IMG/VR virus record: IMGVR_UViG_3300025138_000028 | Origin: an uncultured virus (IMG/VR IMGVR_UViG_3300025138_000028) | Lineage: Duplodnaviria > Heunggongvirae > Uroviricota > Caudoviricetes | Direction: 5' to 3' (one strand) | Length of the DNA: 64,000 nucleotides | In this document: one piece after another, positions 1 through 64,000 of the stretch | Layout: each line of letters begins with the position of its first letter | Position numbering within the stretch: the first letter of the stretch is position 1 | Translations under genes and position numbers: made by a program | The notes under the pieces: generated by a model | What the model was told of the DNA's origin: nothing | The model's database searches: none | Seen by the model: only the letters and a program-made list of their open reading frames with translations

Positions 1-189
1 GAGCCAGAGCCGCTTACTATGGAAGAAAGAAAACAGATACAAGAGGATCAGTATCTGGCAAGGCCTTATGGATCAAAAGAAGTTGCTGAAGGAGGAATAA
101 AAAGAACGCTAAATGGAAAACTGTTTCCAAATAGAACATATAGTGTAGTTCCTGATGGCAATAATTGGAAAATAATTAGAGTTAGCTAA
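1..189 (+). CDS. 3' end of a gene truncated by the window edge (hypothetical)
   Basis: Frame 1 is open from base 1 (EPEPLTMEERKQ...WKIIRVS) to TAA at 187-189. Confidence 0.6.
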   Translation, partial: EPEPLTMEERKQIQEDQYLARPYGSKEVAEGGIKRTLNGKLFPNRTYSVVPDGNNWKIIRVS

Positions 190-195
190 AATTCA

Positions 196-203
196 TATAA
201 ATA
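196..203 (+). promoter_or_regulatory. T4-type late promoter TATAAATA
   Basis: Exact gp55 late consensus, intergenic, 28 nt before the gp25 start. Confidence 0.8.
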
Positions 204-230
204 TAATTAAGAATAAAAAAGAGACAATAG

Positions 231-692
231 ATGGCAAATAAAGCTTTAGCATTAGAAGATAGAGACTTAGGAATTTTACCTCAATTAACCTTGAGAACGA
301 GTTCTTATAAAGACATAGACTTGTCTTTTTCTGTGCATAGTAGGGCAACATCCTCTAATCCTTTAGATATTTTTAAAAAAACAGATGCAGACTCAGTTAA
401 ACAGGCAATCAAAAACATACTACTCACAAATCATTATGAAAAGCCTTTTAATCCTTTTTTTGGAGGAAATGTAACAAGACTCTTTTTCGAATTAGCTGAC
501 GATATTACCGAGACAGAAGTAGAGGAAGCTATTAGACAAACAATAAGTAGTTTTGAGTCTAGAGTAGAAATTCTAAACATTCTTGCGAAAATAAATCCAG
601 ATTCAAATTCATGCAATGTCAGAATAGTCTTTAGAGTTATAGGAAGTGACGCTGAGACAATTTTAGACACAGACATTTCAAGGTTAAGATAA
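231..692 (+). CDS. gp25: Baseplate wedge subunit gp25-like
   Basis: Motifs YKDIDLSF, SVKQAIKNILLTNHYEKPFNPFFG and FESRV; lies directly before gp6. Confidence 0.9.
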   Translation: MANKALALEDRDLGILPQLTLRTSSYKDIDLSFSVHSRATSSNPLDIFKKTDADSVKQAIKNILLTNHYEKPFNPFFGGNVTRLFFELADDITETEVEEAIRQTISSFESRVEILNILAKINPDSNSCNVRIVFRVIGSDAETILDTDISRLR

Positions 693-2537
693 ATGGCAAC
701 AAATATTACATCAACTCAACTAGACTTTGACAATATAAAAACGTCACTTAAAACGTATTTTGCTCAACAGTCCGAATTTAGCGATTATGATTTTGAAGCA
801 TCAGGTCTTAACAATATATTAGATGTTTTAGCATATAATACACACTTTAATGGCTTAGTCGCAAATTTTGCTACGAATGAATCGTTTTTAAATACCGCTC
901 AATTAAGATCATCTGTTGTATCACATGCTGAAGCTTTGGGCTATAGACCAAGATCAAAAATGTCTGCTAAATCTACATTAGAAGTTAGTATAAATTTATC
1001 TGGAGTATCTGTTCCTTTAAGACCCACATCAATTACTCTACCCATAGGCACTACATTTACTGCATCTAATGAAAATGGATCATACACATTCAGAACAAAA
1101 ATATCTTATGAAGCTACAGATGACGGAAATGGAATATATACTTTTTTTGATGACAATGCTGAAGCTAAAGTTTTAATACATGAAGGAATTGAAAAGACTA
1201 AAACATTTTTTGTTGACTCTCTAAGTGAAAATCAAGTATATGTTATTCCTGATAAGACAATTGATACAGCTATTATGAAAGTCTCTGTTTTTAATTCTCC
1301 TACAAGTTCAACATTTGAAACATATACATTCTTAGAAGATGCTATAAAAGTAGACGCGACAACAACATATTTTGATATAAAAGAAGCGCCTAATGGATTC
1401 TATGAATTAAATTTTGGTGATGGGAAAAGTTTTGGCAAATCACCTAAAGTGGGAAGTAAAATTGTAGTTACATATAATTCTACATCGGCTCAAGAAGGAA
1501 ATATTTGTAGTGGATTTAGTGCTGTAGCAGATTTACAAGTCAACGGAGTAGACAGACCTATTTTAATAGGAAGCCAAGTTTCATCTTATGGTGGATCAGA
1601 TGTAGAATCTATAGAGTCTGTTAGAAAACTTGCTCCTATTCAATTTTCTGCTCAACAAAGATTAGTGACGGCTATAGATTATAAAGGTATGATCGAAAGT
1701 AAATTTCCTATCGTAGAAGATGTTACTGTGTGGGGAGGAGAAGATAATTTTCCTATAGATTATGGTAAAGTTTATATTTCGTTAAAATTCCCAACAGGCA
1801 CATCAAATCTAATTCAACAACAAACTAAAAATAAAATAAAAACTCATTTTACAGACAGTTTAGCTATTATGTCCATAGACAACGTATTCGTTGAGCCTGA
1901 AATGTCTTTCTTAGAGTTACAGACAAATTTTTATTACAATAATAGTTTAACGTCAAAAACACAGTCTACATTAGAAAATTCTGTGAAAATAGCAATTTCA
2001 AATCATTTCACTTCAAACTATGGAAAATTCGAAAAGAAATTTAGAAGATCACCACTACTGACTGAGATAGATGATTTAGACAAATCTATATTAGCTTCTA
2101 GAATGGATATAAAAGTACAGCAAAGATTTAATCCTGCTTTAGGACAAAACTTGGCTTATGATATAAACTTTCCTGTTGCTTTATCAAGTACAAATACTTC
2201 GGATTATATAATTTCTTCATCTATGTTTATTTTTAACGGCGAAAACTGTATCTTTAGAAATAAGTTAGGTAAAAATACAATAGAAATATTTGAGCCTAAT
2301 ACTGGAAAAGTTGTATCTGGAAACATAGGAGAATATGATTTTCTTACCGGTTCACTTAGTCTCACTACATTTTTTCCTACAGCGATAGTGGGAGGTTTGC
2401 CCTACATAAAAGTTTCAGCTACTCCATTAGATCAAGGAGTTCTTAGTCCTCTTAGAAATTTCATTTTCACTTTAGATGAATCAGAAAATAAAGCTTTCGG
2501 AAATGTAGAAACAAATGAAATCAAAATAGTGCTATAA
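693..2537 (+). CDS. gp6: Baseplate wedge subunit gp6
   Basis: LDFDNIKTSLK...DYDFEASGLNNILDVLAYNTH...ESFLNTAQLRSSVVSHA; QQRLVTAIDY; WGGEDN. Confidence 0.95.
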   Translation: MATNITSTQLDFDNIKTSLKTYFAQQSEFSDYDFEASGLNNILDVLAYNTHFNGLVANFATNESFLNTAQLRSSVVSHAEALGYRPRSKMSAKSTLEVSINLSGVSVPLRPTSITLPIGTTFTASNENGSYTFRTKISYEATDDGNGIYTFFDDNAEAKVLIHEGIEKTKTFFVDSLSENQVYVIPDKTIDTAIMKVSVFNSPTSSTFETYTFLEDAIKVDATTTYFDIKEAPNGFYELNFGDGKSFGKSPKVGSKIVVTYNSTSAQEGNICSGFSAVADLQVNGVDRPILIGSQVSSYGGSDVESIESVRKLAPIQFSAQQRLVTAIDYKGMIESKFPIVEDVTVWGGEDNFPIDYGKVYISLKFPTGTSNLIQQQTKNKIKTHFTDSLAIMSIDNVFVEPEMSFLELQTNFYYNNSLTSKTQSTLENSVKIAISNHFTSNYGKFEKKFRRSPLLTEIDDLDKSILASRMDIKVQQRFNPALGQNLAYDINFPVALSSTNTSDYIISSSMFIFNGENCIFRNKLGKNTIEIFEPNTGKVVSGNIGEYDFLTGSLSLTTFFPTAIVGGLPYIKVSATPLDQGVLSPLRNFIFTLDESENKAFGNVETNEIKIVL

Positions 2538-2539
2538 CT

Positions 2540-3727
2540 ATGACAAAAGATATAAAAGATACTACGTTAGATATAACTATTAGACAAGACTTGATTTCTC
2601 AAGTTTTGCCTGAGTATTTTACTACGGATTATCCAAATCTAATAACTTTTCTTGAAACATATTATGATTATATGGATTCATCCGGAGAGTTTGGAGAATG
2701 TTTAAAAGATTTGTATGATATAAGAGATATTGGTTCAACTAAACTTCAATACATAGATAACATGTTTGAAGAATTTGCATTGGGATTAGGACAAGATTTC
2801 TTTGTTGAACCTAGAGAAATTTTAAGAAACTTTGCAAAATTTTTCAGAGTAAAGGGTTCACTGTTTTCGGCCGAAGGATTCTTTAGATCATTTTATAACG
2901 ACACTGATGTTGAGATAGAATATCCTAAAAAAGATATATTTCTATTGGGAGATAGTTCTTCATTCATAGGGCCCAAATCACAAAAAATTATTCAAGACGG
3001 TGGTGTGTATCAGATACTATCCATTTTGATTAAATCAAAAACTAATTTAAATTCATACCAAGATTTATATAAGAAATTTGTTCATCCTTCAGGATTTCAT
3101 CTTGCAGCGGAAATGCAAATAGATAATAATCAGATTATAACTATAGCTTCATCTACTCCACAAGAATATATTGACCCCGATTTAGATTTAGATAGTGTAG
3201 AGTTAAGTTTTAAATCTCAAGCAACTTCTTTGAATTGTCATTCTCTGGCAGCTATTAATAGTACCGCTATTCTAGACCTTAGTGATAGCGCATTCGACAG
3301 TAATAGTTTACTTCAAATAGGAGAAGATTCCAATGCATTCACACTTGAATGGGGAGGAATATCGAATAATGCTTATATTGTAAGAGTCAATAATAAAGAT
3401 TTGGCACATACAAAATCATTCATCGATAGTGATTATTATGCATTATCAGATCAATGGGGATACGGTATTGATAGTATAAATTTAAATACAGCAACAGTAA
3501 ACGAATTTGCGTTTAATTCTGCTCCAGCAATTTATGAATGGCAAACAGGATCAACTTATGACTCAGGTAGACATAGAACTATTTTAGAGTTTACAGCATG
3601 TGAAGGTGATAGTGGCGCTAATAAGTTTATAAATAGTATTGGAAAAGACGTATATACACTAACAAAAACAACATTAAGTGATATAAACGGCAAAACATTA
3701 AGAGAATTAGATAACGCTTTAATCTAA
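2540..3727 (+). CDS. gp7: Baseplate wedge initiator gp7-like (short form) with DS-rich C-terminal half
   Basis: LPEYFTTDYPNLITFLETYYDYM, FFRVKGS...FFRSFY and VHPSGF motifs; position between gp6 and gp8. Confidence 0.7.
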   Translation: MTKDIKDTTLDITIRQDLISQVLPEYFTTDYPNLITFLETYYDYMDSSGEFGECLKDLYDIRDIGSTKLQYIDNMFEEFALGLGQDFFVEPREILRNFAKFFRVKGSLFSAEGFFRSFYNDTDVEIEYPKKDIFLLGDSSSFIGPKSQKIIQDGGVYQILSILIKSKTNLNSYQDLYKKFVHPSGFHLAAEMQIDNNQIITIASSTPQEYIDPDLDLDSVELSFKSQATSLNCHSLAAINSTAILDLSDSAFDSNSLLQIGEDSNAFTLEWGGISNNAYIVRVNNKDLAHTKSFIDSDYYALSDQWGYGIDSINLNTATVNEFAFNSAPAIYEWQTGSTYDSGRHRTILEFTACEGDSGANKFINSIGKDVYTLTKTTLSDINGKTLRELDNALI

Positions 3728-3739
3728 GTAGGAAATGAT

Positions 3740-5110
3740 ATGGCATCAATTGTAACAGAAAATCTAAAACAGAATTTAATTCAACCTGTAATAGATGATA
3801 TAAGAACTGGAACAAGTCCAGCATTTTACTTAGGAATTGGTAAATCTAATGCCTGGGCAAATGGTAGTGACTCTGCTCCTAGTCCACTTAATAACGTATT
3901 AGAAGAAAACAATTTTAGAAGAAATTTGCAGTCAGTAATAAAAATTAATACAGCTTCATTTGTTGTTAAAAGATATAATTGGGCAACAAATACAGTATAT
4001 ACTCAGTATGATGACACAAAATTGTTAAGTGATTATCCTGTATCTGAACCTTTTTATGTTATGAATTTAAATCAGTCTGTTTATATGTGCCTACAGACAG
4101 GAAGAAGTGCTGCTGGAGATATTGTGGCATCAACAGTTGAACCAACATCAGAGAACGTTGATCCTTTTGGAACATCTGATGGTTATATTTGGAAATACTT
4201 ATATACCGTTTCAGCACTTGATGCTAATTTTTATATGACACAAAATTTCATTCCTGTAGGTAAAATAAACAGTGTAGATTCAAATTCGACTGGTACTGAA
4301 AACAAACAATTTCAAGTCCAGCAAAACGCTCAAGATCAAATGATAACATCTTTCGTTGTTATGGATAGCGGATCAAGCTACTCAGCTAATTGTAAAATAA
4401 ATGTAAATGGTGTGTATGATCCTTTCATAAACGTGACCGTCAATTCAGGAAAAATATCTAAAGTTGAATATCACCCAGATTCTTCTACATTTCATTACAG
4501 AAGTAATCTTGATGGCGCAGTTTTACAGACTAATGATTCAACTGGCAGCGGAGCAATTATTAGACCTATATTTTCTACTGGTCAAGGTGTTGGCGCAAAT
4601 GCGATTAATGATCTTAAATCTGAGTCTATTTTAATAAACTCTAAAATTATAGGAAATCAGTCAGATTTTATTACATCTCAAGATTTTAGACAGATTGGAA
4701 TAATTAAAGGTTTAAGAGATTCTTCAAATGGAACATTTTGGACACAGAACACAGGGCAATGTTTATACTCTATGACTTTAGATAGTATTGGTTCTGCTTT
4801 CACTAAAGATGGTGAAATATTAGGAGCAACTTCTGGAGCAAAAGCTTGGGTAGATAATGTTGATGGATCAACGATACATTATCATCAATACGATTCAACA
4901 GGATTTTTAAATTTTGTTGCTGGAGAAGTTATTAACGAAGTGGGTTCTACCGGATCAGGCAAAATTGCATCTGGGTCTGCGAAAATTTTACCAGAAGTGA
5001 GTCCTAGAACTGGTGAAATACTGTATATAGATAATAAGTCTGCCATTGTTAGAACAGTGAGTCAGACAGAAGATATAAAAATTGTCATAAAATTAGATAA
5101 TTGCAGTTGA
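3740..5110 (+). CDS. gp8: Baseplate wedge subunit gp8-like
   Basis: FYVMNLNQSVYMCL, DGYIWKYLYTV, DFRQIGII and GEILYIDN...EDIKIVI. Confidence 0.9.
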   Translation: MASIVTENLKQNLIQPVIDDIRTGTSPAFYLGIGKSNAWANGSDSAPSPLNNVLEENNFRRNLQSVIKINTASFVVKRYNWATNTVYTQYDDTKLLSDYPVSEPFYVMNLNQSVYMCLQTGRSAAGDIVASTVEPTSENVDPFGTSDGYIWKYLYTVSALDANFYMTQNFIPVGKINSVDSNSTGTENKQFQVQQNAQDQMITSFVVMDSGSSYSANCKINVNGVYDPFINVTVNSGKISKVEYHPDSSTFHYRSNLDGAVLQTNDSTGSGAIIRPIFSTGQGVGANAINDLKSESILINSKIIGNQSDFITSQDFRQIGIIKGLRDSSNGTFWTQNTGQCLYSMTLDSIGSAFTKDGEILGATSGAKAWVDNVDGSTIHYHQYDSTGFLNFVAGEVINEVGSTGSGKIASGSAKILPEVSPRTGEILYIDNKSAIVRTVSQTEDIKIVIKLDNCS

Positions 5111-5125
5111 TAGGAAAACAAGCTA

Positions 5126-6079
5126 ATGGTTAAAACTTTTACCAAAGACATACTTGCATCAAAATATAGAGATGATTTTGATGAGGATAAAGGCTATCAA
5201 AGAGTTATTTTCAACAATAGTCGTGCATTACAAGCGAGAGAATTAACACAACTTCAAACAATTATTCAAGAAAGCTTGGGTAGATTTGGCAGAAATATCT
5301 TCAAAGAAGGAGCAGCTATTTCTGAAGGAGGACTTTCTATAAATCGAAGATTTAGATTTATTAAGTTAAATACTGCGACATATAATTTACCTGACGACCC
5401 AGATTCTTTAGTGGGTACATCTTTTATTGCACAAACTTCTGGTGTTACAGTTAAAGTCGTACAAGTATTAGAGGCAAGTGGCTCAGACCCTGCAACTATT
5501 TACGTTAATTATACTAACACTGTTGCAGCAACTTCAACATCTACAACAATTAGTGTTACTCCAGGAGAAGAACTAGTACAAGTCGAAGGTTCTCAAAGGT
5601 TAGTTGTTCAAGAATTGAATACAAATTCAAACCCGGCTTTTGGCTTTGGAACAAAAATATCTGCGGGAGAAGCGGACTTTTTTACGTCTGGATTTTTTAT
5701 TCATACTCCCATGCAGGAATTAATTCTATCGAAATATTCCAATTCAGTAAATAAAGTTGTAGGATTCAGAGTAAGCCAAGATATTATTACAGCAGATGAC
5801 GATAATACACTTTATGACAATCAAGGAACTCTACCAAATTTTACTGCTCCTGGGGCAGACAGATATAGAATTAGATTAACATTAACTACACAAGACCAAA
5901 TAACTGCCGGACAAACATTTTGTTACTTTGCACAGGTAACGAATTCTCAAATAACAGATAAAGTATCAGGATTAGATCAATACAACCTTGTGAACGATTT
6001 AATGGCTACACGGACAAATGATGAGTCTGGAGATTATACAGTTACACCATTTTTCATAAGATTCGAGGATAGCGCATAA
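5126..6079 (+). CDS. VrlC/DUF4815-like virion structural protein, N-terminal part
   Basis: YRDDFDEDKGYQRVIF, ALQARELTQLQTIIQ, APGADRYRI and RTNDESGDY. Confidence 0.8.
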   Translation: MVKTFTKDILASKYRDDFDEDKGYQRVIFNNSRALQARELTQLQTIIQESLGRFGRNIFKEGAAISEGGLSINRRFRFIKLNTATYNLPDDPDSLVGTSFIAQTSGVTVKVVQVLEASGSDPATIYVNYTNTVAATSTSTTISVTPGEELVQVEGSQRLVVQELNTNSNPAFGFGTKISAGEADFFTSGFFIHTPMQELILSKYSNSVNKVVGFRVSQDIITADDDNTLYDNQGTLPNFTAPGADRYRIRLTLTTQDQITAGQTFCYFAQVTNSQITDKVSGLDQYNLVNDLMATRTNDESGDYTVTPFFIRFEDSA

Positions 6080-9000
6080 TGTCAACGATTAAACTAAGAA
6101 TATCTCCTGGTAAAGCATATGTTAATGGGTATAAAATCACAAAAAACATTCCTACTTTTTTATCGGTAAATAAATCGACAACTACAAAAGAGATGACTAA
6201 TGATACTCTAGGCGCATCTTATGGGCAGTATATATTGTTGTCAAGTATAGTAGGTCTTCCAGACATAAACTCTATTCCTGAACTTCAAATTAATAATGGA
6301 ACAGCATTATCAGGATCTGCTGTAGGAACGTGTAGAGTCAGGGCAGTTGAATCATACGTCGATGGTTCGAATACTTATTATAAGCTATACATTATTGATA
6401 TTACTATGAATGCCAATAAAGCTTTCGATGTTGAAACTATTAGTGTTGGTCCAAATAACCAAGCTTGGTATGGAAATATTCTTAGAGAAAATAATAGAAC
6501 TATTTTACATAATTCAAACGCAAAAGGACTAATTTTTCCTCTACCTAGACGAAGGGCAAAAACTGTTACTAATCTTTCTATATACAGACAGAAAAAATAT
6601 ACTGCTGATTTAGCACCCGGTGCAACAACAGCTACTATTACTGCAGATACTGGAGAGGTTTTTGTCAACGGCTCAAAATGGATTGTATGTAAAGCAAATT
6701 CTGCACCTGAAACTGTGACCGTATCTGGTATTAATACATCTTCAGCATCAATTTCAGGAGTTGCTCAAAATGGAGGAGTATCTAATGAAGCTGTAGATGT
6801 TATTGCGTACACGTATAAAGCAAGTGCTAATCTTGCTCCTAAATCTTTGCAAAATGGAACTAGAAGTTATAGTGTTAGTTGGACTGCAGGCGCACAAGAC
6901 GTTGAAGTTGATATGTTAGAAGTTGATGTTGTTAATATCAAATCTATTAAATATAATGATATTAATGGAGATGTAATTACAGATAAATTCATTTTAGATA
7001 ATGGAGCAAGAGATGCTTTTTATGAAACAAGTAAGTTAAGATTAAAAAATAATACCATTCTAGACTATCTTGTAATTTATGTTGAATTTGAATATTTCGA
7101 ACATGGTCAAGGTGATTATTTTGCGCCAAATTCTTACAGTGGAGCAGGCTTTCAATACTCTGATATTCCTAACCATATAATGGATAATGGAGCTGTCATT
7201 GACTTAAAAGACTGTATTGATTTAAGACCCACTAAGGGCACAACAGGCAACTTTTCTACAGGTTCTGCTGTTGTCATGGCAATTCCTGAAAACGGTTCTA
7301 TAATTACATTTGATGCCGAATATTATTTACCTAGATATGATAAATTAGTAGTACAAGAAGATGGTTCTTTTAAATATCTTGAGGGTACTCCAGCTTTCTT
7401 ACCAGAATTTCCAGATACGCCCACAACAGCAATGGAACTTTATAGACTTAGATTAAATCCTGCAACATTAAATAGTAATGACTTATCATTTTCGATGATT
7501 GAAAACAAACGTTATACTATGCGCGACATTGGAAAAATGGAAAAAAGATTAGATGATGTTGAGGAAGCAGTATCTTTATCCTTGCTAGAAGTTGATACGC
7601 GAAATATAGAAGTTTTAGATGAAAATGGAAATACTAGAACTAAAACTGGATTTGTTGCAGATAATTTTGCTGATCAATATTTCACAGATATATCAAGTTC
7701 AGAATATAGAGCATCTATTGATCCACAAGAACAATTTGCAAGACCTAAATTCAATGCTAATAATATAGGTCTTGTTTACGATCCTACAATATCGACAAAT
7801 ACGATAATGGTAGGAGATAATGTATATCTAAACTACACACACGAAGATTACATTACTCAGGCATTAGCATCCGGAACAGAAAATGTTAACCCATTTATGA
7901 TAATGAGTTTTAGAGGACACATTAAATTATCACCTTCAAGTGATGATTGGAAAGAAGTTGAGTATATAGGTCCTAATATTATTCCAGGAGGTACTAGACT
8001 CAATACAGATGCAGCAATGCTTTGGAACGAATGGGAATGGAATTGGGCAGGATCAGATTTGAGTGGATTAGATGTGGGATCATCTATATCTCAAAGTAAT
8101 GATGTTGGTGATACAGCATTTACAGATGTATCTCACTTTAGAGTAAGAAGTGGATGGCTTGGAACTGGTAGACGTACTTTTAGAACTACAACGACTGGTG
8201 TAAATAGAACAACTCAGACTGTAGTGAATCGAGTCGTTTCAAGCGAAACTATCAGCGAAGTTATAGGTGACAGACTTGTACAGTGGCATTCCATACCATT
8301 CATGCGTTCTAAATTAGTATATTTTAGAGGTGAAGGTCTTCAACCAAATACACAAATGTTTGCTTTCTTTGATGGAGTAGATGTATCAAAATGGGTAAGA
8401 CAAGAATCTTTCACATCATTTAATTCACATAAAGCTACTGAATTTGGAAATACCATGGTAGCTGCAACAAACCATCCTAACGGAAATACTGCGCTATACA
8501 CTGATGGTAATGGAATTTGCTCAGGTTCATTCTTTATTCCATCCACAGGTGATATAAGATTTTTAACTGGAGCCACAGAGTTTAAGCTTACTGATATTAC
8601 AGTCCTTGATGATACAAACGCTATTTCTGTGGGGTCTGCAATCTTTACATCAACAGGCATTCTAGATACAAGGCAAGAAGATATTCTATCGACTCGATTG
8701 TTAGAGGTTGTAGGAGAATCTAGTGTAGCAACTAGAAGAATTGTAACCTCAACAACAACACAAAGAATTGATCCATTAGCACAATCATTTACAATTAATG
8801 AATCGACGGGTGTTTTTATAACAAAAGTATCTCTGTTCTTTAAACAAAAAAGTTCGAACCATCCTGTTTGGATTCAACTACGTCCTATGGTAAATGGTTA
8901 TCCAGCTTCAGATATTATTGTACCTGGTTCTCAAAAACTATTAACTTCTCCGCAAGTAAGTGTATCAGAAGATGCAAGCGTTGCTACTGAATTTATTTTT

Positions 9001-10344
9001 GACGAACCAATCTACCTAAAAGGATATACTGATTACTGTGTCGTTTGCTTAACAGATAATACAGATTATCTTCTATACACAAGTAAAGTCGGAGACTTTG
9101 TTCTAGGCTCTACTGAGCAAAAGATTAATAGACAGCCATTTATGGGTTCACTATTTAAGTCTCAAAACAGCGTTACTTGGGAAGCAGCGCAATGGCAAGA
9201 TATGAAATTTAAGCTTCATAGGGCCAAATTTACGCCAACTACAGGAGTAGCTGGATTCAAAAACGCTAATGTTCCTAACAGATTACTTACTTCTGATCCT
9301 ATTCTATTGTTTGGAAAAGCATCGGCTAGAACTAACGTGAAAGTTACTGCGCCAAATCACGGTCTATTAGTGGGAGACTCTGTTGTTATTTCAGGAGTAG
9401 TTGATTCTGCATATGCTTCATTTATAAACAATGGAGGAACAGCACACACTATTACAGAAGTTGATGTAAATAGCTTTGCGTTTAATATGAGTACAATTAG
9501 TCCTGTTTTAAATGTCGAGAAAATTACAGGAGGAAATGCTGTTAGTATTACTCCTCAATACATTTATAGTACTTTATGGCCAAATATAGAGAAAATTAGT
9601 CCTGTTAGTACATCCGTAACATTTTCTCATATTGGCACTAGCGGAAAATCTTATGCAGGTAATGAATCGCCTTACGCGCACTATTCTTCGGAATTCTTGA
9701 AATTAAAATCTAATAACTATTATGAGACACCTAGAGTTATTGCTCATCCTACAAAAGAATTATCATTGACCAATAATACATCATTAAGAATTACTGGTAA
9801 CATGGAAACATCTTCAAATTTTGTTTCTCCTGTTATTGATGTACAAAGAGCATCTGCAAATCTTATTGAAAATGTTATTGATAATCCAGTAGATGTTGCT
9901 ACTGTTACGACAGGAACAAATAATGTTGTCTTTGATTCGACTACTTCCGGTCAAGAGAAATTTAAAAGTGAGACTGATCCTCTTGTAGGTTCAGCAGCAT
10001 CTAAACATATCACAAAATCTGTAACTTTGTTAGCTACCGCGCAAGGTTTAAAAGTATTCATAGGCGCGAATAGACCTTCTGTATGTGGGATGGATCTTTA
10101 CTATAAAGCAATTATGGGAGAGAAATCTTATGATGCTGTTAATTGGGTAAAAGCTGATCCAGACACAATTATGCCACCAGATGAAGATCCTACAGTATTC
10201 AGAGATTATGTGTACACGATAGGTGGTGATACAGGCACTTTGCCAGATTTCACTAAATTTAAATTAAAAATAGTATTTACATCTTCTAATAGTTCTAAAA
10301 TTCCTACTATTAGAGACCTAAGAGCGATTAGTTTAGGAGATTAA
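6079..10344 (+). CDS. VrlC/DUF4815-like virion structural protein, C-terminal part
   Basis: SPGKAYVNGY, NKRYTMRDIGKMEKR, KTGFVADNF, DPLAQSF, GSLFKSQN and final IPTIRDLRAI; overlaps the upstream stop (TAATG). Confidence 0.8.
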   Translation: MSTIKLRISPGKAYVNGYKITKNIPTFLSVNKSTTTKEMTNDTLGASYGQYILLSSIVGLPDINSIPELQINNGTALSGSAVGTCRVRAVESYVDGSNTYYKLYIIDITMNANKAFDVETISVGPNNQAWYGNILRENNRTILHNSNAKGLIFPLPRRRAKTVTNLSIYRQKKYTADLAPGATTATITADTGEVFVNGSKWIVCKANSAPETVTVSGINTSSASISGVAQNGGVSNEAVDVIAYTYKASANLAPKSLQNGTRSYSVSWTAGAQDVEVDMLEVDVVNIKSIKYNDINGDVITDKFILDNGARDAFYETSKLRLKNNTILDYLVIYVEFEYFEHGQGDYFAPNSYSGAGFQYSDIPNHIMDNGAVIDLKDCIDLRPTKGTTGNFSTGSAVVMAIPENGSIITFDAEYYLPRYDKLVVQEDGSFKYLEGTPAFLPEFPDTPTTAMELYRLRLNPATLNSNDLSFSMIENKRYTMRDIGKMEKRLDDVEEAVSLSLLEVDTRNIEVLDENGNTRTKTGFVADNFADQYFTDISSSEYRASIDPQEQFARPKFNANNIGLVYDPTISTNTIMVGDNVYLNYTHEDYITQALASGTENVNPFMIMSFRGHIKLSPSSDDWKEVEYIGPNIIPGGTRLNTDAAMLWNEWEWNWAGSDLSGLDVGSSISQSNDVGDTAFTDVSHFRVRSGWLGTGRRTFRTTTTGVNRTTQTVVNRVVSSETISEVIGDRLVQWHSIPFMRSKLVYFRGEGLQPNTQMFAFFDGVDVSKWVRQESFTSFNSHKATEFGNTMVAATNHPNGNTALYTDGNGICSGSFFIPSTGDIRFLTGATEFKLTDITVLDDTNAISVGSAIFTSTGILDTRQEDILSTRLLEVVGESSVATRRIVTSTTTQRIDPLAQSFTINESTGVFITKVSLFFKQKSSNHPVWIQLRPMVNGYPASDIIVPGSQKLLTSPQVSVSEDASVATEFIFDEPIYLKGYTDYCVVCLTDNTDYLLYTSKVGDFVLGSTEQKINRQPFMGSLFKSQNSVTWEAAQWQDMKFKLHRAKFTPTTGVAGFKNANVPNRLLTSDPILLFGKASARTNVKVTAPNHGLLVGDSVVISGVVDSAYASFINNGGTAHTITEVDVNSFAFNMSTISPVLNVEKITGGNAVSITPQYIYSTLWPNIEKISPVSTSVTFSHIGTSGKSYAGNESPYAHYSSEFLKLKSNNYYETPRVIAHPTKELSLTNNTSLRITGNMETSSNFVSPVIDVQRASANLIENVIDNPVDVATVTTGTNNVVFDSTTSGQEKFKSETDPLVGSAASKHITKSVTLLATAQGLKVFIGANRPSVCGMDLYYKAIMGEKSYDAVNWVKADPDTIMPPDEDPTVFRDYVYTIGGDTGTLPDFTKFKLKIVFTSSNSSKIPTIRDLRAISLGD

Positions 10345-10348
10345 AATA

Positions 10349-10558
10349 ATGGATCTGGTAAAAATTAAGAATGAGAGTGAATATATGCGTGATTTAAATA
10401 GTGGAGCTATTGTAAATACGAACACTATAGATATAGAAAAACGTCGAAATTTGAAATTAAAAAAACGTCAAGAAAAAATAGAATTTGAAAATTTAAAAGT
10501 TGAAGTAAATGACATTAAGAAAATGTTAATCGAAATATCCAGAAAGTTAGGTGACTAA
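10349..10558 (+). CDS. Small coiled-coil protein of T4-like phages (hypothetical)
   Basis: RBS AGGAG; RDLNSGAIVNTN followed by a coiled-coil-like tail; coupled to the next gene by TAATG. Confidence 0.7.
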   Translation: MDLVKIKNESEYMRDLNSGAIVNTNTIDIEKRRNLKLKKRQEKIEFENLKVEVNDIKKMLIEISRKLGD

Positions 10559-11730
10559 TGGCACGACTAGAGAAAACGGAACTTAGTAATAGCATAAACG
10601 CTTGGAGAACAAAAACAAATCTCACAGCTTCTTATGTGGGAGATTTAGATAATCTAAACACTTCAGACAGTTCTTCAATTGTGGGTGCTATTAATTCAAT
10701 CGAAAGTAAATTTTCAGCTAACGGCGAAGTTGAAACTATAGCTAAAACAGCATTTAATGTGACAAATTCTGGTGGTGGCACATACGCCCAATTAACATAT
10801 GATAATACAACAGGTACATTTTCATTTGTTAGAAATGCTATCACTCAATTGGAAGTGCCTAATATTGACGCAGGTAAAATTACAACAGGAACACTTGATC
10901 CGGCAAGAGTTCCGGTATTTGATGCCGCTAATATTGCAACAGGTACAATAGCCACTGCAAGACTTCCATTCTTAGATGCAAACCAAACAACATCTGGTAC
11001 ATTTGCAGTAGGTAGAATTCCTAATATTGATGCAGCTAAAGTTATATCAGGCACATTAGCGATAGGTAGAATTCCAACTATTCCATCTAGTTACATTACG
11101 GACGATGGAACTGATCTTCCAGAAGCAATTATTCCACCTAATATAGCTAGAAAAAATTCAAGTGATACGATTACTGGTAATAGAGATTTTGCTGGAACAG
11201 CCACAGTTGCACAACAGTTGACTGCAAATGGCGGAATAGTTACAACTACTTTACAAACAACTGGTGATATTTTACCCGCTGCCAATAACTTATATAAAGT
11301 GGGATCCACAACTCAAAAATGGTTAGAGATGCACGCCACAACATTTCACGGTGTTGCTACGTCTGCAAACTTTGCTGACCTCGCAGAAAATTATACTACA
11401 GAACTAGATCATCCAGTTGGTACTGTAATGAGAGTATCTACAGGCGAAGTTGCAGAAACCGATGCGTGTAATTCTAATAGTATTCCTATAGGTGTTGTAT
11501 CTTTAGAGCCTGCATATTTAATGAATGCCGAATGTGAAGGACAATCACTCGCTCTTAAAGGACGAGTGCCCGTAAGAATTGTAGGACCAATAAGTAAAGG
11601 AGACGCGGTATATGCTTACAATGATGGAACTGCATCTAGTCTGTATGACGGAGCGCATATTGTAGGCATTGCTTTGGAATCTAATAATAATTCAGAAGAA
11701 AAATTAGTAGAGTGTGTTTTGAAAGTGTAG
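10558..11730 (+). CDS. Fibre-like virion protein with 18-aa repeats and a C-terminal peptidase G2-like/intramolecular chaperone-type domain
   Basis: Repeats of the form xPxxDAxxxxxGTxxxxR; C-terminal ADLAENY...GVVS.EPAYLMN...LKGRVPV. Confidence 0.65.
   Translation: MARLEKTELSNSINAWRTKTNLTASYVGDLDNLNTSDSSSIVGAINSIESKFSANGEVETIAKTAFNVTNSGGGTYAQLTYDNTTGTFSFVRNAITQLEVPNIDAGKITTGTLDPARVPVFDAANIATGTIATARLPFLDANQTTSGTFAVGRIPNIDAAKVISGTLAIGRIPTIPSSYITDDGTDLPEAIIPPNIARKNSSDTITGNRDFAGTATVAQQLTANGGIVTTTLQTTGDILPAANNLYKVGSTTQKWLEMHATTFHGVATSANFADLAENYTTELDHPVGTVMRVSTGEVAETDACNSNSIPIGVVSLEPAYLMNAECEGQSLALKGRVPVRIVGPISKGDAVYAYNDGTASSLYDGAHIVGIALESNNNSEEKLVECVLKV
10855..11070 (+). repeat. Four 18-aa (54-bp) degenerate tandem repeats
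   Basis: VPNIDAGKITTGTLDPAR / VPVFDAANIATGTIATAR / LPFLDANQTTSGTFAVGR / IPNIDAAKVISGTLAIGR. Confidence 0.85.
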
Positions 11731-11756
11731 TTACCCCACTCACTAAGCAGAGTCTT

Positions 11757-11784
11757 ATTATAACAGATTCGTTAGATTTGTCAA
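11757..11784 (-). promoter_or_regulatory. Consensus sigma70-type promoter pointing leftwards, antisense to the structural genes
   Basis: Minus strand reads TTGACA-aatctaacgaatctgt(16)-TATAAT, including an extended -10 TGn. Confidence 0.65.
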
Positions 11785-11807
11785 CTAAAAATAATTTAAA
11801 AAGACTC

Positions 11808-11836
11808 TTTACATTGTGTTTTACATATAGTAAAAT
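11808..11836 (+). promoter_or_regulatory. Sigma70/early-type promoter for the radical SAM island
   Basis: TTTACA (11808-11813), 17-nt spacer, TAAAAT (11831-11836), immediately before the first island gene. Confidence 0.6.
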
Positions 11837-11842
11837 ATAAGA

Positions 11843-12361
11843 ATGGAGAATATTATGTTTAGTAAACTAAAATTTTTAAATGCAATTCAATCAAAATATA
11901 TTTATCAGCAGAAAATGGTTTACTCTATTGATGAGGAAGGTCGTGAGAATCTTATAGAAAACTTTGCCGAAATAATGAAATATCCTATGCGATCTGTAAA
12001 AATTGAGAGAATGGAAGATTATAATAGAGATATATTTGATTACTGTTCATATCTAAGACGAAAACAAAAGCATAAAGGTCCTATTACCTGTCACTTGTTT
12101 TACGCATCTGAGGGTGCTTATTCATTTAAAGAACATACTGATCCAGACGATGTTGTAATATATTGTTGTGAAGGAGAAAAGTCTTTAACGATAAATGGAG
12201 CATATATAAAGATACCATCTCTATCTTGGGTAAAAATTCCTGCAAATACACCACATCAAGCATTTAATGAAACAGAAGCATTAACTTTAAGTTTTGGTCT
12301 AGAAGATTTTATAGAGGATAAAGTGACATATGAATTGGACGGTCTATCTAAAAACGACTGA
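11843..12361 (+). CDS. Cupin/JmjC-like Fe(II)/2OG oxygenase (alternative start 11855 after GGAG)
   Basis: HxD (KEHTDPDDV) plus distal His (IPANTPHQA) and LTLSFG, a jelly-roll facial-triad pattern. Confidence 0.7.
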   Translation: MENIMFSKLKFLNAIQSKYIYQQKMVYSIDEEGRENLIENFAEIMKYPMRSVKIERMEDYNRDIFDYCSYLRRKQKHKGPITCHLFYASEGAYSFKEHTDPDDVVIYCCEGEKSLTINGAYIKIPSLSWVKIPANTPHQAFNETEALTLSFGLEDFIEDKVTYELDGLSKND

Positions 12362-13349
12362 GACTTGCCAGCTTAATTGTAGCCATTGCTTCACAAGTGG
12401 AAGCAAGGGTCAGAAAATATATTGGAATACAGATAAAATAGTTGATTGGCTTCATAGATTTAGAGCGGAAAAACCAGATGAGCATGATTTTATTCATTTA
12501 GAGTTTCATGGTGGTGAGCCATTTCTTGTTCCTGTGGGACAAATGAGAAAAGTATATGATGCTTGTAACGGTCTTTGGAATGATATGTCTTGGGGAGCAA
12601 CAACTAATCTTGTATTTAAATTAAAAGATGAGCATAAAGAATTTATAAAAGGACCTTTAAAAGGTAGATTGGGTACTTCCTGGGATCGTAAAATAAGATT
12701 TGATAATGCTAAACAGTACGCATTATGGCATAAAAATGTAAAAACATTATTGAGCGAAGGAGTGACAATAAGGCTTTTTATAAGTCTGACAAAAGACACT
12801 CTTAAAAAAGAACCTATTGTTCTGTTGCGCTGGCTAAGAAGATTAGGCGTCCAAGAAGTGTCTCTTGAAAGGTTGACTAATAATGGAAATGCCAGAAGTG
12901 CGTCTGAAATTTTTCCCACAAACAAAGAGTTGGATGCTTATTTTCTAAAGCTACATCAACAAAGTGAAGAATATGGAGCAAGAGATTGGTTCGATAACTG
13001 TTTTCTTGAAGATGTTTACGCTAAATTTGAAAAAACTCAAATGACTTGTGGCACGTTTTGTCGAGACTGTGAACAAAAATTATTTACTGTGAATGGTGAT
13101 GGCAGCATTAGCGGATGTCCTAATGCTGCTCCAGAATTTCAATTTGGACATTTAGATGATTCTATTAAAACTCTTATAAATAGTCCTAGAAGAATACGAA
13201 CAATATTAGAAGAAAAGATACGAAATCCTAACTGTTTAAAATGTCCCGTAGCTAGATTTTGCGGTGGTGACTGTCACCAACTAGGTTGGGAAGGAGATAT
13301 ATGTGGAGCACCGAAAAGCTTGATGCTTGAATTAGCAGAAAATGTCTAG
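12330..13349 (+). CDS. Radical SAM protein with SPASM-like domain
   Basis: CQLNCSHC (CX3CX2C), FHGGEP, and C-terminal CRDC...GCPN...CLKC...CGGDC...C. Confidence 0.92.
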   Translation: MNWTVYLKTTETCQLNCSHCFTSGSKGQKIYWNTDKIVDWLHRFRAEKPDEHDFIHLEFHGGEPFLVPVGQMRKVYDACNGLWNDMSWGATTNLVFKLKDEHKEFIKGPLKGRLGTSWDRKIRFDNAKQYALWHKNVKTLLSEGVTIRLFISLTKDTLKKEPIVLLRWLRRLGVQEVSLERLTNNGNARSASEIFPTNKELDAYFLKLHQQSEEYGARDWFDNCFLEDVYAKFEKTQMTCGTFCRDCEQKLFTVNGDGSISGCPNAAPEFQFGHLDDSIKTLINSPRRIRTILEEKIRNPNCLKCPVARFCGGDCHQLGWEGDICGAPKSLMLELAENV

Positions 13350-13358
13350 GAGATAAAG

Positions 13359-14135
13359 ATGGCAATATCAGACCCTATTACAGAGAACCCTGTAATTACG
13401 AAATATAAAGAATTAGTAGCTACTAGAATTAATAATCAAATTGTATATCATGACGGTAACTTACCGGATTCCAAATTTGCTCACCAATTTGCGGGCAATC
13501 AAGGAGGAATTTCCACAACTCCTGATTTAATAGACGCTCCTATCACCGCTCAAGATATGTACAACGTTCTTTTGAAAGATGTTAATAGATTTACTAGGAT
13601 TAGAAGATTTAGTGCTTCAATAAACATATCTGGTGCAGGAGGTGGAGGACTTACACCTAATCTAAACCAATCAGGAGCTCAAACAGATAGAAGAACACAA
13701 GCAACAGAAAATATGAATTTTAGCTGTGAGTGGGTAACAGCATTTCCAGATACAACATTGAGAAATGATTTCAAACAAAAGTGGGGTCGTTTTGGAGTAG
13801 ATGATCTTACAGCAGCAACACAACTTTGCGAAGATGCCAAAGTTAAGTCTGCTGTCGCAAATAGAGCAGGATCTATTGTTGCGACAGCCAGAAGTGTTTC
13901 TAATCAAGTAGGAATTTTAAGTTCTAGACATAGATTTGATCTTGATTCATCAGACGTTACAAATAATTTATCTGCTGGGCAAGTTATTGACGATGCAGCA
14001 CTTGAGGTTTTATTTAATGCATTATATAATGCTTGGTCAGCTAAAGCTATAAGTGGTTCACCTGTGTCATTCTCTATGACAATGTGTCACTCTAACTGTC
14101 ATTCTAATTGCCATGCATCAAGAGGTAGGAGATAA
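13359..14135 (+). CDS. Hypothetical protein with C-terminal Cys/His repeat CHSNCHSNCHASRGRR; candidate substrate of the island
   Basis: Strong RBS AGGAG; Ala/Ser/Thr/Gly/Asn-rich, structural-like composition unlike the neighbouring enzymes; terminal repeat at 14085-14132. Confidence 0.75.
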   Translation: MAISDPITENPVITKYKELVATRINNQIVYHDGNLPDSKFAHQFAGNQGGISTTPDLIDAPITAQDMYNVLLKDVNRFTRIRRFSASINISGAGGGGLTPNLNQSGAQTDRRTQATENMNFSCEWVTAFPDTTLRNDFKQKWGRFGVDDLTAATQLCEDAKVKSAVANRAGSIVATARSVSNQVGILSSRHRFDLDSSDVTNNLSAGQVIDDAALEVLFNALYNAWSAKAISGSPVSFSMTMCHSNCHSNCHASRGRR

Positions 14136-14829
14136 AAATATTATGAGTGAAATGAATTTAGTGAAGGCTCCATTAGAGATTGGGGATCTACAATTATATT
14201 TTGAAAACAAAGATATTAAGTTTTTAATTGATTATGAAGGATCGACTTTAAAAGGAGAAGAACTTTTAGTATATTTGAGTAACTTAGAATTGCCGTGCGA
14301 TTTAAAAATTGACGATGATACTACTATGGCAGAATTAGGAAAAATATATTTAAAGTTTGAGAAAATAATTGATATTCCTATATTAGAAAAATTTATTATT
14401 GATGCCTTGTTTGGACATAGGCGAATTCTATTCGGTAACTCTCAATATATGAGTCTTGAAAATTTACTTTCTTTTGTTCAGGAAAATGAAGAACAGTTAG
14501 AAGCGTGGTGCGATAAGTTAGATTCCTTGACGCTCTATAATTTATATACAATTGACCAAGAACAAATGAAAGACTTTGTAAAATCTCATATAGAAGATGA
14601 TACAGATAGTATTAGAGGAATCAATTTTGTAAGCATTTTAAAAAATGAAAATTTTTATTATTATTATAATTCACTAGATGATTCCAAAAAATTGAAATAT
14701 TATTCAAAATATTTTAATGACTATATGTTTGCTGGAAAAGGACTATTCGATTTTTGGGCAGTTAAAGAAAATCCATTATTTGTATTATCCTGGGGTCTTC
14801 TAGAGGACACGACTGTTGGAACTGAGTGA
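14113..14829 (+). CDS. Hypothetical acidic protein of the radical SAM island (probable start 14143)
   Basis: Open frame; AGGAG at about 14127-14131 precedes ATG 14143; no motif recognised. Confidence 0.7.
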   Translation: MHQEVGDKNIMSEMNLVKAPLEIGDLQLYFENKDIKFLIDYEGSTLKGEELLVYLSNLELPCDLKIDDDTTMAELGKIYLKFEKIIDIPILEKFIIDALFGHRRILFGNSQYMSLENLLSFVQENEEQLEAWCDKLDSLTLYNLYTIDQEQMKDFVKSHIEDDTDSIRGINFVSILKNENFYYYYNSLDDSKKLKYYSKYFNDYMFAGKGLFDFWAVKENPLFVLSWGLLEDTTVGTE

Positions 14830-15853
14830 CTTTATATTAAGAGATAAGCGGGATTCTCAGCAAGAATATACCATACACTTATTCGAATTTTGCAATCTAA
14901 ATTGTCCGTTCTGCTGGCAAGACCACAATAATATTGTGGGTATTAATACAGTATTAGATAAATTAGAACCCGTTGATAAATTTTTAAAAACTGAAATGCG
15001 TAAAAGCGTTGTATTTAATATAATGGGCGGTGAGATATTTGCAGATGAGATATTTAATGTATCATTATTAAATGATTACATTGCTCTTGCTAAAGGCATA
15101 AAAGAACTTGGAAAAAAATATAATAAGAGAACAGAGATAAACTGGGTAACTAATCTTGTCATAAGTAAGCGCGATCAGATAGAAACTTTACTTCAGAATT
15201 GCCGTGATCTTAATATGAAAAGCAAACTAGTAACTTCATTTGATCCTGCGGGTAGATTTAATAAACCAAATCTTCAAATCTTTTTAGATAATATAGAATA
15301 TTTCAAAAATGAACTAGATGGCATAGGAATACTTTTAACAAAGCCTAATATCAAATACTGGTTAAAAGAGACTGAAGGAGTATTAAAGCAACTATATGAT
15401 GATGGAATATATCTGTACGCAGACTACTATATGCCGGACTGTCAAGCGAAACGAAGCGCACCTTCTGACCAAGATATGCTTGATATATTTAAACATTTCA
15501 TCAATAACTATCCGAAGATTGATCCTATTAGGTCATGGATAGAGAATGAAACAAATGTTGTTAGCTGTAGATCATCTAAATTGATACTAGAAGATGGAAC
15601 AATGTGTCTTTGTGGAAACCTTGTACAAGACGCAAAAGATAAAGCGATGTACAAAACAGATATACAAAAGAAAAATAATACTCCCATTGAAGCAAGTTTT
15701 ATAAACAAATATAATTGTTCGACTTGTAAATATTTTAGTAGATGTACTTTGGGGTGCTTTATGGCTCACGATTACAAATATGCTGAGGAAGTATTAGATG
15801 AATGTGTCTATAAAATAACACACAGATACATTGAAGAAAGTGGATTAAGGTGA
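14816..15853 (+). CDS. Radical SAM protein with Cys-rich SPASM/twitch-like C-terminus (TTG start)
   Basis: CNLNCPFC, MGGE, then SCRS...CLCG...CSTCKYFSRCTLGC...C. Confidence 0.88.
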   Translation: MELSDFILRDKRDSQQEYTIHLFEFCNLNCPFCWQDHNNIVGINTVLDKLEPVDKFLKTEMRKSVVFNIMGGEIFADEIFNVSLLNDYIALAKGIKELGKKYNKRTEINWVTNLVISKRDQIETLLQNCRDLNMKSKLVTSFDPAGRFNKPNLQIFLDNIEYFKNELDGIGILLTKPNIKYWLKETEGVLKQLYDDGIYLYADYYMPDCQAKRSAPSDQDMLDIFKHFINNYPKIDPIRSWIENETNVVSCRSSKLILEDGTMCLCGNLVQDAKDKAMYKTDIQKKNNTPIEASFINKYNCSTCKYFSRCTLGCFMAHDYKYAEEVLDECVYKITHRYIEESGLR

Positions 15854-16507
15854 ATGTTTTTACATGCAAATGTCGATATGACACCTATAAGCCAAACTAA
15901 GATAAATTATGGTTTTAAAAATTCAACTCCTGTAAAAAAGATTGATATTGATTACAATGTATGCTATAGTGTATTTGATTATGAAGTAGATAGCAGTTTG
16001 CCTCCTTGTTTACATTTTTTAGACAATTTCTTAACAAGCGAAGTTTATGTTTTTAGTTTACCACTATCAAGCAATCGTTTAAGTAAAATACCCTCTAAAT
16101 CAATTCTTAAAGACTATATTTCTAATTGGATAGGATATCCTAAAACTTCAATAACTAATAACTTAGAATTGGGTTGGATAGGAATTGAAAAATCTAAGAT
16201 AATTTCTAATATACAAATTAGTGGATTATATCTAAACACTTTGTCGAGAAAACAAGCAACAGATTTTTATAGACTTATGTTAAATTTTTGTCTAAAGGAA
16301 ATAAAAGCAAGACCTCTCTATGTACCTTCAGCTAAAACTATAAAAGCTTTTTCAAAAAAGTTTTCAAATCATAGAGATATGAAAATTATGGAAAGTCCTT
16401 ATACATCTAAGATACTAAAAGGAGCTAGTAAATGTAAGTTTACTGAGAGTATTTACGCTAATAGATACATAAATGAAGATGAAATGGAATTTTTTAGATA
16501 TGATTAA
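15854..16507 (+). CDS. Hypothetical protein
   Basis: 217-aa ORF that fills the gap in a tightly packed operon; no motif recognised. Confidence 0.6.
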   Translation: MFLHANVDMTPISQTKINYGFKNSTPVKKIDIDYNVCYSVFDYEVDSSLPPCLHFLDNFLTSEVYVFSLPLSSNRLSKIPSKSILKDYISNWIGYPKTSITNNLELGWIGIEKSKIISNIQISGLYLNTLSRKQATDFYRLMLNFCLKEIKARPLYVPSAKTIKAFSKKFSNHRDMKIMESPYTSKILKGASKCKFTESIYANRYINEDEMEFFRYD

Positions 16508-18152
16508 AATTGGCTATTTAGATCCTAGCAGCATACCAACCAGAACTAATTTTAATTATAACTGGATGCTTTTTAAATGTTTTTATGAAGATTTTGGTAA
16601 ATATCCAGATCAGGTTGAATGGGTTGAACCGCTCTATAAATGGAATGAAACTAATTTAGACGATATTTTATATTCACTACAAGATTGTGATATTGTATTG
16701 TTTACTAGTTATGTTTGGAACTATAAAATTAATAAAAAAGTTGTAGATCGTTTAAGTAAAGATACTGTAACTATTTTAGGAGGTCCTCATCAAAACTTTG
16801 AAATAGTAAGATACTACGATCATGTGGCAGATCCTACCGCTCCAGGAGAATTATTCTTACAATTCTTTATAGATATGTTTTTAGAAAATAACATCATAAA
16901 GAATAATATACCTTATTATAATAATGGACTAAAATTACCATATAAATTTGGCAGTAGTAATGTTTATAAAAGATGTGGTGAATATTTGAGAAAATGTTAT
17001 AACTATTTTAATGAAAATATTGATTATTTTCAAGAAATGATTATAGTTTATGAATCGACACGAGGTTGCCCATTTAAATGCACTTATTGTGAATGGGGTG
17101 GAGGTACAGCGACTAAGACTTTGAAAAAGACTATAGATGTAATAAAAGATGAACTTGAGTTTTTAGGAACTTTTGATAATTTAAAATTAGATTTGACAGA
17201 CGCGAATACCGGAATGTTAAAAAAACGCGATATCGAAATGATGCTTATTATGAAAGAAAATAATGTTCAAGTTGGTGATACTATTTCCGTTTTAAAAACA
17301 TTGAAAGTTGAAGATAAAATTGATATTATAGATTTTATGATTGAAAATGAAATTACTAGTAGAACAATCAGTATCAGTGTTCAATCGATATCCAAAAAAG
17401 CGAGAGATATTGCAAAACGTATTGATCTTGAATATGATGATACTATAAAACTAATTGATCATATTAAAGATAGATGGGGTAATCTACATGATAAAGATTT
17501 ATATGTTGATTTAGAATTGATATTAGGTATGCCCGGATCGACCCTAGAAGATTTTTATGATGAATTTAAACTATACTATAGATTAAGTTCTAATGTATCG
17601 AAATCTCCTGAAGGTCAGCCATGGCAGAATTTCAGAGATGGTAGATTTCCATATATGATTTTGCCTGCAACAGAGTCCGCTTCTCCGGTATATCAAAGAA
17701 AATATGGAATAAAAACTGCAAGAGTAGCTACATTTTTTGATAATAATTATCAATTTGATCCTGCAATAGATAAACCAAATTTATTATATGAAAATCATCA
17801 CTATGAATACGATACTATTATAGAATGTTTTAGTTATACTTTTGAAGAATATATTGAGATGTTTATAATGAACATCTACACTCCTATTTTATTTGAGGCA
17901 TTTACCAAAGAGTATATCACGTTTGAAAATATAAGTGTTGTCGCTAAAGAATTGTGGAATACACTTAACAAAATTTCAACATTTAATGTTTATAAAGAGT
18001 TAATCAAAAGAATATTTAACTCAAATGATGTTAGAAGTTTAGACAAATTTGGTGAGGGAAATTTCGATGATTTATCAATTGAAGAGGTGCTAAGAAATTT
18101 ATTATATGAAAATGAAAATCTTATAAGGAAAAACTTAGATGCAGTTTGTTGA
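16473..18152 (+). CDS. B12-binding-domain radical SAM protein, class B methyltransferase-like (probable start 16500)
   Basis: N-terminal LFTSYVWN...ILGGPH cobalamin-binding-type segment; ESTRGCPFKCTYCEWG; DANTG; ELILGMPG. Confidence 0.85.
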   Translation: MKMKWNFLDMIKIGYLDPSSIPTRTNFNYNWMLFKCFYEDFGKYPDQVEWVEPLYKWNETNLDDILYSLQDCDIVLFTSYVWNYKINKKVVDRLSKDTVTILGGPHQNFEIVRYYDHVADPTAPGELFLQFFIDMFLENNIIKNNIPYYNNGLKLPYKFGSSNVYKRCGEYLRKCYNYFNENIDYFQEMIIVYESTRGCPFKCTYCEWGGGTATKTLKKTIDVIKDELEFLGTFDNLKLDLTDANTGMLKKRDIEMMLIMKENNVQVGDTISVLKTLKVEDKIDIIDFMIENEITSRTISISVQSISKKARDIAKRIDLEYDDTIKLIDHIKDRWGNLHDKDLYVDLELILGMPGSTLEDFYDEFKLYYRLSSNVSKSPEGQPWQNFRDGRFPYMILPATESASPVYQRKYGIKTARVATFFDNNYQFDPAIDKPNLLYENHHYEYDTIIECFSYTFEEYIEMFIMNIYTPILFEAFTKEYITFENISVVAKELWNTLNKISTFNVYKELIKRIFNSNDVRSLDKFGEGNFDDLSIEEVLRNLLYENENLIRKNLDAVC

Positions 18153-18627
18153 AGTCCACGATAATATTTTTAATTCTACTGAAATTGAAGAAATATTAAA
18201 CGAGTTTAAATGGAAAAAATCTACAGGAATAGTAAATATATTAGATGAAATAAATCATCTTAACAAATTAGATTTAATAAAATGTTTAGTTTTAGGTAAA
18301 GGACATAAGACTCCAGTACTTGCACATGCACTTAATACAAAGTGTTACGATTTTACAACCAAAGATCATAAAATATGGGAACCTCATAACGATGCCGAAG
18401 AATGTAAAATTATAACTCTTTTATTTGTTGATATTGACACAAACGGTTGGGTAGGTGGAGAATTAGACATATATAAAAATTTAGATGTATTCGATTTTCC
18501 TAATAACAAAACAAGAATAGAACCTAAAGTTGGTAGATTAGTTTTGTTCGAAAGTTCTATGATACATGCTATACGGCCGTACTTCGGAAAAAAATCGAGA
18601 AAAACTATAAGCATAGGGTGGGAATGA
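18139..18627 (+). CDS. 2OG-Fe(II) oxygenase, prolyl-hydroxylase-like
   Basis: HND...WVGGEL...PKVGRLVLF...HAIRP...RKTI (HxD...H...R). Confidence 0.85.
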   Translation: MQFVEVHDNIFNSTEIEEILNEFKWKKSTGIVNILDEINHLNKLDLIKCLVLGKGHKTPVLAHALNTKCYDFTTKDHKIWEPHNDAEECKIITLLFVDIDTNGWVGGELDIYKNLDVFDFPNNKTRIEPKVGRLVLFESSMIHAIRPYFGKKSRKTISIGWE

Positions 18628-18628
18628 C

Positions 18629-19192
18629 ATGAATTTTGATGACGGCTATATGATAGAAAGTAGACCTGATTTGTTTAAGTATGTTGACGATACGATACCA
18701 AAATTATCTTGGTATTTTCCAAAGATTCTTGAAAATTTTTTAATTAAATTATTCGAAAGACCAGAATTTAAAGACTTTGATGTTCCTTGGAATTATCATC
18801 TTCATGGTATGAAAAGAAAGATGTTAAAAACTGCAAATTTACTAGATGAAGAATATTTGCCCAAAGGAAATAATGAATTGATTTATTATTCTATATGGAA
18901 TGGATCTGATACATCTTCTTACAAATGGCATAACGATTTAATAGAAGGAGCAAATGTTTTCTTTTTGATGTACTACACAAATATGAATCTAAATGAGGGT
19001 GGAGAGATTATGTTTAGAAATCTTAATCAAGATAAAAGAATAACATGCTTTCACTTACCTAAAAAATATGACGTCCTTTATGGTTCTCAAGCGAAACATT
19101 TTGAACATAGAGTTGAAACTTTGAGAGAACCTAATGTAGAAAGAATTGCAATGAATTTCGGATTTAAAGTAGATAATTCGCCATGGGAATAG
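18629..19192 (+). CDS. 2OG-Fe(II) oxygenase
   Basis: WHND...GGEI...HRVE...RIAMNF. Confidence 0.8.
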   Translation: MNFDDGYMIESRPDLFKYVDDTIPKLSWYFPKILENFLIKLFERPEFKDFDVPWNYHLHGMKRKMLKTANLLDEEYLPKGNNELIYYSIWNGSDTSSYKWHNDLIEGANVFFLMYYTNMNLNEGGEIMFRNLNQDKRITCFHLPKKYDVLYGSQAKHFEHRVETLREPNVERIAMNFGFKVDNSPWE

Positions 19193-19746
19193 ATTTTTCT
19201 GATTTCGATTTCAAAAAAGGTTGTTATCACGATAACAATTCTGGTATATTTAAATATGTCGATAACACTTTACCTAAGCTGAAATTTTTCAATGTTAAAG
19301 GTTTATTCACAGGAGAACCTGGAACAATATCTTGGAACTACCATGTACATTTTATGTATTTTAGAATGAGAAAAACAGCTAAACTTCTATTTGATTACTA
19401 TCTTCCATGGGAAAAGAAAATGAATTTAGTTTATCATCAAGTTTGGAATGGAGTTGAGCCTTTGTCTACTGATTGGCATCACGATACTGGTGGTGGCAAC
19501 ATTCAATTTAATTTGTATTATACAGATATTGATCCAAATATTGGTGGTGAAATAATGTATAGAAGTGTGAAAGAAGATAATAAAATTACATTTGCTGCTT
19601 TACCTAAAAAATATGATATAGTGATGGGAAGCTGTGGAAAAGATATGAAATTTCAACATAGAGTTGAAGGGTTTAGAACGAACAAAAAGAAAGAAAGATT
19701 AACGATGTTGTTTAGATTTAGTGTTGAGAAATCCCCTTGGACCTAA
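19183..19746 (+). CDS. 2OG-Fe(II) oxygenase, paralogue of 18629-19192
   Basis: WHHD...GGEI...HRVE...RLTMLF; shares FKYVD.T.PKL, WNYH, LPKKYD and SPW with its neighbour. Confidence 0.8.
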   Translation: MGIDFSDFDFKKGCYHDNNSGIFKYVDNTLPKLKFFNVKGLFTGEPGTISWNYHVHFMYFRMRKTAKLLFDYYLPWEKKMNLVYHQVWNGVEPLSTDWHHDTGGGNIQFNLYYTDIDPNIGGEIMYRSVKEDNKITFAALPKKYDIVMGSCGKDMKFQHRVEGFRTNKKKERLTMLFRFSVEKSPWT

Positions 19747-20777
19747 TAGTTAAACCAACTGAACTATGTAACTTTAAATGTAGTTTTTGTTCTTCCTCTA
19801 AAATCACAATGGAAGACAATACAGCTATTTTGGATTTAAATAAAATATTTAAGTTCCTAAAACGTTTTCCAAATACTCAGACTATTATCGTTAATGGTGG
19901 CGATCCTTTAATGATGAAACCTAATTACTATTGGAAAATTATAGAATTTCTTGATAAGCATAATTTACCGGCAACTCTTTCTCTCACAACTAATTTATGG
20001 CCTTTCTTAATGAAGCCTCTTAAATGGAAAGAATTATTTAATCATCCAAGAGTAGGAGTGTCAACATCTTTTCAGTATGGCGGCGGCAGATTAAAAGGCG
20101 ATTATAGCGACTTTACGGAAGAAGATTTTTGGAAATGTTCCGATGCTATGCTAGAGCATGTCGGATATAGACCTACTTTTATCTCTGTTATTGTAGAGGA
20201 AAATGAAGATACTGTTATTCAGACTGTAGAATTAGCGAAAAAAATGGATATAGTATGTAAAGTAAATTATGCAATGGCGTCAGGATCACAATCTGCTCCA
20301 TACCAACTATCGAAAATATATGAGAGATATATCCAGATATGGAAAGCAGGACTTAGTGATTGGGAACATAACACTCAACAAATGTTAAATAGATTAAGAG
20401 ATACACCCACAATATGTCCTCAGTCAAGAAACTGCGATAGTGGAATTCGAAATATTCAGCCAGAGGGTGATTACTATTCTTGTGGCTCTTTTGGAGATGA
20501 TTTTGATAAACCAATAGATTTTGAGTATGAAATGAATGGAGGATTTGAAACTCCTCTTAGTAATGATTTAAGTTTGATGAGTCTTAAAAATTCATGCTTC
20601 ACTTGTCCTATGTTCGAAATTTGTAATGGCTGTCGAAAAACAATCAAAGACCTAAAACAATATAACATGGTTGAAGATCATTGTAAACATATGAAATCAA
20701 TGGCAAGTGATATTATTGCTCTAAATAGAATTGACAGTAAAGTTACACCTTATATTGATGAGAGACAATCTGTATGA
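19737..20777 (+). CDS. Radical SAM protein with SPASM-like domain (TTG start)
   Basis: LIVKPTELCNFKCSFC, NGGDPL, then CPQSRNC...YSCG...CFTCPMFEICNGC...C. Confidence 0.92.
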   Translation: MDLIVKPTELCNFKCSFCSSSKITMEDNTAILDLNKIFKFLKRFPNTQTIIVNGGDPLMMKPNYYWKIIEFLDKHNLPATLSLTTNLWPFLMKPLKWKELFNHPRVGVSTSFQYGGGRLKGDYSDFTEEDFWKCSDAMLEHVGYRPTFISVIVEENEDTVIQTVELAKKMDIVCKVNYAMASGSQSAPYQLSKIYERYIQIWKAGLSDWEHNTQQMLNRLRDTPTICPQSRNCDSGIRNIQPEGDYYSCGSFGDDFDKPIDFEYEMNGGFETPLSNDLSLMSLKNSCFTCPMFEICNGCRKTIKDLKQYNMVEDHCKHMKSMASDIIALNRIDSKVTPYIDERQSV

Positions 20778-21331
20778 TTTATAATTTATTTCCTACTAAA
20801 ATCTATATCGAAAAAATGGATATTACAGATGAAGAATCTGAAGCAATATCAGATTTATGTAATATAATAAATGAAGTTGATAAAGATAAAGCTTTATTCA
20901 CTCAACATAATTTAGAGTGTTATCCTCTATTAAGAGAAGTTTATGATTTTTTTGTAAAATCTTTTTGTGAACTTTTATTGGAGTATGATGACGATGTAAC
21001 TTATGAAAATATCTATGATATGATGTTATATAAAACAGGTAAGATATCATACTTAAAAGACGGAGAATTTAAATCTATAAATGTTTCGACAAATGCTGAT
21101 TTAATTGCACTATTCTTTTTAAGCGATAAAAATTTAATTCTACATGATCCATCTTTTAAAAGAATTCCCATACTTAGTGATGACAGAGAATATTTAGTCG
21201 AAGGAAAGAAAGATACAATTATCGTTATTCCTGCAAATGTATGGCATGAAATTAGAACATATGATTCCGAAGATAATGGAGTTATTTTAACTATGGAAAT
21301 AAATATCGACAAACTATCTAGAATGCCATAA
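20774..21331 (+). CDS. Putative, possibly degenerate 2OG-Fe(II) oxygenase-like protein
   Basis: N-terminal LFPTKIY, LHDP and IPANVWHE resemble phage 2OG-oxygenase-like families, but the proximal HxH/HxD is not evident. Confidence 0.5.
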   Translation: MIYNLFPTKIYIEKMDITDEESEAISDLCNIINEVDKDKALFTQHNLECYPLLREVYDFFVKSFCELLLEYDDDVTYENIYDMMLYKTGKISYLKDGEFKSINVSTNADLIALFFLSDKNLILHDPSFKRIPILSDDREYLVEGKKDTIIVIPANVWHEIRTYDSEDNGVILTMEINIDKLSRMP

Positions 21332-21340
21332 GTCTAAAAA

Positions 21341-22273
21341 ATGATCGTATCAATAAATCCAACTTACTTCTGCAACTTTAGATGCGACTTTTGCTATCTA
21401 ACGTCTGAAGAATTAGGTAATCAGAAACAGATTTCGTTCAATAAACTAGACGAATTACTATCTCAAGTACATAATATTGAACACATTGACTTGTATGGTG
21501 GTGAAATTGGAGCAATGAAAAAATCTTATTTTTATGGACTTAAAGAAATTATTAGAAAACACTATTCTGGTATCATTAATATCAACACAAACTATTCTAT
21601 GATGCATCCCGGTTTTTTTGATAATGACGTATATCTCTCGGTATCGTATGATTTTGAAGCAAGAGAAAAATCAGAATTAGTATTTCAAAATATGTTAATG
21701 AGTACTGTACCTATAGCTGTTCTTATTTTAGCTTCTCCAAAAGTATTGGCAAAAGATGTACATCAAATGATTAATATGTTGAATATGTGTTCTTCAATTA
21801 CATCTGTTGAAATTAAACCATATTCAATTAACCAAGCTAATGCACATAATGTAACACACAAAGATTTTGAAGATTTTGTTATAAAGTGGCTTAAATTAAA
21901 AGACAAAATGAAGTTTGAATTTGTAAATGAAGAAAGAATTATAGAATCAATGAAAGGAAGATATAATGCATTTTCGGATGATCATATATACATCACTCCT
22001 TCTGGCAAATTTGGCGTCTTGGAATTTGACGAAGAAGATAAAGAATTCTTTCTTGAATTGGATTCTTGGGAACAATACCTCGATTGGACAAAAAAAGAAA
22101 AAGAAGAAATGGTAAGTCCTATATGTGCATCATGCATATATTTCGGAAACTGTTTAACTGAGCATTACAGATATGTTAAGGATTTAGATAATGGCTGTAA
22201 CGGATATAAAGGATTATTGGACTGGTATGGAAGATTGGAAAATAGCGAGTCAAGTTTATCATTTGCTTCATAA
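21341..22273 (+). CDS. Radical SAM protein with Cys-rich C-terminus
   Basis: NPTYFCNFRCDFCY, LYGGEIG, C-terminal CASCIYFGNCLTEH...GCNG. Confidence 0.9.
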   Translation: MIVSINPTYFCNFRCDFCYLTSEELGNQKQISFNKLDELLSQVHNIEHIDLYGGEIGAMKKSYFYGLKEIIRKHYSGIININTNYSMMHPGFFDNDVYLSVSYDFEAREKSELVFQNMLMSTVPIAVLILASPKVLAKDVHQMINMLNMCSSITSVEIKPYSINQANAHNVTHKDFEDFVIKWLKLKDKMKFEFVNEERIIESMKGRYNAFSDDHIYITPSGKFGVLEFDEEDKEFFLELDSWEQYLDWTKKEKEEMVSPICASCIYFGNCLTEHYRYVKDLDNGCNGYKGLLDWYGRLENSESSLSFAS

Positions 22274-22631
22274 AAATCATTCAGATGATTTGAATAGAGT
22301 AGATATAACTTGGATTGAAAATGATATAGTAGAGTGGTCTAAAAAGCACTTCAGTGAACACATTGAAGAATGGGTATATCCAGCAAAATCGTATTTTGTC
22401 GCAATATGTTATGCTTCTTGGTTATCTGAAGATTTTGATGAAAATTTCTGGAAACTTTTAAATGATGATATGTTACTTTCGGGCAATGATCCACATTTTG
22501 TAACATATGAAAATGATAAAGACACTTATGATAAAATTATAGAAGGCATAGAATTTCCGTTAAAAATGTCAGGAATGGTACCAGACGTCCGTAAATATTA
22601 TAATGCTGAGTTTGAATTAGCAATAAAATAG
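22191..22631 (+). CDS. Hypothetical protein, last gene of the island (probable start 22227)
   Basis: Open frame overlapping the radical SAM gene end; contains YPAKSYFVAICYA and NDPHF segments. Confidence 0.65.
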   Translation: MAVTDIKDYWTGMEDWKIASQVYHLLHKNHSDDLNRVDITWIENDIVEWSKKHFSEHIEEWVYPAKSYFVAICYASWLSEDFDENFWKLLNDDMLLSGNDPHFVTYENDKDTYDKIIEGIEFPLKMSGMVPDVRKYYNAEFELAIK

Positions 22632-22632
22632 T

Positions 22633-22640
22633 TATAAATA
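22633..22640 (+). promoter_or_regulatory. T4-type late promoter TATAAATA
   Basis: Exact consensus directly after the island and before the structural genes resume. Confidence 0.8.
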
Positions 22641-22671
22641 AAGATAAGCAAATCATAGTAAAGTTGAAAAT

Positions 22672-23340
22672 ATGGCTAAAAAAATAAATATATCTCTAAC
22701 GGATACTGTAGGAACACTGAGACAATCGACAAATACAATGTCAGATTACGTAGGTGAACCAGATAATCTAGCTACAACTAATAAATCGGATTTAGTTCAA
22801 GCTATAAATGAGATTAACAGCAATACCGGAGCTTCTTTTATAACAAGTCGCCTAAGTTTAGCATCAGGTGGCGATGGTGGTCATACAACATTATCATACG
22901 ACTCTTCTAGTGGCACATTTCAATTCAACTGTAATGCTATCGGTCCAGGTGATTTTAATACTGCTTTGCCGGCTACTATTATTGCTTCTGGAGTTTTTGC
23001 TGCAGCAAGAATCCCTGCTTTAGATGCAAGTATAATTAATTCAGGAGTCCTTAATACGGCAAGAATTCCTGCCTTAAATACTATAAGCGGCACATTGACT
23101 AGTTCGCAGATTGGTTTTAATTCTGGAAATATTCCTGAAAATACTAATTTATTTCATACAACTGCTAGGGCAAGGGCTTCAATATCAGCTGGACATAGTC
23201 ATGTAGTATATAATAGTACAAGTGGTGAAATATCATTAGACTCATCTTCTGTATTATTTATAGGTCTTGCTGAATTGAAAACATATCTAAGTAATGCAGA
23301 TAGCTTTGGATCATTTGTCACTACGATTAACGCCCTATAA
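22672..23340 (+). CDS. Fibre-like virion protein, paralogue of the N-terminus of 10558-11730
   Basis: YVGEPDNLATTNKSDLVQAINEI, LSYDSSSGTFQF and ARIPALDASIINSG repeats. Confidence 0.7.
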   Translation: MAKKINISLTDTVGTLRQSTNTMSDYVGEPDNLATTNKSDLVQAINEINSNTGASFITSRLSLASGGDGGHTTLSYDSSSGTFQFNCNAIGPGDFNTALPATIIASGVFAAARIPALDASIINSGVLNTARIPALNTISGTLTSSQIGFNSGNIPENTNLFHTTARARASISAGHSHVVYNSTSGEISLDSSSVLFIGLAELKTYLSNADSFGSFVTTINAL

Positions 23341-23354
23341 AGAAAGAAATTTAG

Positions 23355-24383
23355 ATGGTCAAGATATTAGATTTACCAACGTTAGACTCCGCATCTTTAA
23401 CTGGCGGAACAGACTTTGTTGTTGTCACTGGACCAACTATTACTGGTGGTTACGGAACGGGCAAAGTTCTTCTAAATACTTTAAGCGATTATTACAACAA
23501 TACAGGTGCCCTAAATTCTGCTGGCGTTTCAAGCTTAGTGGATTCGAACTATATTTTTAATTCTATTAATAACTCAACTACCAATAGTTTAACAAAACCT
23601 ACAATAATCTCATGGAATAATATATCTAATAAGCCAAATAGCGTTGCAGGTACGGGCGTTTTAGACGCAATGAAAACTACCGATCTTAATATTGTGACTG
23701 CTGCCGCATCAGGCAGTGGAGCATTAGCGTATAATTCAGTATCAACAGAACTTACGTATACTCCTCCACTAATAACATCAAATGTGGATTCTTCTGGTGA
23801 TGTTACTGAAGGTCAAAATCTTTTCTTTACAGGAGCGAGAGTTGTTGCTATTGTAGACTCATCATATGTTAATGCAAGAGTAGATACGGGAATTGATTCC
23901 GCAGCAACAATTTCATTGGTAGATTCTGCCTACGTTTTAGCTAGGTCTTCTGCTGGACTAGATTCAGCTACAATCACCGGCTCTATCACAGATACAAAAT
24001 ATCTAAGATCAGATGAATTAGATAATGGACATTCTTTGAGCCTTAGCCACACATTTCATGCAGTCGGCGCAATAACTTCTGATGGCGATATTACTGCTTT
24101 TAATAGTGCATCAGATAGAAAACTTAAAGAGAATATAAAAGTTATTGATAATGCTGTTGACAAGATAGCTTCTATTTCAGGATATACATTTAACTATATC
24201 GGACGTGAAGAAAAAATGTCAGGAGTAATTGCAGACGAAGTTGAGGCTGTTTTGCCAGAAGTTGTTTATGAATTTGATGGTGAATATAAAGCTGTTCGTT
24301 ATGGTAATATGATGGGATTGATCATCGAAGCTATAAAAGAATTAAAGACAGATATTGACGAATTAAAAGAAAAGATTAAATAA
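23355..24383 (+). CDS. Tail fibre with C-terminal peptidase S74 intramolecular chaperone
   Basis: SDRKLKENI...GYTFNY...GVIADEVEAVLPEVV...VRYGNMMGLIIEAIKEL. Confidence 0.85.
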   Translation: MVKILDLPTLDSASLTGGTDFVVVTGPTITGGYGTGKVLLNTLSDYYNNTGALNSAGVSSLVDSNYIFNSINNSTTNSLTKPTIISWNNISNKPNSVAGTGVLDAMKTTDLNIVTAAASGSGALAYNSVSTELTYTPPLITSNVDSSGDVTEGQNLFFTGARVVAIVDSSYVNARVDTGIDSAATISLVDSAYVLARSSAGLDSATITGSITDTKYLRSDELDNGHSLSLSHTFHAVGAITSDGDITAFNSASDRKLKENIKVIDNAVDKIASISGYTFNYIGREEKMSGVIADEVEAVLPEVVYEFDGEYKAVRYGNMMGLIIEAIKELKTDIDELKEKIK

Positions 24384-26135
24384 GTGGCCTTTTCAGAGTT
24401 ACCTAGCGCAGATGATAGTTCTCCAGCAAGACTTAGTTTCTCGGATATTCAAACTTCTATAGGAGGCACAAATCCTATATCATTGAGTGAGTATTATAGA
24501 GGTACGACTCTTGTTACTGACTCTGATGGTATTACACTTGACTTACCTCAAAATGGTACAATTTCATTTTCCGATATGAAATTTGGTTTTTCAAGAGATG
24601 TTACATACACATCTCCAGGAACACACACAATTCAAGTTCCTGATGATAATAGAATTGACAATATATCTTTTGTTATAATAGGTGCTTCAGGAACTTCTGG
24701 CGTCTTTCAATATAAGACTTCCAATTTTGGAGAGTTTGGTGGAAACGAAACAAGTAATACGATTTCTAGTAATACATCTCCTCAAACTCAGGCGCAAGCC
24801 CCGGCAGATGGTGTGGGAGGTGCAGCGTTAGTTTATGTGAACGATTTGCCCGTTTCACCTGGAGATGTAATTACAGTAAATGTTGGAACAAAAGCAACTG
24901 ATCCTTCTGCGATCGGTTTTGGCTATACATTTGGAGGACAACCTGGTGGATCAACAACTCTTTCTATAAATGGAACAGTTATGGCAACAGCGGAAGGCGG
25001 TCAACCTGTTTTCGTGCCAACGAGTAATCCTACTACAGCAAGTCCTACAACAACTAATACCGGAGATATTAAAAAGATTCGAGGCCTACAGACGGCTTCA
25101 TATAATTATTCAGCATACGTTCTGCATCCTGTCGCGAATCTTTCAACAGGTGACATTTACGGATATACTGATGATCCTAGTAGTGGCGGCACTTTAGGTG
25201 CTAGTAATGGGCAAAGTACAACTATGAGTTATCGATATCCTGTTAATAGAAGTGCTGCAACTGGCTCAGTACATTCGGATGTTACATCTAATGCAGCGAG
25301 TAGTCATATAGGCAGGGGTTCTACTGCATCTCAAGCAACTATTGCATCAGCATATAATTATAAACCAAATACTTCTTTTCCTCATCATAATAGATATTGG
25401 ACAAGAAATAATCAGACTGGATTATCAGGATTCGCTAATGTAAACTTAGGCTATACGTTAGGGTTAAAATCCAATTCTGGAAATTACTTAGATGTGGGAC
25501 CTCAATCATCTGGAGGTACAATTCAAAAACACTTGATAACAGATGAATTTCGAAATAGTGTATCAAATGCAATAGGTGAAGGTCAACATTTATATGGAAC
25601 TACTTCCGGAGTGGAAAGTTCTTTAACATCTTCAACATTTGGCGCTGGACTTAGAGGTGCTGAAAGTGTACAAGCACACAATACCGAAATACCTGATGGT
25701 AGCGATGGAGCTGTTAGAATTCTTTTTCATAGACCAGGAAAATATGCATTTCCCTCAAATGTTCCTCCACCGATAGCTAGATTACGATATAGTGGTACAA
25801 CTCCATTTGTTGAACGTTCGGTGACATTGACACCATCATCTAATACTGCAAACGAAGGTGATACGATAGTAATCGATATTGCTTTTTTAGGTGATTGGGG
25901 AAAATATGAAACCGTATCTTGGTCTACATCTGGAAATGTTACTTCTGGGGATTTAACTGGTGCTCTTTCAGGAACATTAGATAAAACTATTTCATCTTTA
26001 AGTTTTCCGGTAGTCTTAGATGGATTAACCGAAAACTATGAGACTTTCACACTAACAACTGCATCCATTTCATCTTACGGAAAAGCAGTTACAGCTGGAT
26101 CAACTACTGTGACGATTCAGCCAAATTCGACTTAG
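24384..26135 (+). CDS. Gly-rich fibre-tip/adhesin-like protein (GTG start) with Calx-beta/Ig-like C-terminus
   Basis: N-terminal LSFSDIQ..IGGTNPISLSEYY...GTISFSD, typical of genes following S74 fibres; NEGDT...DGLTENYETFTLT. Confidence 0.6.
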   Translation: MAFSELPSADDSSPARLSFSDIQTSIGGTNPISLSEYYRGTTLVTDSDGITLDLPQNGTISFSDMKFGFSRDVTYTSPGTHTIQVPDDNRIDNISFVIIGASGTSGVFQYKTSNFGEFGGNETSNTISSNTSPQTQAQAPADGVGGAALVYVNDLPVSPGDVITVNVGTKATDPSAIGFGYTFGGQPGGSTTLSINGTVMATAEGGQPVFVPTSNPTTASPTTTNTGDIKKIRGLQTASYNYSAYVLHPVANLSTGDIYGYTDDPSSGGTLGASNGQSTTMSYRYPVNRSAATGSVHSDVTSNAASSHIGRGSTASQATIASAYNYKPNTSFPHHNRYWTRNNQTGLSGFANVNLGYTLGLKSNSGNYLDVGPQSSGGTIQKHLITDEFRNSVSNAIGEGQHLYGTTSGVESSLTSSTFGAGLRGAESVQAHNTEIPDGSDGAVRILFHRPGKYAFPSNVPPPIARLRYSGTTPFVERSVTLTPSSNTANEGDTIVIDIAFLGDWGKYETVSWSTSGNVTSGDLTGALSGTLDKTISSLSFPVVLDGLTENYETFTLTTASISSYGKAVTAGSTTVTIQPNST

Positions 26136-26146
26136 GGAGACAGTAA

Positions 26147-26533
26147 ATGGCACAATCTGAAGATATTATGATTGATCAAGGCAGCGATATTGCCATAAAA
26201 TTAGAATGTTTTAACACGGACGGCTCACAAAAACAATTTAAAGTTTTAGATGCTGCTAGTGGAGGAACAATTACTCCATACACGGCAACAGGTAAAATTA
26301 AAAAAAGTTTTACAACAAGAGACTCAGATGCAATTAATTTTGAAACATCTTTTCTAAATCTGGCATATCCTAATGTATTAGAACTTAGTTTAAATAACAC
26401 TGTTACAAATACTATGAAGGCAGGAAGATATGTTTATGATGTTGAAATAGCTAGTACAGATTCTGCCACTGGATCAATTATTGTAGAAAGAATTTTACAA
26501 GGTACACTTACAGTCACTCCTGGCGTAACTTAA
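26147..26533 (+). CDS. Conserved phage virion-associated Ig-like protein
   Basis: IDQGSD...GRYVYDVEI...RILQGTLTVTPGVT. Confidence 0.65.
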   Translation: MAQSEDIMIDQGSDIAIKLECFNTDGSQKQFKVLDAASGGTITPYTATGKIKKSFTTRDSDAINFETSFLNLAYPNVLELSLNNTVTNTMKAGRYVYDVEIASTDSATGSIIVERILQGTLTVTPGVT

Positions 26534-26543
26534 GGAAAAAATT

Positions 26544-26783
26544 ATGTCTGATAATGTAAAGGTCATTTCATCAAATACGATAGTTAAAAAAATTACAGTA
26601 GGCACACCAGTGCCTGTCGTTGCAGCTATCGAGGTTGTTTCCGACGTTGCTGATCTGAGAAACGTTAATGATGTAACCGCTGTTCCTGGACAACTATTAA
26701 TTTATGATGAAGCTACAAAAAAATATGTTTCTGGAATAACGTTAGATAAACAAATAATAGATGGGGGAGATGGGTTTAGCTAA
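26544..26783 (+). CDS. Small hypothetical structural protein
   Basis: RBS AAGGA; LRNVND...GQLLIYD...IDGG, fibre-associated motifs. Confidence 0.6.
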   Translation: MSDNVKVISSNTIVKKITVGTPVPVVAAIEVVSDVADLRNVNDVTAVPGQLLIYDEATKKYVSGITLDKQIIDGGDGFS

Positions 26784-26802
26784 CACAGCCTCATTTTGTT
26801 TG

Positions 26803-26810
26803 TATAAATA
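26803..26810 (+). promoter_or_regulatory. T4-type late promoter TATAAATA
   Basis: Exact consensus, intergenic, upstream of the giant fibre gene. Confidence 0.8.
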
Positions 26811-26843
26811 ACATTGAAATCTAAATGTTAAGGTTCAGTTTTT

Positions 26844-29800
26844 ATGCCAGCAATTATAAGAATAAAACGATCGGGCGATCTTCTAGCACCAGCAAATCTT
26901 AAAGTCGGTGAATTAGCATATAGCTATGCTTCATTATCAAAAACTCTATACATTGGTATAGGACCAGCTATCAATTCAGACGGAGATGCTGCACAAGTAG
27001 TTGCCATAGGTGGTGAAAAATTTACTGCTTTAATGAGTGTTACACCGGGAATATCATCTCCACAGCAATTTCTTCTCTTAGGTGATTCTAGAAATACAGA
27101 TTACTTAAAACTACAAGAGTTAGTTGCGGATAGCGCGACGATAGGTAATTTAAATGTAGTCACAGGATATTCTCAATATTTTAATGCAGATAGTGCTTAT
27201 GTCTCTCAAATAATTATTGATAGTGGATATTCAAAGTATTTAAAAGTTGATAGCGCATATGTCTCTCAACTAGTTTCTGATTCAGCACAAATCACTTATG
27301 CAAACATCGAAACGTCATATCAAACTTTAATTACTGGCCCATCTGAAATTGTAATTGATCCTGCTGGCATAGGTGATAATACAGGCAAAGTTCATATTAA
27401 AGGCGATTTACAAGTTGATGGTATTCAAACTATTATTAACTCTACTGAAGTTAGTACTAACGACAAAAATATTACTCTTGCGGATAGTGCCGTTGACAGT
27501 AGTGCCGCGAGTGGTGCTGGTATTACAATATATGGACCCGATCAAGATCCTGTTTATGGTCGCGCTTCTTTCTATTGGGATGCAACCGAAAATGAATGGG
27601 TCGCAACTAAGGGAATAAATTCTCCATATATTGATGCTGATAGTGGTAGAATTGGATCAATTAGTGGATCATTTACAAATTATGATAGCGGATATATATC
27701 TCAGTTTACGTCTGATAGCGCAAATATCCACACCATTACAGGCTCTCAAGCAGAATATACTTTTGGTATTTTTAATACAGTATCTTCAACTAACTATTAT
27801 AAAACAGATGCAATAGAAAATGCTCTAATAAAAACACAGACTGATACAGAATTTGTTCAAGATGCTAATTTAGTTTTTGGTAATTATGTAAGTGCATTTT
27901 CTCCTGCTACTTCAGGATTACATATTGGCTTTGAAGATACTATGGATTCTGGCTATTACAACTTCATTGCTACAAATGAAGGTTATGTTCAAGCACAAAG
28001 TCTAAAAATTGGCGACCATAAAAATCCTAAAACACCTACTGCCAATCCTATGGCATTTTCATTTAGCGGAAATGAAAATAGAGCAGGAGATTTTTATGGC
28101 ATAGAAGTAAACGATTCACAATTTATATCAACAGCATTACAAAATGTCTTTAGAAGTGATTATACAAAATTACATGCTCAGACTTTAAGTCCTACTGAAG
28201 ATTCTTCAAGAGGCATTAATATAATTAGAATTGCATCTATAGAAGATAGCGATCTTGTAGAATTTAGAAAAGACGGTAGTATAAATTTTGAAGGTGATTT
28301 ATTTCAAAGAGGATTACCATTTGTAGGCGGTGGCGTTTTCCGCAGAGTAAATAATGCTAATGGTATTGATGTTAATGATATAGCATATACTCCAGAAAAG
28401 TATAGTGTCGCAATTGATCCATATTCAGTGGGTGCAAAAGTTGGTATTAATACAGATAAGCCTCATTTCGATTTTGATTTTAGAGGCTCACAATTTAGCA
28501 TATCAGGACAAATTACATCTCAAGCTTTAGCTGAAACTAGCACACCTTTAGATTTTCATCTACAGCCACTATCTGTTGTTTCGGGATTAACATCATTCGG
28601 AATTTCAGCGGATGATAGTGATAAATCTAGATTACTATTCGATACTAAGTCTGCCAGATTTAGAGCAGGCTATTTTTCTTATGATAAAATAGTCGATGGT
28701 AATATGGGAACATTCTCTACTGCATTTGGTAGAGATACCGTAGCAAAAGGCAGATATAGTTTTGCTTCTGGAGATTCTAGTGAAGCATACGGACATTATA
28801 GTATTGCAATGGGTAAGCAAAGTCTTGTAGATGGAGAGGCTAATCCTCTTTTATCAGAACATTCTATTGCTATCGGTAAAGAACAAAAAGTAAAATCTTC
28901 CCAAGAAGCTGTTGCCTTAGGTTCAGAAAATCAAATTTCTAATAGTAATTCCGCTATTGCTATTGGTAAAAATAATGTTATAGGTACATATAATCCAGTC
29001 GAAGATGGCTCAAAAAGTATTTCTATTGGTACTGATAATATCGTAAACGATAACTTATCAGCGGCGTTTGGTACTAATAATACTGTTGAAGGAAATCAGT
29101 CATTTGCTATAGGTTTTGGACATACTATACCTAAACCCACGTCTGGTAATGCGAATAACTTTGCATTCGGTGCCAACGCTCTATTCACAACAGAAACATC
29201 ATTTTCAACTGCGATAGGAAATAGAGCAAAATTCGGAAATGCAGATGGTTCAGTGGCTATTTCTTTAGGGTTAGGTAGTACAAATCCTACAGACGCTAAT
29301 TATTTTAGACCTATACAAGATAATTCTTTACTCTCTATTCAAAATGGTAACGTGTCCATTGGTACAGATTCCGATCAAGTTTCTGCAGGACTTTCTACTG
29401 GTCAAGGCAACTTACTTGTCGTTGGTGATATCATCTATGAAGGAGAGTTGTTTAAAAGAACTGAGAACGGTTTAGCAACACCATCGCCTTGGGTAGATAA
29501 CGGATTTAATATTACATATAATAATACAAATGATATTAACGAACCGAAGCCCATAGGTGTTAATATATCTAATCCTAATCATCTATTCGAATTAGATGGA
29601 GATTTTTTAACTAGAGGTACTTATAAAACTACTTGGAAAACAGACACCAACTGGTTTGATTCCGCTGCCGGAACTAGTGATTTCGGAACTGCATTATTAG
29701 CATCTACAACAAGTCCCAGCATTTTTGGCTATCATACAGATGCAGCAATATTTAGGGTTGGAAAACTAAAAATAGCCGAGCAATCAAATGATTCAATGGG

Positions 29801-32800
29801 AGATCATTCTATTGGCATGGGATACTTTAGTAAAGTCAACGGAAAATATGCTATTGTTGCCGGAGGACATACCAATCATGCATTAGGAGATTATTCTGGT
29901 GTATTTACAGGTCAATCAAATATTGCAACAGGTTCTTATTCTACTATAATTGGTGCTGTATCTGGAGAAGTTGAGGGTAGCAAGTCACTAATAATTGGCG
30001 GCAATGCTTCAAAAGTATTAGGCAACAATAGTATATCAATAGCGACTGGTAGCGGTGCTAATCATATTAGAGGCAATAGATCAGTATTTATCGGCGAAGG
30101 TAATGTAGATTCTTCCAGAACAACTGGTGCTGGTACTACCGGTACACAAGATCGTAACTTCTTTATAGGTAGAACTAATGTTGTAGATTCTGAAGGTCTA
30201 AATGTAACAGATAATTACATTATTGGTAAAGATAATACAATAGCTACGACAAATGGCACAAGTGTTTTTCTTATAGGTAAAAATACAAAAATTTCTTCTG
30301 CTGATCAAGGCGCAGGTAATCAAATTATTTTATCTGCTCCAACTTCTACTACTAATCTAGGACAGAATGATAATACAAAAGTTGCTATAGGTAAAACAAA
30401 ATCTAGAGGCTCACTTGACGTTGCTGGTGGAAATGTTTACTTTGGTCATAAATCAGGAACAATGGTTGCAGATGTAAATGCTCTTGGACAATCTATTATG
30501 AGAGCGGGCGATAGTTTTGATGTTCAAATCTTTATCAACGACCAAGACCTGAGAGACTATGCCGCAGGAGTTGATCCTACGGGCGCAACAGTAATCATTG
30601 TTCCTGACGATGTTCCTATGCCTAGTGCTACTGTCACATCAATTAAACAGTCTAATCCAGCGATTGCAATAATAAAAAATACTGGTGGCGTATTAACAAC
30701 TGGAACAACTGTATCATTTTCTATACCCGGTATTGGAGAAATTCAATCATTTATTAATGACTCTACCTTTGCTCTAAGACCTGTGACTGGTGGGCTAGGA
30801 GATAGCTTTAGGATATATAATTCTACAAACACAGCATCGGTTAATACAAATAAAGGTACTACTAGGAATGGAATTACTCTTACTACCTACGATTCTTCTA
30901 TATGGGGAGATCCTTCAGGAATACCTGTAGGTACTTATGTTTCTTTAAAGTCTGCGCCAGTTGCAGTAACCGCTCCAACACATTTTAAAAATTCAGTAAT
31001 TATCGATAGTGATTTAATTGTAAAAGGAACTGTTTCACTACAAGACTCTATGAGAGTATCGAAAGATGTTATCATAGATGGTAACTTAGATATTACTACT
31101 GGATATATTAAAGGTGGTAACTATTTAGATATTACTAGATACGCTAAATTCGGAGATAGTTTAAATGTAGGTGGAAATATAACCGGCGGCGGCACTTTGA
31201 CTATTACAGATAGTGCTACTGTAACAGGTAATATTACAACTAATAGCGATTTAGCTGTAACTGGCAAAGTCCATGTTGGTGATAGTGTAACGATTGTCGG
31301 TGATCTTACTATCGGAGGATCAGTTCGCTGGTTAGATGATACATATGATGATAGTTTCTATATTGGAAATATGTCTTTTGATAGCTATGTCTTGCGTCCA
31401 GGAAGTCAAATTTTTGATGCTCTTTGGACCTCATTTGATACAGATTATGTTCAACAGAGAACAGATTCGGAAAATAACTGGCAAGTATATCCAGACGCAC
31501 TTGTGTATAATCCAAATGATGGATTTAAAGCAGTCACAATTAATCAAGGAAATGACGATGCTTGGACTGGGTGGAATCCAACACTGAATGGTGGAGGAGA
31601 CAATGCTTATTCTCATCCTTTGAGTAAAACTGGCGTTACTCCTGATTATCCTTCGGACGATAATGCATTAACATTAGCTTCTTGGAATAATAGAGGTCAA
31701 TTTAGTGGTGATGGAGATTCTGTTGCTCTTGATGTTAGAGGCAGAGTTAATATTAGACAAAACCCTGGCTTAGATGATTTTGTTTCTAAGCCTCCACTTT
31801 TAGTTAATGGAGCCGGTTGGCCCAACGCATCTTGGATAAGAAAGCCAGGACATATTGATAACGAATATATTCGCGCTCAGATGGATGCTGATTTTATTCG
31901 TAGTTTCATCGACTCAGCATTTGTAATTAGTATTTGGGATTCAGATTATTATTGGAAACATGATAGTTTTAATGCTGTTTATATTGGTGTTCCAGATCAG
32001 CTATACGGAAGCGATGCTGATACCGTAAATCCACTTTATTATAATGGCAATCTAAAAGTTGCTATTAATAGAACTGGTAGAAGCGCAAAATATAATTTAG
32101 ATGTTGTAGGTAATGCAAGATTTACAGACTCTATGCAATTTGACGGTATTGTAGTTTCTGAAAAAAATATTAACGCCAAAAAACAAGTTAAAATTGGTTC
32201 TTACATAGGCTTTGATAATGTAGGTTATATAGATGAAAGTAAATTAACGACAGATAAAGGTCTTTATGTTGGTGATAGTACTCACCTCAGATTAGGTCTT
32301 ACTGTTTTAGGTCACGATAATATATTAGATTCAGTTAAGACATTTACATTTGATGACGCATATTTGCAGATAAAAGAATCTAATAATTATAATACTGCGA
32401 CTATATCAAATAAGTTGGGATCAGATATTCCCACAGATGATAGCCATGCAGAATTTGTATTCAGTAATGACATTGACTATGAATTGCTGAGAGTTCTTAG
32501 AACAGATCAAGCCGGAGTTACAACTCAGCTTGTCAGAGGAACACATTATGATTCATTAGGAAATACTGCACTATTCGATTCAGATTTATATAGTGTAGGT
32601 GGAGCATTTAATGCATTAAAAGCTACTCAGTCAAATAAAGTATATATTCATGAAACCGCTCTTGCATCTACAGACTTAAATCTGGGAATATCTGATAGAT
32701 ATATTGCTCAAGACAGTAACGGAATTGCTAACATCATTATCGGTGCAGTCAAGACTGTAAATGCTGGTGGAAATATTGTTTACGATAGTTTCAATATATT

Positions 32801-35800
32801 AGATGATGGTGGCGATTCACTTTCAATAAAATATCATTTAGCTGTTCTAAACGTAATTGATCCTGTTGTTATATTGCAAGATAGTTTAGGTGTCTTTAAA
32901 GGTCAACTTGTAAAAGATGCAGACTTTACACTTATAGATTCACACCAAATTAGAATTAATAAAGACCTGAAGATTTTACCAGGACTTGTTCACTCTAATG
33001 AAGATAATTCAGTAACAGATTCAGCGCATATCGAATTTGGCGATAAGTTTGTTATTAGTGATTTCTCTCCTCATATTGTGAGTAAATCAAATATTGTTGG
33101 CGTTACTAATCTTTATGGTCATGTTAATCTAGGCACACAAGCGATGGCAAATTCTGCCTATCCTGGATATAATCATACAGGAAGTAGACTTACTACACAT
33201 GATAGTTTTGTTGTAAAAGGTGGTATGCTCTTTGAAAGTGATGGTGCTGGCGGAGAAGGCAGAGTACAGTACAACACTAATTTTCATGTCGATTCAGAAA
33301 AGACGGTTTTCTTTGGACCACAAATTTCTACATCCACAACGACTATAACTACGCCTGCATTTTCAACATCTGGAGTAGCAGATGTAACAGGACATTATAC
33401 AGATATAGTTCCTGCAGTAACTAATACAGTTATAGAAAAAGCGCAATTGGGCATGGATTCACATGTTGTAAATGTACTTTCTCTTATGGATAGTGTTTCT
33501 ATTAAACAACTATGGATGGCACCACAGGGCAACATTTTCTTTGGTCCATATAGAAGTCGTGCTGTACTAAAACAAGATAGTGATGGACTTGGTACACTAT
33601 TAGGAAAAATAGAATCTGACGGTAGTTATATTGGCACTGTCACTGGCATTGAGCATACATATGACTCTTCCTTTAGACTTACGTTAGATTCTCATATTGT
33701 TGAGATTATTGAAAATCCTCCAGTGCCTTCTTTGACATATCAAAAACCAGTCACATTTACAAAAACTAGCAATTACGGCGGCGATGTATTTGTAGACTCA
33801 GAAGCTGGATTTCACGTAAGCACGCCAATTTATTACTACCGATATGAAAGTGATGGAACAGGGGCTGGCATTTTAAATACCTGGGGACCTTCTCCATTGG
33901 GTTCAAATGTTTATCCTGCAGATCAAAAATATCTCAAATTTCAAAAGCTACAATTAGAAAACTTTCAAACATATATTAGTTCAAACAGTGACGTTCAAAA
34001 CGTAGTTTATAAAATTGAATCTGATGGTTCTCCAGTATTTGGTGGATCACCTATCTCAGCTACACCAAATGGCATTTTGCACCATGTTCTTAATGCCGAC
34101 GGTAGTAGAAAGATTAAACAGCTTGCTCTAGATTCTCATATTGTTAGAATTGTAGATTCTGATTATATAGGAGAAAGACTCAATAGTCCTTGGAATTACC
34201 TAACTACTACAGACGGTGTATCACCTAGAATATATCACGATGAAGGTGCGGCTATTATTGTTGGTGACCGTACACTTCTAGCATCTGACGATCATAAAAC
34301 TAAATTTATCATAGACTCTGGAAATGCAGTGTTTATGAGCAATCAAGTATTAGATGACTCAGTGAATGCTCTAAGTGTGGGTACTGTACCATCTCTAGGC
34401 GACAAAACTAGAATGATGTGGGTGCCGACAAGAGGTGCTTTCAGAGCAGGTGCTCTAACAGGAACAGCACCAAACGGAGTTAGCATTGCCCAAGCAGACT
34501 TATGGAATGATAGTCATATTGGTTATCTATCTGTTGGTATCGGCACAAACACAAATGCAAGCCATTATTCAACTGCACTTGGTTACGGCGCAATTGCTGG
34601 ACTAACAAAAGATTCTTCAGGTACAAATTCTAGAACACATACTGGTTTCCATAATACATATAATGCAGTATCTATAGGACATACCGTTAGAAGTCTTAGT
34701 AATAATTCGATTGCTATTGGTAAAGCTATTGACAACCAAATGGTTATAGCGCAGTCTCCAGGATCTACCGGAAATGCCTGGACTGATAGTAATATGATAT
34801 CTATCGGATACAATATTGCTAATACTAGATCCAGAAGCACCCTTCTAGGTGCTGATCTAGTGGCAAAAGCTGAAGATACTGTTCTTATAGGTCGTGATAT
34901 AATACTAAACAATAGTGGACATACTAGAGCAAGAAACGTTACTGCTATAGGTAAAGGTATTAGTACTCCTTCTGGAGCAGGAAGATCCAAAAATACATTA
35001 TATGTTGGACACGAAATATCTAATGGAGCGACAAGTAACACTGGTAATAATACTTTCATAGGTAAAGATTTAACAATATCAGGAAATACTCATAGTTCTT
35101 TCGCTATTGGTAGAAATATTACACTTGCAGGCACAACTTCAGCTGGCATGATAGGCTCAGATATTACTAAAAGTGGCTCAGGTACTGGTACGCTAATTGG
35201 TTTTAACGGCGCAGTTAGTAAATCTGGTCTTGCTATAGGTAGATCAGTTTCTTCTGATGCAGGTGTTGCGATTGGTAAAAATGTTGCGTCTACTCATTCA
35301 TCTGGATCTTCTGGTGTTGCGATTGGTTTTAATGTTAGTGCGGGCCAAAATGCTATTGGTATAGGATTTAGCTTACTGTCGGTAGCTAAAAATTCTACAA
35401 ATGTTGGTAGAGCTAATATCACTGCAAGAGATGCAGTTTCTCTTGGAAGAGATAATAATTCAGGCTCAAGATATGACGTTACAATCGGTAAAGGAAATGT
35501 TACTAGCGGTAGCAATAGTCCATCTATAGCCATGGGTATTAATTCAGTAGCAACAGGACAAACATCTGTTGCGATTGGTCATACAACTAAGTCGCGAGGC
35601 AAAAATTCTTTAACTATTGGTAAATCTAATGATACGACTAGTCAAGAATCGATACTTATTGGTGTAAGTAACACGCAATCTCCTAGAACTGTTGTTGTAG
35701 GATATTCAAATACTGGTGCTGGATCACATTCTGGTTCAAATAAAAATGATTATGAAATTGTCGTAGGATCATATAACACGGGTAACTCAAGAGCAAATAT

Positions 35801-38800
35801 TTTTGGTACATATAATACTAACAATACTAGAGTTTCAATTTATGGTTCCGAGAATAATAATGCAGCGACTGGATCAGGTAATGATGCTAAAAATGCTTTA
35901 ATATATGGTAGAGATAATACAATTACTGAAAATAATGGTATTGTTTATGGCTCAGGAAATGAAGTATCTAATAATGCTATAGGCTTTGGTAGAAATGAGG
36001 AAGTCACTGCACAGGGTCTTTCATTTGGTACAGGAAATGCTGTAAACTATAATACTGTAAAAACTCCTAACAGAACAATAAGTTCTAAATCTATTGCATT
36101 TGGTAGAGATAATGATGTTGATAGAGAAGGCATTGCATTTGGTAGAGATAATACCGCTGACAATAACGGTATAGCATTCGGCAGATCAAGTATAGCAGAC
36201 TCTTCAGGAATTGCTCTAGGAACAGGAGTTACAGGAAGTGGTGCTGGCGCACTAGCACTCGGTAGCGTTATAACTGTTGGAGGACCCAATACATCTTCAG
36301 CACTCAATAGTGTCGGTATTGGTTTGGGAACAGCTTCAAAATCAGTAACTCATGATAACATCTTGTCTATTCAAGGTGGCCAAACTATTATAAGTATTAG
36401 TCCATACGATTCAGTGCATTCTATTCCTGCTACAAAAACTCTTAATAGTAGTAATCAAGTAGTAACTGCACCTAACGTCACTGGAAGAGTCAGTGTACCT
36501 TATGCATTAGAAGTTAATGGTGATATTAACGTCACTGAAGATTATTATATGCAGGGTATGAGGATGTATAATTACATCCGACAAGTCGCTGCTGATTCTG
36601 ATTGGATCTTAGATGCTGCCGATTCTGATTATGTAAAGACTGTTGTTACTCAGGAATATTTAAGAGCAACACAAACAGCAGATGAATTTTTCCATAATCA
36701 TACAGAAGGTCCAGGAGGCAATCTGTATTATAATGGAACTGGTATTGTTGGAATAGGACTTCAGCATACTTTAACATCTAACACTCCAGGTTATAATAGA
36801 TATAACGCCGCTGCCGGAGGTATTCCTGATACTCCAGTAGTCGATTATAAATTAGATGTTGCAGGTAACGTCAATTTAGAAGGACTAACGTATCACGGCG
36901 ATGTTATTCTGCCTCTAGTCCAAGACGATGCTGTATATCTAAATCATTATCAAAATCTTTATACAATTAATATTGATGAAGAATCTGCTTCTTTATGGTT
37001 TGATTCATTTTATGTTAATGAAAGAGCGAAGTTTGGTATAGGTAATAATAATTACGACTCTTTTGCAGTTATGGATTTGATCGATACTTTCTATATTGAT
37101 AACAATATTACAAAAGTTTGGCCAGACTCAGCATATGTATTTACGTCCGTAGATAGTCTTGCTACAGATGAATACATTGCATTTAGACCTAGAATACCTA
37201 TTCCTCAGTATGGAGATTTTCCGAGCATTCCTATTGGATCAAGACTAGGTCAAGCACAATATATTAACCCTGTCGCTGCATTTGAGCCTTTATTTGGTAC
37301 AAGAGTTGGTATTGGTACAGTAAAATATAATGGTACAAGCTATGGTACTGAAGCAAGTCAAGCACTACAAAATACAGAAGCAGTTCAAGCATTCGGTAAC
37401 ACTCCTGGTTATGACAATTCAGGACTTGCAGTAGCGGGTAAAGTAGTCATTCACGGACCTAATGATCCTTCACTTACTGGCATTCCATCACAACCAGCAC
37501 TTCAAATTTTCAACGGACATATCTCTATTGACGGTGTTCCCTTAGATTTGTCAAAAACATTTGCAAATGATGGAACATACACAACATATCAATTTACCGA
37601 TTTTATAGGTGTAGGCAAAACTACACCTACACATCACATTGATGTAAACGGTCGTATTAATGCAGATAGCGGCTTGTATATTGCTGGACAAAATATATTT
37701 CAGTTATTAGATTCTGATTTTGTTCAAAGTGCTGTAACCTTTAGTTATCTTAAAGATTTTGCTGGAGTAGATAGTAGTTATATTCAATCTGCAATTGATA
37801 GTGCTTATATGACGTTTGTGATCAATGAACCTTATATCAAAGAAATTGTAGATAGTGCTTACATACAAGGTATTGTAGATAGTGCTTACATTTTCAGTGT
37901 TGCAGATAGTGGATATATTCAAAGTGTTGTAGATAGTGCTTATATATTAAGTGCAGCGGACAGTGATTATGTATTAAGTGTCGTGGACAGTGATTATGTA
38001 TTAAGTGCTGCAAATAGTGATTACATTCTAAGCATTGCGGATAGCGGACATATCCTTAGTGCTGCGGATAGTAATTACATTATAAGCGCACTTCAAGCAA
38101 CCAATAGTATTATTCCAGCAACAACTGAAGTTTATGATATTGGTAGTTCAACTCATAGATTTAAAGATTTATTCCTGAGTGGAACAACAATTAATCTTGG
38201 TGGCACCTTAATTAAATCAACAGCTTCTGGAATTAGTGTGACAGATTCTGATGGAATAGCAAGTAGAGTTATAGGTGTAGACTCTAATGCGGTATTACAA
38301 TTTGTAGATTCTAGTTACGTTAGAGCGAGAGCGGATAGCGGATATATACAGAGTATTGCAGATAGTGCTTACATTTTCAGTGTTGCGGATAGCGGATATA
38401 TTAGCGGTATAATTGATTCCTCATATGTCAGTTCAAGAGTTACAATTTCGGATAATCGAATTACTTCTGTAATTACAGATTCTTATATAGCAACATCAAC
38501 TGGAATAGGACTAACAGCCGTTGATTTTGGACAAAATAATATATTATACAATAATACGTTTACAACAGCAACATTACCAAACGCTATAACATATAAAGGC
38601 ATGGTAGTATTTGATGCTACAGCAAACTTACCAAAAATTGCTGTAGGCGGATCATGGGACGAATTAGCGAGAGCAACAGATATTAGATCGATTGCAGATA
38701 GTGCAGCCGCAGCGATAGTTGCATCTGCTCCAGCTGTTTTAGATACTTTGAATGAATTAGCCCAAGCTTTAGGTAACGATGCTGATTTCTCAACTACAAT

Positions 38801-40556
38801 TACAACTAGCATTGCTGAAAAATTACCATTAGCTGGCGGAACTTTGACTGGCGATCTTGATGTTGGTTCGAATAAAATTCTATATTCAAATGTTTATGCT
38901 ACTGAAGGTGATCTTCCATCAGCAAGTACATATCATGGCATGTTCGCGCACGTTCATGGAACTGGTAAAGGTTATTTTGCACACGCAGGTAATTGGATTC
39001 AACTAGTTAGTGCAAATGATATTGATAGTGCTTACATCAATGCAAGAGTTGTAATTCCACCGGCATTCGATAGCGCAGACGTTGTAGGAATTGTTGATAG
39101 TGCTTATATTGCGTCAAGAGTTGAAGCTGGTACAGATAGTGCAGCAATCTTGGGTATGATAGATAGTGCTTATATTTCAGCTAGAGTTGAAGCTGGTACA
39201 GATAGTGCAGCAATCTTGGGTATGATAGATAGTGCTTATATTTCAGCTAGAGTTTCCGGCGGCGGTGGCAGCGGTGAAGTAGATAGTGCATTTATTTCAT
39301 CTGTCGCTGCATCCACACTTTCAACTGGATTTGCAGTTTACAAATATAGCGCAACAGCAGGACAAACAGTGTTCTCTGGCAATGATCTGTATAGTAATAC
39401 TCTATCATTTATGACTGTAGATAATTCACCTATCGTTTACCTGAACGGTGCATTATTAAGATACGGAGATGATTATACAACTGGTGGAACTACAACAACA
39501 GTAACTTTAACAAGTGCCGCAAGCCTTGGTGATGAAATTACTATCATGGCATTTAATAATGTTAGTGGTTCTGTGGTATATAATACCACAACTATTAATT
39601 CATATACTAAACCACACTTTACTAATTACAAGTTTGAAGCAGATAGCGGTTCTACAACATTCTCAGGTAATGACGTTAACGGAATATCATTAGCGTTTGA
39701 TTCAGATAGAATTCAAGTATTTAATAATGGTATCAGACTTGTAAATAATGCAGATTATACAGCAGATCCAGTAACAAACGTAATTACAACAACTTACGGA
39801 TTAGATTCTGGTGATGAACTTATAATCAACGCTCTAACATATAGTGATGTTTTATTTAATGCCGGATTACTTGATAGTGCTGATATTAGATCAATTGCAG
39901 CCTCAGGTGTTGCCATATCCGATTTACCTCCAACATCACCTTCGCCCGGTCAAATGTGGTTTGATCCAGAGTTTTTAGAAACTTATGTATATTATACAGA
40001 CGATGATACATCACAATGGGTAAAAGCAAACCCATCGGGCTTTGGCGCTAATTTCGATAGTAATGTATTTAATCTAATCGACAGTGCTTATATTTCAGCT
40101 AGAGTTTCGGGCGGTTCTGGCGCAGATAGTGCAGCGATTATAGGATTAGTTGATAGTGCTTATATTTCGGCTAGAGTTTCGGGCGGTTCTGGCGCAGATA
40201 GTGCAGCGATTATAGGATTAGTTGATAGTGCATACGTTGCAGCAAGAACACCAGCATCCACTTCTCCAAATAGTTGGTCTGAAGTAACAAGTACAATAAC
40301 AGCGACCGCCGGTCAAAGACTTATTCTTGATACTTCAACATCAATAGTTGTAAATCTTCCAGCATCACCAACATTAGGAGATGAGATTAGAATTATAGAT
40401 GGAACTGGAACAGCAGCAACTAATAACATCACTATAAATAGAAATGGTAATAAGATTGAAGCAAATGATTCTGATTTAACAATTGACGTTAATAGGGCAG
40501 CTTTTGGACTTGTATATTATAATGCTGCTAATGGGTGGCTATTTACGGAGAAATAA
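26844..40556 (+). CDS. Giant (4570 aa) tail fibre/adhesin with YadA-head-like repeats and DS-rich repeats
   Basis: N-terminal IRIKRS...LKVGELAYS; many SIAIG/AVALG/GIAFGRDN units; C-terminal LPASPTLGDEIRIID...NITINRNG domain common in T4-like fibres. Confidence 0.8.
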   Translation: MPAIIRIKRSGDLLAPANLKVGELAYSYASLSKTLYIGIGPAINSDGDAAQVVAIGGEKFTALMSVTPGISSPQQFLLLGDSRNTDYLKLQELVADSATIGNLNVVTGYSQYFNADSAYVSQIIIDSGYSKYLKVDSAYVSQLVSDSAQITYANIETSYQTLITGPSEIVIDPAGIGDNTGKVHIKGDLQVDGIQTIINSTEVSTNDKNITLADSAVDSSAASGAGITIYGPDQDPVYGRASFYWDATENEWVATKGINSPYIDADSGRIGSISGSFTNYDSGYISQFTSDSANIHTITGSQAEYTFGIFNTVSSTNYYKTDAIENALIKTQTDTEFVQDANLVFGNYVSAFSPATSGLHIGFEDTMDSGYYNFIATNEGYVQAQSLKIGDHKNPKTPTANPMAFSFSGNENRAGDFYGIEVNDSQFISTALQNVFRSDYTKLHAQTLSPTEDSSRGINIIRIASIEDSDLVEFRKDGSINFEGDLFQRGLPFVGGGVFRRVNNANGIDVNDIAYTPEKYSVAIDPYSVGAKVGINTDKPHFDFDFRGSQFSISGQITSQALAETSTPLDFHLQPLSVVSGLTSFGISADDSDKSRLLFDTKSARFRAGYFSYDKIVDGNMGTFSTAFGRDTVAKGRYSFASGDSSEAYGHYSIAMGKQSLVDGEANPLLSEHSIAIGKEQKVKSSQEAVALGSENQISNSNSAIAIGKNNVIGTYNPVEDGSKSISIGTDNIVNDNLSAAFGTNNTVEGNQSFAIGFGHTIPKPTSGNANNFAFGANALFTTETSFSTAIGNRAKFGNADGSVAISLGLGSTNPTDANYFRPIQDNSLLSIQNGNVSIGTDSDQVSAGLSTGQGNLLVVGDIIYEGELFKRTENGLATPSPWVDNGFNITYNNTNDINEPKPIGVNISNPNHLFELDGDFLTRGTYKTTWKTDTNWFDSAAGTSDFGTALLASTTSPSIFGYHTDAAIFRVGKLKIAEQSNDSMGDHSIGMGYFSKVNGKYAIVAGGHTNHALGDYSGVFTGQSNIATGSYSTIIGAVSGEVEGSKSLIIGGNASKVLGNNSISIATGSGANHIRGNRSVFIGEGNVDSSRTTGAGTTGTQDRNFFIGRTNVVDSEGLNVTDNYIIGKDNTIATTNGTSVFLIGKNTKISSADQGAGNQIILSAPTSTTNLGQNDNTKVAIGKTKSRGSLDVAGGNVYFGHKSGTMVADVNALGQSIMRAGDSFDVQIFINDQDLRDYAAGVDPTGATVIIVPDDVPMPSATVTSIKQSNPAIAIIKNTGGVLTTGTTVSFSIPGIGEIQSFINDSTFALRPVTGGLGDSFRIYNSTNTASVNTNKGTTRNGITLTTYDSSIWGDPSGIPVGTYVSLKSAPVAVTAPTHFKNSVIIDSDLIVKGTVSLQDSMRVSKDVIIDGNLDITTGYIKGGNYLDITRYAKFGDSLNVGGNITGGGTLTITDSATVTGNITTNSDLAVTGKVHVGDSVTIVGDLTIGGSVRWLDDTYDDSFYIGNMSFDSYVLRPGSQIFDALWTSFDTDYVQQRTDSENNWQVYPDALVYNPNDGFKAVTINQGNDDAWTGWNPTLNGGGDNAYSHPLSKTGVTPDYPSDDNALTLASWNNRGQFSGDGDSVALDVRGRVNIRQNPGLDDFVSKPPLLVNGAGWPNASWIRKPGHIDNEYIRAQMDADFIRSFIDSAFVISIWDSDYYWKHDSFNAVYIGVPDQLYGSDADTVNPLYYNGNLKVAINRTGRSAKYNLDVVGNARFTDSMQFDGIVVSEKNINAKKQVKIGSYIGFDNVGYIDESKLTTDKGLYVGDSTHLRLGLTVLGHDNILDSVKTFTFDDAYLQIKESNNYNTATISNKLGSDIPTDDSHAEFVFSNDIDYELLRVLRTDQAGVTTQLVRGTHYDSLGNTALFDSDLYSVGGAFNALKATQSNKVYIHETALASTDLNLGISDRYIAQDSNGIANIIIGAVKTVNAGGNIVYDSFNILDDGGDSLSIKYHLAVLNVIDPVVILQDSLGVFKGQLVKDADFTLIDSHQIRINKDLKILPGLVHSNEDNSVTDSAHIEFGDKFVISDFSPHIVSKSNIVGVTNLYGHVNLGTQAMANSAYPGYNHTGSRLTTHDSFVVKGGMLFESDGAGGEGRVQYNTNFHVDSEKTVFFGPQISTSTTTITTPAFSTSGVADVTGHYTDIVPAVTNTVIEKAQLGMDSHVVNVLSLMDSVSIKQLWMAPQGNIFFGPYRSRAVLKQDSDGLGTLLGKIESDGSYIGTVTGIEHTYDSSFRLTLDSHIVEIIENPPVPSLTYQKPVTFTKTSNYGGDVFVDSEAGFHVSTPIYYYRYESDGTGAGILNTWGPSPLGSNVYPADQKYLKFQKLQLENFQTYISSNSDVQNVVYKIESDGSPVFGGSPISATPNGILHHVLNADGSRKIKQLALDSHIVRIVDSDYIGERLNSPWNYLTTTDGVSPRIYHDEGAAIIVGDRTLLASDDHKTKFIIDSGNAVFMSNQVLDDSVNALSVGTVPSLGDKTRMMWVPTRGAFRAGALTGTAPNGVSIAQADLWNDSHIGYLSVGIGTNTNASHYSTALGYGAIAGLTKDSSGTNSRTHTGFHNTYNAVSIGHTVRSLSNNSIAIGKAIDNQMVIAQSPGSTGNAWTDSNMISIGYNIANTRSRSTLLGADLVAKAEDTVLIGRDIILNNSGHTRARNVTAIGKGISTPSGAGRSKNTLYVGHEISNGATSNTGNNTFIGKDLTISGNTHSSFAIGRNITLAGTTSAGMIGSDITKSGSGTGTLIGFNGAVSKSGLAIGRSVSSDAGVAIGKNVASTHSSGSSGVAIGFNVSAGQNAIGIGFSLLSVAKNSTNVGRANITARDAVSLGRDNNSGSRYDVTIGKGNVTSGSNSPSIAMGINSVATGQTSVAIGHTTKSRGKNSLTIGKSNDTTSQESILIGVSNTQSPRTVVVGYSNTGAGSHSGSNKNDYEIVVGSYNTGNSRANIFGTYNTNNTRVSIYGSENNNAATGSGNDAKNALIYGRDNTITENNGIVYGSGNEVSNNAIGFGRNEEVTAQGLSFGTGNAVNYNTVKTPNRTISSKSIAFGRDNDVDREGIAFGRDNTADNNGIAFGRSSIADSSGIALGTGVTGSGAGALALGSVITVGGPNTSSALNSVGIGLGTASKSVTHDNILSIQGGQTIISISPYDSVHSIPATKTLNSSNQVVTAPNVTGRVSVPYALEVNGDINVTEDYYMQGMRMYNYIRQVAADSDWILDAADSDYVKTVVTQEYLRATQTADEFFHNHTEGPGGNLYYNGTGIVGIGLQHTLTSNTPGYNRYNAAAGGIPDTPVVDYKLDVAGNVNLEGLTYHGDVILPLVQDDAVYLNHYQNLYTINIDEESASLWFDSFYVNERAKFGIGNNNYDSFAVMDLIDTFYIDNNITKVWPDSAYVFTSVDSLATDEYIAFRPRIPIPQYGDFPSIPIGSRLGQAQYINPVAAFEPLFGTRVGIGTVKYNGTSYGTEASQALQNTEAVQAFGNTPGYDNSGLAVAGKVVIHGPNDPSLTGIPSQPALQIFNGHISIDGVPLDLSKTFANDGTYTTYQFTDFIGVGKTTPTHHIDVNGRINADSGLYIAGQNIFQLLDSDFVQSAVTFSYLKDFAGVDSSYIQSAIDSAYMTFVINEPYIKEIVDSAYIQGIVDSAYIFSVADSGYIQSVVDSAYILSAADSDYVLSVVDSDYVLSAANSDYILSIADSGHILSAADSNYIISALQATNSIIPATTEVYDIGSSTHRFKDLFLSGTTINLGGTLIKSTASGISVTDSDGIASRVIGVDSNAVLQFVDSSYVRARADSGYIQSIADSAYIFSVADSGYISGIIDSSYVSSRVTISDNRITSVITDSYIATSTGIGLTAVDFGQNNILYNNTFTTATLPNAITYKGMVVFDATANLPKIAVGGSWDELARATDIRSIADSAAAAIVASAPAVLDTLNELAQALGNDADFSTTITTSIAEKLPLAGGTLTGDLDVGSNKILYSNVYATEGDLPSASTYHGMFAHVHGTGKGYFAHAGNWIQLVSANDIDSAYINARVVIPPAFDSADVVGIVDSAYIASRVEAGTDSAAILGMIDSAYISARVEAGTDSAAILGMIDSAYISARVSGGGGSGEVDSAFISSVAASTLSTGFAVYKYSATAGQTVFSGNDLYSNTLSFMTVDNSPIVYLNGALLRYGDDYTTGGTTTTVTLTSAASLGDEITIMAFNNVSGSVVYNTTTINSYTKPHFTNYKFEADSGSTTFSGNDVNGISLAFDSDRIQVFNNGIRLVNNADYTADPVTNVITTTYGLDSGDELIINALTYSDVLFNAGLLDSADIRSIAASGVAISDLPPTSPSPGQMWFDPEFLETYVYYTDDDTSQWVKANPSGFGANFDSNVFNLIDSAYISARVSGGSGADSAAIIGLVDSAYISARVSGGSGADSAAIIGLVDSAYVAARTPASTSPNSWSEVTSTITATAGQRLILDTSTSIVVNLPASPTLGDEIRIIDGTGTAATNNITINRNGNKIEANDSDLTIDVNRAAFGLVYYNAANGWLFTEK
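37770..38093 (+). repeat. Twelve 9-aa (27-bp) degenerate DSxYxxxxx repeats
   Basis: DSSYIQSAI/DSAYMTFVI/NEPYIKEIV/DSAYIQGIV/DSAYIFSVA/DSGYIQSVV/DSAYILSAA/DSDYVLSVV/DSDYVLSAA/NSDYILSIA/DSGHILSAA/DSNYIISAL. Confidence 0.9.
39117..39248 (+). repeat. Perfect 2 x 66-bp tandem duplication
   Basis: Encodes RVEAGTDSAAILGMIDSAYISA twice, with identical DNA. Confidence 0.9.
40083..40226 (+). repeat. 2 x 72-bp tandem duplication (one synonymous mismatch)
   Basis: Encodes SAYISARVSGGSGADSAAIIGLVD twice. Confidence 0.9.
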
Positions 40557-43500
40557 ATGACATTTTATGTTTATGATAGTGTTGCTCAATTAACTAGCGT
40601 AGGATCAATTGAAGATGATATTGCTTATGTAAAATCGGATCGAAGTTTCTATCAGTTTTTTAATTTTAGTCTTATAACAGAATATTCTTATGAATTTTCT
40701 GGTGCGGATAAGATATTAAAAGGTACTGCATTTTCTGGTTTGCCGGGAGATTCTTTTACTTTAGACTTTTGGATAAAAAAGTCTAAAAATTCTAATAGTA
40801 ATGTATTCAATTCTTTTATAACTAGAAGTTCTTCTATTACAGATGAAAAATTACACAACATTACTACAGTAGGTTCTCCGACTGCAGTAGAAACGAATTA
40901 TTATGAAAGCGATCAATCGTCAATATATTTTCCAGATGATGCTGATTTAATTTTAATCAATGATTGCTTTGATAGTTTACCAACATTCGCTCCACATTCA
41001 TTTGAATATGCTTACTTTAAAAATGGTTCAAACAAAGATGTTACTATGTCAATATATGATAATAGTAACACAAATTCTCTTATTATTGATCGGGATGGAT
41101 TTATTACTAATGGATCAGCATACACGTTTGACGCTGGAGAAAAATCTATAGATGATAATTCATGGACACATAATGCGTTAGTATTCGATGGATTTGACCA
41201 TAAATTTTATAAGAATGGGCAACTTTTACCGTCAACTAGAACTACAGATATATTTGATTCTGGAAATATTAACTTAGCTGATATCGACATACAAAAAGAT
41301 GCCTCATTTTCATTTAAAACAATATTTTCTACAGCTTCGGATAGTTCTACAGTTTTAAATATAGGTGGCGCTTCTAATAATTTAAAACTAAAATCCACGA
41401 ATTTTGGCCAAAATTTAATACTTACCTTGGGTTCAAATACCGATCCTTTGAGTATTAACTACAACTCTTTATCAAATCACACGGACTCTCACGTAGTATC
41501 TCTTGATGTGAGAATTAATCCAGGTAGAATTAGACTTTGGATGGATAGTGAGTTTGTCGGATTTGATTCACAATCAACTCCTTTACTTAATGATAGATGG
41601 ACTACAGCAAATTTTAGTCCGTTAGTAGAATATACTAATAGTTATCAAGGAACGCTTTTTAGATCACCCACAATGCTAACGTCCGAAACTGGAAATAGAA
41701 CTGATGGCGCTCAGTTTTATAGTCGGACTATGTTTAGCGAAGAAACATTGAAAGATAATGCTGACGGCACTTTTGACTATTATTATCTTTATGGAGCTGT
41801 GAAAAAAATGCATCCAAAGCCATTTAGTCTATATAGTTCATGGGGATCATTTGGACTATTAAAGGGATGGCATCATCAGAGTTGGTCAAGACATAAAAGC
41901 TGGGCTACTTTTTTAGGGTATCAAGAGTATCAGGTAGGAAGTAATTTTTTCTCATTTGAAGATTTGGATATAAGATGGAAACCTTCGGGCGCTCCTCATT
42001 CTAAAGAAGATAAGGTTTATTATTTTGAGTTCGAAAATAATAAATTTGCTCAAATGAGTAATAATAAAAATTTAAATTTAATAGGAATTTTAACAGACAA
42101 AATTAATACTCAATCAAGTACTAGCGGCAATCGTTATTACAATCCGACTCATTTCATGATGGATAAAACAGATCATCCTACAAAGAATCATGGTGGATAT
42201 CAGATGAGTTTAGGCGACGGTGTAAAAAGAAGCAATTCTCTTTGGGCAAATAATGTTAAAAGTGATATTGCGAATGATACAAAACCTTTTATACTAGGCG
42301 GCCAAAGTTCTTTAGACAAATCTACTAGTATTGAATTCATGATTTCTGAACCTGATCAAAGAGTTTTTTATTTTCAAAAAGGAGTTTTTAAAGGAAGTAC
42401 TCCTTTTCCTACGTCAAACACAAGCGGATTTTTGAGAATTATTTTTCAAAAAGAGTGGTACAAACACGGCAGTAGTCGTAATCATAGTTACGACAGTAGG
42501 GCTAATAGGTATAGTTATTATAGCTATGGTACTTCTTTTTATGCTTCTTATTGGGGAACAAACGTCAATAAAGTGAAACTTAGAATTTCTCCGAATACTT
42601 GGCAATATAATCCTAATGATACTTTGATAAAGATGGCGGGTAGTTCGGTTATGAAAGACTTAGGATCTTATGGCACACATAAATTCTTAGATTCTTGGAG
42701 TGGTAACTTACTATCTGATATTAAATATAACAGGCAACTCTTTTTAGACAAATCTGCTGGAGATACAATTTCAATCTCTCTTGGTGGTAATAATCATTTA
42801 CCCACAAGTAAAAGTAATAAAAGATACATTCAAGGATTTAATGCAAGTAAGAGTGAGAAACATGGAAATATAGGGACGTCTGTTATTTCGGATTCTTTTA
42901 CAAAAATAAATGTATTAGCGAAATCTTCAGGTGGAACTATTTTGTCTTACAATACAGACGGTACTTTTATTACAAATAATGGTACAAATAGAAGTGTTGA
43001 CAATTTGTTGCCCGTAGACTTAGGACTTCAGACTTGGAAATTTTTATCTTTTAGTTATTGCGATACTGATGGTGGCACTTTTGATCTATTCGTTGATGGT
43101 ATAAAAAATTCAACTCATACTAATTTAGGTCTTTCAATATCCGATTTAAAATTATCTACATTTGAGATAGGTAACAAAGATAGTTGGAATATTACTACAG
43201 CCACATATGACAATTCTTTCGGAAATTTCGATCTACATGGACTTCGTTTACAAAATATAGCAAGGCCGTATAATCAAGCAAACTTTAATAATCCTACTCA
43301 AGCATATTTGGAGGACGCTAACACTTTACTTCTTACAGCAAATGACAATGATGCAGCAATTTCCGCTGTAGATGTTAGCCCATATTCTGCAGACGAGTTT
43401 ATATGGAAAAAAGTTAATCAATTACCGATAATTGCTGACAGTATTCCTAGAACTTTATTAAGTACTATCCCTGGAATTCTTAGTGATCACGTAGGAATTA

Positions 43501-43985
43501 ACAATACATTATCTTCTTTCGACTTTGATTCTTCTTACAGAACACAAGCTGGAGATTCTTTTAGTAGGTCTAGCCACTTAGTAAGTTTAAAAGATTCCGA
43601 TGATGCTGGAAATAAAATCGATTGGAATTATAATATTGTAAGATATTCTAATCCTATATTACAGACAGCACACGATAGTTTTTATAGACAATTCTATGTA
43701 AAAGCATATGATCTATCTGAATCTAATGTTGATAAAGAATGTTATATAAATTTTATAGGCAAACACGTAGACTCTGGAAATACATATCCTACTATTAATA
43801 GCAGATATCGAACCAATGATAGTTTTTCCTCAAATTTAAGAATTACAATGTCATATTCTGGTGATTTTGGATTACAAGTTTCCGACGTTAGCGATCATCA
43901 ACTTTATAGATATATAACTTTAGATAGCGTTCCATCAAGTTTCGATTCTTCCACTTTCATATTTGATGCAGTAGGAGATAACTAA
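40557..43985 (+). CDS. Virion protein with LamG/concanavalin-A-like domains
   Basis: FTLDFWIK, WTHNALVFDG...FYKNGQL, WKFLSFSY...LFVDG and NTLLLT motifs. Confidence 0.6.
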   Translation: MTFYVYDSVAQLTSVGSIEDDIAYVKSDRSFYQFFNFSLITEYSYEFSGADKILKGTAFSGLPGDSFTLDFWIKKSKNSNSNVFNSFITRSSSITDEKLHNITTVGSPTAVETNYYESDQSSIYFPDDADLILINDCFDSLPTFAPHSFEYAYFKNGSNKDVTMSIYDNSNTNSLIIDRDGFITNGSAYTFDAGEKSIDDNSWTHNALVFDGFDHKFYKNGQLLPSTRTTDIFDSGNINLADIDIQKDASFSFKTIFSTASDSSTVLNIGGASNNLKLKSTNFGQNLILTLGSNTDPLSINYNSLSNHTDSHVVSLDVRINPGRIRLWMDSEFVGFDSQSTPLLNDRWTTANFSPLVEYTNSYQGTLFRSPTMLTSETGNRTDGAQFYSRTMFSEETLKDNADGTFDYYYLYGAVKKMHPKPFSLYSSWGSFGLLKGWHHQSWSRHKSWATFLGYQEYQVGSNFFSFEDLDIRWKPSGAPHSKEDKVYYFEFENNKFAQMSNNKNLNLIGILTDKINTQSSTSGNRYYNPTHFMMDKTDHPTKNHGGYQMSLGDGVKRSNSLWANNVKSDIANDTKPFILGGQSSLDKSTSIEFMISEPDQRVFYFQKGVFKGSTPFPTSNTSGFLRIIFQKEWYKHGSSRNHSYDSRANRYSYYSYGTSFYASYWGTNVNKVKLRISPNTWQYNPNDTLIKMAGSSVMKDLGSYGTHKFLDSWSGNLLSDIKYNRQLFLDKSAGDTISISLGGNNHLPTSKSNKRYIQGFNASKSEKHGNIGTSVISDSFTKINVLAKSSGGTILSYNTDGTFITNNGTNRSVDNLLPVDLGLQTWKFLSFSYCDTDGGTFDLFVDGIKNSTHTNLGLSISDLKLSTFEIGNKDSWNITTATYDNSFGNFDLHGLRLQNIARPYNQANFNNPTQAYLEDANTLLLTANDNDAAISAVDVSPYSADEFIWKKVNQLPIIADSIPRTLLSTIPGILSDHVGINNTLSSFDFDSSYRTQAGDSFSRSSHLVSLKDSDDAGNKIDWNYNIVRYSNPILQTAHDSFYRQFYVKAYDLSESNVDKECYINFIGKHVDSGNTYPTINSRYRTNDSFSSNLRITMSYSGDFGLQVSDVSDHQLYRYITLDSVPSSFDSSTFIFDAVGDN

Positions 43986-46594
43986 TGCCCACACAAGACC
44001 ACGTTTATTGGGATTCTGTAAGTTTTAAATTTTTAAAATATGTAGATAATTCTTATATTACCATAGGCGCAGTAAATGATTTAGTTGATAGTGTGCGAGA
44101 TACTAATGGACTTTTCAGTTTACATTTTAGAGATAGTTTTGATGTTTCTGTGGACGCACATTCGCCTATTGTATCTCTAGGAAATTTAGATTCTGACAAT
44201 AATAATATTACATGGACTTTGACTTTAAAAAATAGTTCTCTCCCAGCCATTTCAGGTGCAAAATTTACAGCATCTAAAATAGTTGCTGGTGGACCTGGAA
44301 TATTTACAATAAGTCCTTCATTGGATTTAACTGATTCCGAAACAGTTAGATTGACTTCACAAACACCAGATTTGTATGAGATTGAAGGTAAAATATCCTC
44401 ATCTACATCAAATGTTCCAAGAATTAGTGGAATTGATTCATATGATTTTAATTCTTTTACAGCATTATTAGAATGGGATCCATATCAAATAAATGTAGTA
44501 GATGCAAATTTTGAAGAAGGATTATCGCTCTTAGCTTTAGGAGCCCCTGATGTAAAATTCAAAAAAAGTTCTAAGTTTATCGTTGATACTCAAGCACAAG
44601 ATTTTCTTTTCGATAGTTTAGGAAATAATTTATATGTAGCGGCAAATAGCGCAACAATAAAAACCATCAATCAATATCCTATTAGTTCATTTGCTGTAGA
44701 AAATGCTTCTGCATCTACAGTTTCTATAGGAAACCTTTCTTTGTCGCCCACTTTAGGTTATTTTGATGGAAAATCAACAAATTCTAGTTATATAAGTGGA
44801 ATAGAAATAAATGATTCTGAAAATAAATTACTTATAGGCGATAGAGGTCATAATAGAATATATCAATATGATATGGACTCTCCTGGTATGGTATCTTCAG
44901 CTAAATTTGTTACTGATTATATAGAAGATATTAAGATCACAGAAACTACTCCTTATCGCAGTACAAATATGAGAGATTTTACTTTAAGTATTGGACCGTA
45001 TTATTGGAGGTTTCCATACTATAGAATTCCTTTTTGGAGTAGTAGTACTCCAGTTTGGGATAGAACTTTTGACACATATATTAGTAAAGATGGAAAACAC
45101 TATTACACTATGGATGCAGAAAAAATTAGTCAATGGACTTTATCTAAAGCTAATGATATTTCATCTGCCGTATATGTTAGAGATATGCCTATTTTAACTA
45201 CTTCATCATACTGGGATAATAATACTGTAAATACATTTTATAGATATTGGCGGCAAAAAGCTGGGATACGAGATATACACACTACTTCTAGAAGAACGCA
45301 TGTTATATCTAAATCAGGTACTTGGAATGGTAATCCTACAGATATAACTGAAAGAGCGGGATATCCACACATTGTAAAAACAGGACAACATCCTATATAT
45401 TTTTACATAGTGTATTATGTACAATCAACCAAGTTTATTCATACTACATTTCCTCAATGTTTTACTATGAGTGATGACGGTACAAAGCTTTTTATTACTT
45501 GGGGAATTGCTTATAGTAGAGGTTATATCACAACATACGATTTAACGATTCCATTTGACATATCTACAGCTTCAGAATTAGAAACTGTGGAACATGCGAT
45601 AGGTTCAAAAACTTCTAGTGCATATGATGTTACTCAACCTAAAATAGAAGGCGTGCAGTCAATTCAATTTAATAGTAGCGGAGATAAAGTAACTTTGTGG
45701 GATAATAATACCCAAAGAGCATATCAATACAATGTACCTACTGCATACACTCTTTCTTCTATTAGTATGCCGGATAATTTTTTAGATACTGTTCTTGATC
45801 CTGTGGAATCCATTTCTCCAATAATATCTATGACACCTATAGCAAAATACTTTAGGTTTAATAATAACGGAACAAAATTTTATGTCTCTAATGATCTAAC
45901 TATGAAACAGTACTCTATGTCTACAGCATATGATTTAGGGACTGCAGTATTCGATACTGAATATGCTTCATTAAATACTAATAGTTATGGAAATTTTAAT
46001 TTAAATGATAGTGAAAATAAAATATTCAGTGCTGAAGAATATAAAATAACTCAATATTCTTTAACAGCTTCTTCCTCGGCAAATAACGATAGTGCAGATT
46101 TATCTTCTAGATATCTTAGTGTTAATACTATTAAATTTAAAGATTTAGATAGTGCAGTTCCTAGTAACTCTTTGACAGACGTTATTTTAAATTCTCAAGG
46201 CACTAAAATGTACGTTTCTGAAAATAATAATGACAATATTCATCTATATCTTCTTTCGGATTCAAATATAGTTTCTAGTGCAGTCTATGAATCTACCTTT
46301 ACGGCAACATCAAGTGCTAGTTTACAGGGAATATATCTTACTCCAACGGAAGATAAAATCTTAGGAATAGATTTAGCCGGATTCATTAGAGAATATGATA
46401 TACATGAATCATATTTTGCACAAACTTCATGGAATACTAACGAGTTTAAAGTGACAGGCAATTTCGTATCTGATACTACAGATATTAAATTTCATCCAGA
46501 TGGAAGCAAATTTGTGACATTGGGTAAAAGTGGTGGAGATTATTCATTCGATCTATATACAACTAAGAATAATTTCATTATCAAACCTATATAA
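43985..46594 (+). CDS. Virion protein with beta-propeller-like repeats
   Basis: Recurrent F(N/S)xxGTK(F/M)Y...QY.(L/M)S.A(Y/F)D(I/L)S(T/S)A units. Confidence 0.6.
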   Translation: MPTQDHVYWDSVSFKFLKYVDNSYITIGAVNDLVDSVRDTNGLFSLHFRDSFDVSVDAHSPIVSLGNLDSDNNNITWTLTLKNSSLPAISGAKFTASKIVAGGPGIFTISPSLDLTDSETVRLTSQTPDLYEIEGKISSSTSNVPRISGIDSYDFNSFTALLEWDPYQINVVDANFEEGLSLLALGAPDVKFKKSSKFIVDTQAQDFLFDSLGNNLYVAANSATIKTINQYPISSFAVENASASTVSIGNLSLSPTLGYFDGKSTNSSYISGIEINDSENKLLIGDRGHNRIYQYDMDSPGMVSSAKFVTDYIEDIKITETTPYRSTNMRDFTLSIGPYYWRFPYYRIPFWSSSTPVWDRTFDTYISKDGKHYYTMDAEKISQWTLSKANDISSAVYVRDMPILTTSSYWDNNTVNTFYRYWRQKAGIRDIHTTSRRTHVISKSGTWNGNPTDITERAGYPHIVKTGQHPIYFYIVYYVQSTKFIHTTFPQCFTMSDDGTKLFITWGIAYSRGYITTYDLTIPFDISTASELETVEHAIGSKTSSAYDVTQPKIEGVQSIQFNSSGDKVTLWDNNTQRAYQYNVPTAYTLSSISMPDNFLDTVLDPVESISPIISMTPIAKYFRFNNNGTKFYVSNDLTMKQYSMSTAYDLGTAVFDTEYASLNTNSYGNFNLNDSENKIFSAEEYKITQYSLTASSSANNDSADLSSRYLSVNTIKFKDLDSAVPSNSLTDVILNSQGTKMYVSENNNDNIHLYLLSDSNIVSSAVYESTFTATSSASLQGIYLTPTEDKILGIDLAGFIREYDIHESYFAQTSWNTNEFKVTGNFVSDTTDIKFHPDGSKFVTLGKSGGDYSFDLYTTKNNFIIKPI

Positions 46595-46597
46595 ATA
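46590..46597 (+). promoter_or_regulatory. T4-type late promoter TATAAATA overlapping the upstream stop codon
   Basis: Exact consensus about 30 nt before gp13. Confidence 0.75.
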
Positions 46598-46627
46598 ACA
46601 CTAAAGAACATCTAATGAGGAAATCTA

Positions 46628-47386
46628 ATGTCTGCTAATCATCCCAGTACAAGAGACCAATTGATCGAATATTGTCTGAGAAAGTTAGGTCAGCCAGTCA
46701 TTGAGGTTAATGTTGCTCAAGAACAATTAGAAGATAGAATCGATGACGCTTTAGCATATTTTCAAGAGTTTAATTCAGATGCTACTCTTAGAACTTTTCT
46801 AAAACATTTAGTTACATCAACGGACGTCACAAATAAATATATTCCTGTAGATTCTAGTATTCATATAGTAAAAAAATTATTTCCTGTAATTACATCTGGA
46901 AATAGTATGAATTTCTTTGATGTTAAGTATCAAATGATGTTAAACGATGTTGCTGATATGGGCAGCTTTATAGGCGATTTGATGTATTACGATCAAATGC
47001 AACAACATCTATCATTAATCGATCAAAAGTTGAATGGAATACCTCAAGTAAACTTTTCAAGAATGCAAAATAGATTGCATATTCATGGCGAATGGTCAGA
47101 TGGCGATATTGAAGTTGGCGATTATCTTGTTATGGAAGTTTTTCAGATAATTGATCCTGATACTCATACAAATGTTTACAACGATAGATTTTTAAAAGAA
47201 TATGCTACCGCACTAATTAAAAAGCAGTGGGGTTCTAATCTTATCAAGTTTGAAGGCATGGTTATGCCTGGAGGCGTTATGTTGAATGGTAGACAGATAT
47301 ATGACGATGCTGTTGCAGAAATCAGCGAACTAGAAGAAAAGGTAAGACTAGAACACGAAATGCCTGCAGATTTCTTTATGGGATAA
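46628..47386 (+). CDS. gp13: Neck protein gp13
   Basis: LIEYCLRKLGQPVIEVNV...QLEDRIDDAL; KEYATALIKKQWGSNLIKF..MPGGVMLNG. Confidence 0.93.
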   Translation: MSANHPSTRDQLIEYCLRKLGQPVIEVNVAQEQLEDRIDDALAYFQEFNSDATLRTFLKHLVTSTDVTNKYIPVDSSIHIVKKLFPVITSGNSMNFFDVKYQMMLNDVADMGSFIGDLMYYDQMQQHLSLIDQKLNGIPQVNFSRMQNRLHIHGEWSDGDIEVGDYLVMEVFQIIDPDTHTNVYNDRFLKEYATALIKKQWGSNLIKFEGMVMPGGVMLNGRQIYDDAVAEISELEEKVRLEHEMPADFFMG

Positions 47387-47393
47387 TTAGATA

Positions 47394-47999
47394 ATGGCAA
47401 CTAATATATACTTTTCTCATAAAGTACAAAGCGAAACGACACTCTATGAAGATATAATCATAGAGTCTCTGAAGATGTATGGTCAAGACGTTTACTATTT
47501 GCCCCGTACAATGGTAAATGAAAATAAAGTTTTTGGAGAAGATGTTCCATCAATTTTTAATTCTTCATATAAGATAGAAATGTATATTGAAAACATTGAG
47601 GGCTTTGATGGTGAAGGCGATCTTTTTACAAAGTTTGGAGTTGAAATTAGAGATGCTGCAACATTTGTAGTTTCGCGTAGGCGTTGGACTGGCTTAGTAA
47701 GTCAACAAAGTAATGATATTTCTCAGATCGAAAGACCCGCTGAAGGTGATCTGATATATTTACCATTATCAAATTCGATGTTTCAAATAATGCATGTTGA
47801 ACATGAATCTCCTTTCTATGCGTTGAAAAATTTGCCCACTTATCAATTGCGATGTGAACTATTTGAATATAATGACGAAAACTTTGAAACTTCTAATGAG
47901 GAAATAAACAAGATTGAACGTGACGGATCTTATACTTACGAACTTACTGTTGATCAACCCAGAGCAGGTGCAGCCACAGTTATTATTGGTGATTTATAA
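47394..47999 (+). CDS. gp14: Neck/head completion protein gp14, N-terminal core
   Basis: ESLKMYGQDVYYLPR, FGED, KFGVEIRD, RPAEGDLIYLP and CELFEY. Confidence 0.9.
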   Translation: MATNIYFSHKVQSETTLYEDIIIESLKMYGQDVYYLPRTMVNENKVFGEDVPSIFNSSYKIEMYIENIEGFDGEGDLFTKFGVEIRDAATFVVSRRRWTGLVSQQSNDISQIERPAEGDLIYLPLSNSMFQIMHVEHESPFYALKNLPTYQLRCELFEYNDENFETSNEEINKIERDGSYTYELTVDQPRAGAATVIIGDL

Positions 48000-49084
48000 T
48001 GAGTAGTATTCGTGCAGTAAATATAACAGATTTCGGTAATCTATATGATAGTGCTCCAGCTATATCAATAACATTACCGCCATTCACAGCCACACATGCT
48101 GTAGCTTCTCCTGTAATGACGGGTGATGGAAGTATAGATTCAATTCATGTGTCTGTAAAAGGAAGAGGATATCTTGTAACTCCCAATGTTTTAGTATCTG
48201 GAATAACAGATTCAAGTGGAAAACAAGCAACGGCATCTTTACTTTACGATTCTATTAATGATAGAGTTTCGTCTATATCTTTAGTAGATTCTGGAAAATT
48301 TTATAATCTAGTTCCTGCTGTAATTTTTTCTTCGCCAGACTCTGGAATTATTTCTGCAGCGGCAACAGCAACTATAGAATCTGGACAAGTGACAAGTTTA
48401 ACTTTAACAAATCAAGGTGCTGGATATTATAATTCACCCACAATAACATTATCTGCTCCTACAGATGACCCTAATAATTACCGAGCATTTGCTGAAGCTA
48501 TAATGGATAGTGATGATGACAATAATAGCATTTCTCATATTAGAATGCTCACTAATGGTAAATTTTATACTGGTCAAGCCACAGCAACTGTAGACTCATC
48601 TACAGGAACAGCAGCACATTTTTCGGCATCTCTTACTGCAATTTTAAATTTTGAAACTAAAAAAATATTAAGAATTGATATTGATAGTGCGGGAAAATAT
48701 TATGATTCAGCTACTCCTCCAGTTATTACCTTAGCACCTCCACCATCTAGAAGATTTGATGTTGGAGAAAAAGTTACTCAAGTAGTGGGAAATACAATAA
48801 TGCATGGAGAAGTTTCTCACTATAATTCAGATACTCGCATAATATCTGTTATTCATGCAGGAGCAGCGGACGGTACATTTAAACAATTTACACCCGATGC
48901 AGATTCAAGTAAATTTCTTGTGGGTTCAACACATGGAAATAAATTTGAAATTTTATCCGTATCAGAAACTAATAAAATTTCGGAAATTGAACAGAACGAA
49001 GATTTTTCAGCAACTACAACAAATGTTTTATTGGACTTTTTAGATTTCTCTGAGACTAATCCATTCGGCGATCCGGGAGATTAA
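47999..49084 (+). CDS. DS-rich beta-repeat protein carrying a gp14-type C-terminus (LDFSETNPFG)
   Basis: GxGY.xxPTIT-type repeats; ends LDFSETNPFGDPGD; coupled to gp14 by TAATG. Confidence 0.65.
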   Translation: MSSIRAVNITDFGNLYDSAPAISITLPPFTATHAVASPVMTGDGSIDSIHVSVKGRGYLVTPNVLVSGITDSSGKQATASLLYDSINDRVSSISLVDSGKFYNLVPAVIFSSPDSGIISAAATATIESGQVTSLTLTNQGAGYYNSPTITLSAPTDDPNNYRAFAEAIMDSDDDNNSISHIRMLTNGKFYTGQATATVDSSTGTAAHFSASLTAILNFETKKILRIDIDSAGKYYDSATPPVITLAPPPSRRFDVGEKVTQVVGNTIMHGEVSHYNSDTRIISVIHAGAADGTFKQFTPDADSSKFLVGSTHGNKFEILSVSETNKISEIEQNEDFSATTTNVLLDFLDFSETNPFGDPGD

Positions 49085-49086
49085 TC

Positions 49087-49872
49087 ATGCTAGAATATTT
49101 TTACCACGAAAGAATTAGAAAGTCCGTAGCTATCTTTGGAACAATGTTCAATGACATAATGGTTTTGAGGAAGCGTAGTGATGGTAGAGTAATCAGCCAA
49201 ATAAAAGTACCACTCTCATACGCTCCTAAAGAAAAATATCTTGCGAGAATTAGATCAAATCCAGACTTAGATACTGATACTAAAGTGGCTTTAAAGTTAC
49301 CTAGAATGTCTTTCGAAATTACATCTTTACAGTACAATACAGAACGAAAATTGCCTAAGATGAACCAATTTTCCAATACTGCTACGTCTACAACAAAGAA
49401 TAAATTTTTTACGCCAGCGCCATATGACATTTCATTTCAATTAAATATTTACGCAAAAACGCAAGACGATGCACTTCAGATAGTTGAACAGATAATACCA
49501 TACTTTAATCCTCATTATACAATAACAATGAAACCTTTTGCTACACTTGCTAGTAGTATAAAAGAAGATGTTCCTATTACACTAACTAGTGTAAACTTTT
49601 CCGATGATTTTGAAGGATCATTAGAACAAAGGCGAACTATAATTTATACTTTAGATTTTACAATGCTTGCAAATTTTTATGGTCCTATTAACAGCGGCAA
49701 GATCGTTAGAAAAACGATAACGGATGTTCATAATCAAATTTTAGGTGATTCTAGTGATCCTCAACTTGCTCAATATACGATAGATCCTAATCCATTAGGA
49801 ATAAGTCCGCCTACTGGAGATAGTGATTTTGGTTTTACTCAAACTATAACAGAAAATTTTGATAGTGCATAG
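49087..49872 (+). CDS. gp15: Tail sheath stabiliser/terminator gp15
   Basis: FGTMFNDI, KVPLSYAPKEK, LPRMSFE, QIVEQIIPYFNP and RRTIIYTLDF. Confidence 0.93.
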   Translation: MLEYFYHERIRKSVAIFGTMFNDIMVLRKRSDGRVISQIKVPLSYAPKEKYLARIRSNPDLDTDTKVALKLPRMSFEITSLQYNTERKLPKMNQFSNTATSTTKNKFFTPAPYDISFQLNIYAKTQDDALQIVEQIIPYFNPHYTITMKPFATLASSIKEDVPITLTSVNFSDDFEGSLEQRRTIIYTLDFTMLANFYGPINSGKIVRKTITDVHNQILGDSSDPQLAQYTIDPNPLGISPPTGDSDFGFTQTITENFDSA

Positions 49873-49881
49873 GAAAGAATA

Positions 49882-50238
49882 ATGAGTGATTCAGATAATG
49901 TAAAAAGCGATTTAGAGTTTTCAAGAGATACTTATTATGATCTTATTAATAAAGGTCAAGAATCTCTAAGTGAAATGATGAATATAGCCTCAGCCCTAGA
50001 GCATCCTAGAGCATTTGAAGTTGTAGCAACTCTCATAAAAAATGTCTCGGATGTTAATGACAAATTGCTTGACTTACATAAGAAAAAAAATGATCTTAAA
50101 GGACAAAGCAAAGCAAAACAAATTGAAGGTAATACAACTAACAATAATTTATTTGTTGGATCTACGGTAGAACTTCAAAGAATGTTACAGAATATTGATG
50201 ATCCCAAAGTGATTGATACTACAGATGATATTAAATGA
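49882..50238 (+). CDS. gp16: Terminase small subunit gp16
   Basis: HPRAFEVVATLIK and TNNNLFVGSTVELQ; precedes the large terminase. Confidence 0.88.
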   Translation: MSDSDNVKSDLEFSRDTYYDLINKGQESLSEMMNIASALEHPRAFEVVATLIKNVSDVNDKLLDLHKKKNDLKGQSKAKQIEGNTTNNNLFVGSTVELQRMLQNIDDPKVIDTTDDIK

Positions 50239-51829
50239 AAAAGAAAGCTATTTAGGTAATCCCAATGTAAAACGTGATGGGATTGCACAACAATGGCAAC
50301 AAAGTGAGGTGAAAGAATATGCGAAATGCATGAAAGATCCTGCTTATTTTGCTAAAACTTATTGCAAAATTATATCTCTTGACAAAGGTCTTGTCAACTT
50401 TAAATTATATCCATATCAAGAAAAAATGTTCAAAAATTTTAACGACAACAGATTTTCTATTGTATTGGCATGTAGACAGTCCGGTAAATCTATTTCTTCA
50501 TGTGCTTATCTACTTTGGTTTGCATTATTCCATAGTGAACAAACTATTGCCGTTATGGCAAACAAAGGCGCAACTGCAAGAGAAATGCTTAATCGTGTAA
50601 CACTCATGCTTGAAGGATTACCATTCTTCTTACAACCAGGATGTAAAGCCCTTAATAAAGGATCTATTGAATTTAGCAATAATTCTAGAATTGTAGCCGC
50701 GGCTACATCAGGATCATCAATTCGTGGTATGTCCGTTAATCTTCTATACCTTGACGAGTTTGCATTTGTAGAAAATGCAGCAACATTTTATACATCAACT
50801 TATCCAGTTGTTTCAAGTGGTAGAACAACAAAAGTAATAATAACTTCAACTGCGAATGGTGTTGGCAATATTTTTCATAAAATATGGGAAGGCGCCGTTC
50901 AAAAAACTAACGAATACGTTCCTTTTCGTGTTGATTGGTGGGATGTTCCTGGTAGAGATGATAATTGGAAAAAAGAAACTATATCAAATACATCTCAACT
51001 ACAGTTTGACCAAGAGTTTGGTAACACTTTTATGGGTACAGGAAACACGCTCATTGATGCTGAATGTCTTTTAAAATTAAAAGCTAAAGAGCCTATTAGA
51101 CGAATTGATAAAGATAATGTATTAATTTATAAAGAACCTCTACCAGATAGTTCATATGTATGTTTAGTAGATGTTGCTAAAGGTAGAGGCCAAGATTATT
51201 CTACATTTAATATAATTGATGTTACTAATGGTAATTCTATAGAACAAGTTTTGGTTTACAGATGTAATACAATATCTCCATTGTTATTTCCTAATATAAT
51301 TGAAAAATATGCAAAGTCATACAATAACGCTACAATTGTTGTAGAATCTAATGACGCAGGAATGGTAGTGTGTAATGGATTGTATCATGATTTAGAATAT
51401 GAGAATATGTATGTAGAATCTTTAGTGAAAGCCGATGCTATTGGAATTAATATGAATAGAAAAGTCAAAAGAATTGGATGTTCGGCATTTAAAGATTTAA
51501 TAGAAACAGATAAAATAAAAATACATGACGAACAAACTATTTTAGAAATATCTACATTTGAAGCTAGAGGTAATTCATGGCAAGCAACTGATGGAAATAA
51601 TGATGATCTTGTAATGAATTTTATTTTATTTGGATATTATGTGGGAACTTCGGATTTTCAGGCACTTACAGATATCAATATTAAAGATTTAATGTTCTCT
51701 CAAAGAATGCAAGAGATTGAAAATGATATGTTACCTTTTGGATTTATAGAAGATGGACAAACTGAAGTCGAAACACCAATGGATGACGGTTGGCAAATTA
51801 GGCAAGCAGAACATTGGGATGGATGGTAA
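50213..51829 (+). CDS. gp17: Terminase large subunit gp17 (start 50213 TTG or 50225 ATG)
   Basis: YLGNPN, Walker A RQSGKS, Walker B LYLDEFAF, TSTANG; nuclease DVAKGRGQDYS and NDDLVM. Confidence 0.96.
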   Translation: MILQMILNEKESYLGNPNVKRDGIAQQWQQSEVKEYAKCMKDPAYFAKTYCKIISLDKGLVNFKLYPYQEKMFKNFNDNRFSIVLACRQSGKSISSCAYLLWFALFHSEQTIAVMANKGATAREMLNRVTLMLEGLPFFLQPGCKALNKGSIEFSNNSRIVAAATSGSSIRGMSVNLLYLDEFAFVENAATFYTSTYPVVSSGRTTKVIITSTANGVGNIFHKIWEGAVQKTNEYVPFRVDWWDVPGRDDNWKKETISNTSQLQFDQEFGNTFMGTGNTLIDAECLLKLKAKEPIRRIDKDNVLIYKEPLPDSSYVCLVDVAKGRGQDYSTFNIIDVTNGNSIEQVLVYRCNTISPLLFPNIIEKYAKSYNNATIVVESNDAGMVVCNGLYHDLEYENMYVESLVKADAIGINMNRKVKRIGCSAFKDLIETDKIKIHDEQTILEISTFEARGNSWQATDGNNDDLVMNFILFGYYVGTSDFQALTDINIKDLMFSQRMQEIENDMLPFGFIEDGQTEVETPMDDGWQIRQAEHWDGW

Positions 51830-51840
51830 AAATAAAATCT

Positions 51841-51848
51841 TATAAATA
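51841..51848 (+). promoter_or_regulatory. T4-type late promoter TATAAATA
   Basis: Exact consensus, intergenic, before gp18. Confidence 0.8.
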
Positions 51849-51912
51849 TCAGTAATTGAATATAATCGTATTATGATAACATATAATTCTATACTTGGAA
51901 AAGGAAATAGAC

Positions 51913-53658
51913 ATGGCGTTATTCTCACCATCAGAGTCTCCTGCTGTAGTTGTAAAAGAAGTTGATCTAACCAATGGCGTTGCCAATGTGCCCTCCTCAA
52001 CAGGGGCTTTAGTCGGCGATTTTAGTTGGGGTCCTTGTGATGAGCCAACTCTTGTAAACAACGAAGCAAAACTTGTGGGTACATTTGGAGCACCTACAAC
52101 ATCGAACACGACCGACTTTCATTCGGCATCTTACTATCTTAGATATTCAGACGATCTTTATATTGTCCGCGAATATACCGCATCGGCAAAAAATGCATAT
52201 GATTCCGACGCATCAAGCGTACCACTTGTAACTAATAGAAAAGATTGGGATAATCAAAATATTTCAACTGGAGCAGATTCACATACTTTCGTTGCAAAGT
52301 ATCCAGGAGAACTTGGAAGTTCTTTGATGATTTCTGTATCTGGTGCAGGTGATGCAGGATATTCTTCTTGGCCTTACAAAGCATTTTTTGATGGTCCACC
52401 ACAAACATCAGCTTGGGCAGCGAACTTAGATTCGCCAGCTGCAACTCAAATCAATAGCACTATAAAAGATGAAGCGCACGTTGTTGTTATTGATCAAGAC
52501 GGAAAATTCACGGGAACTCAAGGAACAATTCTTGAAACTTTCCCATATGTTTCCATGGCACCCGGTGCAAAGACTACTGACGGTACTTCTAGTCATATTC
52601 GAAGTGTAGTTAATAACGGTTCTAGATACGTTTGGATGGCAGGATTTGCAGGAAAGTTTGGCGCTGAAGCAGGTACAGCACTTACCACTACTAGTAACTA
52701 CACAACAGGATTTACAGCAGATGTTAATATCTCTCTTGTAGGAGGTGTAAATTCAGGAACACTCGGTACAGCAGATTATGCAACAGGATTTGATCACTTT
52801 GAAGATCCTAATGCATTATCTATAGATTTCATGATTGCGCCTGGTGTACCAAGTAGTGCAGATCAAACCACTATTGTTAATGATCTAGTATCAACTGCAC
52901 AATCGATTAGAAAAGATTGTATGGTAATCACTTCACCTAATAGATCAGCAGTAGTAGGAGCAGCAACTCCGGTTGCTACAACTTTAACTGCAGTCGCAGG
53001 ATTTACACGTAGTTCTTATCTTGCGGTAGATAATAATTATCTTAAAGTCTATGACAAATATAATGATCAGTATATTAGAATTCCAGCGGCATCTTCTACA
53101 GCTGGACTAATGGCAGCAACAGATAATAACTTTGCGCCTTGGTTCTCTCCCGCAGGAACTCGCAGAGGACAATATTTTGGCGTCACAAGCCTTGAGCATT
53201 CTCCTAACAAGTCAGAAAGAGACCAACTTTATCAAGCTGGAATCAATCCGATTTCTAATATTCCAGGTCAAGGAATTTTGTTGTATGGTGATAAGACTCA
53301 CCTCGCAAGACCTTCCGCATTTGATCGAATTAATGTTAGAAGATTGTTCCTTGTACTTGAAAGAGCAATTTCTGCCGCAGCGCAAAACATTCTATTTGAA
53401 TTTAATGATGAATTTACGAGAGCCGAATTTGTTAATGTTATCGAACCTCTTCTGAGGGACGTGAAAGGTAGACGTGGTATTACAGACTTTAAACTTGTCT
53501 GTGATGAAACTAATAACACACCTTTGATAATCGATACAAACCAATTTATCGCAACTCTATTCATTAAACCAGCAAGATCCATCAACTTTATTACTCTTAA
53601 CTTTACAGCAGTTCGTACTGGTGTAGCGTTTGAGGAAGTTGTTGGAACATTGTCATAA
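51913..53658 (+). CDS. gp18: Tail sheath protein gp18
   Basis: SPAVVVKEVDLT, FSWGP, PWFSPAGTRRG, FDRINVRRLF and FIKPARSINFI; ATG 51913 follows AGGA. Confidence 0.96.
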   Translation: MALFSPSESPAVVVKEVDLTNGVANVPSSTGALVGDFSWGPCDEPTLVNNEAKLVGTFGAPTTSNTTDFHSASYYLRYSDDLYIVREYTASAKNAYDSDASSVPLVTNRKDWDNQNISTGADSHTFVAKYPGELGSSLMISVSGAGDAGYSSWPYKAFFDGPPQTSAWAANLDSPAATQINSTIKDEAHVVVIDQDGKFTGTQGTILETFPYVSMAPGAKTTDGTSSHIRSVVNNGSRYVWMAGFAGKFGAEAGTALTTTSNYTTGFTADVNISLVGGVNSGTLGTADYATGFDHFEDPNALSIDFMIAPGVPSSADQTTIVNDLVSTAQSIRKDCMVITSPNRSAVVGAATPVATTLTAVAGFTRSSYLAVDNNYLKVYDKYNDQYIRIPAASSTAGLMAATDNNFAPWFSPAGTRRGQYFGVTSLEHSPNKSERDQLYQAGINPISNIPGQGILLYGDKTHLARPSAFDRINVRRLFLVLERAISAAAQNILFEFNDEFTRAEFVNVIEPLLRDVKGRRGITDFKLVCDETNNTPLIIDTNQFIATLFIKPARSINFITLNFTAVRTGVAFEEVVGTLS

Positions 53659-53679
53659 GAGAGTATAGGAGATAAAAAA

Positions 53680-54207
53680 ATGGCTATCTTAGGCGTAGAC
53701 GATTTTAAAGCAAAACTAAGAGGTGGGGGCGCCCGCGCCAATCTCTTTAAAGCGACTATCAACTTTCCAGACTATGCTGCTGGTGACGTTGAACTAACAT
53801 CTTTCATGTGTAGATCGGGACAACTACCTTCGTCCACAGTCTCACCTATTGCTGTACCATTTAGAGGTCGAGTACTTCAAATGGCGGGTGATAGATCATT
53901 TGAGCCTTGGTCAGTAACTATCATCAATGATACTGACTTTGGCACAAGAAACGCTTTAGAGCGTTGGTCAAATGGTATGAATTCTCATAGTGCAAATACA
54001 GGTATTGTTAATCCTTCACTGTATCAAGCTGATCTTTTCATTGAACAACTAGATAGAGATGGTACTCCTATAAAGAAATATAATTTCCGAGGATGCTTCC
54101 CTACAACTGTGGGTTCTATTGAAATGGCTTATGACGCAAACGATCAGATTGAAGAATTTAGTTGCGAATTTGCAATTCAATACTGGGAAAGTGATACCAC
54201 TAACTAG
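53680..54207 (+). CDS. gp19: Tail tube protein gp19
   Basis: GGARANLF, PFRGRVLQMAGDRSFEPWSVTIIND and QLDRDG. Confidence 0.95.
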   Translation: MAILGVDDFKAKLRGGGARANLFKATINFPDYAAGDVELTSFMCRSGQLPSSTVSPIAVPFRGRVLQMAGDRSFEPWSVTIINDTDFGTRNALERWSNGMNSHSANTGIVNPSLYQADLFIEQLDRDGTPIKKYNFRGCFPTTVGSIEMAYDANDQIEEFSCEFAIQYWESDTTN

Positions 54208-54209
54208 TG

Positions 54210-54217
54210 TATAAATA
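54210..54217 (+). promoter_or_regulatory. T4-type late promoter TATAAATA
   Basis: Exact consensus between gp19 and gp20. Confidence 0.8.
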
Positions 54218-54228
54218 CTATTTGAAAA

Positions 54229-54252
54229 GGTGAGGGGCTTCGGCTCCTCACC
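54229..54252 (+). other. Stable cUUCGg hairpin in the gp20 leader
   Basis: GGTGAGGGGC-TTCG-GCTCCTCACC, a 10-bp stem with one G:U pair; no U-tract follows on the + strand. Confidence 0.8.
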
Positions 54253-54276
54253 AAATTATAATTATTAGGAAAACAT

Positions 54277-55809
54277 ATGGCTGACAATACTCTAAAACTT
54301 TTTGGTTTTGAATTTAAAAGAACCAAAAAAGATGAAGGACAAGAAAAACTAAAATCTGTAATTGCTCCAAAGAGCGATGACGGAGCAGGTTATATTACTG
54401 CATCTGGAAGCCATTTTGGACAATATATTGATATTGATGGAGATAACGCAAAAGATAATGTTACTCTTATTCAAAAATACCGAGGCATATCGATACATCC
54501 TGAAGTCGATATGGCTATTGAGGACATAGTAAACGAAGCAATTGTAAATAATGGCGATGATGATACTATAAAATTGAATACGGATGAAATAGAAGCGCCT
54601 GATAATATTAAAAAGCAAATCCAAGAAGAATTTAAGCATGTTCTTTCGTTATTTGATGCAACAGAACATGCACACGACTTATTTAAAAGATGGTATATTG
54701 ATGGTAGAATTTATCATCATATTCTAGTAGACGAAAATAACGAAAAGGCTGGAATACAAGAATTGAGATTCATAGACTCGATTAAGATAAGAAAAGTAAA
54801 GGAAGTCAAGACTAAAAAAGATCAAGAAACTAATGCTGATATAATCGACACAGTAAAAGAATATTTTATATATCAAGATAAAGTAGGTAAAACTTCTCCT
54901 GGAGCAATGACCACAAAAGGTATAAAATTTAGTACAGATGCTATTAGTTATGTGACAAGTGGCCTTTTAGATGAAACGAGAAAAAAAGTTGTTTCTCATT
55001 TACATAAATGTATTAAGCCTGTCAATCAATTAAGAATGATGGAAGACTCTCTGGTTATTTACAGATTGAGTCGTGCGCCAGAACGTAGAATTTTTTATGT
55101 TGATGTTGGTAACTTACCAAAAGGTAAAGCAGAAGAATACATGAAAAATATTATGACCAAATATCGTAACAAACTAGTTTACGATGCTAGTACTGGTGAA
55201 TTGCGTGATGATCGTAAACATATGTCAATGCTTGAAGATTTTTGGTTGCCACGCAGAGAGGGTGGTAGAGGAACTGAAGTAACAACACTTCCAGGCGGTG
55301 ATAATTTAGGTCAGATTGATGATATTATTTATTTTCAAAAACGTCTTTATCGTGCATTGAATGTACCTCTCAATAGACTAGAGCAAGAATCTCAGTTTTC
55401 TATGGGCAGAGGAAATGAAGTAAGCAGAGAAGAAATAAAATTTCAAAAATTTATTGATAGATTGCGTAAAAAGTTTGGCATGGTATTTTTGAATGTACTT
55501 CAAAAGCAATTGATTTTAAAAAGAATTTGTACTCAAGATGATTGGGATGAGTGGAAAACAGAAATTAAAATTGATTATGCGAGAGACAATTATTTTGCTG
55601 AATTAAAAGATTCTGAAATATTGCGTGAAAGATTACAAACTTTAGAACTAATGACACAATATGTAGGAGATTATTTCTCAAAGACATTTATTTTGAAAAA
55701 TGTTTTAAAGTATAATGAAGATGAAATAGATGATATGAAAAAAGAGATAGAACAGGAAATAAAAGATGGTGATATTCCTGACCCGAATGATAATGAGGAA
55801 GAAAATTAA
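54277..55809 (+). CDS. gp20: Portal vertex protein gp20
   Basis: WYIDGRIY, NQLRMMEDSLVIYRLSRAPERRIFYVDVGNLP and EDFWLPRREGGRGTEVTTLPGG. Confidence 0.97.
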   Translation: MADNTLKLFGFEFKRTKKDEGQEKLKSVIAPKSDDGAGYITASGSHFGQYIDIDGDNAKDNVTLIQKYRGISIHPEVDMAIEDIVNEAIVNNGDDDTIKLNTDEIEAPDNIKKQIQEEFKHVLSLFDATEHAHDLFKRWYIDGRIYHHILVDENNEKAGIQELRFIDSIKIRKVKEVKTKKDQETNADIIDTVKEYFIYQDKVGKTSPGAMTTKGIKFSTDAISYVTSGLLDETRKKVVSHLHKCIKPVNQLRMMEDSLVIYRLSRAPERRIFYVDVGNLPKGKAEEYMKNIMTKYRNKLVYDASTGELRDDRKHMSMLEDFWLPRREGGRGTEVTTLPGGDNLGQIDDIIYFQKRLYRALNVPLNRLEQESQFSMGRGNEVSREEIKFQKFIDRLRKKFGMVFLNVLQKQLILKRICTQDDWDEWKTEIKIDYARDNYFAELKDSEILRERLQTLELMTQYVGDYFSKTFILKNVLKYNEDEIDDMKKEIEQEIKDGDIPDPNDNEEEN

Positions 55810-55821
55810 AGGATATAGGCC

Positions 55822-58800
55822 ATGAGAGATATTCTTAATTATATAGCCTATCCTAGCGGACAGTCTTTCACTACAGATTTAAGAGATAATATTAGCTTAA
55901 CTTTTCCTTCTGGAACAACTAATATTTCTGTATCTATTGAACTAGAATTTGATACATTCTATAATCTATTTCGTGCATGGAAACCTGTAGAAGTAAATGG
56001 TGTAAATGTAGAAAATAGTTATCCTTTCTTCAAAAGTGGATTATTTCTTTGGGAAATAACAACTGATTTAGTAATTTCTCCTAATACAACATCTTTTGTA
56101 ATACAAACTTATGGTACTCAAAATGCTGCCGCACTAGGATCTGAGATTTGGACTATAGTAGGTCAACCTACATATACCAATCTAACATATAATATTGAAG
56201 GTACTGTAGTTGATAATATAGTTGACAGTGGATCTCAGACTGTAACAGAACAAAGTCAAGATAGCTTCTATATTCCTCCAGTATCCCAATCTTTTGATTC
56301 TGGTGTTATAGGATCATTTGGCTCTCTTGTTGCGGATAGTGCCACACTTTCTGCATTATTCTCAATAGCGGGTAGTGTTACTAATCTTGTTACAGATAGT
56401 GCTAAGATTAATTTTATTAGCGGAAAAGGATTGATTTATGATTCTGGTATTATAAATCAATTCCATTCTGAAAGTGCTACTATTATTAATCTAGAAACTA
56501 ATACAATCAACAACATTACTCTAACTTCAAATAAAGCTAATATTGTAGAAGCAACAGGATTGACTTCTAGATTTCATCAACATATAAGCGATAAAATAAC
56601 ACTTGATAAGTCTATAAGAGTAGGTCGATATTTTCTAGATGCTGGAATATATGATAGCTTCAATGGAAGGGCTATTGGTGCTAACTTAGATGCTTTAGTT
56701 GCAGATAATTTTGGAGGTTTTTATTATTTAAAAGATGACTCCCAAGAAGCACATTTAAAATATGATGAAGTCGATAAGAAGTGGTCATTTTATCCAAATT
56801 TATTATTGAACGATATTGATAGTGATGGCATCAGAGACAGTGAAGTTATAGATAAAACGCCTTTAGGTAAAGGTGAAACAGGACAATTTTTATTTTACTC
56901 AGATAATGAATATGGTTGGGATTATCCTGTTTTAGAAGGAAAATATGCTTATGATAGTTTTGACCTTAATAAGCAGTTAAATAGAATACCTGATCCAATA
57001 GGACTTATAAAAGAAAAAGAAATGACTAAGTACTCATATTTTAGTCATAGTTACAAAACATTTAATCAGTTTGATGCTTCACATTCGGATTATACTAATC
57101 TAAATAAGTCAACTCAAAATAATTTTTATCCTAATGTTAATAGTTATGTAAACTACGTTGACGCTACAAAATCTTTTGACACAATCAATATAGACAGCCA
57201 CAGAACTGCTACGGATTCAGAAGATATATACTTGAAGAATAGTTTTAATGGAGTTTTATCTCCTAAATCTAGTAATAGATTCACACTATCAGCCAAAGTA
57301 TCTGCTACAGATAGCTTCAATCAAGCAGGTGCAATAGTTCTTATTGGAGCACATGTTGAAGATGCCGGTAAAGATCATACTTTGTCTTTAGTGAGAACCG
57401 TAAGTTCCAGTTATCCTTCAGGTCTAGATTCAGATCAGGTTGCGGTAGGCGACTCTTATAATTTATTTTCTTATGGCATATATTATAATTATTATCAGAG
57501 CGACCAAGTTTTAATAGGTAGAGAGCAAGAACCTGGTGTAATATCTAATCTTAATAGAAGTTGGGAAAATACTGGCTATTCTAAACTTTTTATTGAAAAG
57601 AATGAAAAATATATTAAATTTATGGCTTCTGACTGGAACGATAGTGTTCCATTAGCAGAGCATATAGTTTCGTTTAATTTTGACGATCAAAATGCAACTT
57701 GGTCAGATTTAGTAGACCTTAGCATTTTTAATGAGGAAGTAGGACATGGGTTCGGCTTTCATCATGTATCAAATGCAAAAATAACAGATATAAGATATAG
57801 ATCCGCAAACGATGCTGAATTTGGTACAGACGAAAATACTGTAATCGATTTATACAATAGAAATACTCACCTGTGGTACGATAGTTTCAAAGCTGCAGCT
57901 TTTGGTAAAACTAGAGGATATCATAAAGTTGACGTTGACTCTTTTGGCGTCAACATTATGAAAAAAAATATACCAGAAGGTAGATTTTATTGGAATAGAT
58001 ATTTAGATAAAGTTTGGTGGCAATCTGGAACAGGTGCAGACAATACATTTATGTTAAGTAATATTCTTGATGATACTAAACTACCTTTAGGGGAATATTT
58101 AGAAATTACAGCTGGTTCTACTACACCAGCACAAAACAGGCGTTTAGTTAAAAATCGAGTGCCGTTGCAAAGAATAAATTCTAATTTTGGCGTAACTCAA
58201 AGCGGAATAACAGTTAGCGTATTTCAAATGTCAGAAGATCCAGATGAAGAATCTGCATTAATTTCTACGGATAATTATTCTACTTACTTTAATACTACAA
58301 ATTCTAATGCATTTGCAGCGAAGTTAAACAGTTTAAGAACAGGCGGAGAAAGAGTTGTTGTTTTAACTTCTTATGGAAATTGGTGGACAGATAATACAAC
58401 CGTTAGAGATGCCGCAAAGGCTCAAGGATTAAGTAAACTTTGGGCAACTTGCGGAGGACCAGAGTCTCTTGCTAATCAACCATATGCTGCCATATACATG
58501 ACTGGAACAACTCAAAAAGTATATGAAACGACAGAAACTAATAATGGAACAATATCTCCTACAATATATTCCATTCTAAGGGACGGTGAATTTTTTGTAT
58601 TGAACGGAACTGCAAATGTAAGCGCAAATTTATCTGGGCCTCATGGAAATATAGAAGCTGAAATTGACGGAAACAATCGACTTACACTAACTAATGGAAT
58701 AATTACAAGTTTAGGAACTCCTAAAAATCTTGTAGACTTAGACTATGATGAACCCACAGATAGAAATAATAATATTTTAATACAGTCTCATAGTTCTATT

Positions 58801-60153
58801 CATAATCTCATAGATGCTTCGGATTCTGGAACAGATAATCATTGGTCTATTCAGAAAAATTTGGATCCATATAATGATACTGTTAGTAATACTACAGGAA
58901 TATTCAAAGTATCTGAAAATGGTGATGTTGATATTACAGGATCACTCACTACAATAACAACAGACAATATGATTGAAGGTACAAATAATATATTTTTCAC
59001 TGATAGTAGAGCGATAGCGGCATTATCAGTTATTAACGACTCTCCAACAGGCGGTGTTGCTACACTAGCTTATAACGATAGCGGAGTCTTTACTTTTACG
59101 CCAGCAGCAACATTATCAGTTATTAACGACTCTCCAACAGGTAGTGTTGCTACACTAGCTTACAACGATAGCGGAATCTTTACTTTTACACCGGCATTTC
59201 TAGGAACTGTGAGTTTGGGTGGAACAGCTCCAATTTTACCTGCAGACGGCACTGCTTGGTTTGATGATGTTACAACTGGAGAAATGTTTGTATATAGTGA
59301 TAGTGCATCAAATTGGATACAAGTTACTGGATCGATCACTTCTTTTTCAGCTATAAGTGGAACACCACCGACTGCACCTTTAGATGGTACTTTTTGGTTT
59401 GACGATGTAACAGACGGAGAACTGTTCATTTATAGTGATAGCGCGTCAAATTGGATACAAGTTACTGGATCGATCACTTCTTTTTCAACAATAGGCGCAA
59501 CGCCTCCAGCTGCACCTTTAAATGGTACTTTTTGGTTTGATGATAGCGCAACTGGAGAACTATTTATTTATAGTAATGAGGCATCAAATTGGATACAGGT
59601 TACTGGTGTAGTCGCTAATGTAGCATTTTCTAATTTAACAAGTACTCCAACTACCTTAGCAGGCTATGGAATTACTGATGCTGCAAGTTCATCAAGTGCA
59701 TCAGTTCCTGCCGGCACAGTAATTTATCACGCAGCTAATACTGCCCCTACGAATTTCATAAAAGCTAATGGTGCTGCTATATCAAGAACAACTTATGCTG
59801 ATTTGTTTGCAGCTATTGGAACGACATTTGGTACAGGTGATGGGTCTACTACATTTAATGTCCCAGACCTTCGTGGTGAGTTTATGCGGGGCTGGGATGA
59901 CACACGTGGTATTGATGGTAGCAGGGCATTTGGTTCGACGCAAGCTGATCAGATGGAGCAGCACAATCACATTCAATCAAACTACTCACTTCACCAAGGA
60001 TTCGGTGGCGGGACTGGCGGCGTAGTTGTTCGAAGCCCTGCAGACGTCCAGTACGGCAATCTTTCCACCATTTTGGGCAATAGGGGCGGCACAAGCAACA
60101 GCAGCGAGAATCGACCCCGCAACGTAGCATTGTTGGCTTGCATTAAATATTAA
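55822..60153 (+). CDS. Large fibre protein, DS-rich, with C-terminal phage tail collar domain
   Basis: Internal 30-aa and 46-aa repeats; VPAGTVIY...NGAAISRTTYADLFAAIGT...FNVPDLRGEF...RPRNVALLACIKY. Confidence 0.8.
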   Translation: MRDILNYIAYPSGQSFTTDLRDNISLTFPSGTTNISVSIELEFDTFYNLFRAWKPVEVNGVNVENSYPFFKSGLFLWEITTDLVISPNTTSFVIQTYGTQNAAALGSEIWTIVGQPTYTNLTYNIEGTVVDNIVDSGSQTVTEQSQDSFYIPPVSQSFDSGVIGSFGSLVADSATLSALFSIAGSVTNLVTDSAKINFISGKGLIYDSGIINQFHSESATIINLETNTINNITLTSNKANIVEATGLTSRFHQHISDKITLDKSIRVGRYFLDAGIYDSFNGRAIGANLDALVADNFGGFYYLKDDSQEAHLKYDEVDKKWSFYPNLLLNDIDSDGIRDSEVIDKTPLGKGETGQFLFYSDNEYGWDYPVLEGKYAYDSFDLNKQLNRIPDPIGLIKEKEMTKYSYFSHSYKTFNQFDASHSDYTNLNKSTQNNFYPNVNSYVNYVDATKSFDTINIDSHRTATDSEDIYLKNSFNGVLSPKSSNRFTLSAKVSATDSFNQAGAIVLIGAHVEDAGKDHTLSLVRTVSSSYPSGLDSDQVAVGDSYNLFSYGIYYNYYQSDQVLIGREQEPGVISNLNRSWENTGYSKLFIEKNEKYIKFMASDWNDSVPLAEHIVSFNFDDQNATWSDLVDLSIFNEEVGHGFGFHHVSNAKITDIRYRSANDAEFGTDENTVIDLYNRNTHLWYDSFKAAAFGKTRGYHKVDVDSFGVNIMKKNIPEGRFYWNRYLDKVWWQSGTGADNTFMLSNILDDTKLPLGEYLEITAGSTTPAQNRRLVKNRVPLQRINSNFGVTQSGITVSVFQMSEDPDEESALISTDNYSTYFNTTNSNAFAAKLNSLRTGGERVVVLTSYGNWWTDNTTVRDAAKAQGLSKLWATCGGPESLANQPYAAIYMTGTTQKVYETTETNNGTISPTIYSILRDGEFFVLNGTANVSANLSGPHGNIEAEIDGNNRLTLTNGIITSLGTPKNLVDLDYDEPTDRNNNILIQSHSSIHNLIDASDSGTDNHWSIQKNLDPYNDTVSNTTGIFKVSENGDVDITGSLTTITTDNMIEGTNNIFFTDSRAIAALSVINDSPTGGVATLAYNDSGVFTFTPAATLSVINDSPTGSVATLAYNDSGIFTFTPAFLGTVSLGGTAPILPADGTAWFDDVTTGEMFVYSDSASNWIQVTGSITSFSAISGTPPTAPLDGTFWFDDVTDGELFIYSDSASNWIQVTGSITSFSTIGATPPAAPLNGTFWFDDSATGELFIYSNEASNWIQVTGVVANVAFSNLTSTPTTLAGYGITDAASSSSASVPAGTVIYHAANTAPTNFIKANGAAISRTTYADLFAAIGTTFGTGDGSTTFNVPDLRGEFMRGWDDTRGIDGSRAFGSTQADQMEQHNHIQSNYSLHQGFGGGTGGVVVRSPADVQYGNLSTILGNRGGTSNSSENRPRNVALLACIKY
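59021..59607 (+). repeat. 2 x 90-bp and 3 x 138-bp tandem repeats
   Basis: LSVINDSPTGxVATLAYNDSGxFTFTPA twice; P.xP.xGTxWFDD..TGE.F.YS..ASNWIQVTG three times. Confidence 0.88.
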
Positions 60154-60165
60154 GGAGACACATGT

Positions 60166-60561
60166 ATGAACGTATATCAAACTGACATTAATGGTGTCTA
60201 CTTAGGCACAACAACAGCAGACCAAGACCCTTTAGATAACACTAATTGGCTCATTCCAGCAGGTTGTGTAGAGACTGCACCTCCAACAATAACCGACAGC
60301 CAGCTTGCAAAATGGGGTGGTACAGAGTGGGTTGTAGAAGATATTCCTACTGTGGAGCCTGACCCAGAACCTGAGCCTATCGCACCAGAAGTTTCAGCCC
60401 GTAGAAAACGTGACGGACTATTGATGACCTCAGATTGGACACAAGTTAATGACTCTCCTGTAGATAAGTCTGCATGGGCAACATATAGACAACTTTTACG
60501 AGAGGTACCAAGTCAAGCAGAATTCCCAAACACAATTGTATGGCCTACTAAACCCGTATAG
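60166..60561 (+). CDS. Tail fibre assembly chaperone
   Basis: LIPAGCVETAPP; RRKRDGLLMTSDWTQ..D...WATYRQLLREVP.Q..FP..IVWP.KP. Confidence 0.8.
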   Translation: MNVYQTDINGVYLGTTTADQDPLDNTNWLIPAGCVETAPPTITDSQLAKWGGTEWVVEDIPTVEPDPEPEPIAPEVSARRKRDGLLMTSDWTQVNDSPVDKSAWATYRQLLREVPSQAEFPNTIVWPTKPV

Positions 60562-60587
60562 AGTATGCATAATCAGGAGAAAAAAGA

Positions 60588-61283
60588 ATGCCATATCCAT
60601 TAAACCCGACAACTGGTGATGAATATATTTTAGGATCAAAAACTTGGAAATACAATGGTTCGCGCTGGGTAAAATTAGGACTTTCACAAACTGTATCTGC
60701 AGATGTAGCATTCTCCGATTTAACAAGTAAGCCTTCTACATTAGCTGGCTATGGAATTACAGATGGGGCAACATCAGTTCCAGCTGGTATGATTATGCCT
60801 CACACTACCGCAACCGAGCCAGCGGGTTGGCTTGAATGTGATGGCGCCGCTGTTAGTCGCAGCACTTACTCCGCTTTGTTTGCAGTTATATCAGATGATT
60901 ATGGCGCAGGAGACGGGTCAACAACTTTTAACTTGCCAGATCTCAGAGGAGAATTTATCAGAGGTTTCGCAAACAGCTCCGCTAACGATGCAGACAGGGC
61001 GGGCCGTACCAATCGTGGAGATGGCACTACAGGCGATGTAGTTGGTTCTAAACAGTCCGATGCTATTCGTAATATGACAGGTGCTTACGGTTCAATTGTT
61101 GGTTGGCACACTAGCAGTTACTCAGTTAGCGGTGTATATTTTACAGGCTCATCGGGTAGTTACATAACTAATGGGTCATATGGTTCTGGTGGACACGTTC
61201 ACTTTAACGCTAGTAGACAGGTTCCTACAGGCTCGGATAATAGACCTACTAACGTACAAATGATGTACTGCATTAAAATATAG
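60588..61283 (+). CDS. Short fibre protein with tail collar domain
   Basis: MPYPLNPTTGD..., VPAGMIMP...GWLECDGAAVSRSTYSALF...FNLPDLRGEFIRG...RPTNVQMMYCIK. Confidence 0.85.
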   Translation: MPYPLNPTTGDEYILGSKTWKYNGSRWVKLGLSQTVSADVAFSDLTSKPSTLAGYGITDGATSVPAGMIMPHTTATEPAGWLECDGAAVSRSTYSALFAVISDDYGAGDGSTTFNLPDLRGEFIRGFANSSANDADRAGRTNRGDGTTGDVVGSKQSDAIRNMTGAYGSIVGWHTSSYSVSGVYFTGSSGSYITNGSYGSGGHVHFNASRQVPTGSDNRPTNVQMMYCIKI

Positions 61284-61291
61284 GAAATATA

Positions 61292-62092
61292 ATGACAAAA
61301 ATTCTTCATTTTGTATCTGGTTTACCTAGATCATGTTCTACACTCTTGTGTAATCTTTTAGCTCAGAATCCAAGAATACATGCAAGTCCTACAAGTGCAT
61401 TGCATGAAATAGGGTACATGTCTCGTCACATATTTCAGTCTGAAGAGGCTTCTTTTGTTGACAAAGAAAGTGTACTAAAACCTATGTACTTAGATTATGT
61501 TAGAGGTGGATGTGCAAATGCTTATAACAGTCTAACAAATCGTCCAGTAGTAGTAGATAAACACCGTTCTTGGATTGGGCACTCAGATCAACTGTTTCAA
61601 TTGTGGCCAGAAGCGAAGGTGATTGTTCCAATCAGAGATATTAGAGGTGTAATTTCTAGTATGGAGAAAAAAAGAAGAAAGCATCCTGAGTTTTTAAACC
61701 CTATAGAATTACAAAATCCTTATAATTGGACAACAATTGAAAAGCGTGTTCAAAGTTGGTTAGGCAATACACCTGTTGGTATTGCTATTGATAGATTGCT
61801 TGATGCTTCTACAAGATTTAGTGATAGAATAATGTTCGTACATGCAGAAGAATTGACAAGTAATCCTCAAGAAACGATGAACAAAATTTGGAATTATCTA
61901 GGAGAACAACCTTTTAATCACGATACTAAAAATGTGTTGCAGTATACTAAAGAAATTGATGCTGGTTTTCCTTACGGTGATCATGTTATTAAGCAAGAGA
62001 TAGAGCCTTTAGAAAAGGACTGGAATAAAATTTTAGGAGCTAATATATCAGAAATGATAAATCAAGAGTTTAAATGGATAAACGATCTGTAG
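61292..62092 (+). CDS. Sulfotransferase-family protein
   Basis: 5'-PSB-like loop SGLPRSCSTLL..LLAQNP, DKHRSW, 3'-PB-like RDIRGVISS, and EELTSNPQETMNKIWNYLG. Confidence 0.8.
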   Translation: MTKILHFVSGLPRSCSTLLCNLLAQNPRIHASPTSALHEIGYMSRHIFQSEEASFVDKESVLKPMYLDYVRGGCANAYNSLTNRPVVVDKHRSWIGHSDQLFQLWPEAKVIVPIRDIRGVISSMEKKRRKHPEFLNPIELQNPYNWTTIEKRVQSWLGNTPVGIAIDRLLDASTRFSDRIMFVHAEELTSNPQETMNKIWNYLGEQPFNHDTKNVLQYTKEIDAGFPYGDHVIKQEIEPLEKDWNKILGANISEMINQEFKWINDL

Positions 62093-62107
62093 CAAATAGG
62101 AGACACT

Positions 62108-62578
62108 ATGACGAATCTATATAATTACGATAAAAATACTAAAGAGTATATCAATACTACTATAGCAAAACCTGATCCCATAGATGGTATTGATCGTATT
62201 CCTGCTAACGCTACTACGGTTGCCCCTATGACTGTAGCTGAAGATCGATTGGCTTGTTGGGATGGCACTAATTGGGTTGCTAAAGAAGATCATCGTGGAA
62301 AAGATTTTTGGACTAGTGGCCTTCAGATAGAACCTGAAACTGTTAATTGGATTGGACCTATGCCAGCTGATAAATTTTTAACTAAACCTGCTTTAACGGA
62401 TGCAGAGGCTTCAGCAGACATTCGCTTTAGACGTGATATGCGTTTGAATACCTCAGACAAAAATGCTCTCCCTGACCGTATTACAGACGCTTGGATTGCG
62501 TATAGACAGGAATTAAGGGATGTCCCAAAACAAGCAGGGTTTCCTCACAATATAACATGGCCCACTAAACCCGAATAG
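62108..62578 (+). CDS. Tail fibre assembly chaperone
   Basis: IPANATTVAP, EDHRG and WIAYRQELRDVPKQAGFP.NITWPTKP. Confidence 0.8.
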   Translation: MTNLYNYDKNTKEYINTTIAKPDPIDGIDRIPANATTVAPMTVAEDRLACWDGTNWVAKEDHRGKDFWTSGLQIEPETVNWIGPMPADKFLTKPALTDAEASADIRFRRDMRLNTSDKNALPDRITDAWIAYRQELRDVPKQAGFPHNITWPTKPE

Positions 62579-62604
62579 AATATGCGTAATCAGGAGAAAC
62601 GAGA

Positions 62605-63021
62605 ATGTCTATTACAATTACACAAGTGCGTAATGCACAATCACTTAACGCAGACAACACTCAAATGGATGTAGAAATTAATCATCCCGATTACGGTTGG
62701 ATACCTTACACTTTGGACCCTACCGACACTGATATGACTATCGATAACAATGCTGTAATGTCTTTGATAAGCACAAACTTTACATCTTATGTAGCACCTA
62801 CTCAAGCAGAGTTAGATGCAGAACTTGAAGCAAATCTAAGAAGTCAACGTGACCAGAAGTTAGTAGAAGAATTGGACCCTATAGTAACTAACCCTTTACG
62901 TTGGGCAGAACTTACATCTGATAAGCAAACAGAGTGGACACAATATAGAACTAACTTATTAAATGTACCACAACAGTCAGGGTTTCCTACAAATGTAACT
63001 TGGCCAGATAAACCTGTATAA
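62605..63021 (+). CDS. Tail fibre assembly chaperone-like protein
   Basis: DVEINHPDYGWIPYT; RSQRDQKL...WTQYRTNLLNVPQQSGFPTNVTWPDKP. Confidence 0.75.
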   Translation: MSITITQVRNAQSLNADNTQMDVEINHPDYGWIPYTLDPTDTDMTIDNNAVMSLISTNFTSYVAPTQAELDAELEANLRSQRDQKLVEELDPIVTNPLRWAELTSDKQTEWTQYRTNLLNVPQQSGFPTNVTWPDKPV

Positions 63022-63024
63022 ATA
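63017..63024 (+). promoter_or_regulatory. T4-type late promoter TATAAATA
   Basis: Exact consensus overlapping the chaperone stop, about 20 nt before the next ATG. Confidence 0.65.
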
Positions 63025-63044
63025 TACAATCGGGAGAAACAGAA

Positions 63045-64000
63045 ATGGCATATCCAACAAATCCAACGACCAGTGACACCTATGTTTTAGGAACAAAAAC
63101 TTGGACCTACAATGGCACGAACTGGGTAAATCAAGCAACGTTTGCATCCGGTAGCAATGCTGGTGTAGCATTCTCAGATTTAACAAGTACTCCAACTACA
63201 CTATCTGGCTACGGAATTACAGATGGTGCAACAGGAACAAGTGAATCAGTTCCAGTTGGTACAATAATTTATCATTCAGCCAACACACCACCTACGAATT
63301 TCATAAAAGCCAATGGTGATGCTGTATCGAGGACAACTTACTCTGATTTGTTTACAGTTATTGGAACAACTTTTGGTAGTGGTGACGGCTCTTCCACGTT
63401 CAATGTCCCTGACCTTCGTGGTGAGTTTCCCAGAGGTTGGGATGACAGTCGTGGAATTGATAATGGTCGTAACTTTGGCTCATCTCAAGCTGATGAACTA
63501 AAGGCACACACTCACACATTCTCAACACACTATAATACAGGGGCTGGCGGCGTACCACTGCAGGGGACTTCTTCCCCAGTAGGGACTGTTACCACAAGTA
63601 GCACTGGCGGATCAGAAACCCGCCCAAGAAACATAGCCCTACTTGCTTGCATTAAATATCAAGCAACCTCTTCTGGTGGCGGTGGCGGTGGCGGTTCTCT
63701 CAGCAACATAGTTGAAGATACTACACCACAGCTTGGTGGCAATCTGGACGCACAGACATTTGATATCACTACTACAGGAAAGATACTATACGCGAATATG
63801 TATGCTACAGAAGGTGATTTGCCAAGTGCGACCACCTATCACGGTATGTTTGCACATGTTCATGGTACAGGAGCAGGTTACTTTGCTCATGGCGGTAATT
63901 GGATTAAACTAGCAAATCATGCAGACCTGAGTAGTGCAGGTAGTACAACCTTTAATGCCATTGGAACTTATTGTTTGGGGTTCTATACTGGTCTTGGCAC
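63045..64000 (+). CDS. Tail-collar fibre protein running off the window end (absent from the ORF track)
   Basis: Hand translation from ATG 63045 (RBS GGGAG) gives MAYPTNPTTSD...VPVGTIIYH...PDLRGEFPRG...RPRNIALLACIKYQ...YHGMFAHVHG..., with no stop before 64000. Confidence 0.85.
   Translation, partial: MAYPTNPTTSDTYVLGTKTWTYNGTNWVNQATFASGSNAGVAFSDLTSTPTTLSGYGITDGATGTSESVPVGTIIYHSANTPPTNFIKANGDAVSRTTYSDLFTVIGTTFGSGDGSSTFNVPDLRGEFPRGWDDSRGIDNGRNFGSSQADELKAHTHTFSTHYNTGAGGVPLQGTSSPVGTVTTSSTGGSETRPRNIALLACIKYQATSSGGGGGGGSLSNIVEDTTPQLGGNLDAQTFDITTTGKILYANMYATEGDLPSATTYHGMFAHVHGTGAGYFAHGGNWIKLANHADLSSAGSTTFNAIGTYCLGFYTGLG

Follow-up and report, generated by a model that had tools for sequence, protein, structure and literature searches.

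A marine phage cassette of radical SAM and other iron-dependent enzymes, proposed to mature the Cys-His tail of a virion protein

We propose that a densely packed gene island of a marine T4-like phage serves as a cassette that matures a single small virion protein, the CH protein 13359, whose Cys-His tail is predicted to be modified by four radical SAM enzymes, rSAM1–4; we put the probability of this reading at roughly two in three. The island occupies positions 11843–22631 of the window, the 64,000-nucleotide stretch of an uncultured virus (IMGVR_UViG_3300025138_000028) that was analysed as a whole. The cassette lies among tail-fibre genes, and no published account of it was found in the literature. 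It encodes about a dozen iron-dependent enzymes, and the tail is most likely their target. The proposal draws on observed gene content, catalytic motifs, the linkage of motif and enzymes in both directions, and the virion location of one homologue. Gene calls place 14 ORFs in the island, all on the plus strand (Table 1); neighbouring genes overlap at nine of the 13 junctions, abut at one and are 1–9 nt apart at three, confirming the packed, mostly overlapping co-directional arrangement described in a first-pass annotation. Five products are radical SAM proteins (four anSME-like rSAM/SPASM paralogues and one B12-type), and the rest are a His-Asp-His cupin, three 2OG oxygenases, a degenerate oxygenase, three unknowns and a 258-aa non-enzyme. 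The promoter candidate is a consensus match, which says nothing on function.

Table 1. Features of the cassette and its flanks in the window.
Feature	Position	Strand	Description
Tail-fibre-like protein 10558	10558..11730	+	PHROG tail-fibre families over residues 218-389
Sigma-70-like promoter candidate TTTACA-17-TAAAAT	11808..11836	+	Before first cassette gene; consensus scan, 10/12 positions
Cupin with His-x-Asp...His metal triad	11843..12361	+	Sub-threshold Cupin_2 and JmjC_2; phrog_8014
rSAM1	12330..13349	+	Radical SAM/SPASM, anSME-like, no N-terminal RRE; CX3CX2C at residue 13, CX2CX5CX3C at 302
CH protein, proposed substrate and virion component	13359..14135	+	258 aa, folded alpha/beta body
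CH protein C-terminal tail CHSNCHSNCHASRGRR	14085..14132	+	(Cys-His-x-Ser/Asn)x3 then Arg-x-Arg-Arg; proposed modification site
Conserved system-specific protein 14113	14113..14829	+	phrog_20767; AF2 pLDDT 83.9
rSAM2	14816..15853	+	Radical_SAM 29.5 bits; phrog_1802; CX3CX2C at residue 26, CX2CX5CX3C at 301
Protein 15854, variable accessory block	15854..16507	+	Homologues in closest loci only
Class-B-like (B12-type) radical SAM, accessory	16473..18152	+	CX3CX2C at residue 199
2OG-Fe(II) oxygenase, accessory	18139..18627	+	PF13640 (2OG-FeII_Oxy_3) 30.5 bits, cut-off 27
2OG-Fe(II) oxygenase, accessory, paralogue of 19183	18629..19192	+	PF13640 22.8 bits
2OG-Fe(II) oxygenase paralogue	19183..19746	+	41% identity to 18629
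rSAM3	19737..20777	+	Radical SAM/SPASM; Radical_SAM 37.9 bits; DynA model 56.5 bits, full length
Degenerate 2OG-FeII_Oxy_5 family member	20774..21331	+	Own family matches PF13759
rSAM4	21341..22273	+	Radical_SAM 28.5 bits; phrog_1802; reduced C-terminal Cys set
Conserved system-specific small protein 22191	22191..22631	+	phrog_20737
Fibre-like protein 22672	22672..23340	+	N-terminus paralogous to 10558; weak tail-fibre PHROG matches
Tail fibre with C-terminal Peptidase_S74 intramolecular chaperone domain	23355..24383	+	PF13884 52.5 bits; many tail-fibre PHROGs

All five radical SAM enzymes (12330, 14816, 16473, 19737 and 21341) match Pfam Radical_SAM (PF04055), scoring 18.7–37.9 bits against a cut-off of 29.5 that three of them reach and that 12330 and 21341 fall just below. 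CX3CX2C, the motif that binds the SAM-cleaving [4Fe-4S] cluster, is present in 5/5. SPASM (TIGR04085/PF13186) denotes a seven-Cys domain at the C-terminus that holds two auxiliary clusters, and a SPASM-type CX2CX5CX2-3C core is found in 12330, 14816 and 19737. The TIGR04085 cut-off of 27 is exceeded by rSAM1 alone (36.7); rSAM3, below it at 21.7, carries CX2CX5CX2C, and the Cys core of rSAM2 is recognised by pattern alone. With eight Cys in total, rSAM4 has CX2CX5C and one further Cys, and is therefore partial or twitch-like. Of the four enzymes to which SPASM/twitch-like tails were originally ascribed, three show the Cys core and 21341 shows part of it. All 11 motif Cys of rSAM1 are invariant across 26 sequences, its profile (residues 11–317) aligns full-length to residues 13–333 of anSME 4k37, and its full-length alignments comprise DynA, anSME, PapB and CbpB. 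rSAM3 is the most conserved enzyme of the cassette, with 58–60% identity to jumbo-phage copies. The four small radical SAM enzymes align full-length to SPASM maturases and by the N-terminus only to MoaA, NrdG and viperin, in agreement with the peptide or protein maturase class first assigned to them. Judged from its sequence, 16473 is a probable C-methyltransferase: its best family is NF033712, the KedN5-type B12 radical SAM C-methyltransferases (79.4 bits, cut-off 700). The radical SAM motif in the earlier description of this protein as B12-binding stands; the B12 domain is a weak TIGR04013 match over residues 67–208, below cut-off (35.3 bits, cut-off 251), and Pfam gave no PF02310 match at E<=0.01.

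The cupin is a core gene of phage cassettes. Its Pfam matches are sub-threshold, yet H98, D100 and H138 are invariant in the family, as is K113 (n=15 sequences), in keeping with the original JmjC/cupin call; the profile matches cupin dioxygenases and, weakly, MINA53. The three predicted 2OG oxygenases were recovered as well, with 18139 above the Pfam cut-off and H101, D103, H160 and R172 (the His-x-Asp...His triad and the 2OG-binding Arg) invariant in the family of 18629 and 19183. PF13759 is matched by 6/7 members of the 20774 family (best E-value 1.5e-14) and the window copy matches nothing; the earlier term 'degenerate' is therefore apt. Homologues of 14113 and of 22191 occur in phage and Bdellovibrionota cassettes. 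In long-form loci a 14113-type gene always follows the CH gene, and 14113 has no PDB match by fold or sequence. The 22191 alignment has 21 invariant columns (n=24 sequences), and neither Pfam nor the PDB gave a match. No family was found for 15854 in Pfam, PHROGs or NCBIfam.

What is the likely substrate? AF2 models 13359 as a folded body with what appears to be a flexible tail (pLDDT 85.2, pTM 0.82, low confidence over residues 241–258). Its fold has no counterpart in the PDB and it has no Pfam domain of any kind. The family comprises at least 846 sequence clusters at E<=1e-3, and in a 41-sequence alignment the body is conserved at both ends. Mean column identity is just 24%, yet C243, H244, C247, H248, C251 and H252 are invariant. 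CHxxCHxxCHxxRxRR terminates 146 of 159 family proteins, and position 4 of each tail unit is Ser or Asn in 140–145 of the 146 with the full motif. The Cys/His repeat tail noted at first sight is real in sequence.

The motif and the enzymes are linked in both directions. Starting from the enzymes, a CH-motif ORF lies between rSAM1 and the 14113 homologue in 39/39 long-form loci, bearing out the expectation that a CHxx protein accompanies homologous clusters. Starting from the DNA pattern of the motif alone, 80 viral loci were obtained, of which 77 have at least one rSAM type and 46 have all four; 36/39 genuine genome matches to the motif are likewise linked to rSAM types. The two viral sets are not fully independent, because some contigs are common to both. 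In compact loci tandem pairs of motif genes are sited elsewhere, within the DNA examined in 6/23; among five further compact records searched whole, three hold such a pair and two, which are 16% and 32% complete, hold no motif gene. The same kit is found in jumbo phages and in the chromosomes of Bdellovibrionota predators, where it is often next to S74 fibre genes. The cassette sits in structural modules, and fibre genes are always near.

The C-terminal ~150 aa of 10558 form a domain that recurs immediately 5' of cassette or CH-protein genes in related loci, across which the position of 10558 is conserved. The island had been described as lying between paralogous fibre genes; the paralogy of 10558 and 22672 holds over the N-terminal 155 residues (34% identity) and not beyond. 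The Atlas neighbours of 10558 are viral clusters with PF11962 Peptidase_G2 in 11–27% of members, a lead only. In virions of Atu_ph07 the CH-protein homologue gp170 was detected by 8 peptides at 35% coverage, with peak abundance in gel fragment 1, the top slice (Attai 2018, Suppl. Table S5); its recomputed mass is 31.89 kDa. Atu_ph07 is one distant jumbo phage, and gp170 shares 33% identity with 13359 over the last 88 residues. The same virion table includes gp176, the fibre homologue of 10558 (34% identity, 168 aa); gp164–169, gp171 and gp172 are absent from it, and none of the cassette enzymes was detected (Attai 2018, Suppl. Table S5). A virion substrate had been guessed in the first-pass annotation, and its interpretation is supported, the tests of enzyme family, CHxx linkage and virion location coming out in its favour.

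How might the cassette operate? The substrate would be 13359, a folded body with a flexible (Cys-His-x-Ser/Asn)x3-Arg-x-Arg-Arg tail, on which four distinct anSME-like rSAM/SPASM enzymes would act inside the infected cell, with the system-specific 14113 and 22191 and the His-Asp-His cupin as putative helpers. The likeliest products would be intramolecular cross-links in the tail. These would be either Cys thioethers or C-C bonds joining His to the beta-carbon of the Ser/Asn at position +2, a type of bond found in triceptides and hinted at in HxsA. Extra tailoring in this lineage of phages may come from the B12-type radical SAM methylase and the three 2OG oxygenases. Once matured, the CH protein would be assembled into the particle along with 10558, the fibre encoded nearby. 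Four rSAM enzymes stand against three tail repeats, and the stoichiometric logic is not obvious. A broader idea, which we hold tentatively and consider rather doubtful, is that a fibre-associated, cross-linked Cys-His-Ser module built by radical SAM enzymes is common to Bdellovibrionota predators and to three or more unrelated phage lineages. It would be a protein-derived tip element that binds metal or locks covalently and is required for recognition or breaching of the Gram-negative envelope. If so, the anomalous top-of-gel migration of gp170 would mean covalent linkage into the fibre assembly; the high gel position could instead reflect an SDS-stable oligomer.

The CH tail could simply bind metal, both Cys and His being typical ligands for metals. 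It would then be an unmodified metal or iron-sulfur site, shared for instance on a trimer axis; the CH protein would be a metalloprotein with a structural or accessory role, and the radical SAM enzymes would have another target, such as a glycan, a small molecule or the fibre next door. T4 fibres are known to hold metal sites on their axes, Cys/His pairs at four-residue spacing appear plausible ligands, and fibre genes are always at hand. However, conservation is as strict at the Ser/Asn position and in the Arg-x-Arg-Arg end as at the ligands, which metal binding alone would not call for, the 13359 AF2 model is globular and not fibre-like, and in the loci compared the enzymes are accompanied by no second conserved protein with Cys or repeats that could be a substrate; we regard this alternative as unlikely. 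Another reading makes the matured CH protein an effector, an HXS-like factor that could bind DNA or the envelope and that, once delivered or released, would stop superinfection or work against a host defence. In the bacterial HXS system two radical SAM enzymes mature a His-x-Ser repeat protein, and the system stops phage DNA entry (PMC13128918); the phage tail has a basic end and three H-x-S/N units. This is distinctly improbable, given that the HxsB, HxsC and HxsD models give no family-level match, that 13359 has no peptidoglycan-binding domain in Pfam and no signal peptide by eye, and that the cassette sits in structural modules with a homologue packaged in virions. The substrates of the mycofactocin and PQQ pathways are C-terminal core peptides, and the several radical SAM and oxygenase steps here recall a biosynthetic cluster. 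A diffusible modified peptide or cofactor of that kind cut from the tail is nevertheless very improbable: as first reported, the island proteins hold no transporter or protease families in Pfam and NCBIfam profile searches, the CH protein has a folded body with conservation at either end, and the virion peptides span 35% of gp170. That the enzymes modify nucleotides or DNA, in the manner of viperin, QueE or NrdG, is barely credible, the viperin, MoaA and NrdG matches of the small radical SAM enzymes being weak (18–33 bits, cut-offs 131–284) and limited to the N-terminal 50–90 residues, the cluster-binding loop, whereas the full-length alignments are to SPASM maturases.

The maturation cassette proposed here recalls several known systems. 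In QhpD/QhpC of quinohaemoprotein amine dehydrogenase a radical SAM/SPASM enzyme adds several Cys cross-links to the small subunit of a larger assembly. In contrast, rSAM1 reaches 24.2 bits on the QhpD model (cut-off 453), the motif is unlike, four enzymes stand in place of one, and no QhpG-like flavoprotein was seen in the island. anSME (PDB 4k37) shares the minimal radical SAM barrel plus SPASM, the lack of an RRE and a protein target, but identity with it was rejected (TIGR03942: rSAM1 43.0 bits, rSAM3 34.2 bits, cut-off 349.45), and the anSME target motif is presumably missing from the CH tail. Nor is this a strict RiPP pathway: the substrate is a confidently folded 258-aa protein, no island protease family was found, and a homologue occurs in virions at 35% coverage. 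The label 'RiPP-like' survives loosely, for a folded protein with a flexible tail and no leader-core peptide. In Methanococcus voltae the SPASM radical SAM enzyme CrpC makes thioether links on the Cys-rich CrpA encoded alongside (PMC13692751). This archaeal, cellular system has another substrate, and its CrpC carries an RRE domain; the phage enzymes have none, as judged from CX3CX2C beginning at residues 11–26. HaaB and HtkB are reported to be triceptide three-residue cyclophane synthases that act on His motifs (PMC11499958). Such synthases join an aromatic residue to the residue two on, a register that the H-x-S/N units fit; triceptide substrates are short leader-core peptides, unlike 13359. 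Membership of the triceptide/cyclophane families (YhhB, XyeB, FxsB, GrrM, AmcB) was rejected at 16.6–28.6 bits against cut-offs of 310–450.

Of the known systems, HXS defence in bacteria comes closest, although the tests of membership fail. The HXS antiphage system, HxsA/B/C/D (Li et al., Nat Commun 2026, PMC13128918), likewise comprises a protein and not a short peptide, with tandem His-x-Ser units and basic residues, more than one radical SAM enzyme and a small accessory protein, the modification being mapped to the HxS unit. The phage enzymes score 34.9 bits on HxsB (cut-off 370) and 30.1 on HxsC (cut-off 267.9), and 0/14 island proteins match any HxsD model at E<=0.01. Identity with the HXS effector, which has tandem His-x-Ser repeats and a peptidoglycan-binding domain, was also rejected: 13359 has three C-H-x-S/N units but no Pfam domain of any kind. 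The phage protein bears its three Cys-His-x-Ser units right at the C-terminal end and has no peptidoglycan-binding domain, and the product here would be a virion protein of phages, with counterparts in predatory bacteria.

Based on our computational observations, we propose a model in which the Cys-His tail of a phage protein would be enzymatically modified before the protein enters the particle. The modifying set would comprise four small radical SAM proteins (rSAM1-4; 12330, 14816, 19737 and 21341, genes being named by start coordinate), the system-specific proteins 14113 and 22191 and the cupin 11843. The substrate would be the CH protein, 13359, which once modified would join the particle beside the fibre. 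An accessory block within the same cassette would contribute additional methylation and hydroxylation, lineage by lineage. The window corresponds to a T4-like myovirus structural module, encoding baseplate wedge, neck, terminase, sheath, tube and portal, the last with 64% identity to the Phage C48C1 portal and about 50% to cyanomyovirus portals. Inside the island (see table) the ORFs overlap at 9 of 13 junctions, and a megablast search of the island against phage records gave no matches. The gene list of the first-pass annotation was borne out by ORF, motif and family checks. CX3CX2C is present in all five radical SAM proteins, the cupin has a His-x-Asp...His triad that is kept across its family, and there are three 2OG oxygenases (18139, 18629 and 19183) and three proteins left without assignment (14113, 15854 and 22191). 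The degenerate oxygenase 20774 was also correctly read: 2OG-FeII_Oxy_5 is matched by six of seven members of its family, the Pfam signal being lost in the window copy. SPASM-type Cys cores are found in the tails of rSAM1-4, which are paralogues within phrog_1802, with a reduced Cys set in 21341; the nearest model for the putative B12-type radical SAM protein 16473 is KedN5, with a score far under that family's cut-off.

Positions of the cassette, promoter-like sites and other features in the window
Feature	Position	Strand	Basis or remark
Island (cassette)	11843-22631	+	14 ORFs, bounded by fibre genes 10558 and 22672/23355
TATAAATA copies	196, 13175, 22633, 26803, 46590, 51841, 54210, 63017		octamer match
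Sigma-70 consensus, 12/12 plus TG extension	11757-11784	minus	gap before cassette, aimed back into fibre gene 10558
Long ORF	26844-40556		one ORF of 4570 aa in structural module; next ORFs 1142 and 869 aa, without PHROG match
Collar-/tail-fibre genes	55822-63998		1443 aa, 231 aa, ORF open at window's end; four small fibre-assembly-type genes interspersed

The CH protein (258 aa), whose Cys/His repeat tail had been noted from the sequence, ends in CHSNCHSNCHASRGRR. A profile search of 1.84 billion representatives retrieved 846 relatives with E<=1e-3, of which 560 have E<=1e-10. The C-terminal end CHxxCHxxCHxxRxRR is present in 146 of 159 family proteins, nine others having three CH units with another ending and four having fewer units. 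The fourth residue of units 1, 2 and 3 is Ser in 129, 110 and 132 of those 146 proteins, and nearly all the remainder have Asn. Across 41 aligned rows, with a mean column identity of 24%, all six Cys/His are invariant and conservation of the three Arg is at least 90%. A tail acting as an unmodified metal site was considered as an alternative to modification. An HXS-like effector role for the matured protein was also considered. PADLOC returned nothing on the island beyond generic radical SAM and 2OG matches. The AF2 model of 13359 (pLDDT 85.2, pTM 0.82) folds as an alpha/beta body bearing a long helical hairpin, and its last 18 residues fall in confidence to 60 and 51. Tail conservation and this contrast in modelled confidence thus describe a candidate substrate in which a flexible tail under extreme constraint is attached to a folded protein, unlike a leader-core peptide. 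Release of a peptide or cofactor as the product of the cassette was likewise considered. Among PDB structures no solved fold was found for the CH protein (best Foldseek E-value 1.1), and the best VIA hit (Z 7.0) covers only a 60-residue helical hairpin. BFVD yielded uncharacterised proteins only, the third-ranked being an Atu_ph07 protein of 296 aa (E 2.5e-3), and an Atlas search gave no usable match. Fold searches with 14113 produced nothing clear (best Foldseek E-value 0.25, best VIA Z 3.9), and its similarities to radical SAM barrels, ChlB (Z 3.6) and anSME (Z 2.8), were too weak to use. Sequence and profile searches of the PDB with 14113 and 22191, and Pfam on the 22191 family, gave no matches. 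None of the CH protein, 14113 and 22191, in their phage or predator-locus versions, has a model in NCBIfam release 20.

Several family members depart from the common form. A dedicated search for longer or fused forms of 13359 returned none, which is weak evidence. One CH-family protein of 453 aa (P0054) carries a glycine-rich N-terminal extension of ~270 residues, of a type seen on phage fibre ends, and may be a fused form. A sub-family (loci L062, L063 and L065; proteins P0081, P0095, P0112 and P0130) ends in CHGS plus Ile or Leu and has no Arg-x-Arg-Arg; its loci contain rSAM1, 14113, rSAM3 and a B12-type radical SAM protein, with no rSAM2 or rSAM4 match. On a Dysosmobacter contig (L232:3907-4266), a relative adjoined by rSAM3, rSAM2 and 14113 homologues has many more Cys-His-x-Ser units, in blocks split by Asn-Val(-Pro-Val), and Arg-Gly-Arg-Arg at its end.

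Is the association of enzymes and tail conserved? By tblastn the cassette core was found in 15 cultured jumbo-phage records, duplicates included (Atu_ph07; Phosso; RSL2, RSF1 and RsoM3USA; the FLC phages and SURPRISE13; pPa_SNUABM_DT01), in the order cupin, rSAM1, CH protein, 14113 homologue, rSAM2, rSAM3, rSAM4. In Atu_ph07 and RSL2 it adjoins annotated virion structural or baseplate genes. Scanning IMG/VR with rSAM3 added 78 loci. The co-occurrence of the radical SAM set with a CHxx protein in other phages, which the first-pass annotation had proposed as a check, was seen in all 39 loci holding both rSAM1 and a 14113 homologue, each with a Cys-His repeat ORF between the two. A compact form, cupin-rSAM1-rSAM3-rSAM4-(22191)-rSAM2, has no 14113 gene, and its motif genes lie apart from it in tandem pairs encoding proteins of about 125-137 aa. 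Such a pair is visible within the flanking DNA covered in 6 of 23 compact loci, and in 3 of 5 further compact records searched whole, the other two records being 16% and 32% complete. In the reverse direction, a degenerate DNA pattern for (CHxx)3-RxRR-stop occurs in at least 123 places in IMG/VR. Among the 80 taken with their flanks, 46 have four radical SAM types, 8 three, 11 two, 12 one and 3 none; these three are of the tandem-pair type, and two come from short contigs. The motif-seeded and enzyme-seeded sets share some contigs, so that the two tests are not fully independent. Tandem pairs lie directly downstream of a gene bearing the C-terminal domain of the fibre-type protein 10558, and in the long-form loci (those with rSAM1 and a 14113 homologue) this domain is encoded just upstream of the cupin. 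Its Atlas neighbours are viral clusters in which a minority of members carry Peptidase_G2, an autoproteolytic chaperone domain of fibres and appendages; we treat this as a lead. Radical SAM genes are also listed in the RP12 and RP31 supplements, with no tie to the cassette from the lists alone.

Evidence for a virion location comes from Atu_ph07. In the published proteome (Attai et al. 2018, Suppl. Table S5, PMC6102473), gp170 is among the virion proteins, with 8 unique peptides and 35.16% coverage. Masses calculated from RefSeq coordinates (gp170 31.89, gp176 66.07 and gp177 21.66 kDa) match Table S5 exactly; the table therefore uses the RefSeq numbering, and gp170 is the CH protein. The sample was heated at 95 C in SDS, and gp170 occurs in gel fragments 1-9 with its maximum in fragment 1, the lane top, where proteins are of 76-139 kDa; the capsid protein, of 43.5 kDa, has its maximum in fragment 6 (PMC6102473). 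That a 32-kDa protein peaks in fragment 1 after such treatment suggests either covalent linkage or a highly stable oligomer. The 10558 relative gp176 is likewise in the virion, and the table has no entries for gp164-169, gp171 and gp172 (PMC6102473), which include the radical SAM proteins, cupin and 14113 homologue. In the window, the T4-type late-promoter octamer TATAAATA shows no overall enrichment (12 matches vs 14.3 expected), and seven structural genes have a copy no more than about 70 nt upstream of their starts. One copy falls within rSAM1 at 184 nt ahead of the CH gene, and the site preceding the cassette is sigma-70-like, not a late octamer, so that the timing of enzymes and substrate may differ.

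The enzymes themselves resemble maturases at a distance. The rSAM1 protein aligns over its full length to the DynA, anSME, PapB and CbpB models, and rSAM3 to DynA, all with scores far under the family cut-offs. Residues 11-317 of the rSAM1 family profile align to anSME, and 11 of 11 motif cysteines are invariant across 26 sequences. Nucleotide chemistry was considered too, and the MoaA, NrdG and viperin models matched only the N-terminal cluster loop of the four small proteins. Since CX3CX2C begins at residues 11-26, rSAM1-4 have no N-terminal RRE. Enzymes that bind a segment of protein directly have this minimal architecture. Within the window the four are barely alike (the sole similarity, rSAM3-rSAM4, is 31% over 88 residues), and each has its own orthologue in related loci. 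When rSAM1 was modelled in complex with the C-terminal 35 residues of 13359, the score was 0.02 against a mark of 0.32, which is read neither for nor against the pairing. The accessory block (15854, the B12-type protein, the three 2OG oxygenases and 20774) differs in content among loci and has a G+C of 0.28-0.30 vs about 0.35 in its flanks (window 14000-22000). Contig L003 is 97-100% identical to the window over the core and 79-90% over 16473, 18139, 20774 and 19183, making the block a local hot spot of divergence or exchange. Variable content, lower G+C and local divergence thus fit lineage-specific tailoring, putatively by methylation and hydroxylation.

The cassette extends to bacteria. The (CHxx)3-RxRR-stop pattern was found at 47 places in one-genome-per-species prokaryote contigs; 8 were discarded, being either non-motif matches or CHCH runs of low complexity read in other frames, and family radical SAM genes adjoin 36 of the 39 genuine ones. 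Bdellovibrionota-type names (Bdellovibrio, Bacteriovorax, Halobacteriovoraceae, Pseudobdellovibrio and others) are attached to 27 loci, some on contigs of 1.3-2.8 Mb. Two of these have housekeeping flanks (NrdR, NusB, E1 dehydrogenase, LspA, LolA, SMC), in which no phage hallmark genes were seen. Predator CH proteins retain the motif, sometimes with four units, and have no obvious signal peptide. The 14113 family is present in 16 of 401 sampled Bdellovibrionota genomes, so its distribution is patchy. A gene with a C-terminal Peptidase_S74 chaperone domain lies within 10 kb or less of 11 of the 27 loci, usually at the cassette edge; by a rough inference from ~13 such genes in a genome of ~3.8 Mb, chance would place one in roughly 7% of 20-kb windows. 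In B. bacteriovorus, S74-terminated fibres are prey-recognition adhesins, with this ending in 13 of 21 MAT proteins (PMC10769870). Six contigs (L212, L213, L221, L231, L248 and L250) have the phage-type arrangement and a 10558-like gene; their bins include Marinovum, Rickettsiales, Rhodobacteraceae and even a Methanobacteriota archaeon, and the contigs probably represent prophages or phage DNA that was binned with MAGs.

What are the implications of a modified CH tail? Radical SAM/SPASM chemistry serves peptide antibiotics, cofactors and a few cellular proteins; to our knowledge, no role for it in building virus particles is known. Our model, if confirmed, would introduce an enzymatic, oxygen-sensitive post-translational step into virion assembly, widespread in marine T4-like and soil jumbo phages and common to bacterial predators with phage-like fibres. 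It would add four families of enzymes and a substrate motif, all new to enzymology, as well as a factor that might determine host recognition or particle stability, and the HxS-repeat defence system described recently would gain a counterpart on the phage side. The literature within reach, which left out most subscription journals, including the original RSL2/RSF1 paper, holds only annotation lists for the cassette: jumbo-phage genome papers (PMC8066314, PMC5468394, PMC11898562) annotate cupin, Fe-S oxidoreductases, radical SAM proteins and 2OG oxygenases with no function assigned. Membership at family level failed for HXS, anSME, QhpD, the triceptide families and DynA/PapB, the cassette enzymes having superfamily-level features only. 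Each unit of the CH tail (His, any residue, Ser/Asn) has the same register as the substrates of three-residue cyclophane synthases and as the HxS unit modified by HxsB/C (PMC13128918). The interleaved Cys resemble those of ranthipeptides, sactipeptides, QhpC and CrpA (for CrpA, PMC13692751), which suggests thioethers; neither cyclophane-type nor thioether chemistry is preferred here. Radical SAM/SPASM maturation of a ribosomal product is thus the known element, and what is new is the motif, its set of four enzymes, the viral setting with a proposed substrate in the virion, and the occurrence of the cassette in predatory bacteria as well.

What the first reader, a model, noticed from the sequence alone, without database searches (positions are those of the whole stretch)
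13359..14135. Candidate substrate with C-terminal (CHSN)2-CHAS-RGRR core motif
Seen: the protein ends MCHSNCHSNCHASRGRR*. The repeat codons differ at synonymous sites (tgt cac tct aac / tgt cat tct aat / tgc cat gca tca), which suggests selection at the protein level rather than recent slippage. The body is Ala/Thr/Ser/Gly/Asn-rich like the virion proteins, with two similar helical segments (APITAQDMYNVL, QVIDDAALEVLFNAL). Established: Cys-repeat cores are substrates for sactipeptide/ranthipeptide rSAMs; aromatic-X-X motifs, including His-Xaa-Ser, are associated with rSAM cyclophane chemistry. Inference: a large carrier or structural domain fused to a core with three H-x-(N/S) / CxxxC units. 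Caveats: the motif could simply bind metal or an Fe-S cluster, and the RGRR codons (agaggtaggaga) also supply the AGGAG RBS of the next gene.
Basis: partly seen in the sequence, partly recalled or inferred. Interest (0 to 1): 0.85.

Follow-up and report, generated by a model that had tools for sequence, protein, structure and literature searches.

The report
Phage virion protein with Cys-His tail
A phage protein ends in an almost unchangeable 16-residue cysteine-histidine-serine tail and is always encoded beside a set of radical-SAM enzymes, which points to an undescribed enzymatic finishing step for a virus-particle protein.

Summary
ORF 13359-14135 (+) encodes 258 aa ending MCHSNCHSNCHASRGRR*, and the DNA motif is unique in the window (0 of 100 shuffles).

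The tail CHxxCHxxCHxxRxRR is invariant in homologues down to 21% identity, while the body diverges and synonymous codons are scrambled. When loci were sampled through the neighbouring SPASM radical-SAM enzyme alone, 73 of 73 evaluable loci had such a gene directly downstream, at a median gap of -6 nt.

The core cassette is four rSAM enzymes, two proteins of unknown fold and a cupin. It recurs in marine T4-like phages, in jumbo phages and on Bdellovibrionota chromosomes.

The Atu_ph07 homologue (gp170) was found in purified virions; the enzymes were not.

Best reading (0.55): a virion protein of the host-recognition module whose tail is modified by the co-encoded rSAM enzymes and stays on the protein. 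The modification itself is not shown.

It belongs to no curated family. The closest known systems are HXS (HxsA), CrpA/CrpC and anSME. Earlier agents of this scan found the same system on other DNA.

The parts
10558..11730 (+). Tail-fibre-like protein directly upstream of the cassette
   Evidence: PHROG tail fibre families (phrog_19602 1.2e-17, phrog_22593 6.8e-24). A homologue lies upstream of the cassette in 34 of 55 loci. The Atu_ph07 homologue gp176 (66.07 kDa) is in the virion proteome.
11843..12361 (+). Cupin/JmjC-like protein, first gene of the cassette
   Evidence: Pfam Cupin_2 8e-05 and JmjC_2 2e-04, both below cut-off; phrog_8014 3.7e-24. Present in 46 of 55 loci.
12330..13349 (+). 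rSAM_A: radical SAM enzyme with a full SPASM domain and no N-terminal RRE extension; its stop lies 9 nt before the CH-tail gene
   Evidence: CxxxCxxC at residues 13-20. SPASM TIGR04085 scores 36.7 bits against a cut-off of 27. phrog_1802 4e-60. Invariant Cys at 244, 247, 263, 302, 305, 311, 315, 325. Nearest solved structures are 8vpo and anSME 4k36. 73 of 73 evaluable loci have the CH-tail gene downstream.
13359..14135 (+). CH-tail protein (the finding): a folded alpha/beta body of no known fold plus the C-terminal tail
   Evidence: No Pfam or NCBIfam family. AF2 pLDDT 87, pTM 0.74. No PDB fold match. 859 cluster representatives at E<=1e-3.
14085..14132 (+). The 16-residue tail CHSN-CHSN-CHAS-RGRR (residues 243-258), at the exact C-terminus
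   Evidence: C243 H244 C247 H248 C251 H252 R255 R257 R258 are invariant in A1. Logo from 152 proteins. The tail is low-confidence in the model (pLDDT 65 and 53 for the last two blocks).
14143..14829 (+). Conserved partner of unknown function (phrog_20767), always directly downstream
   Evidence: phrog_20767 4.6e-50. Present in 51 of 55 loci. AF2 pLDDT 92.6, pTM 0.89. No fold match: best Foldseek E 0.18 and best VIA Z 3.9.
14816..15853 (+). rSAM_B, radical SAM enzyme with a Cys-rich C-terminus
   Evidence: Pfam Radical_SAM 29.5 bits; phrog_1802 1.5e-44. Present in 55 of 55 RxRR-tail loci and 0 of 9 loci of the clade that lacks RxRR.
15854..16507 (+). Unknown protein, accessory to the cassette
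   Evidence: No family. Present in 5 of 55 loci.
16473..18152 (+). B12-binding radical SAM (methyltransferase-like), accessory
   Evidence: NCBIfam KedN5 family 1.8e-22, below cut-off; Pfam Radical_SAM 34.6 bits. Present in 21 of 55 loci.
18139..19746 (+). Three 2OG-Fe(II)-oxygenase-like genes (18139-18627, 18629-19192, 19183-19746), accessory
   Evidence: Pfam 2OG-FeII_Oxy_3 scores 30.5 bits for the first and 22.8 for the second. The third matches only phrog_19592. The 18629-type is present in 34 of 55 loci.
19737..20777 (+). rSAM_C, radical SAM/SPASM enzyme
   Evidence: Pfam Radical_SAM 37.9 bits. SPASM TIGR04085 scores 21.7 bits, below cut-off; DynA 2.2e-15, below cut-off. Present in 53 of 55 loci.
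20774..21331 (+). Unknown protein, accessory
   Evidence: Only a weak TIGR02466 match at 0.0084. Present in 14 of 55 loci.
21341..22273 (+). rSAM_D, radical SAM enzyme
   Evidence: Pfam Radical_SAM 28.5 bits, just below cut-off; phrog_1802 3.5e-29. Present in 54 of 55 RxRR-tail loci and 0 of 9 in the clade without RxRR.
22191..22631 (+). Small conserved protein (phrog_20737) that closes the cassette
   Evidence: phrog_20737 3.6e-37. Present in 46 of 55 loci. No NCBIfam family.
22672..24383 (+). Two tail-fibre genes downstream (22672-23340, 23355-24383)
   Evidence: 29 PHROG tail-fibre families match the second gene, e.g. phrog_5668 2e-30.

Best explanation
ORF 13359-14135 encodes a virion-associated protein of the phage's host-recognition (tail-fibre) module. 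It has a fast-evolving folded body of unknown fold, whose last beta-strand runs straight into a flexible, invariant 16-residue C-terminal tail, (Cys-His-x-Ser/Asn)x3-Arg-Gly-Arg-Arg. The most likely mechanism is that the tail is the substrate of the co-encoded radical SAM/SPASM enzymes. rSAM_A is translationally coupled to the gene, and rSAM_B, C and D also belong to the core cassette. These enzymes would install covalent changes on the Cys and/or His-x-Ser units, such as thioether or His-to-C-beta cross-links. Cupin, 2OG oxygenases and a B12-rSAM would act as optional tailoring enzymes. The modified tail would stay on the protein, which then enters the particle, while the enzymes stay behind. 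Shown: the sequence anatomy, the invariance of the tail, the strict gene linkage, and virion presence of one homologue. Inferred: that the tail is modified at all, which enzyme acts where, the chemistry, and the role in the virion.
For: (1) The tail is invariant while the body diverges. Mean column identity is 23% for the protein and 57% for rSAM_A across comparable locus sets. Synonymous codons are scrambled.

(2) Linkage is strict. Loci sampled by rSAM_A motifs only gave 73 of 73 evaluable loci with a strict-tail ORF right downstream, at a median gap of -6 nt.

(3) Among 55 strict-tail loci with at least 9 kb downstream, rSAM_B is present in 55, D in 54, C in 53 and A in 52.

(4) In bacterial and archaeal genomes, 37 of 47 pattern matches are in-frame terminal tails. 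All but one of the 37 have cassette genes nearby; the exception, L100, stops just past the gene.

(5) Tandem duplicate tail genes occur in L061, L073, L079-81, L089, L097, L099, L109, L126 and L019, as is common for precursors.

(6) The enzymes are SPASM-type, aligned end to end with peptide and protein maturases and anSME, and lack an RRE extension. This suits a protein substrate.

(7) There is one co-variation. The clade whose tail ends CHGS[I/L], without RxRR, has lost rSAM_B, rSAM_D, the cupin and phrog_20737 in 9 of 9 loci with full flanks.

(8) The body has no Cys in 118 of 152 proteins, so the three Cys act within the tail.

(9) Rare variants keep an aromatic-x-S/N triad when Cys or His changes. 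Examples are ...CHSNHSNTCHSSRSRR and ...CHSSCHSNVTCYNSRGRR.

(10) Atu_ph07 gp170, the homologue, is in purified virions with 8 unique peptides and 35% coverage. It is most abundant in the top gel slice although it weighs 31.9 kDa. The adjacent enzymes gp164-169, 171 and 172 are not listed (PMC6102473 supplement Table S5; mapping checked by exact masses).

(11) There is precedent for rSAM maturation of whole proteins: HxsA with HxS repeats (PMC13128918, abstract and section 9) and CrpA (PMC13692751, abstract).
Against: An unliganded metal-binding tail would also be invariant and would also be modelled with low confidence.

Four to seven rSAM enzymes seem many for 16 residues, so some may act on other substrates, such as fibres or the unlabelled genes in the cassette.

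In the short (about 128 aa) tandem forms and in several Bdellovibrionota loci, rSAM_A is not adjacent but several kb away or on the other strand.

The co-variation is a single clade, so it counts as one event.

The high-mass migration of gp170 may be disulfide aggregation. The paper's loading buffer lists no reductant. That proteome also contains non-structural proteins, mostly with single peptides.

The virion evidence is from a 21%-identical homologue, not from this phage.
Confidence: 0.55

Rival explanations
1. The tail is a metal-binding or Fe-S-binding module (three Cys plus three His) that works unmodified, for example to stabilise an oligomeric virion component. The rSAM enzymes modify other targets, such as the neighbouring fibre proteins.
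For: Cys and His are classic metal ligands and are the invariant residues. The tail is modelled with low confidence, as expected without a ligand. Gp170 of Atu_ph07 runs mainly in the top gel slice, as SDS-stable fibre oligomers do. The cassette sits among fibre genes.
Against: This does not explain the near-invariance of Ser at the fourth position of each unit (136, 122 and 130 of 152) or of RxRR. It does not explain start/stop overlap with rSAM_A in most loci, tandem duplicates, or loss of RxRR together with two rSAMs. Variants that lose a Cys or swap His for Tyr keep the aromatic-x-S/N triad. No fibre-type repeat or known metal-site fold was found in the body.
Confidence: 0.22
2. The protein is an accessory factor for the enzymes rather than their substrate. 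It could be a docking scaffold, a dedicated Fe-S or electron carrier, or a chaperone that presents another substrate.
For: It is strictly co-inherited with the enzymes. Phages with many rSAM genes also carry Fe-S assembly genes (PMC5332604, passage). The Cys-rich tail could hold a cluster.
Against: The homologue is in virions with good coverage while the enzymes are not. The body evolves far faster than the enzymes, which is odd for a shared docking partner. Tandem duplicates and fusions of the tail to unrelated bodies (P0015, P0058) fit a tag on cargo better than a carrier.
Confidence: 0.08
3. The protein is a true RiPP precursor. The tail is modified, then cut off and released as a small peptide (a natural product or cofactor), and the body serves only as a leader.
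For: An invariant C-terminal core is typical of cofactor-type RiPPs (mycofactocin and PQQ, recalled, not tested). There are many tailoring enzymes.
Against: No protease or transporter is present in the window cassette or in three annotated Bdellovibrionota loci. The tail follows directly on the last beta-strand of a well-folded body. The full-length-sized protein is found in virions, although which peptides were seen is not reported.
Confidence: 0.07

Closest known systems
HXS antiphage system (HxsA effector matured by rSAM enzymes HxsB/HxsC with HxsD; Li et al., Nat Commun 2026, PMC13128918; abstract and section 9 read)
   Same: A whole protein, not a short peptide, carries tandem His-Xaa-Ser units enriched in basic residues. 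It is encoded with more than one radical SAM enzyme plus a small partner of unknown function. In HxsA a +8 Da change maps to the last HxS unit (SHRSS), and His and Ser are essential. Here there are three H-x-S/N units followed by RGRR.
   Different: No component reaches any Hxs model: HxsB scores 34.9 bits against a cut-off of 370, HxsC 30.1 against 267.9, and there is no HxsA or HxsD hit. Each unit here is preceded by an invariant Cys. The tail is at the exact C-terminus. No peptidoglycan-binding domain was found and no export signal is evident by eye (no predictor was run). The system is encoded by phages, in the tail-fibre module, and the protein is virion-associated; HxsA is a bacterial periplasmic defence effector.
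CrpA/CrpC of Methanococcus voltae (SPASM rSAM installing ranthionine thioether cross-links on a Cys-rich protein; PMC13692751, abstract read)
   Same: A SPASM radical SAM enzyme acts on a folded Cys-bearing protein encoded beside it.
   Different: Per its section title, CrpC has a predicted RRE, whereas rSAM_A starts at the rSAM motif. Here the Cys are three, in a fixed CHxS register. No sequence relation was tested.
Anaerobic sulfatase-maturating enzyme (anSME) with sulfatase substrates
   Same: It is among the nearest solved structures by sequence: 4k36, E 1.5e-6, aligned 12-318 to 13-333. The architecture is the same, with no RRE and a SPASM domain, and it acts on a protein. The window's last unit C-H-A-S-R fits the recalled C/S-x-P/A-x-R motif.
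   Different: TIGR03942 scores 43.0 bits against a cut-off of 349. Across the family the third residue of the last unit is G in 78, S in 43 and A in only 5 of 152, so the sulfatase motif is not conserved. No sulfatase domain is present.
Triceptide / three-residue cyclophane rSAM RiPPs acting on His (HaaB, HtkB: His-C2 to C-beta cross-links; PMC11499958, abstract in search listing)
   Same: Aromatic-x-x units with His are known rSAM cross-link sites. Here the H-x-S/N units are kept even in variants that lose the Cys, and one variant has Tyr in place of His.
   Different: The enzymes are not members: XyeB scores 21.3 against 450, GrrM 20.7 against 310, FxsB 21.3 against 370. The substrate is a 120-520 aa protein and not a leader-core peptide. 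The invariant Cys has no counterpart.

Membership tests
HXS system (HxsA/B/C/D) | rSAM enzymes are HxsB (TIGR03978) and HxsC (TIGR03977) equivalogs | tested here: not met
   rSAM_A against HxsB scores 34.9 bits (cut-off 370). rSAM_C against HxsC scores 30.1 bits (cut-off 267.9).
HXS system (HxsA/B/C/D) | The effector and small partner match the HxsA and HxsD families | tested here: not met
   No NCBIfam hit at E<=0.01 for the tail protein or for the 14143 protein. None at E<=0.001 for six homologues of these two proteins.
HXS system (HxsA/B/C/D) | Tandem His-Xaa-Ser repeats in the substrate protein | tested here: met
   There are three H-x-S/N units. Ser is at the third place of the unit in 136, 122 and 130 of 152 proteins. 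The window has HSN, HSN, HAS. The units are spaced by Cys, unlike HxsA as described.
Sactipeptide/ranthipeptide RiPP | rSAM maturase with a SPASM (or twitch) auxiliary-cluster domain | tested here: met
   TIGR04085 scores 36.7 bits against a cut-off of 27 in rSAM_A. Eight invariant C-terminal Cys.
Sactipeptide/ranthipeptide RiPP | Membership of a characterised maturase equivalog (PapB, SCIFF, CcpM, SkfB, CXXX-repeat, Cys-every-fifth) | tested here: not met
   PapB 45 against 340; SCIFF 19.2 against 425; CcpM 22 against 500; SkfB 18 against 300; CXXX-repeat 31.9 against 350; CefB 23.2 against 600.
Sactipeptide/ranthipeptide RiPP | Short leader-core precursor recognised through an N-terminal RRE domain | tested here: not met
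   The substrate candidate is a folded protein of 258 aa. CxxxCxxC begins at residue 13 of rSAM_A, leaving no room for an RRE.
Sactipeptide/ranthipeptide RiPP | Cys-derived thioether cross-links in the product | not testable with these tools
   Needs mass spectrometry.
Triceptide (3-residue cyclophane) RiPP | Maturase of the XyeB/GrrM/FxsB families | tested here: not met
   XyeB 21.3 against 450 (rSAM_C); GrrM 20.7 against 310 (rSAM_D); FxsB 21.3 against 370 (rSAM_A).
Triceptide (3-residue cyclophane) RiPP | Repeated aromatic-x-x motif in the core | tested here: met
   H-x-S/N occurs three times. A Tyr variant appears in L019. The motif definition is recalled.
anSME / sulfatase maturation | Enzyme is a TIGR03942 equivalog | tested here: not met
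   43.0 bits against a cut-off of 349.45. The alignment to 4k36 is full length but weak (E 1.5e-6).
anSME / sulfatase maturation | Substrate motif C/S-x-P/A-x-R (recalled) | tested here: not met
   The window's CHASR fits, but the family has G in 78, S in 43, T in 12 and A in 5 of 152 at the third place.
Phage virion (structural) protein | Detected in purified particles | tested here: inconclusive
   Met for the Atu_ph07 homologue gp170, with 8 peptides and 35% coverage (PMC6102473 Table S5). Not known for this phage. That proteome also lists some non-structural proteins.

The most novel reading that the evidence does not exclude
Phages, from marine T4-like myoviruses to jumbo phages of Agrobacterium, Ralstonia, Burkholderia, Pseudomonas and Sinorhizobium, and predatory Bdellovibrionota share a dedicated RiPP-like pathway. 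In it, four radical SAM/SPASM enzymes convert an invariant (Cys-His-x-Ser)x3-RGRR end of a fibre-module protein into a covalently cross-linked structure, possibly metal-binding or DNA/envelope-binding. That structure travels in the virus particle and acts during host recognition or entry. This would be the first enzyme-installed radical cross-link or cofactor-like element known in a virion. It would also be a phage-side counterpart of the HxS-repeat chemistry that bacteria use in the HXS defence against DNA entry.
Probability: 0.35. Interest if true: 0.9.

Novelty: new variant of a known kind. Interest (0 to 1): 0.8.

Why it matters
Radical-SAM maturation is known for small peptides and, very recently, for a few whole proteins (HxsA, CrpA). 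If this reading holds, it would extend that chemistry to a component of virus particles. The cassette is large (859 protein clusters at 50% identity) and conserved from ocean phages to cultivable jumbo phages and to predatory bacteria, next to the genes that decide host range.

The system is directly testable. Several isolated phages carry it (Atu_ph07, the RSL2 group, pPa_SNUABM_DT01, Phosso), and a 16-residue invariant tail gives a clean mass-spectrometry target.

None of my literature searches returned a paper that describes the tail or assigns the cassette a function. Papers only list the enzymes as 'radical SAM', 'Fe-S oxidoreductase' or 'cupin' genes.

Tried and rejected

Fold searches of the tail protein gave no usable match. 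Foldseek against PDB had a best E of 0.73. VIA wide had a best Z of 6.7, only on the helical hairpin insert 94-177 that is specific to this subfamily. BFVD returned only uncharacterised phage homologues.

Fold searches of the 14143 protein also gave nothing: best E 0.18 and best Z 3.9. This does not show a new fold.

A profile of A1 against PDB sequences gave only a chance-level row at E 0.35. The ESM Atlas gave no usable hit.

tblastn of two metagenomic tail proteins (L012, L065) against isolated phages found no match. Isolated carriers were found through the RSL2 protein and through rSAM_A instead.

For phiRP31, the ORF tables show a 125-aa ORF70 upstream of its rSAM genes. I could not see its sequence, and the held tables did not tell me which ORFs are virion proteins. 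I did not read Table4.PDF of that paper.

No whole genome is held for the window. A look-up of earlier findings by place returned nothing. The promoter and terminator scan was uninformative in this AT-rich DNA: 85 sites found against 66 expected.

I considered that the tail is a slippage repeat or only an RBS by-product. I rejected this because of the scrambled codons.

I considered that the Bdellovibrionota copies are prophages. I rejected this for the three loci annotated, whose flanks carry LspA, LolA, a helicase and an AMP-binding enzyme. The other loci were not checked.
Full report
**Observation.** The ORF at 13359-14135 (+) is real. It has an ATG start preceded by AGGAG, runs 258 aa, and ends ...SMTMCHSNCHSNCHASRGRR*. 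The back-translated (Cys-His-x-x)x3 pattern occurs once in the 64-kb window, and none of 100 shuffles contains it. The protein matches no Pfam or NCBIfam family. Its last 43 residues match the end of PHROG 35144, a family of unknown function.

**Surroundings in the window.** The gene lies inside a co-directional block between tail-fibre genes (10558-11730 upstream; 22672-24383 downstream). The block contains, in order:
- a cupin/JmjC-like gene (11843);
- rSAM_A with a full SPASM domain (12330; its stop is 9 nt before the tail gene);
- the tail gene;
- an unknown gene (14143, phrog_20767);
- rSAM_B (14816);
- an unknown gene (15854);
- a B12-type rSAM (16473);
- three 2OG-oxygenase-like genes;
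- rSAM_C with a sub-threshold SPASM-like match (19737);
- an unknown gene (20774);
- rSAM_D (21341);
- a small phrog_20737 gene (22191).

None of the rSAM enzymes reaches the cut-off of any named equivalog. The best scores are 40-57 bits against cut-offs of 300-450. rSAM_A starts at its CxxxCxxC motif (residue 13), so it has no RRE extension. Its nearest solved relatives are 8vpo and the anaerobic sulfatase maturase 4k36, the latter aligned over nearly its whole length.

**Conservation of the tail.** Twelve homologues from the 5.8-billion-protein set, plus the jumbo phage Atu_ph07 protein (21% identical), all keep C243, H244, C247, H248, C251, H252, R255, R257 and R258.

A scan of IMG/VR found 112 relatives. 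Of the 81 loci I then held (80 from the scan plus Atu_ph07 from GenBank), 77 have an ORF that ends exactly CH..CH..CH..R.RR. The four exceptions are:
- L010, where the contig ends inside the gene;
- L075 and L076, which end CHGSI;
- L019, which has two tandem genes ending CHSSCHSNVTCYNSRGRR.

Part of the tail served as a search seed in that scan, so I sampled again through rSAM_A motifs alone. That gave 367 relatives, of which the best 80 were kept. Six had under 1 kb downstream, and in one my pattern did not find the rSAM_A ORF. All 73 others have a strict-tail ORF immediately downstream, at a median gap of -6 nt.

A full HMMER pass over 1.84 billion cluster representatives gave 859 hits at E<=1e-3 and 612 at E<=1e-10. 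Of the best 150, 137 end in the strict tail.

The logo from 152 distinct proteins is C-H-[S71/A56]-[S136/N12]-C-H-[S104]-[S122/N25]-C-H-[G78/S43]-[S130/A15]-R-[G132]-R-R. The family unit is therefore Cys-His-x-Ser, and the window's Asn is a minority form. Codons at the fixed residues are fully mixed, including both Ser and both Arg codon families. The body has no Cys in 118 of 152 proteins. Mean column identity is 23% for the protein and 57% for rSAM_A.

**The cassette.** Among 55 strict-tail loci with distinct proteins and at least 9 kb downstream, the counts are: rSAM_B 55, rSAM_D 54, rSAM_C 53, rSAM_A 52, the 14143 protein 51, cupin 46, phrog_20737 46, an oxygenase 34, and the B12 rSAM 21. 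Each locus has 3 to 7 rSAM-like genes, with a median of 5. The core is thus the tail protein, four rSAMs and two unknown proteins, usually with a cupin. Oxygenases and the B12 enzyme are optional.

One clade has a tail that ends CHGS[I/L], without RxRR. All 9 of its loci with full flanks keep only rSAM_A, the 14143 protein, rSAM_C and the B12 enzyme. This is one lineage and hence one event, but it ties the RxRR end to part of the enzyme set.

**Where the system occurs.** Isolated phages with rSAM_A at 41-51% identity number 15 records: Atu_ph07, the Ralstonia/Burkholderia RSL2-RSF1-FLC group, Sinorhizobium Phosso and Pseudomonas pPa_SNUABM_DT01. The tail gene was confirmed in Atu_ph07, in 11 RSL2-group records, and in DT01 and Phosso.

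Papers on these phages and on pelagimyophages list the enzymes without a function.

In one genome per prokaryotic species, the full tail pattern matched 47 stretches. Thirty-seven are in-frame C-terminal tails, and the other 10, mostly in GC-rich genomes, are not. Twenty-six of the 37 are in Bdellovibrionota, some on contigs of 1.3-2.8 Mb. The three loci I annotated there are flanked by housekeeping genes (LspA, LolA, a helicase, an AMP-binding enzyme), and one carries a Peptidase_S74 fibre-like gene. The rest are MAG contigs that may be phage DNA.

**Structure.** AF2 on 53 sequences gives a confident alpha/beta body (pLDDT 87, pTM 0.74). The tail follows the last strand at low confidence. No solved fold matches. 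The 14143 protein is also confidently modelled (pLDDT 92.6) and has no match. Longer forms exist: P0015 (522 aa, a different body with the same tail) and P0058 (453 aa, a Gly-rich N-terminal region fused to the domain).

**Virion evidence.** The Atu_ph07 paper reports ESI-MS/MS of purified particles (PMC6102473; passages and supplement Table S5 read). Its gp170 is listed at 31.89 kDa with 8 unique peptides and 35.16% coverage. It was found in slices 1-9 and was most abundant in slice 1.

I mapped gp numbers to the GenBank CDS by computed masses. The tail protein is 31.89 kDa, and its neighbours of 66.07 and 21.66 kDa equal gp176 and gp177. The enzymes (gp164-169, 171, 172 by this mapping) are not in the table.

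The major capsid protein (43.5 kDa) peaks in slice 6, so a 32-kDa protein peaking in slice 1 runs as a much larger species. The loading buffer as described has no reductant, so disulfides are one possible cause.

**Interpretation.** The data fit a virion protein whose invariant tail is the target of the co-encoded rSAM enzymes and stays on the protein. I put this at 0.55. The rivals are:
- an unmodified metal-binding tail, with the enzymes working on other proteins (0.22);
- an accessory factor for the enzymes (0.08);
- a released peptide (0.07).

The chemistry is open. The Cys point to thioethers, and the H-x-S units point to His cross-links of the kind known from HaaB/HtkB or to the change seen in HxsA. 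Variants that lose a Cys or replace His by Tyr still keep an aromatic-x-S/N triad, which leans slightly towards the second.

**Comparison with known systems.** It works most like the HXS defence system (HxS repeats on a protein, several rSAMs, a small partner) and like CrpA/CrpC. However, every membership test against curated models failed. None of my searches returned a paper that describes the tail.

**Earlier notes of this scan.** Other agents describe the same system on other DNA and reach a similar reading. I saw those notes after my own analyses. They gave me the two 2026 papers, which I then read myself.

Noticed in passing
window 26844-40556 (+): A single ORF of 4570 aa lies downstream of the fibre genes. 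Atu_ph07 has a comparable 13.3-kb 'T4-like phage structural protein' gene just upstream of its cassette.
   Followed up: no
L061, L073, L079-L081, L099, L109, L126, L019 (e.g. L073 9683-10455): Two tandem copies of short (125-140 aa) or variant tail genes lie side by side. In these loci the rSAM genes lie 0.7-8 kb downstream and are too divergent to be labelled by phmmer.
   Followed up: partly
L223-L247 (e.g. L223 10001-10534): One clade has tails ending ...CHGS[I/L] without RxRR. Its cassette is reduced to rSAM_A, the 14143-type protein, rSAM_C and a B12 rSAM in 9 of 9 loci with full flanks.
   Followed up: yes
L125, L094, L102, L104 (Bdellovibrionota contigs up to 2.8 Mb): The cassette sits in chromosomes of predatory bacteria between housekeeping genes (LspA, LolA, helicase). 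In L102 it lies next to a Peptidase_S74 fibre-like protein. This suggests use outside phages, perhaps with prey-adhesion fibres.
   Followed up: partly
P0058 (453 aa) and P0015 (522 aa): P0058 fuses a Gly-rich N-terminal region to the tail-protein domain. P0015 carries the same tail on a long, otherwise unaligned body. No genomic context could be fetched.
   Followed up: no
P0070, P0102; L019 9473-10829: Rare tail variants include ...CHSNHSNTCHSSRSRR, where the second Cys is lost but H-S-N is kept, and ...CHSSCHSNVTCYNSRGRR, where the third His is replaced by Tyr.
   Followed up: partly
phiRP31 ORF70-ORF75 (PMC5468394 supplement): Another Ralstonia jumbo phage group has a 125-aa 'predicted ORF' two genes upstream of its rSAM, Fe-S oxidoreductase and MoaA-like genes. 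A virion proteome exists for this phage. I could not read the ORF's sequence to see whether it carries the tail.
   Followed up: partly
window 6079-10344 (+): A 1421-aa protein with DUF4815 (1.5e-31) lies upstream of the fibre-like gene.
   Followed up: no
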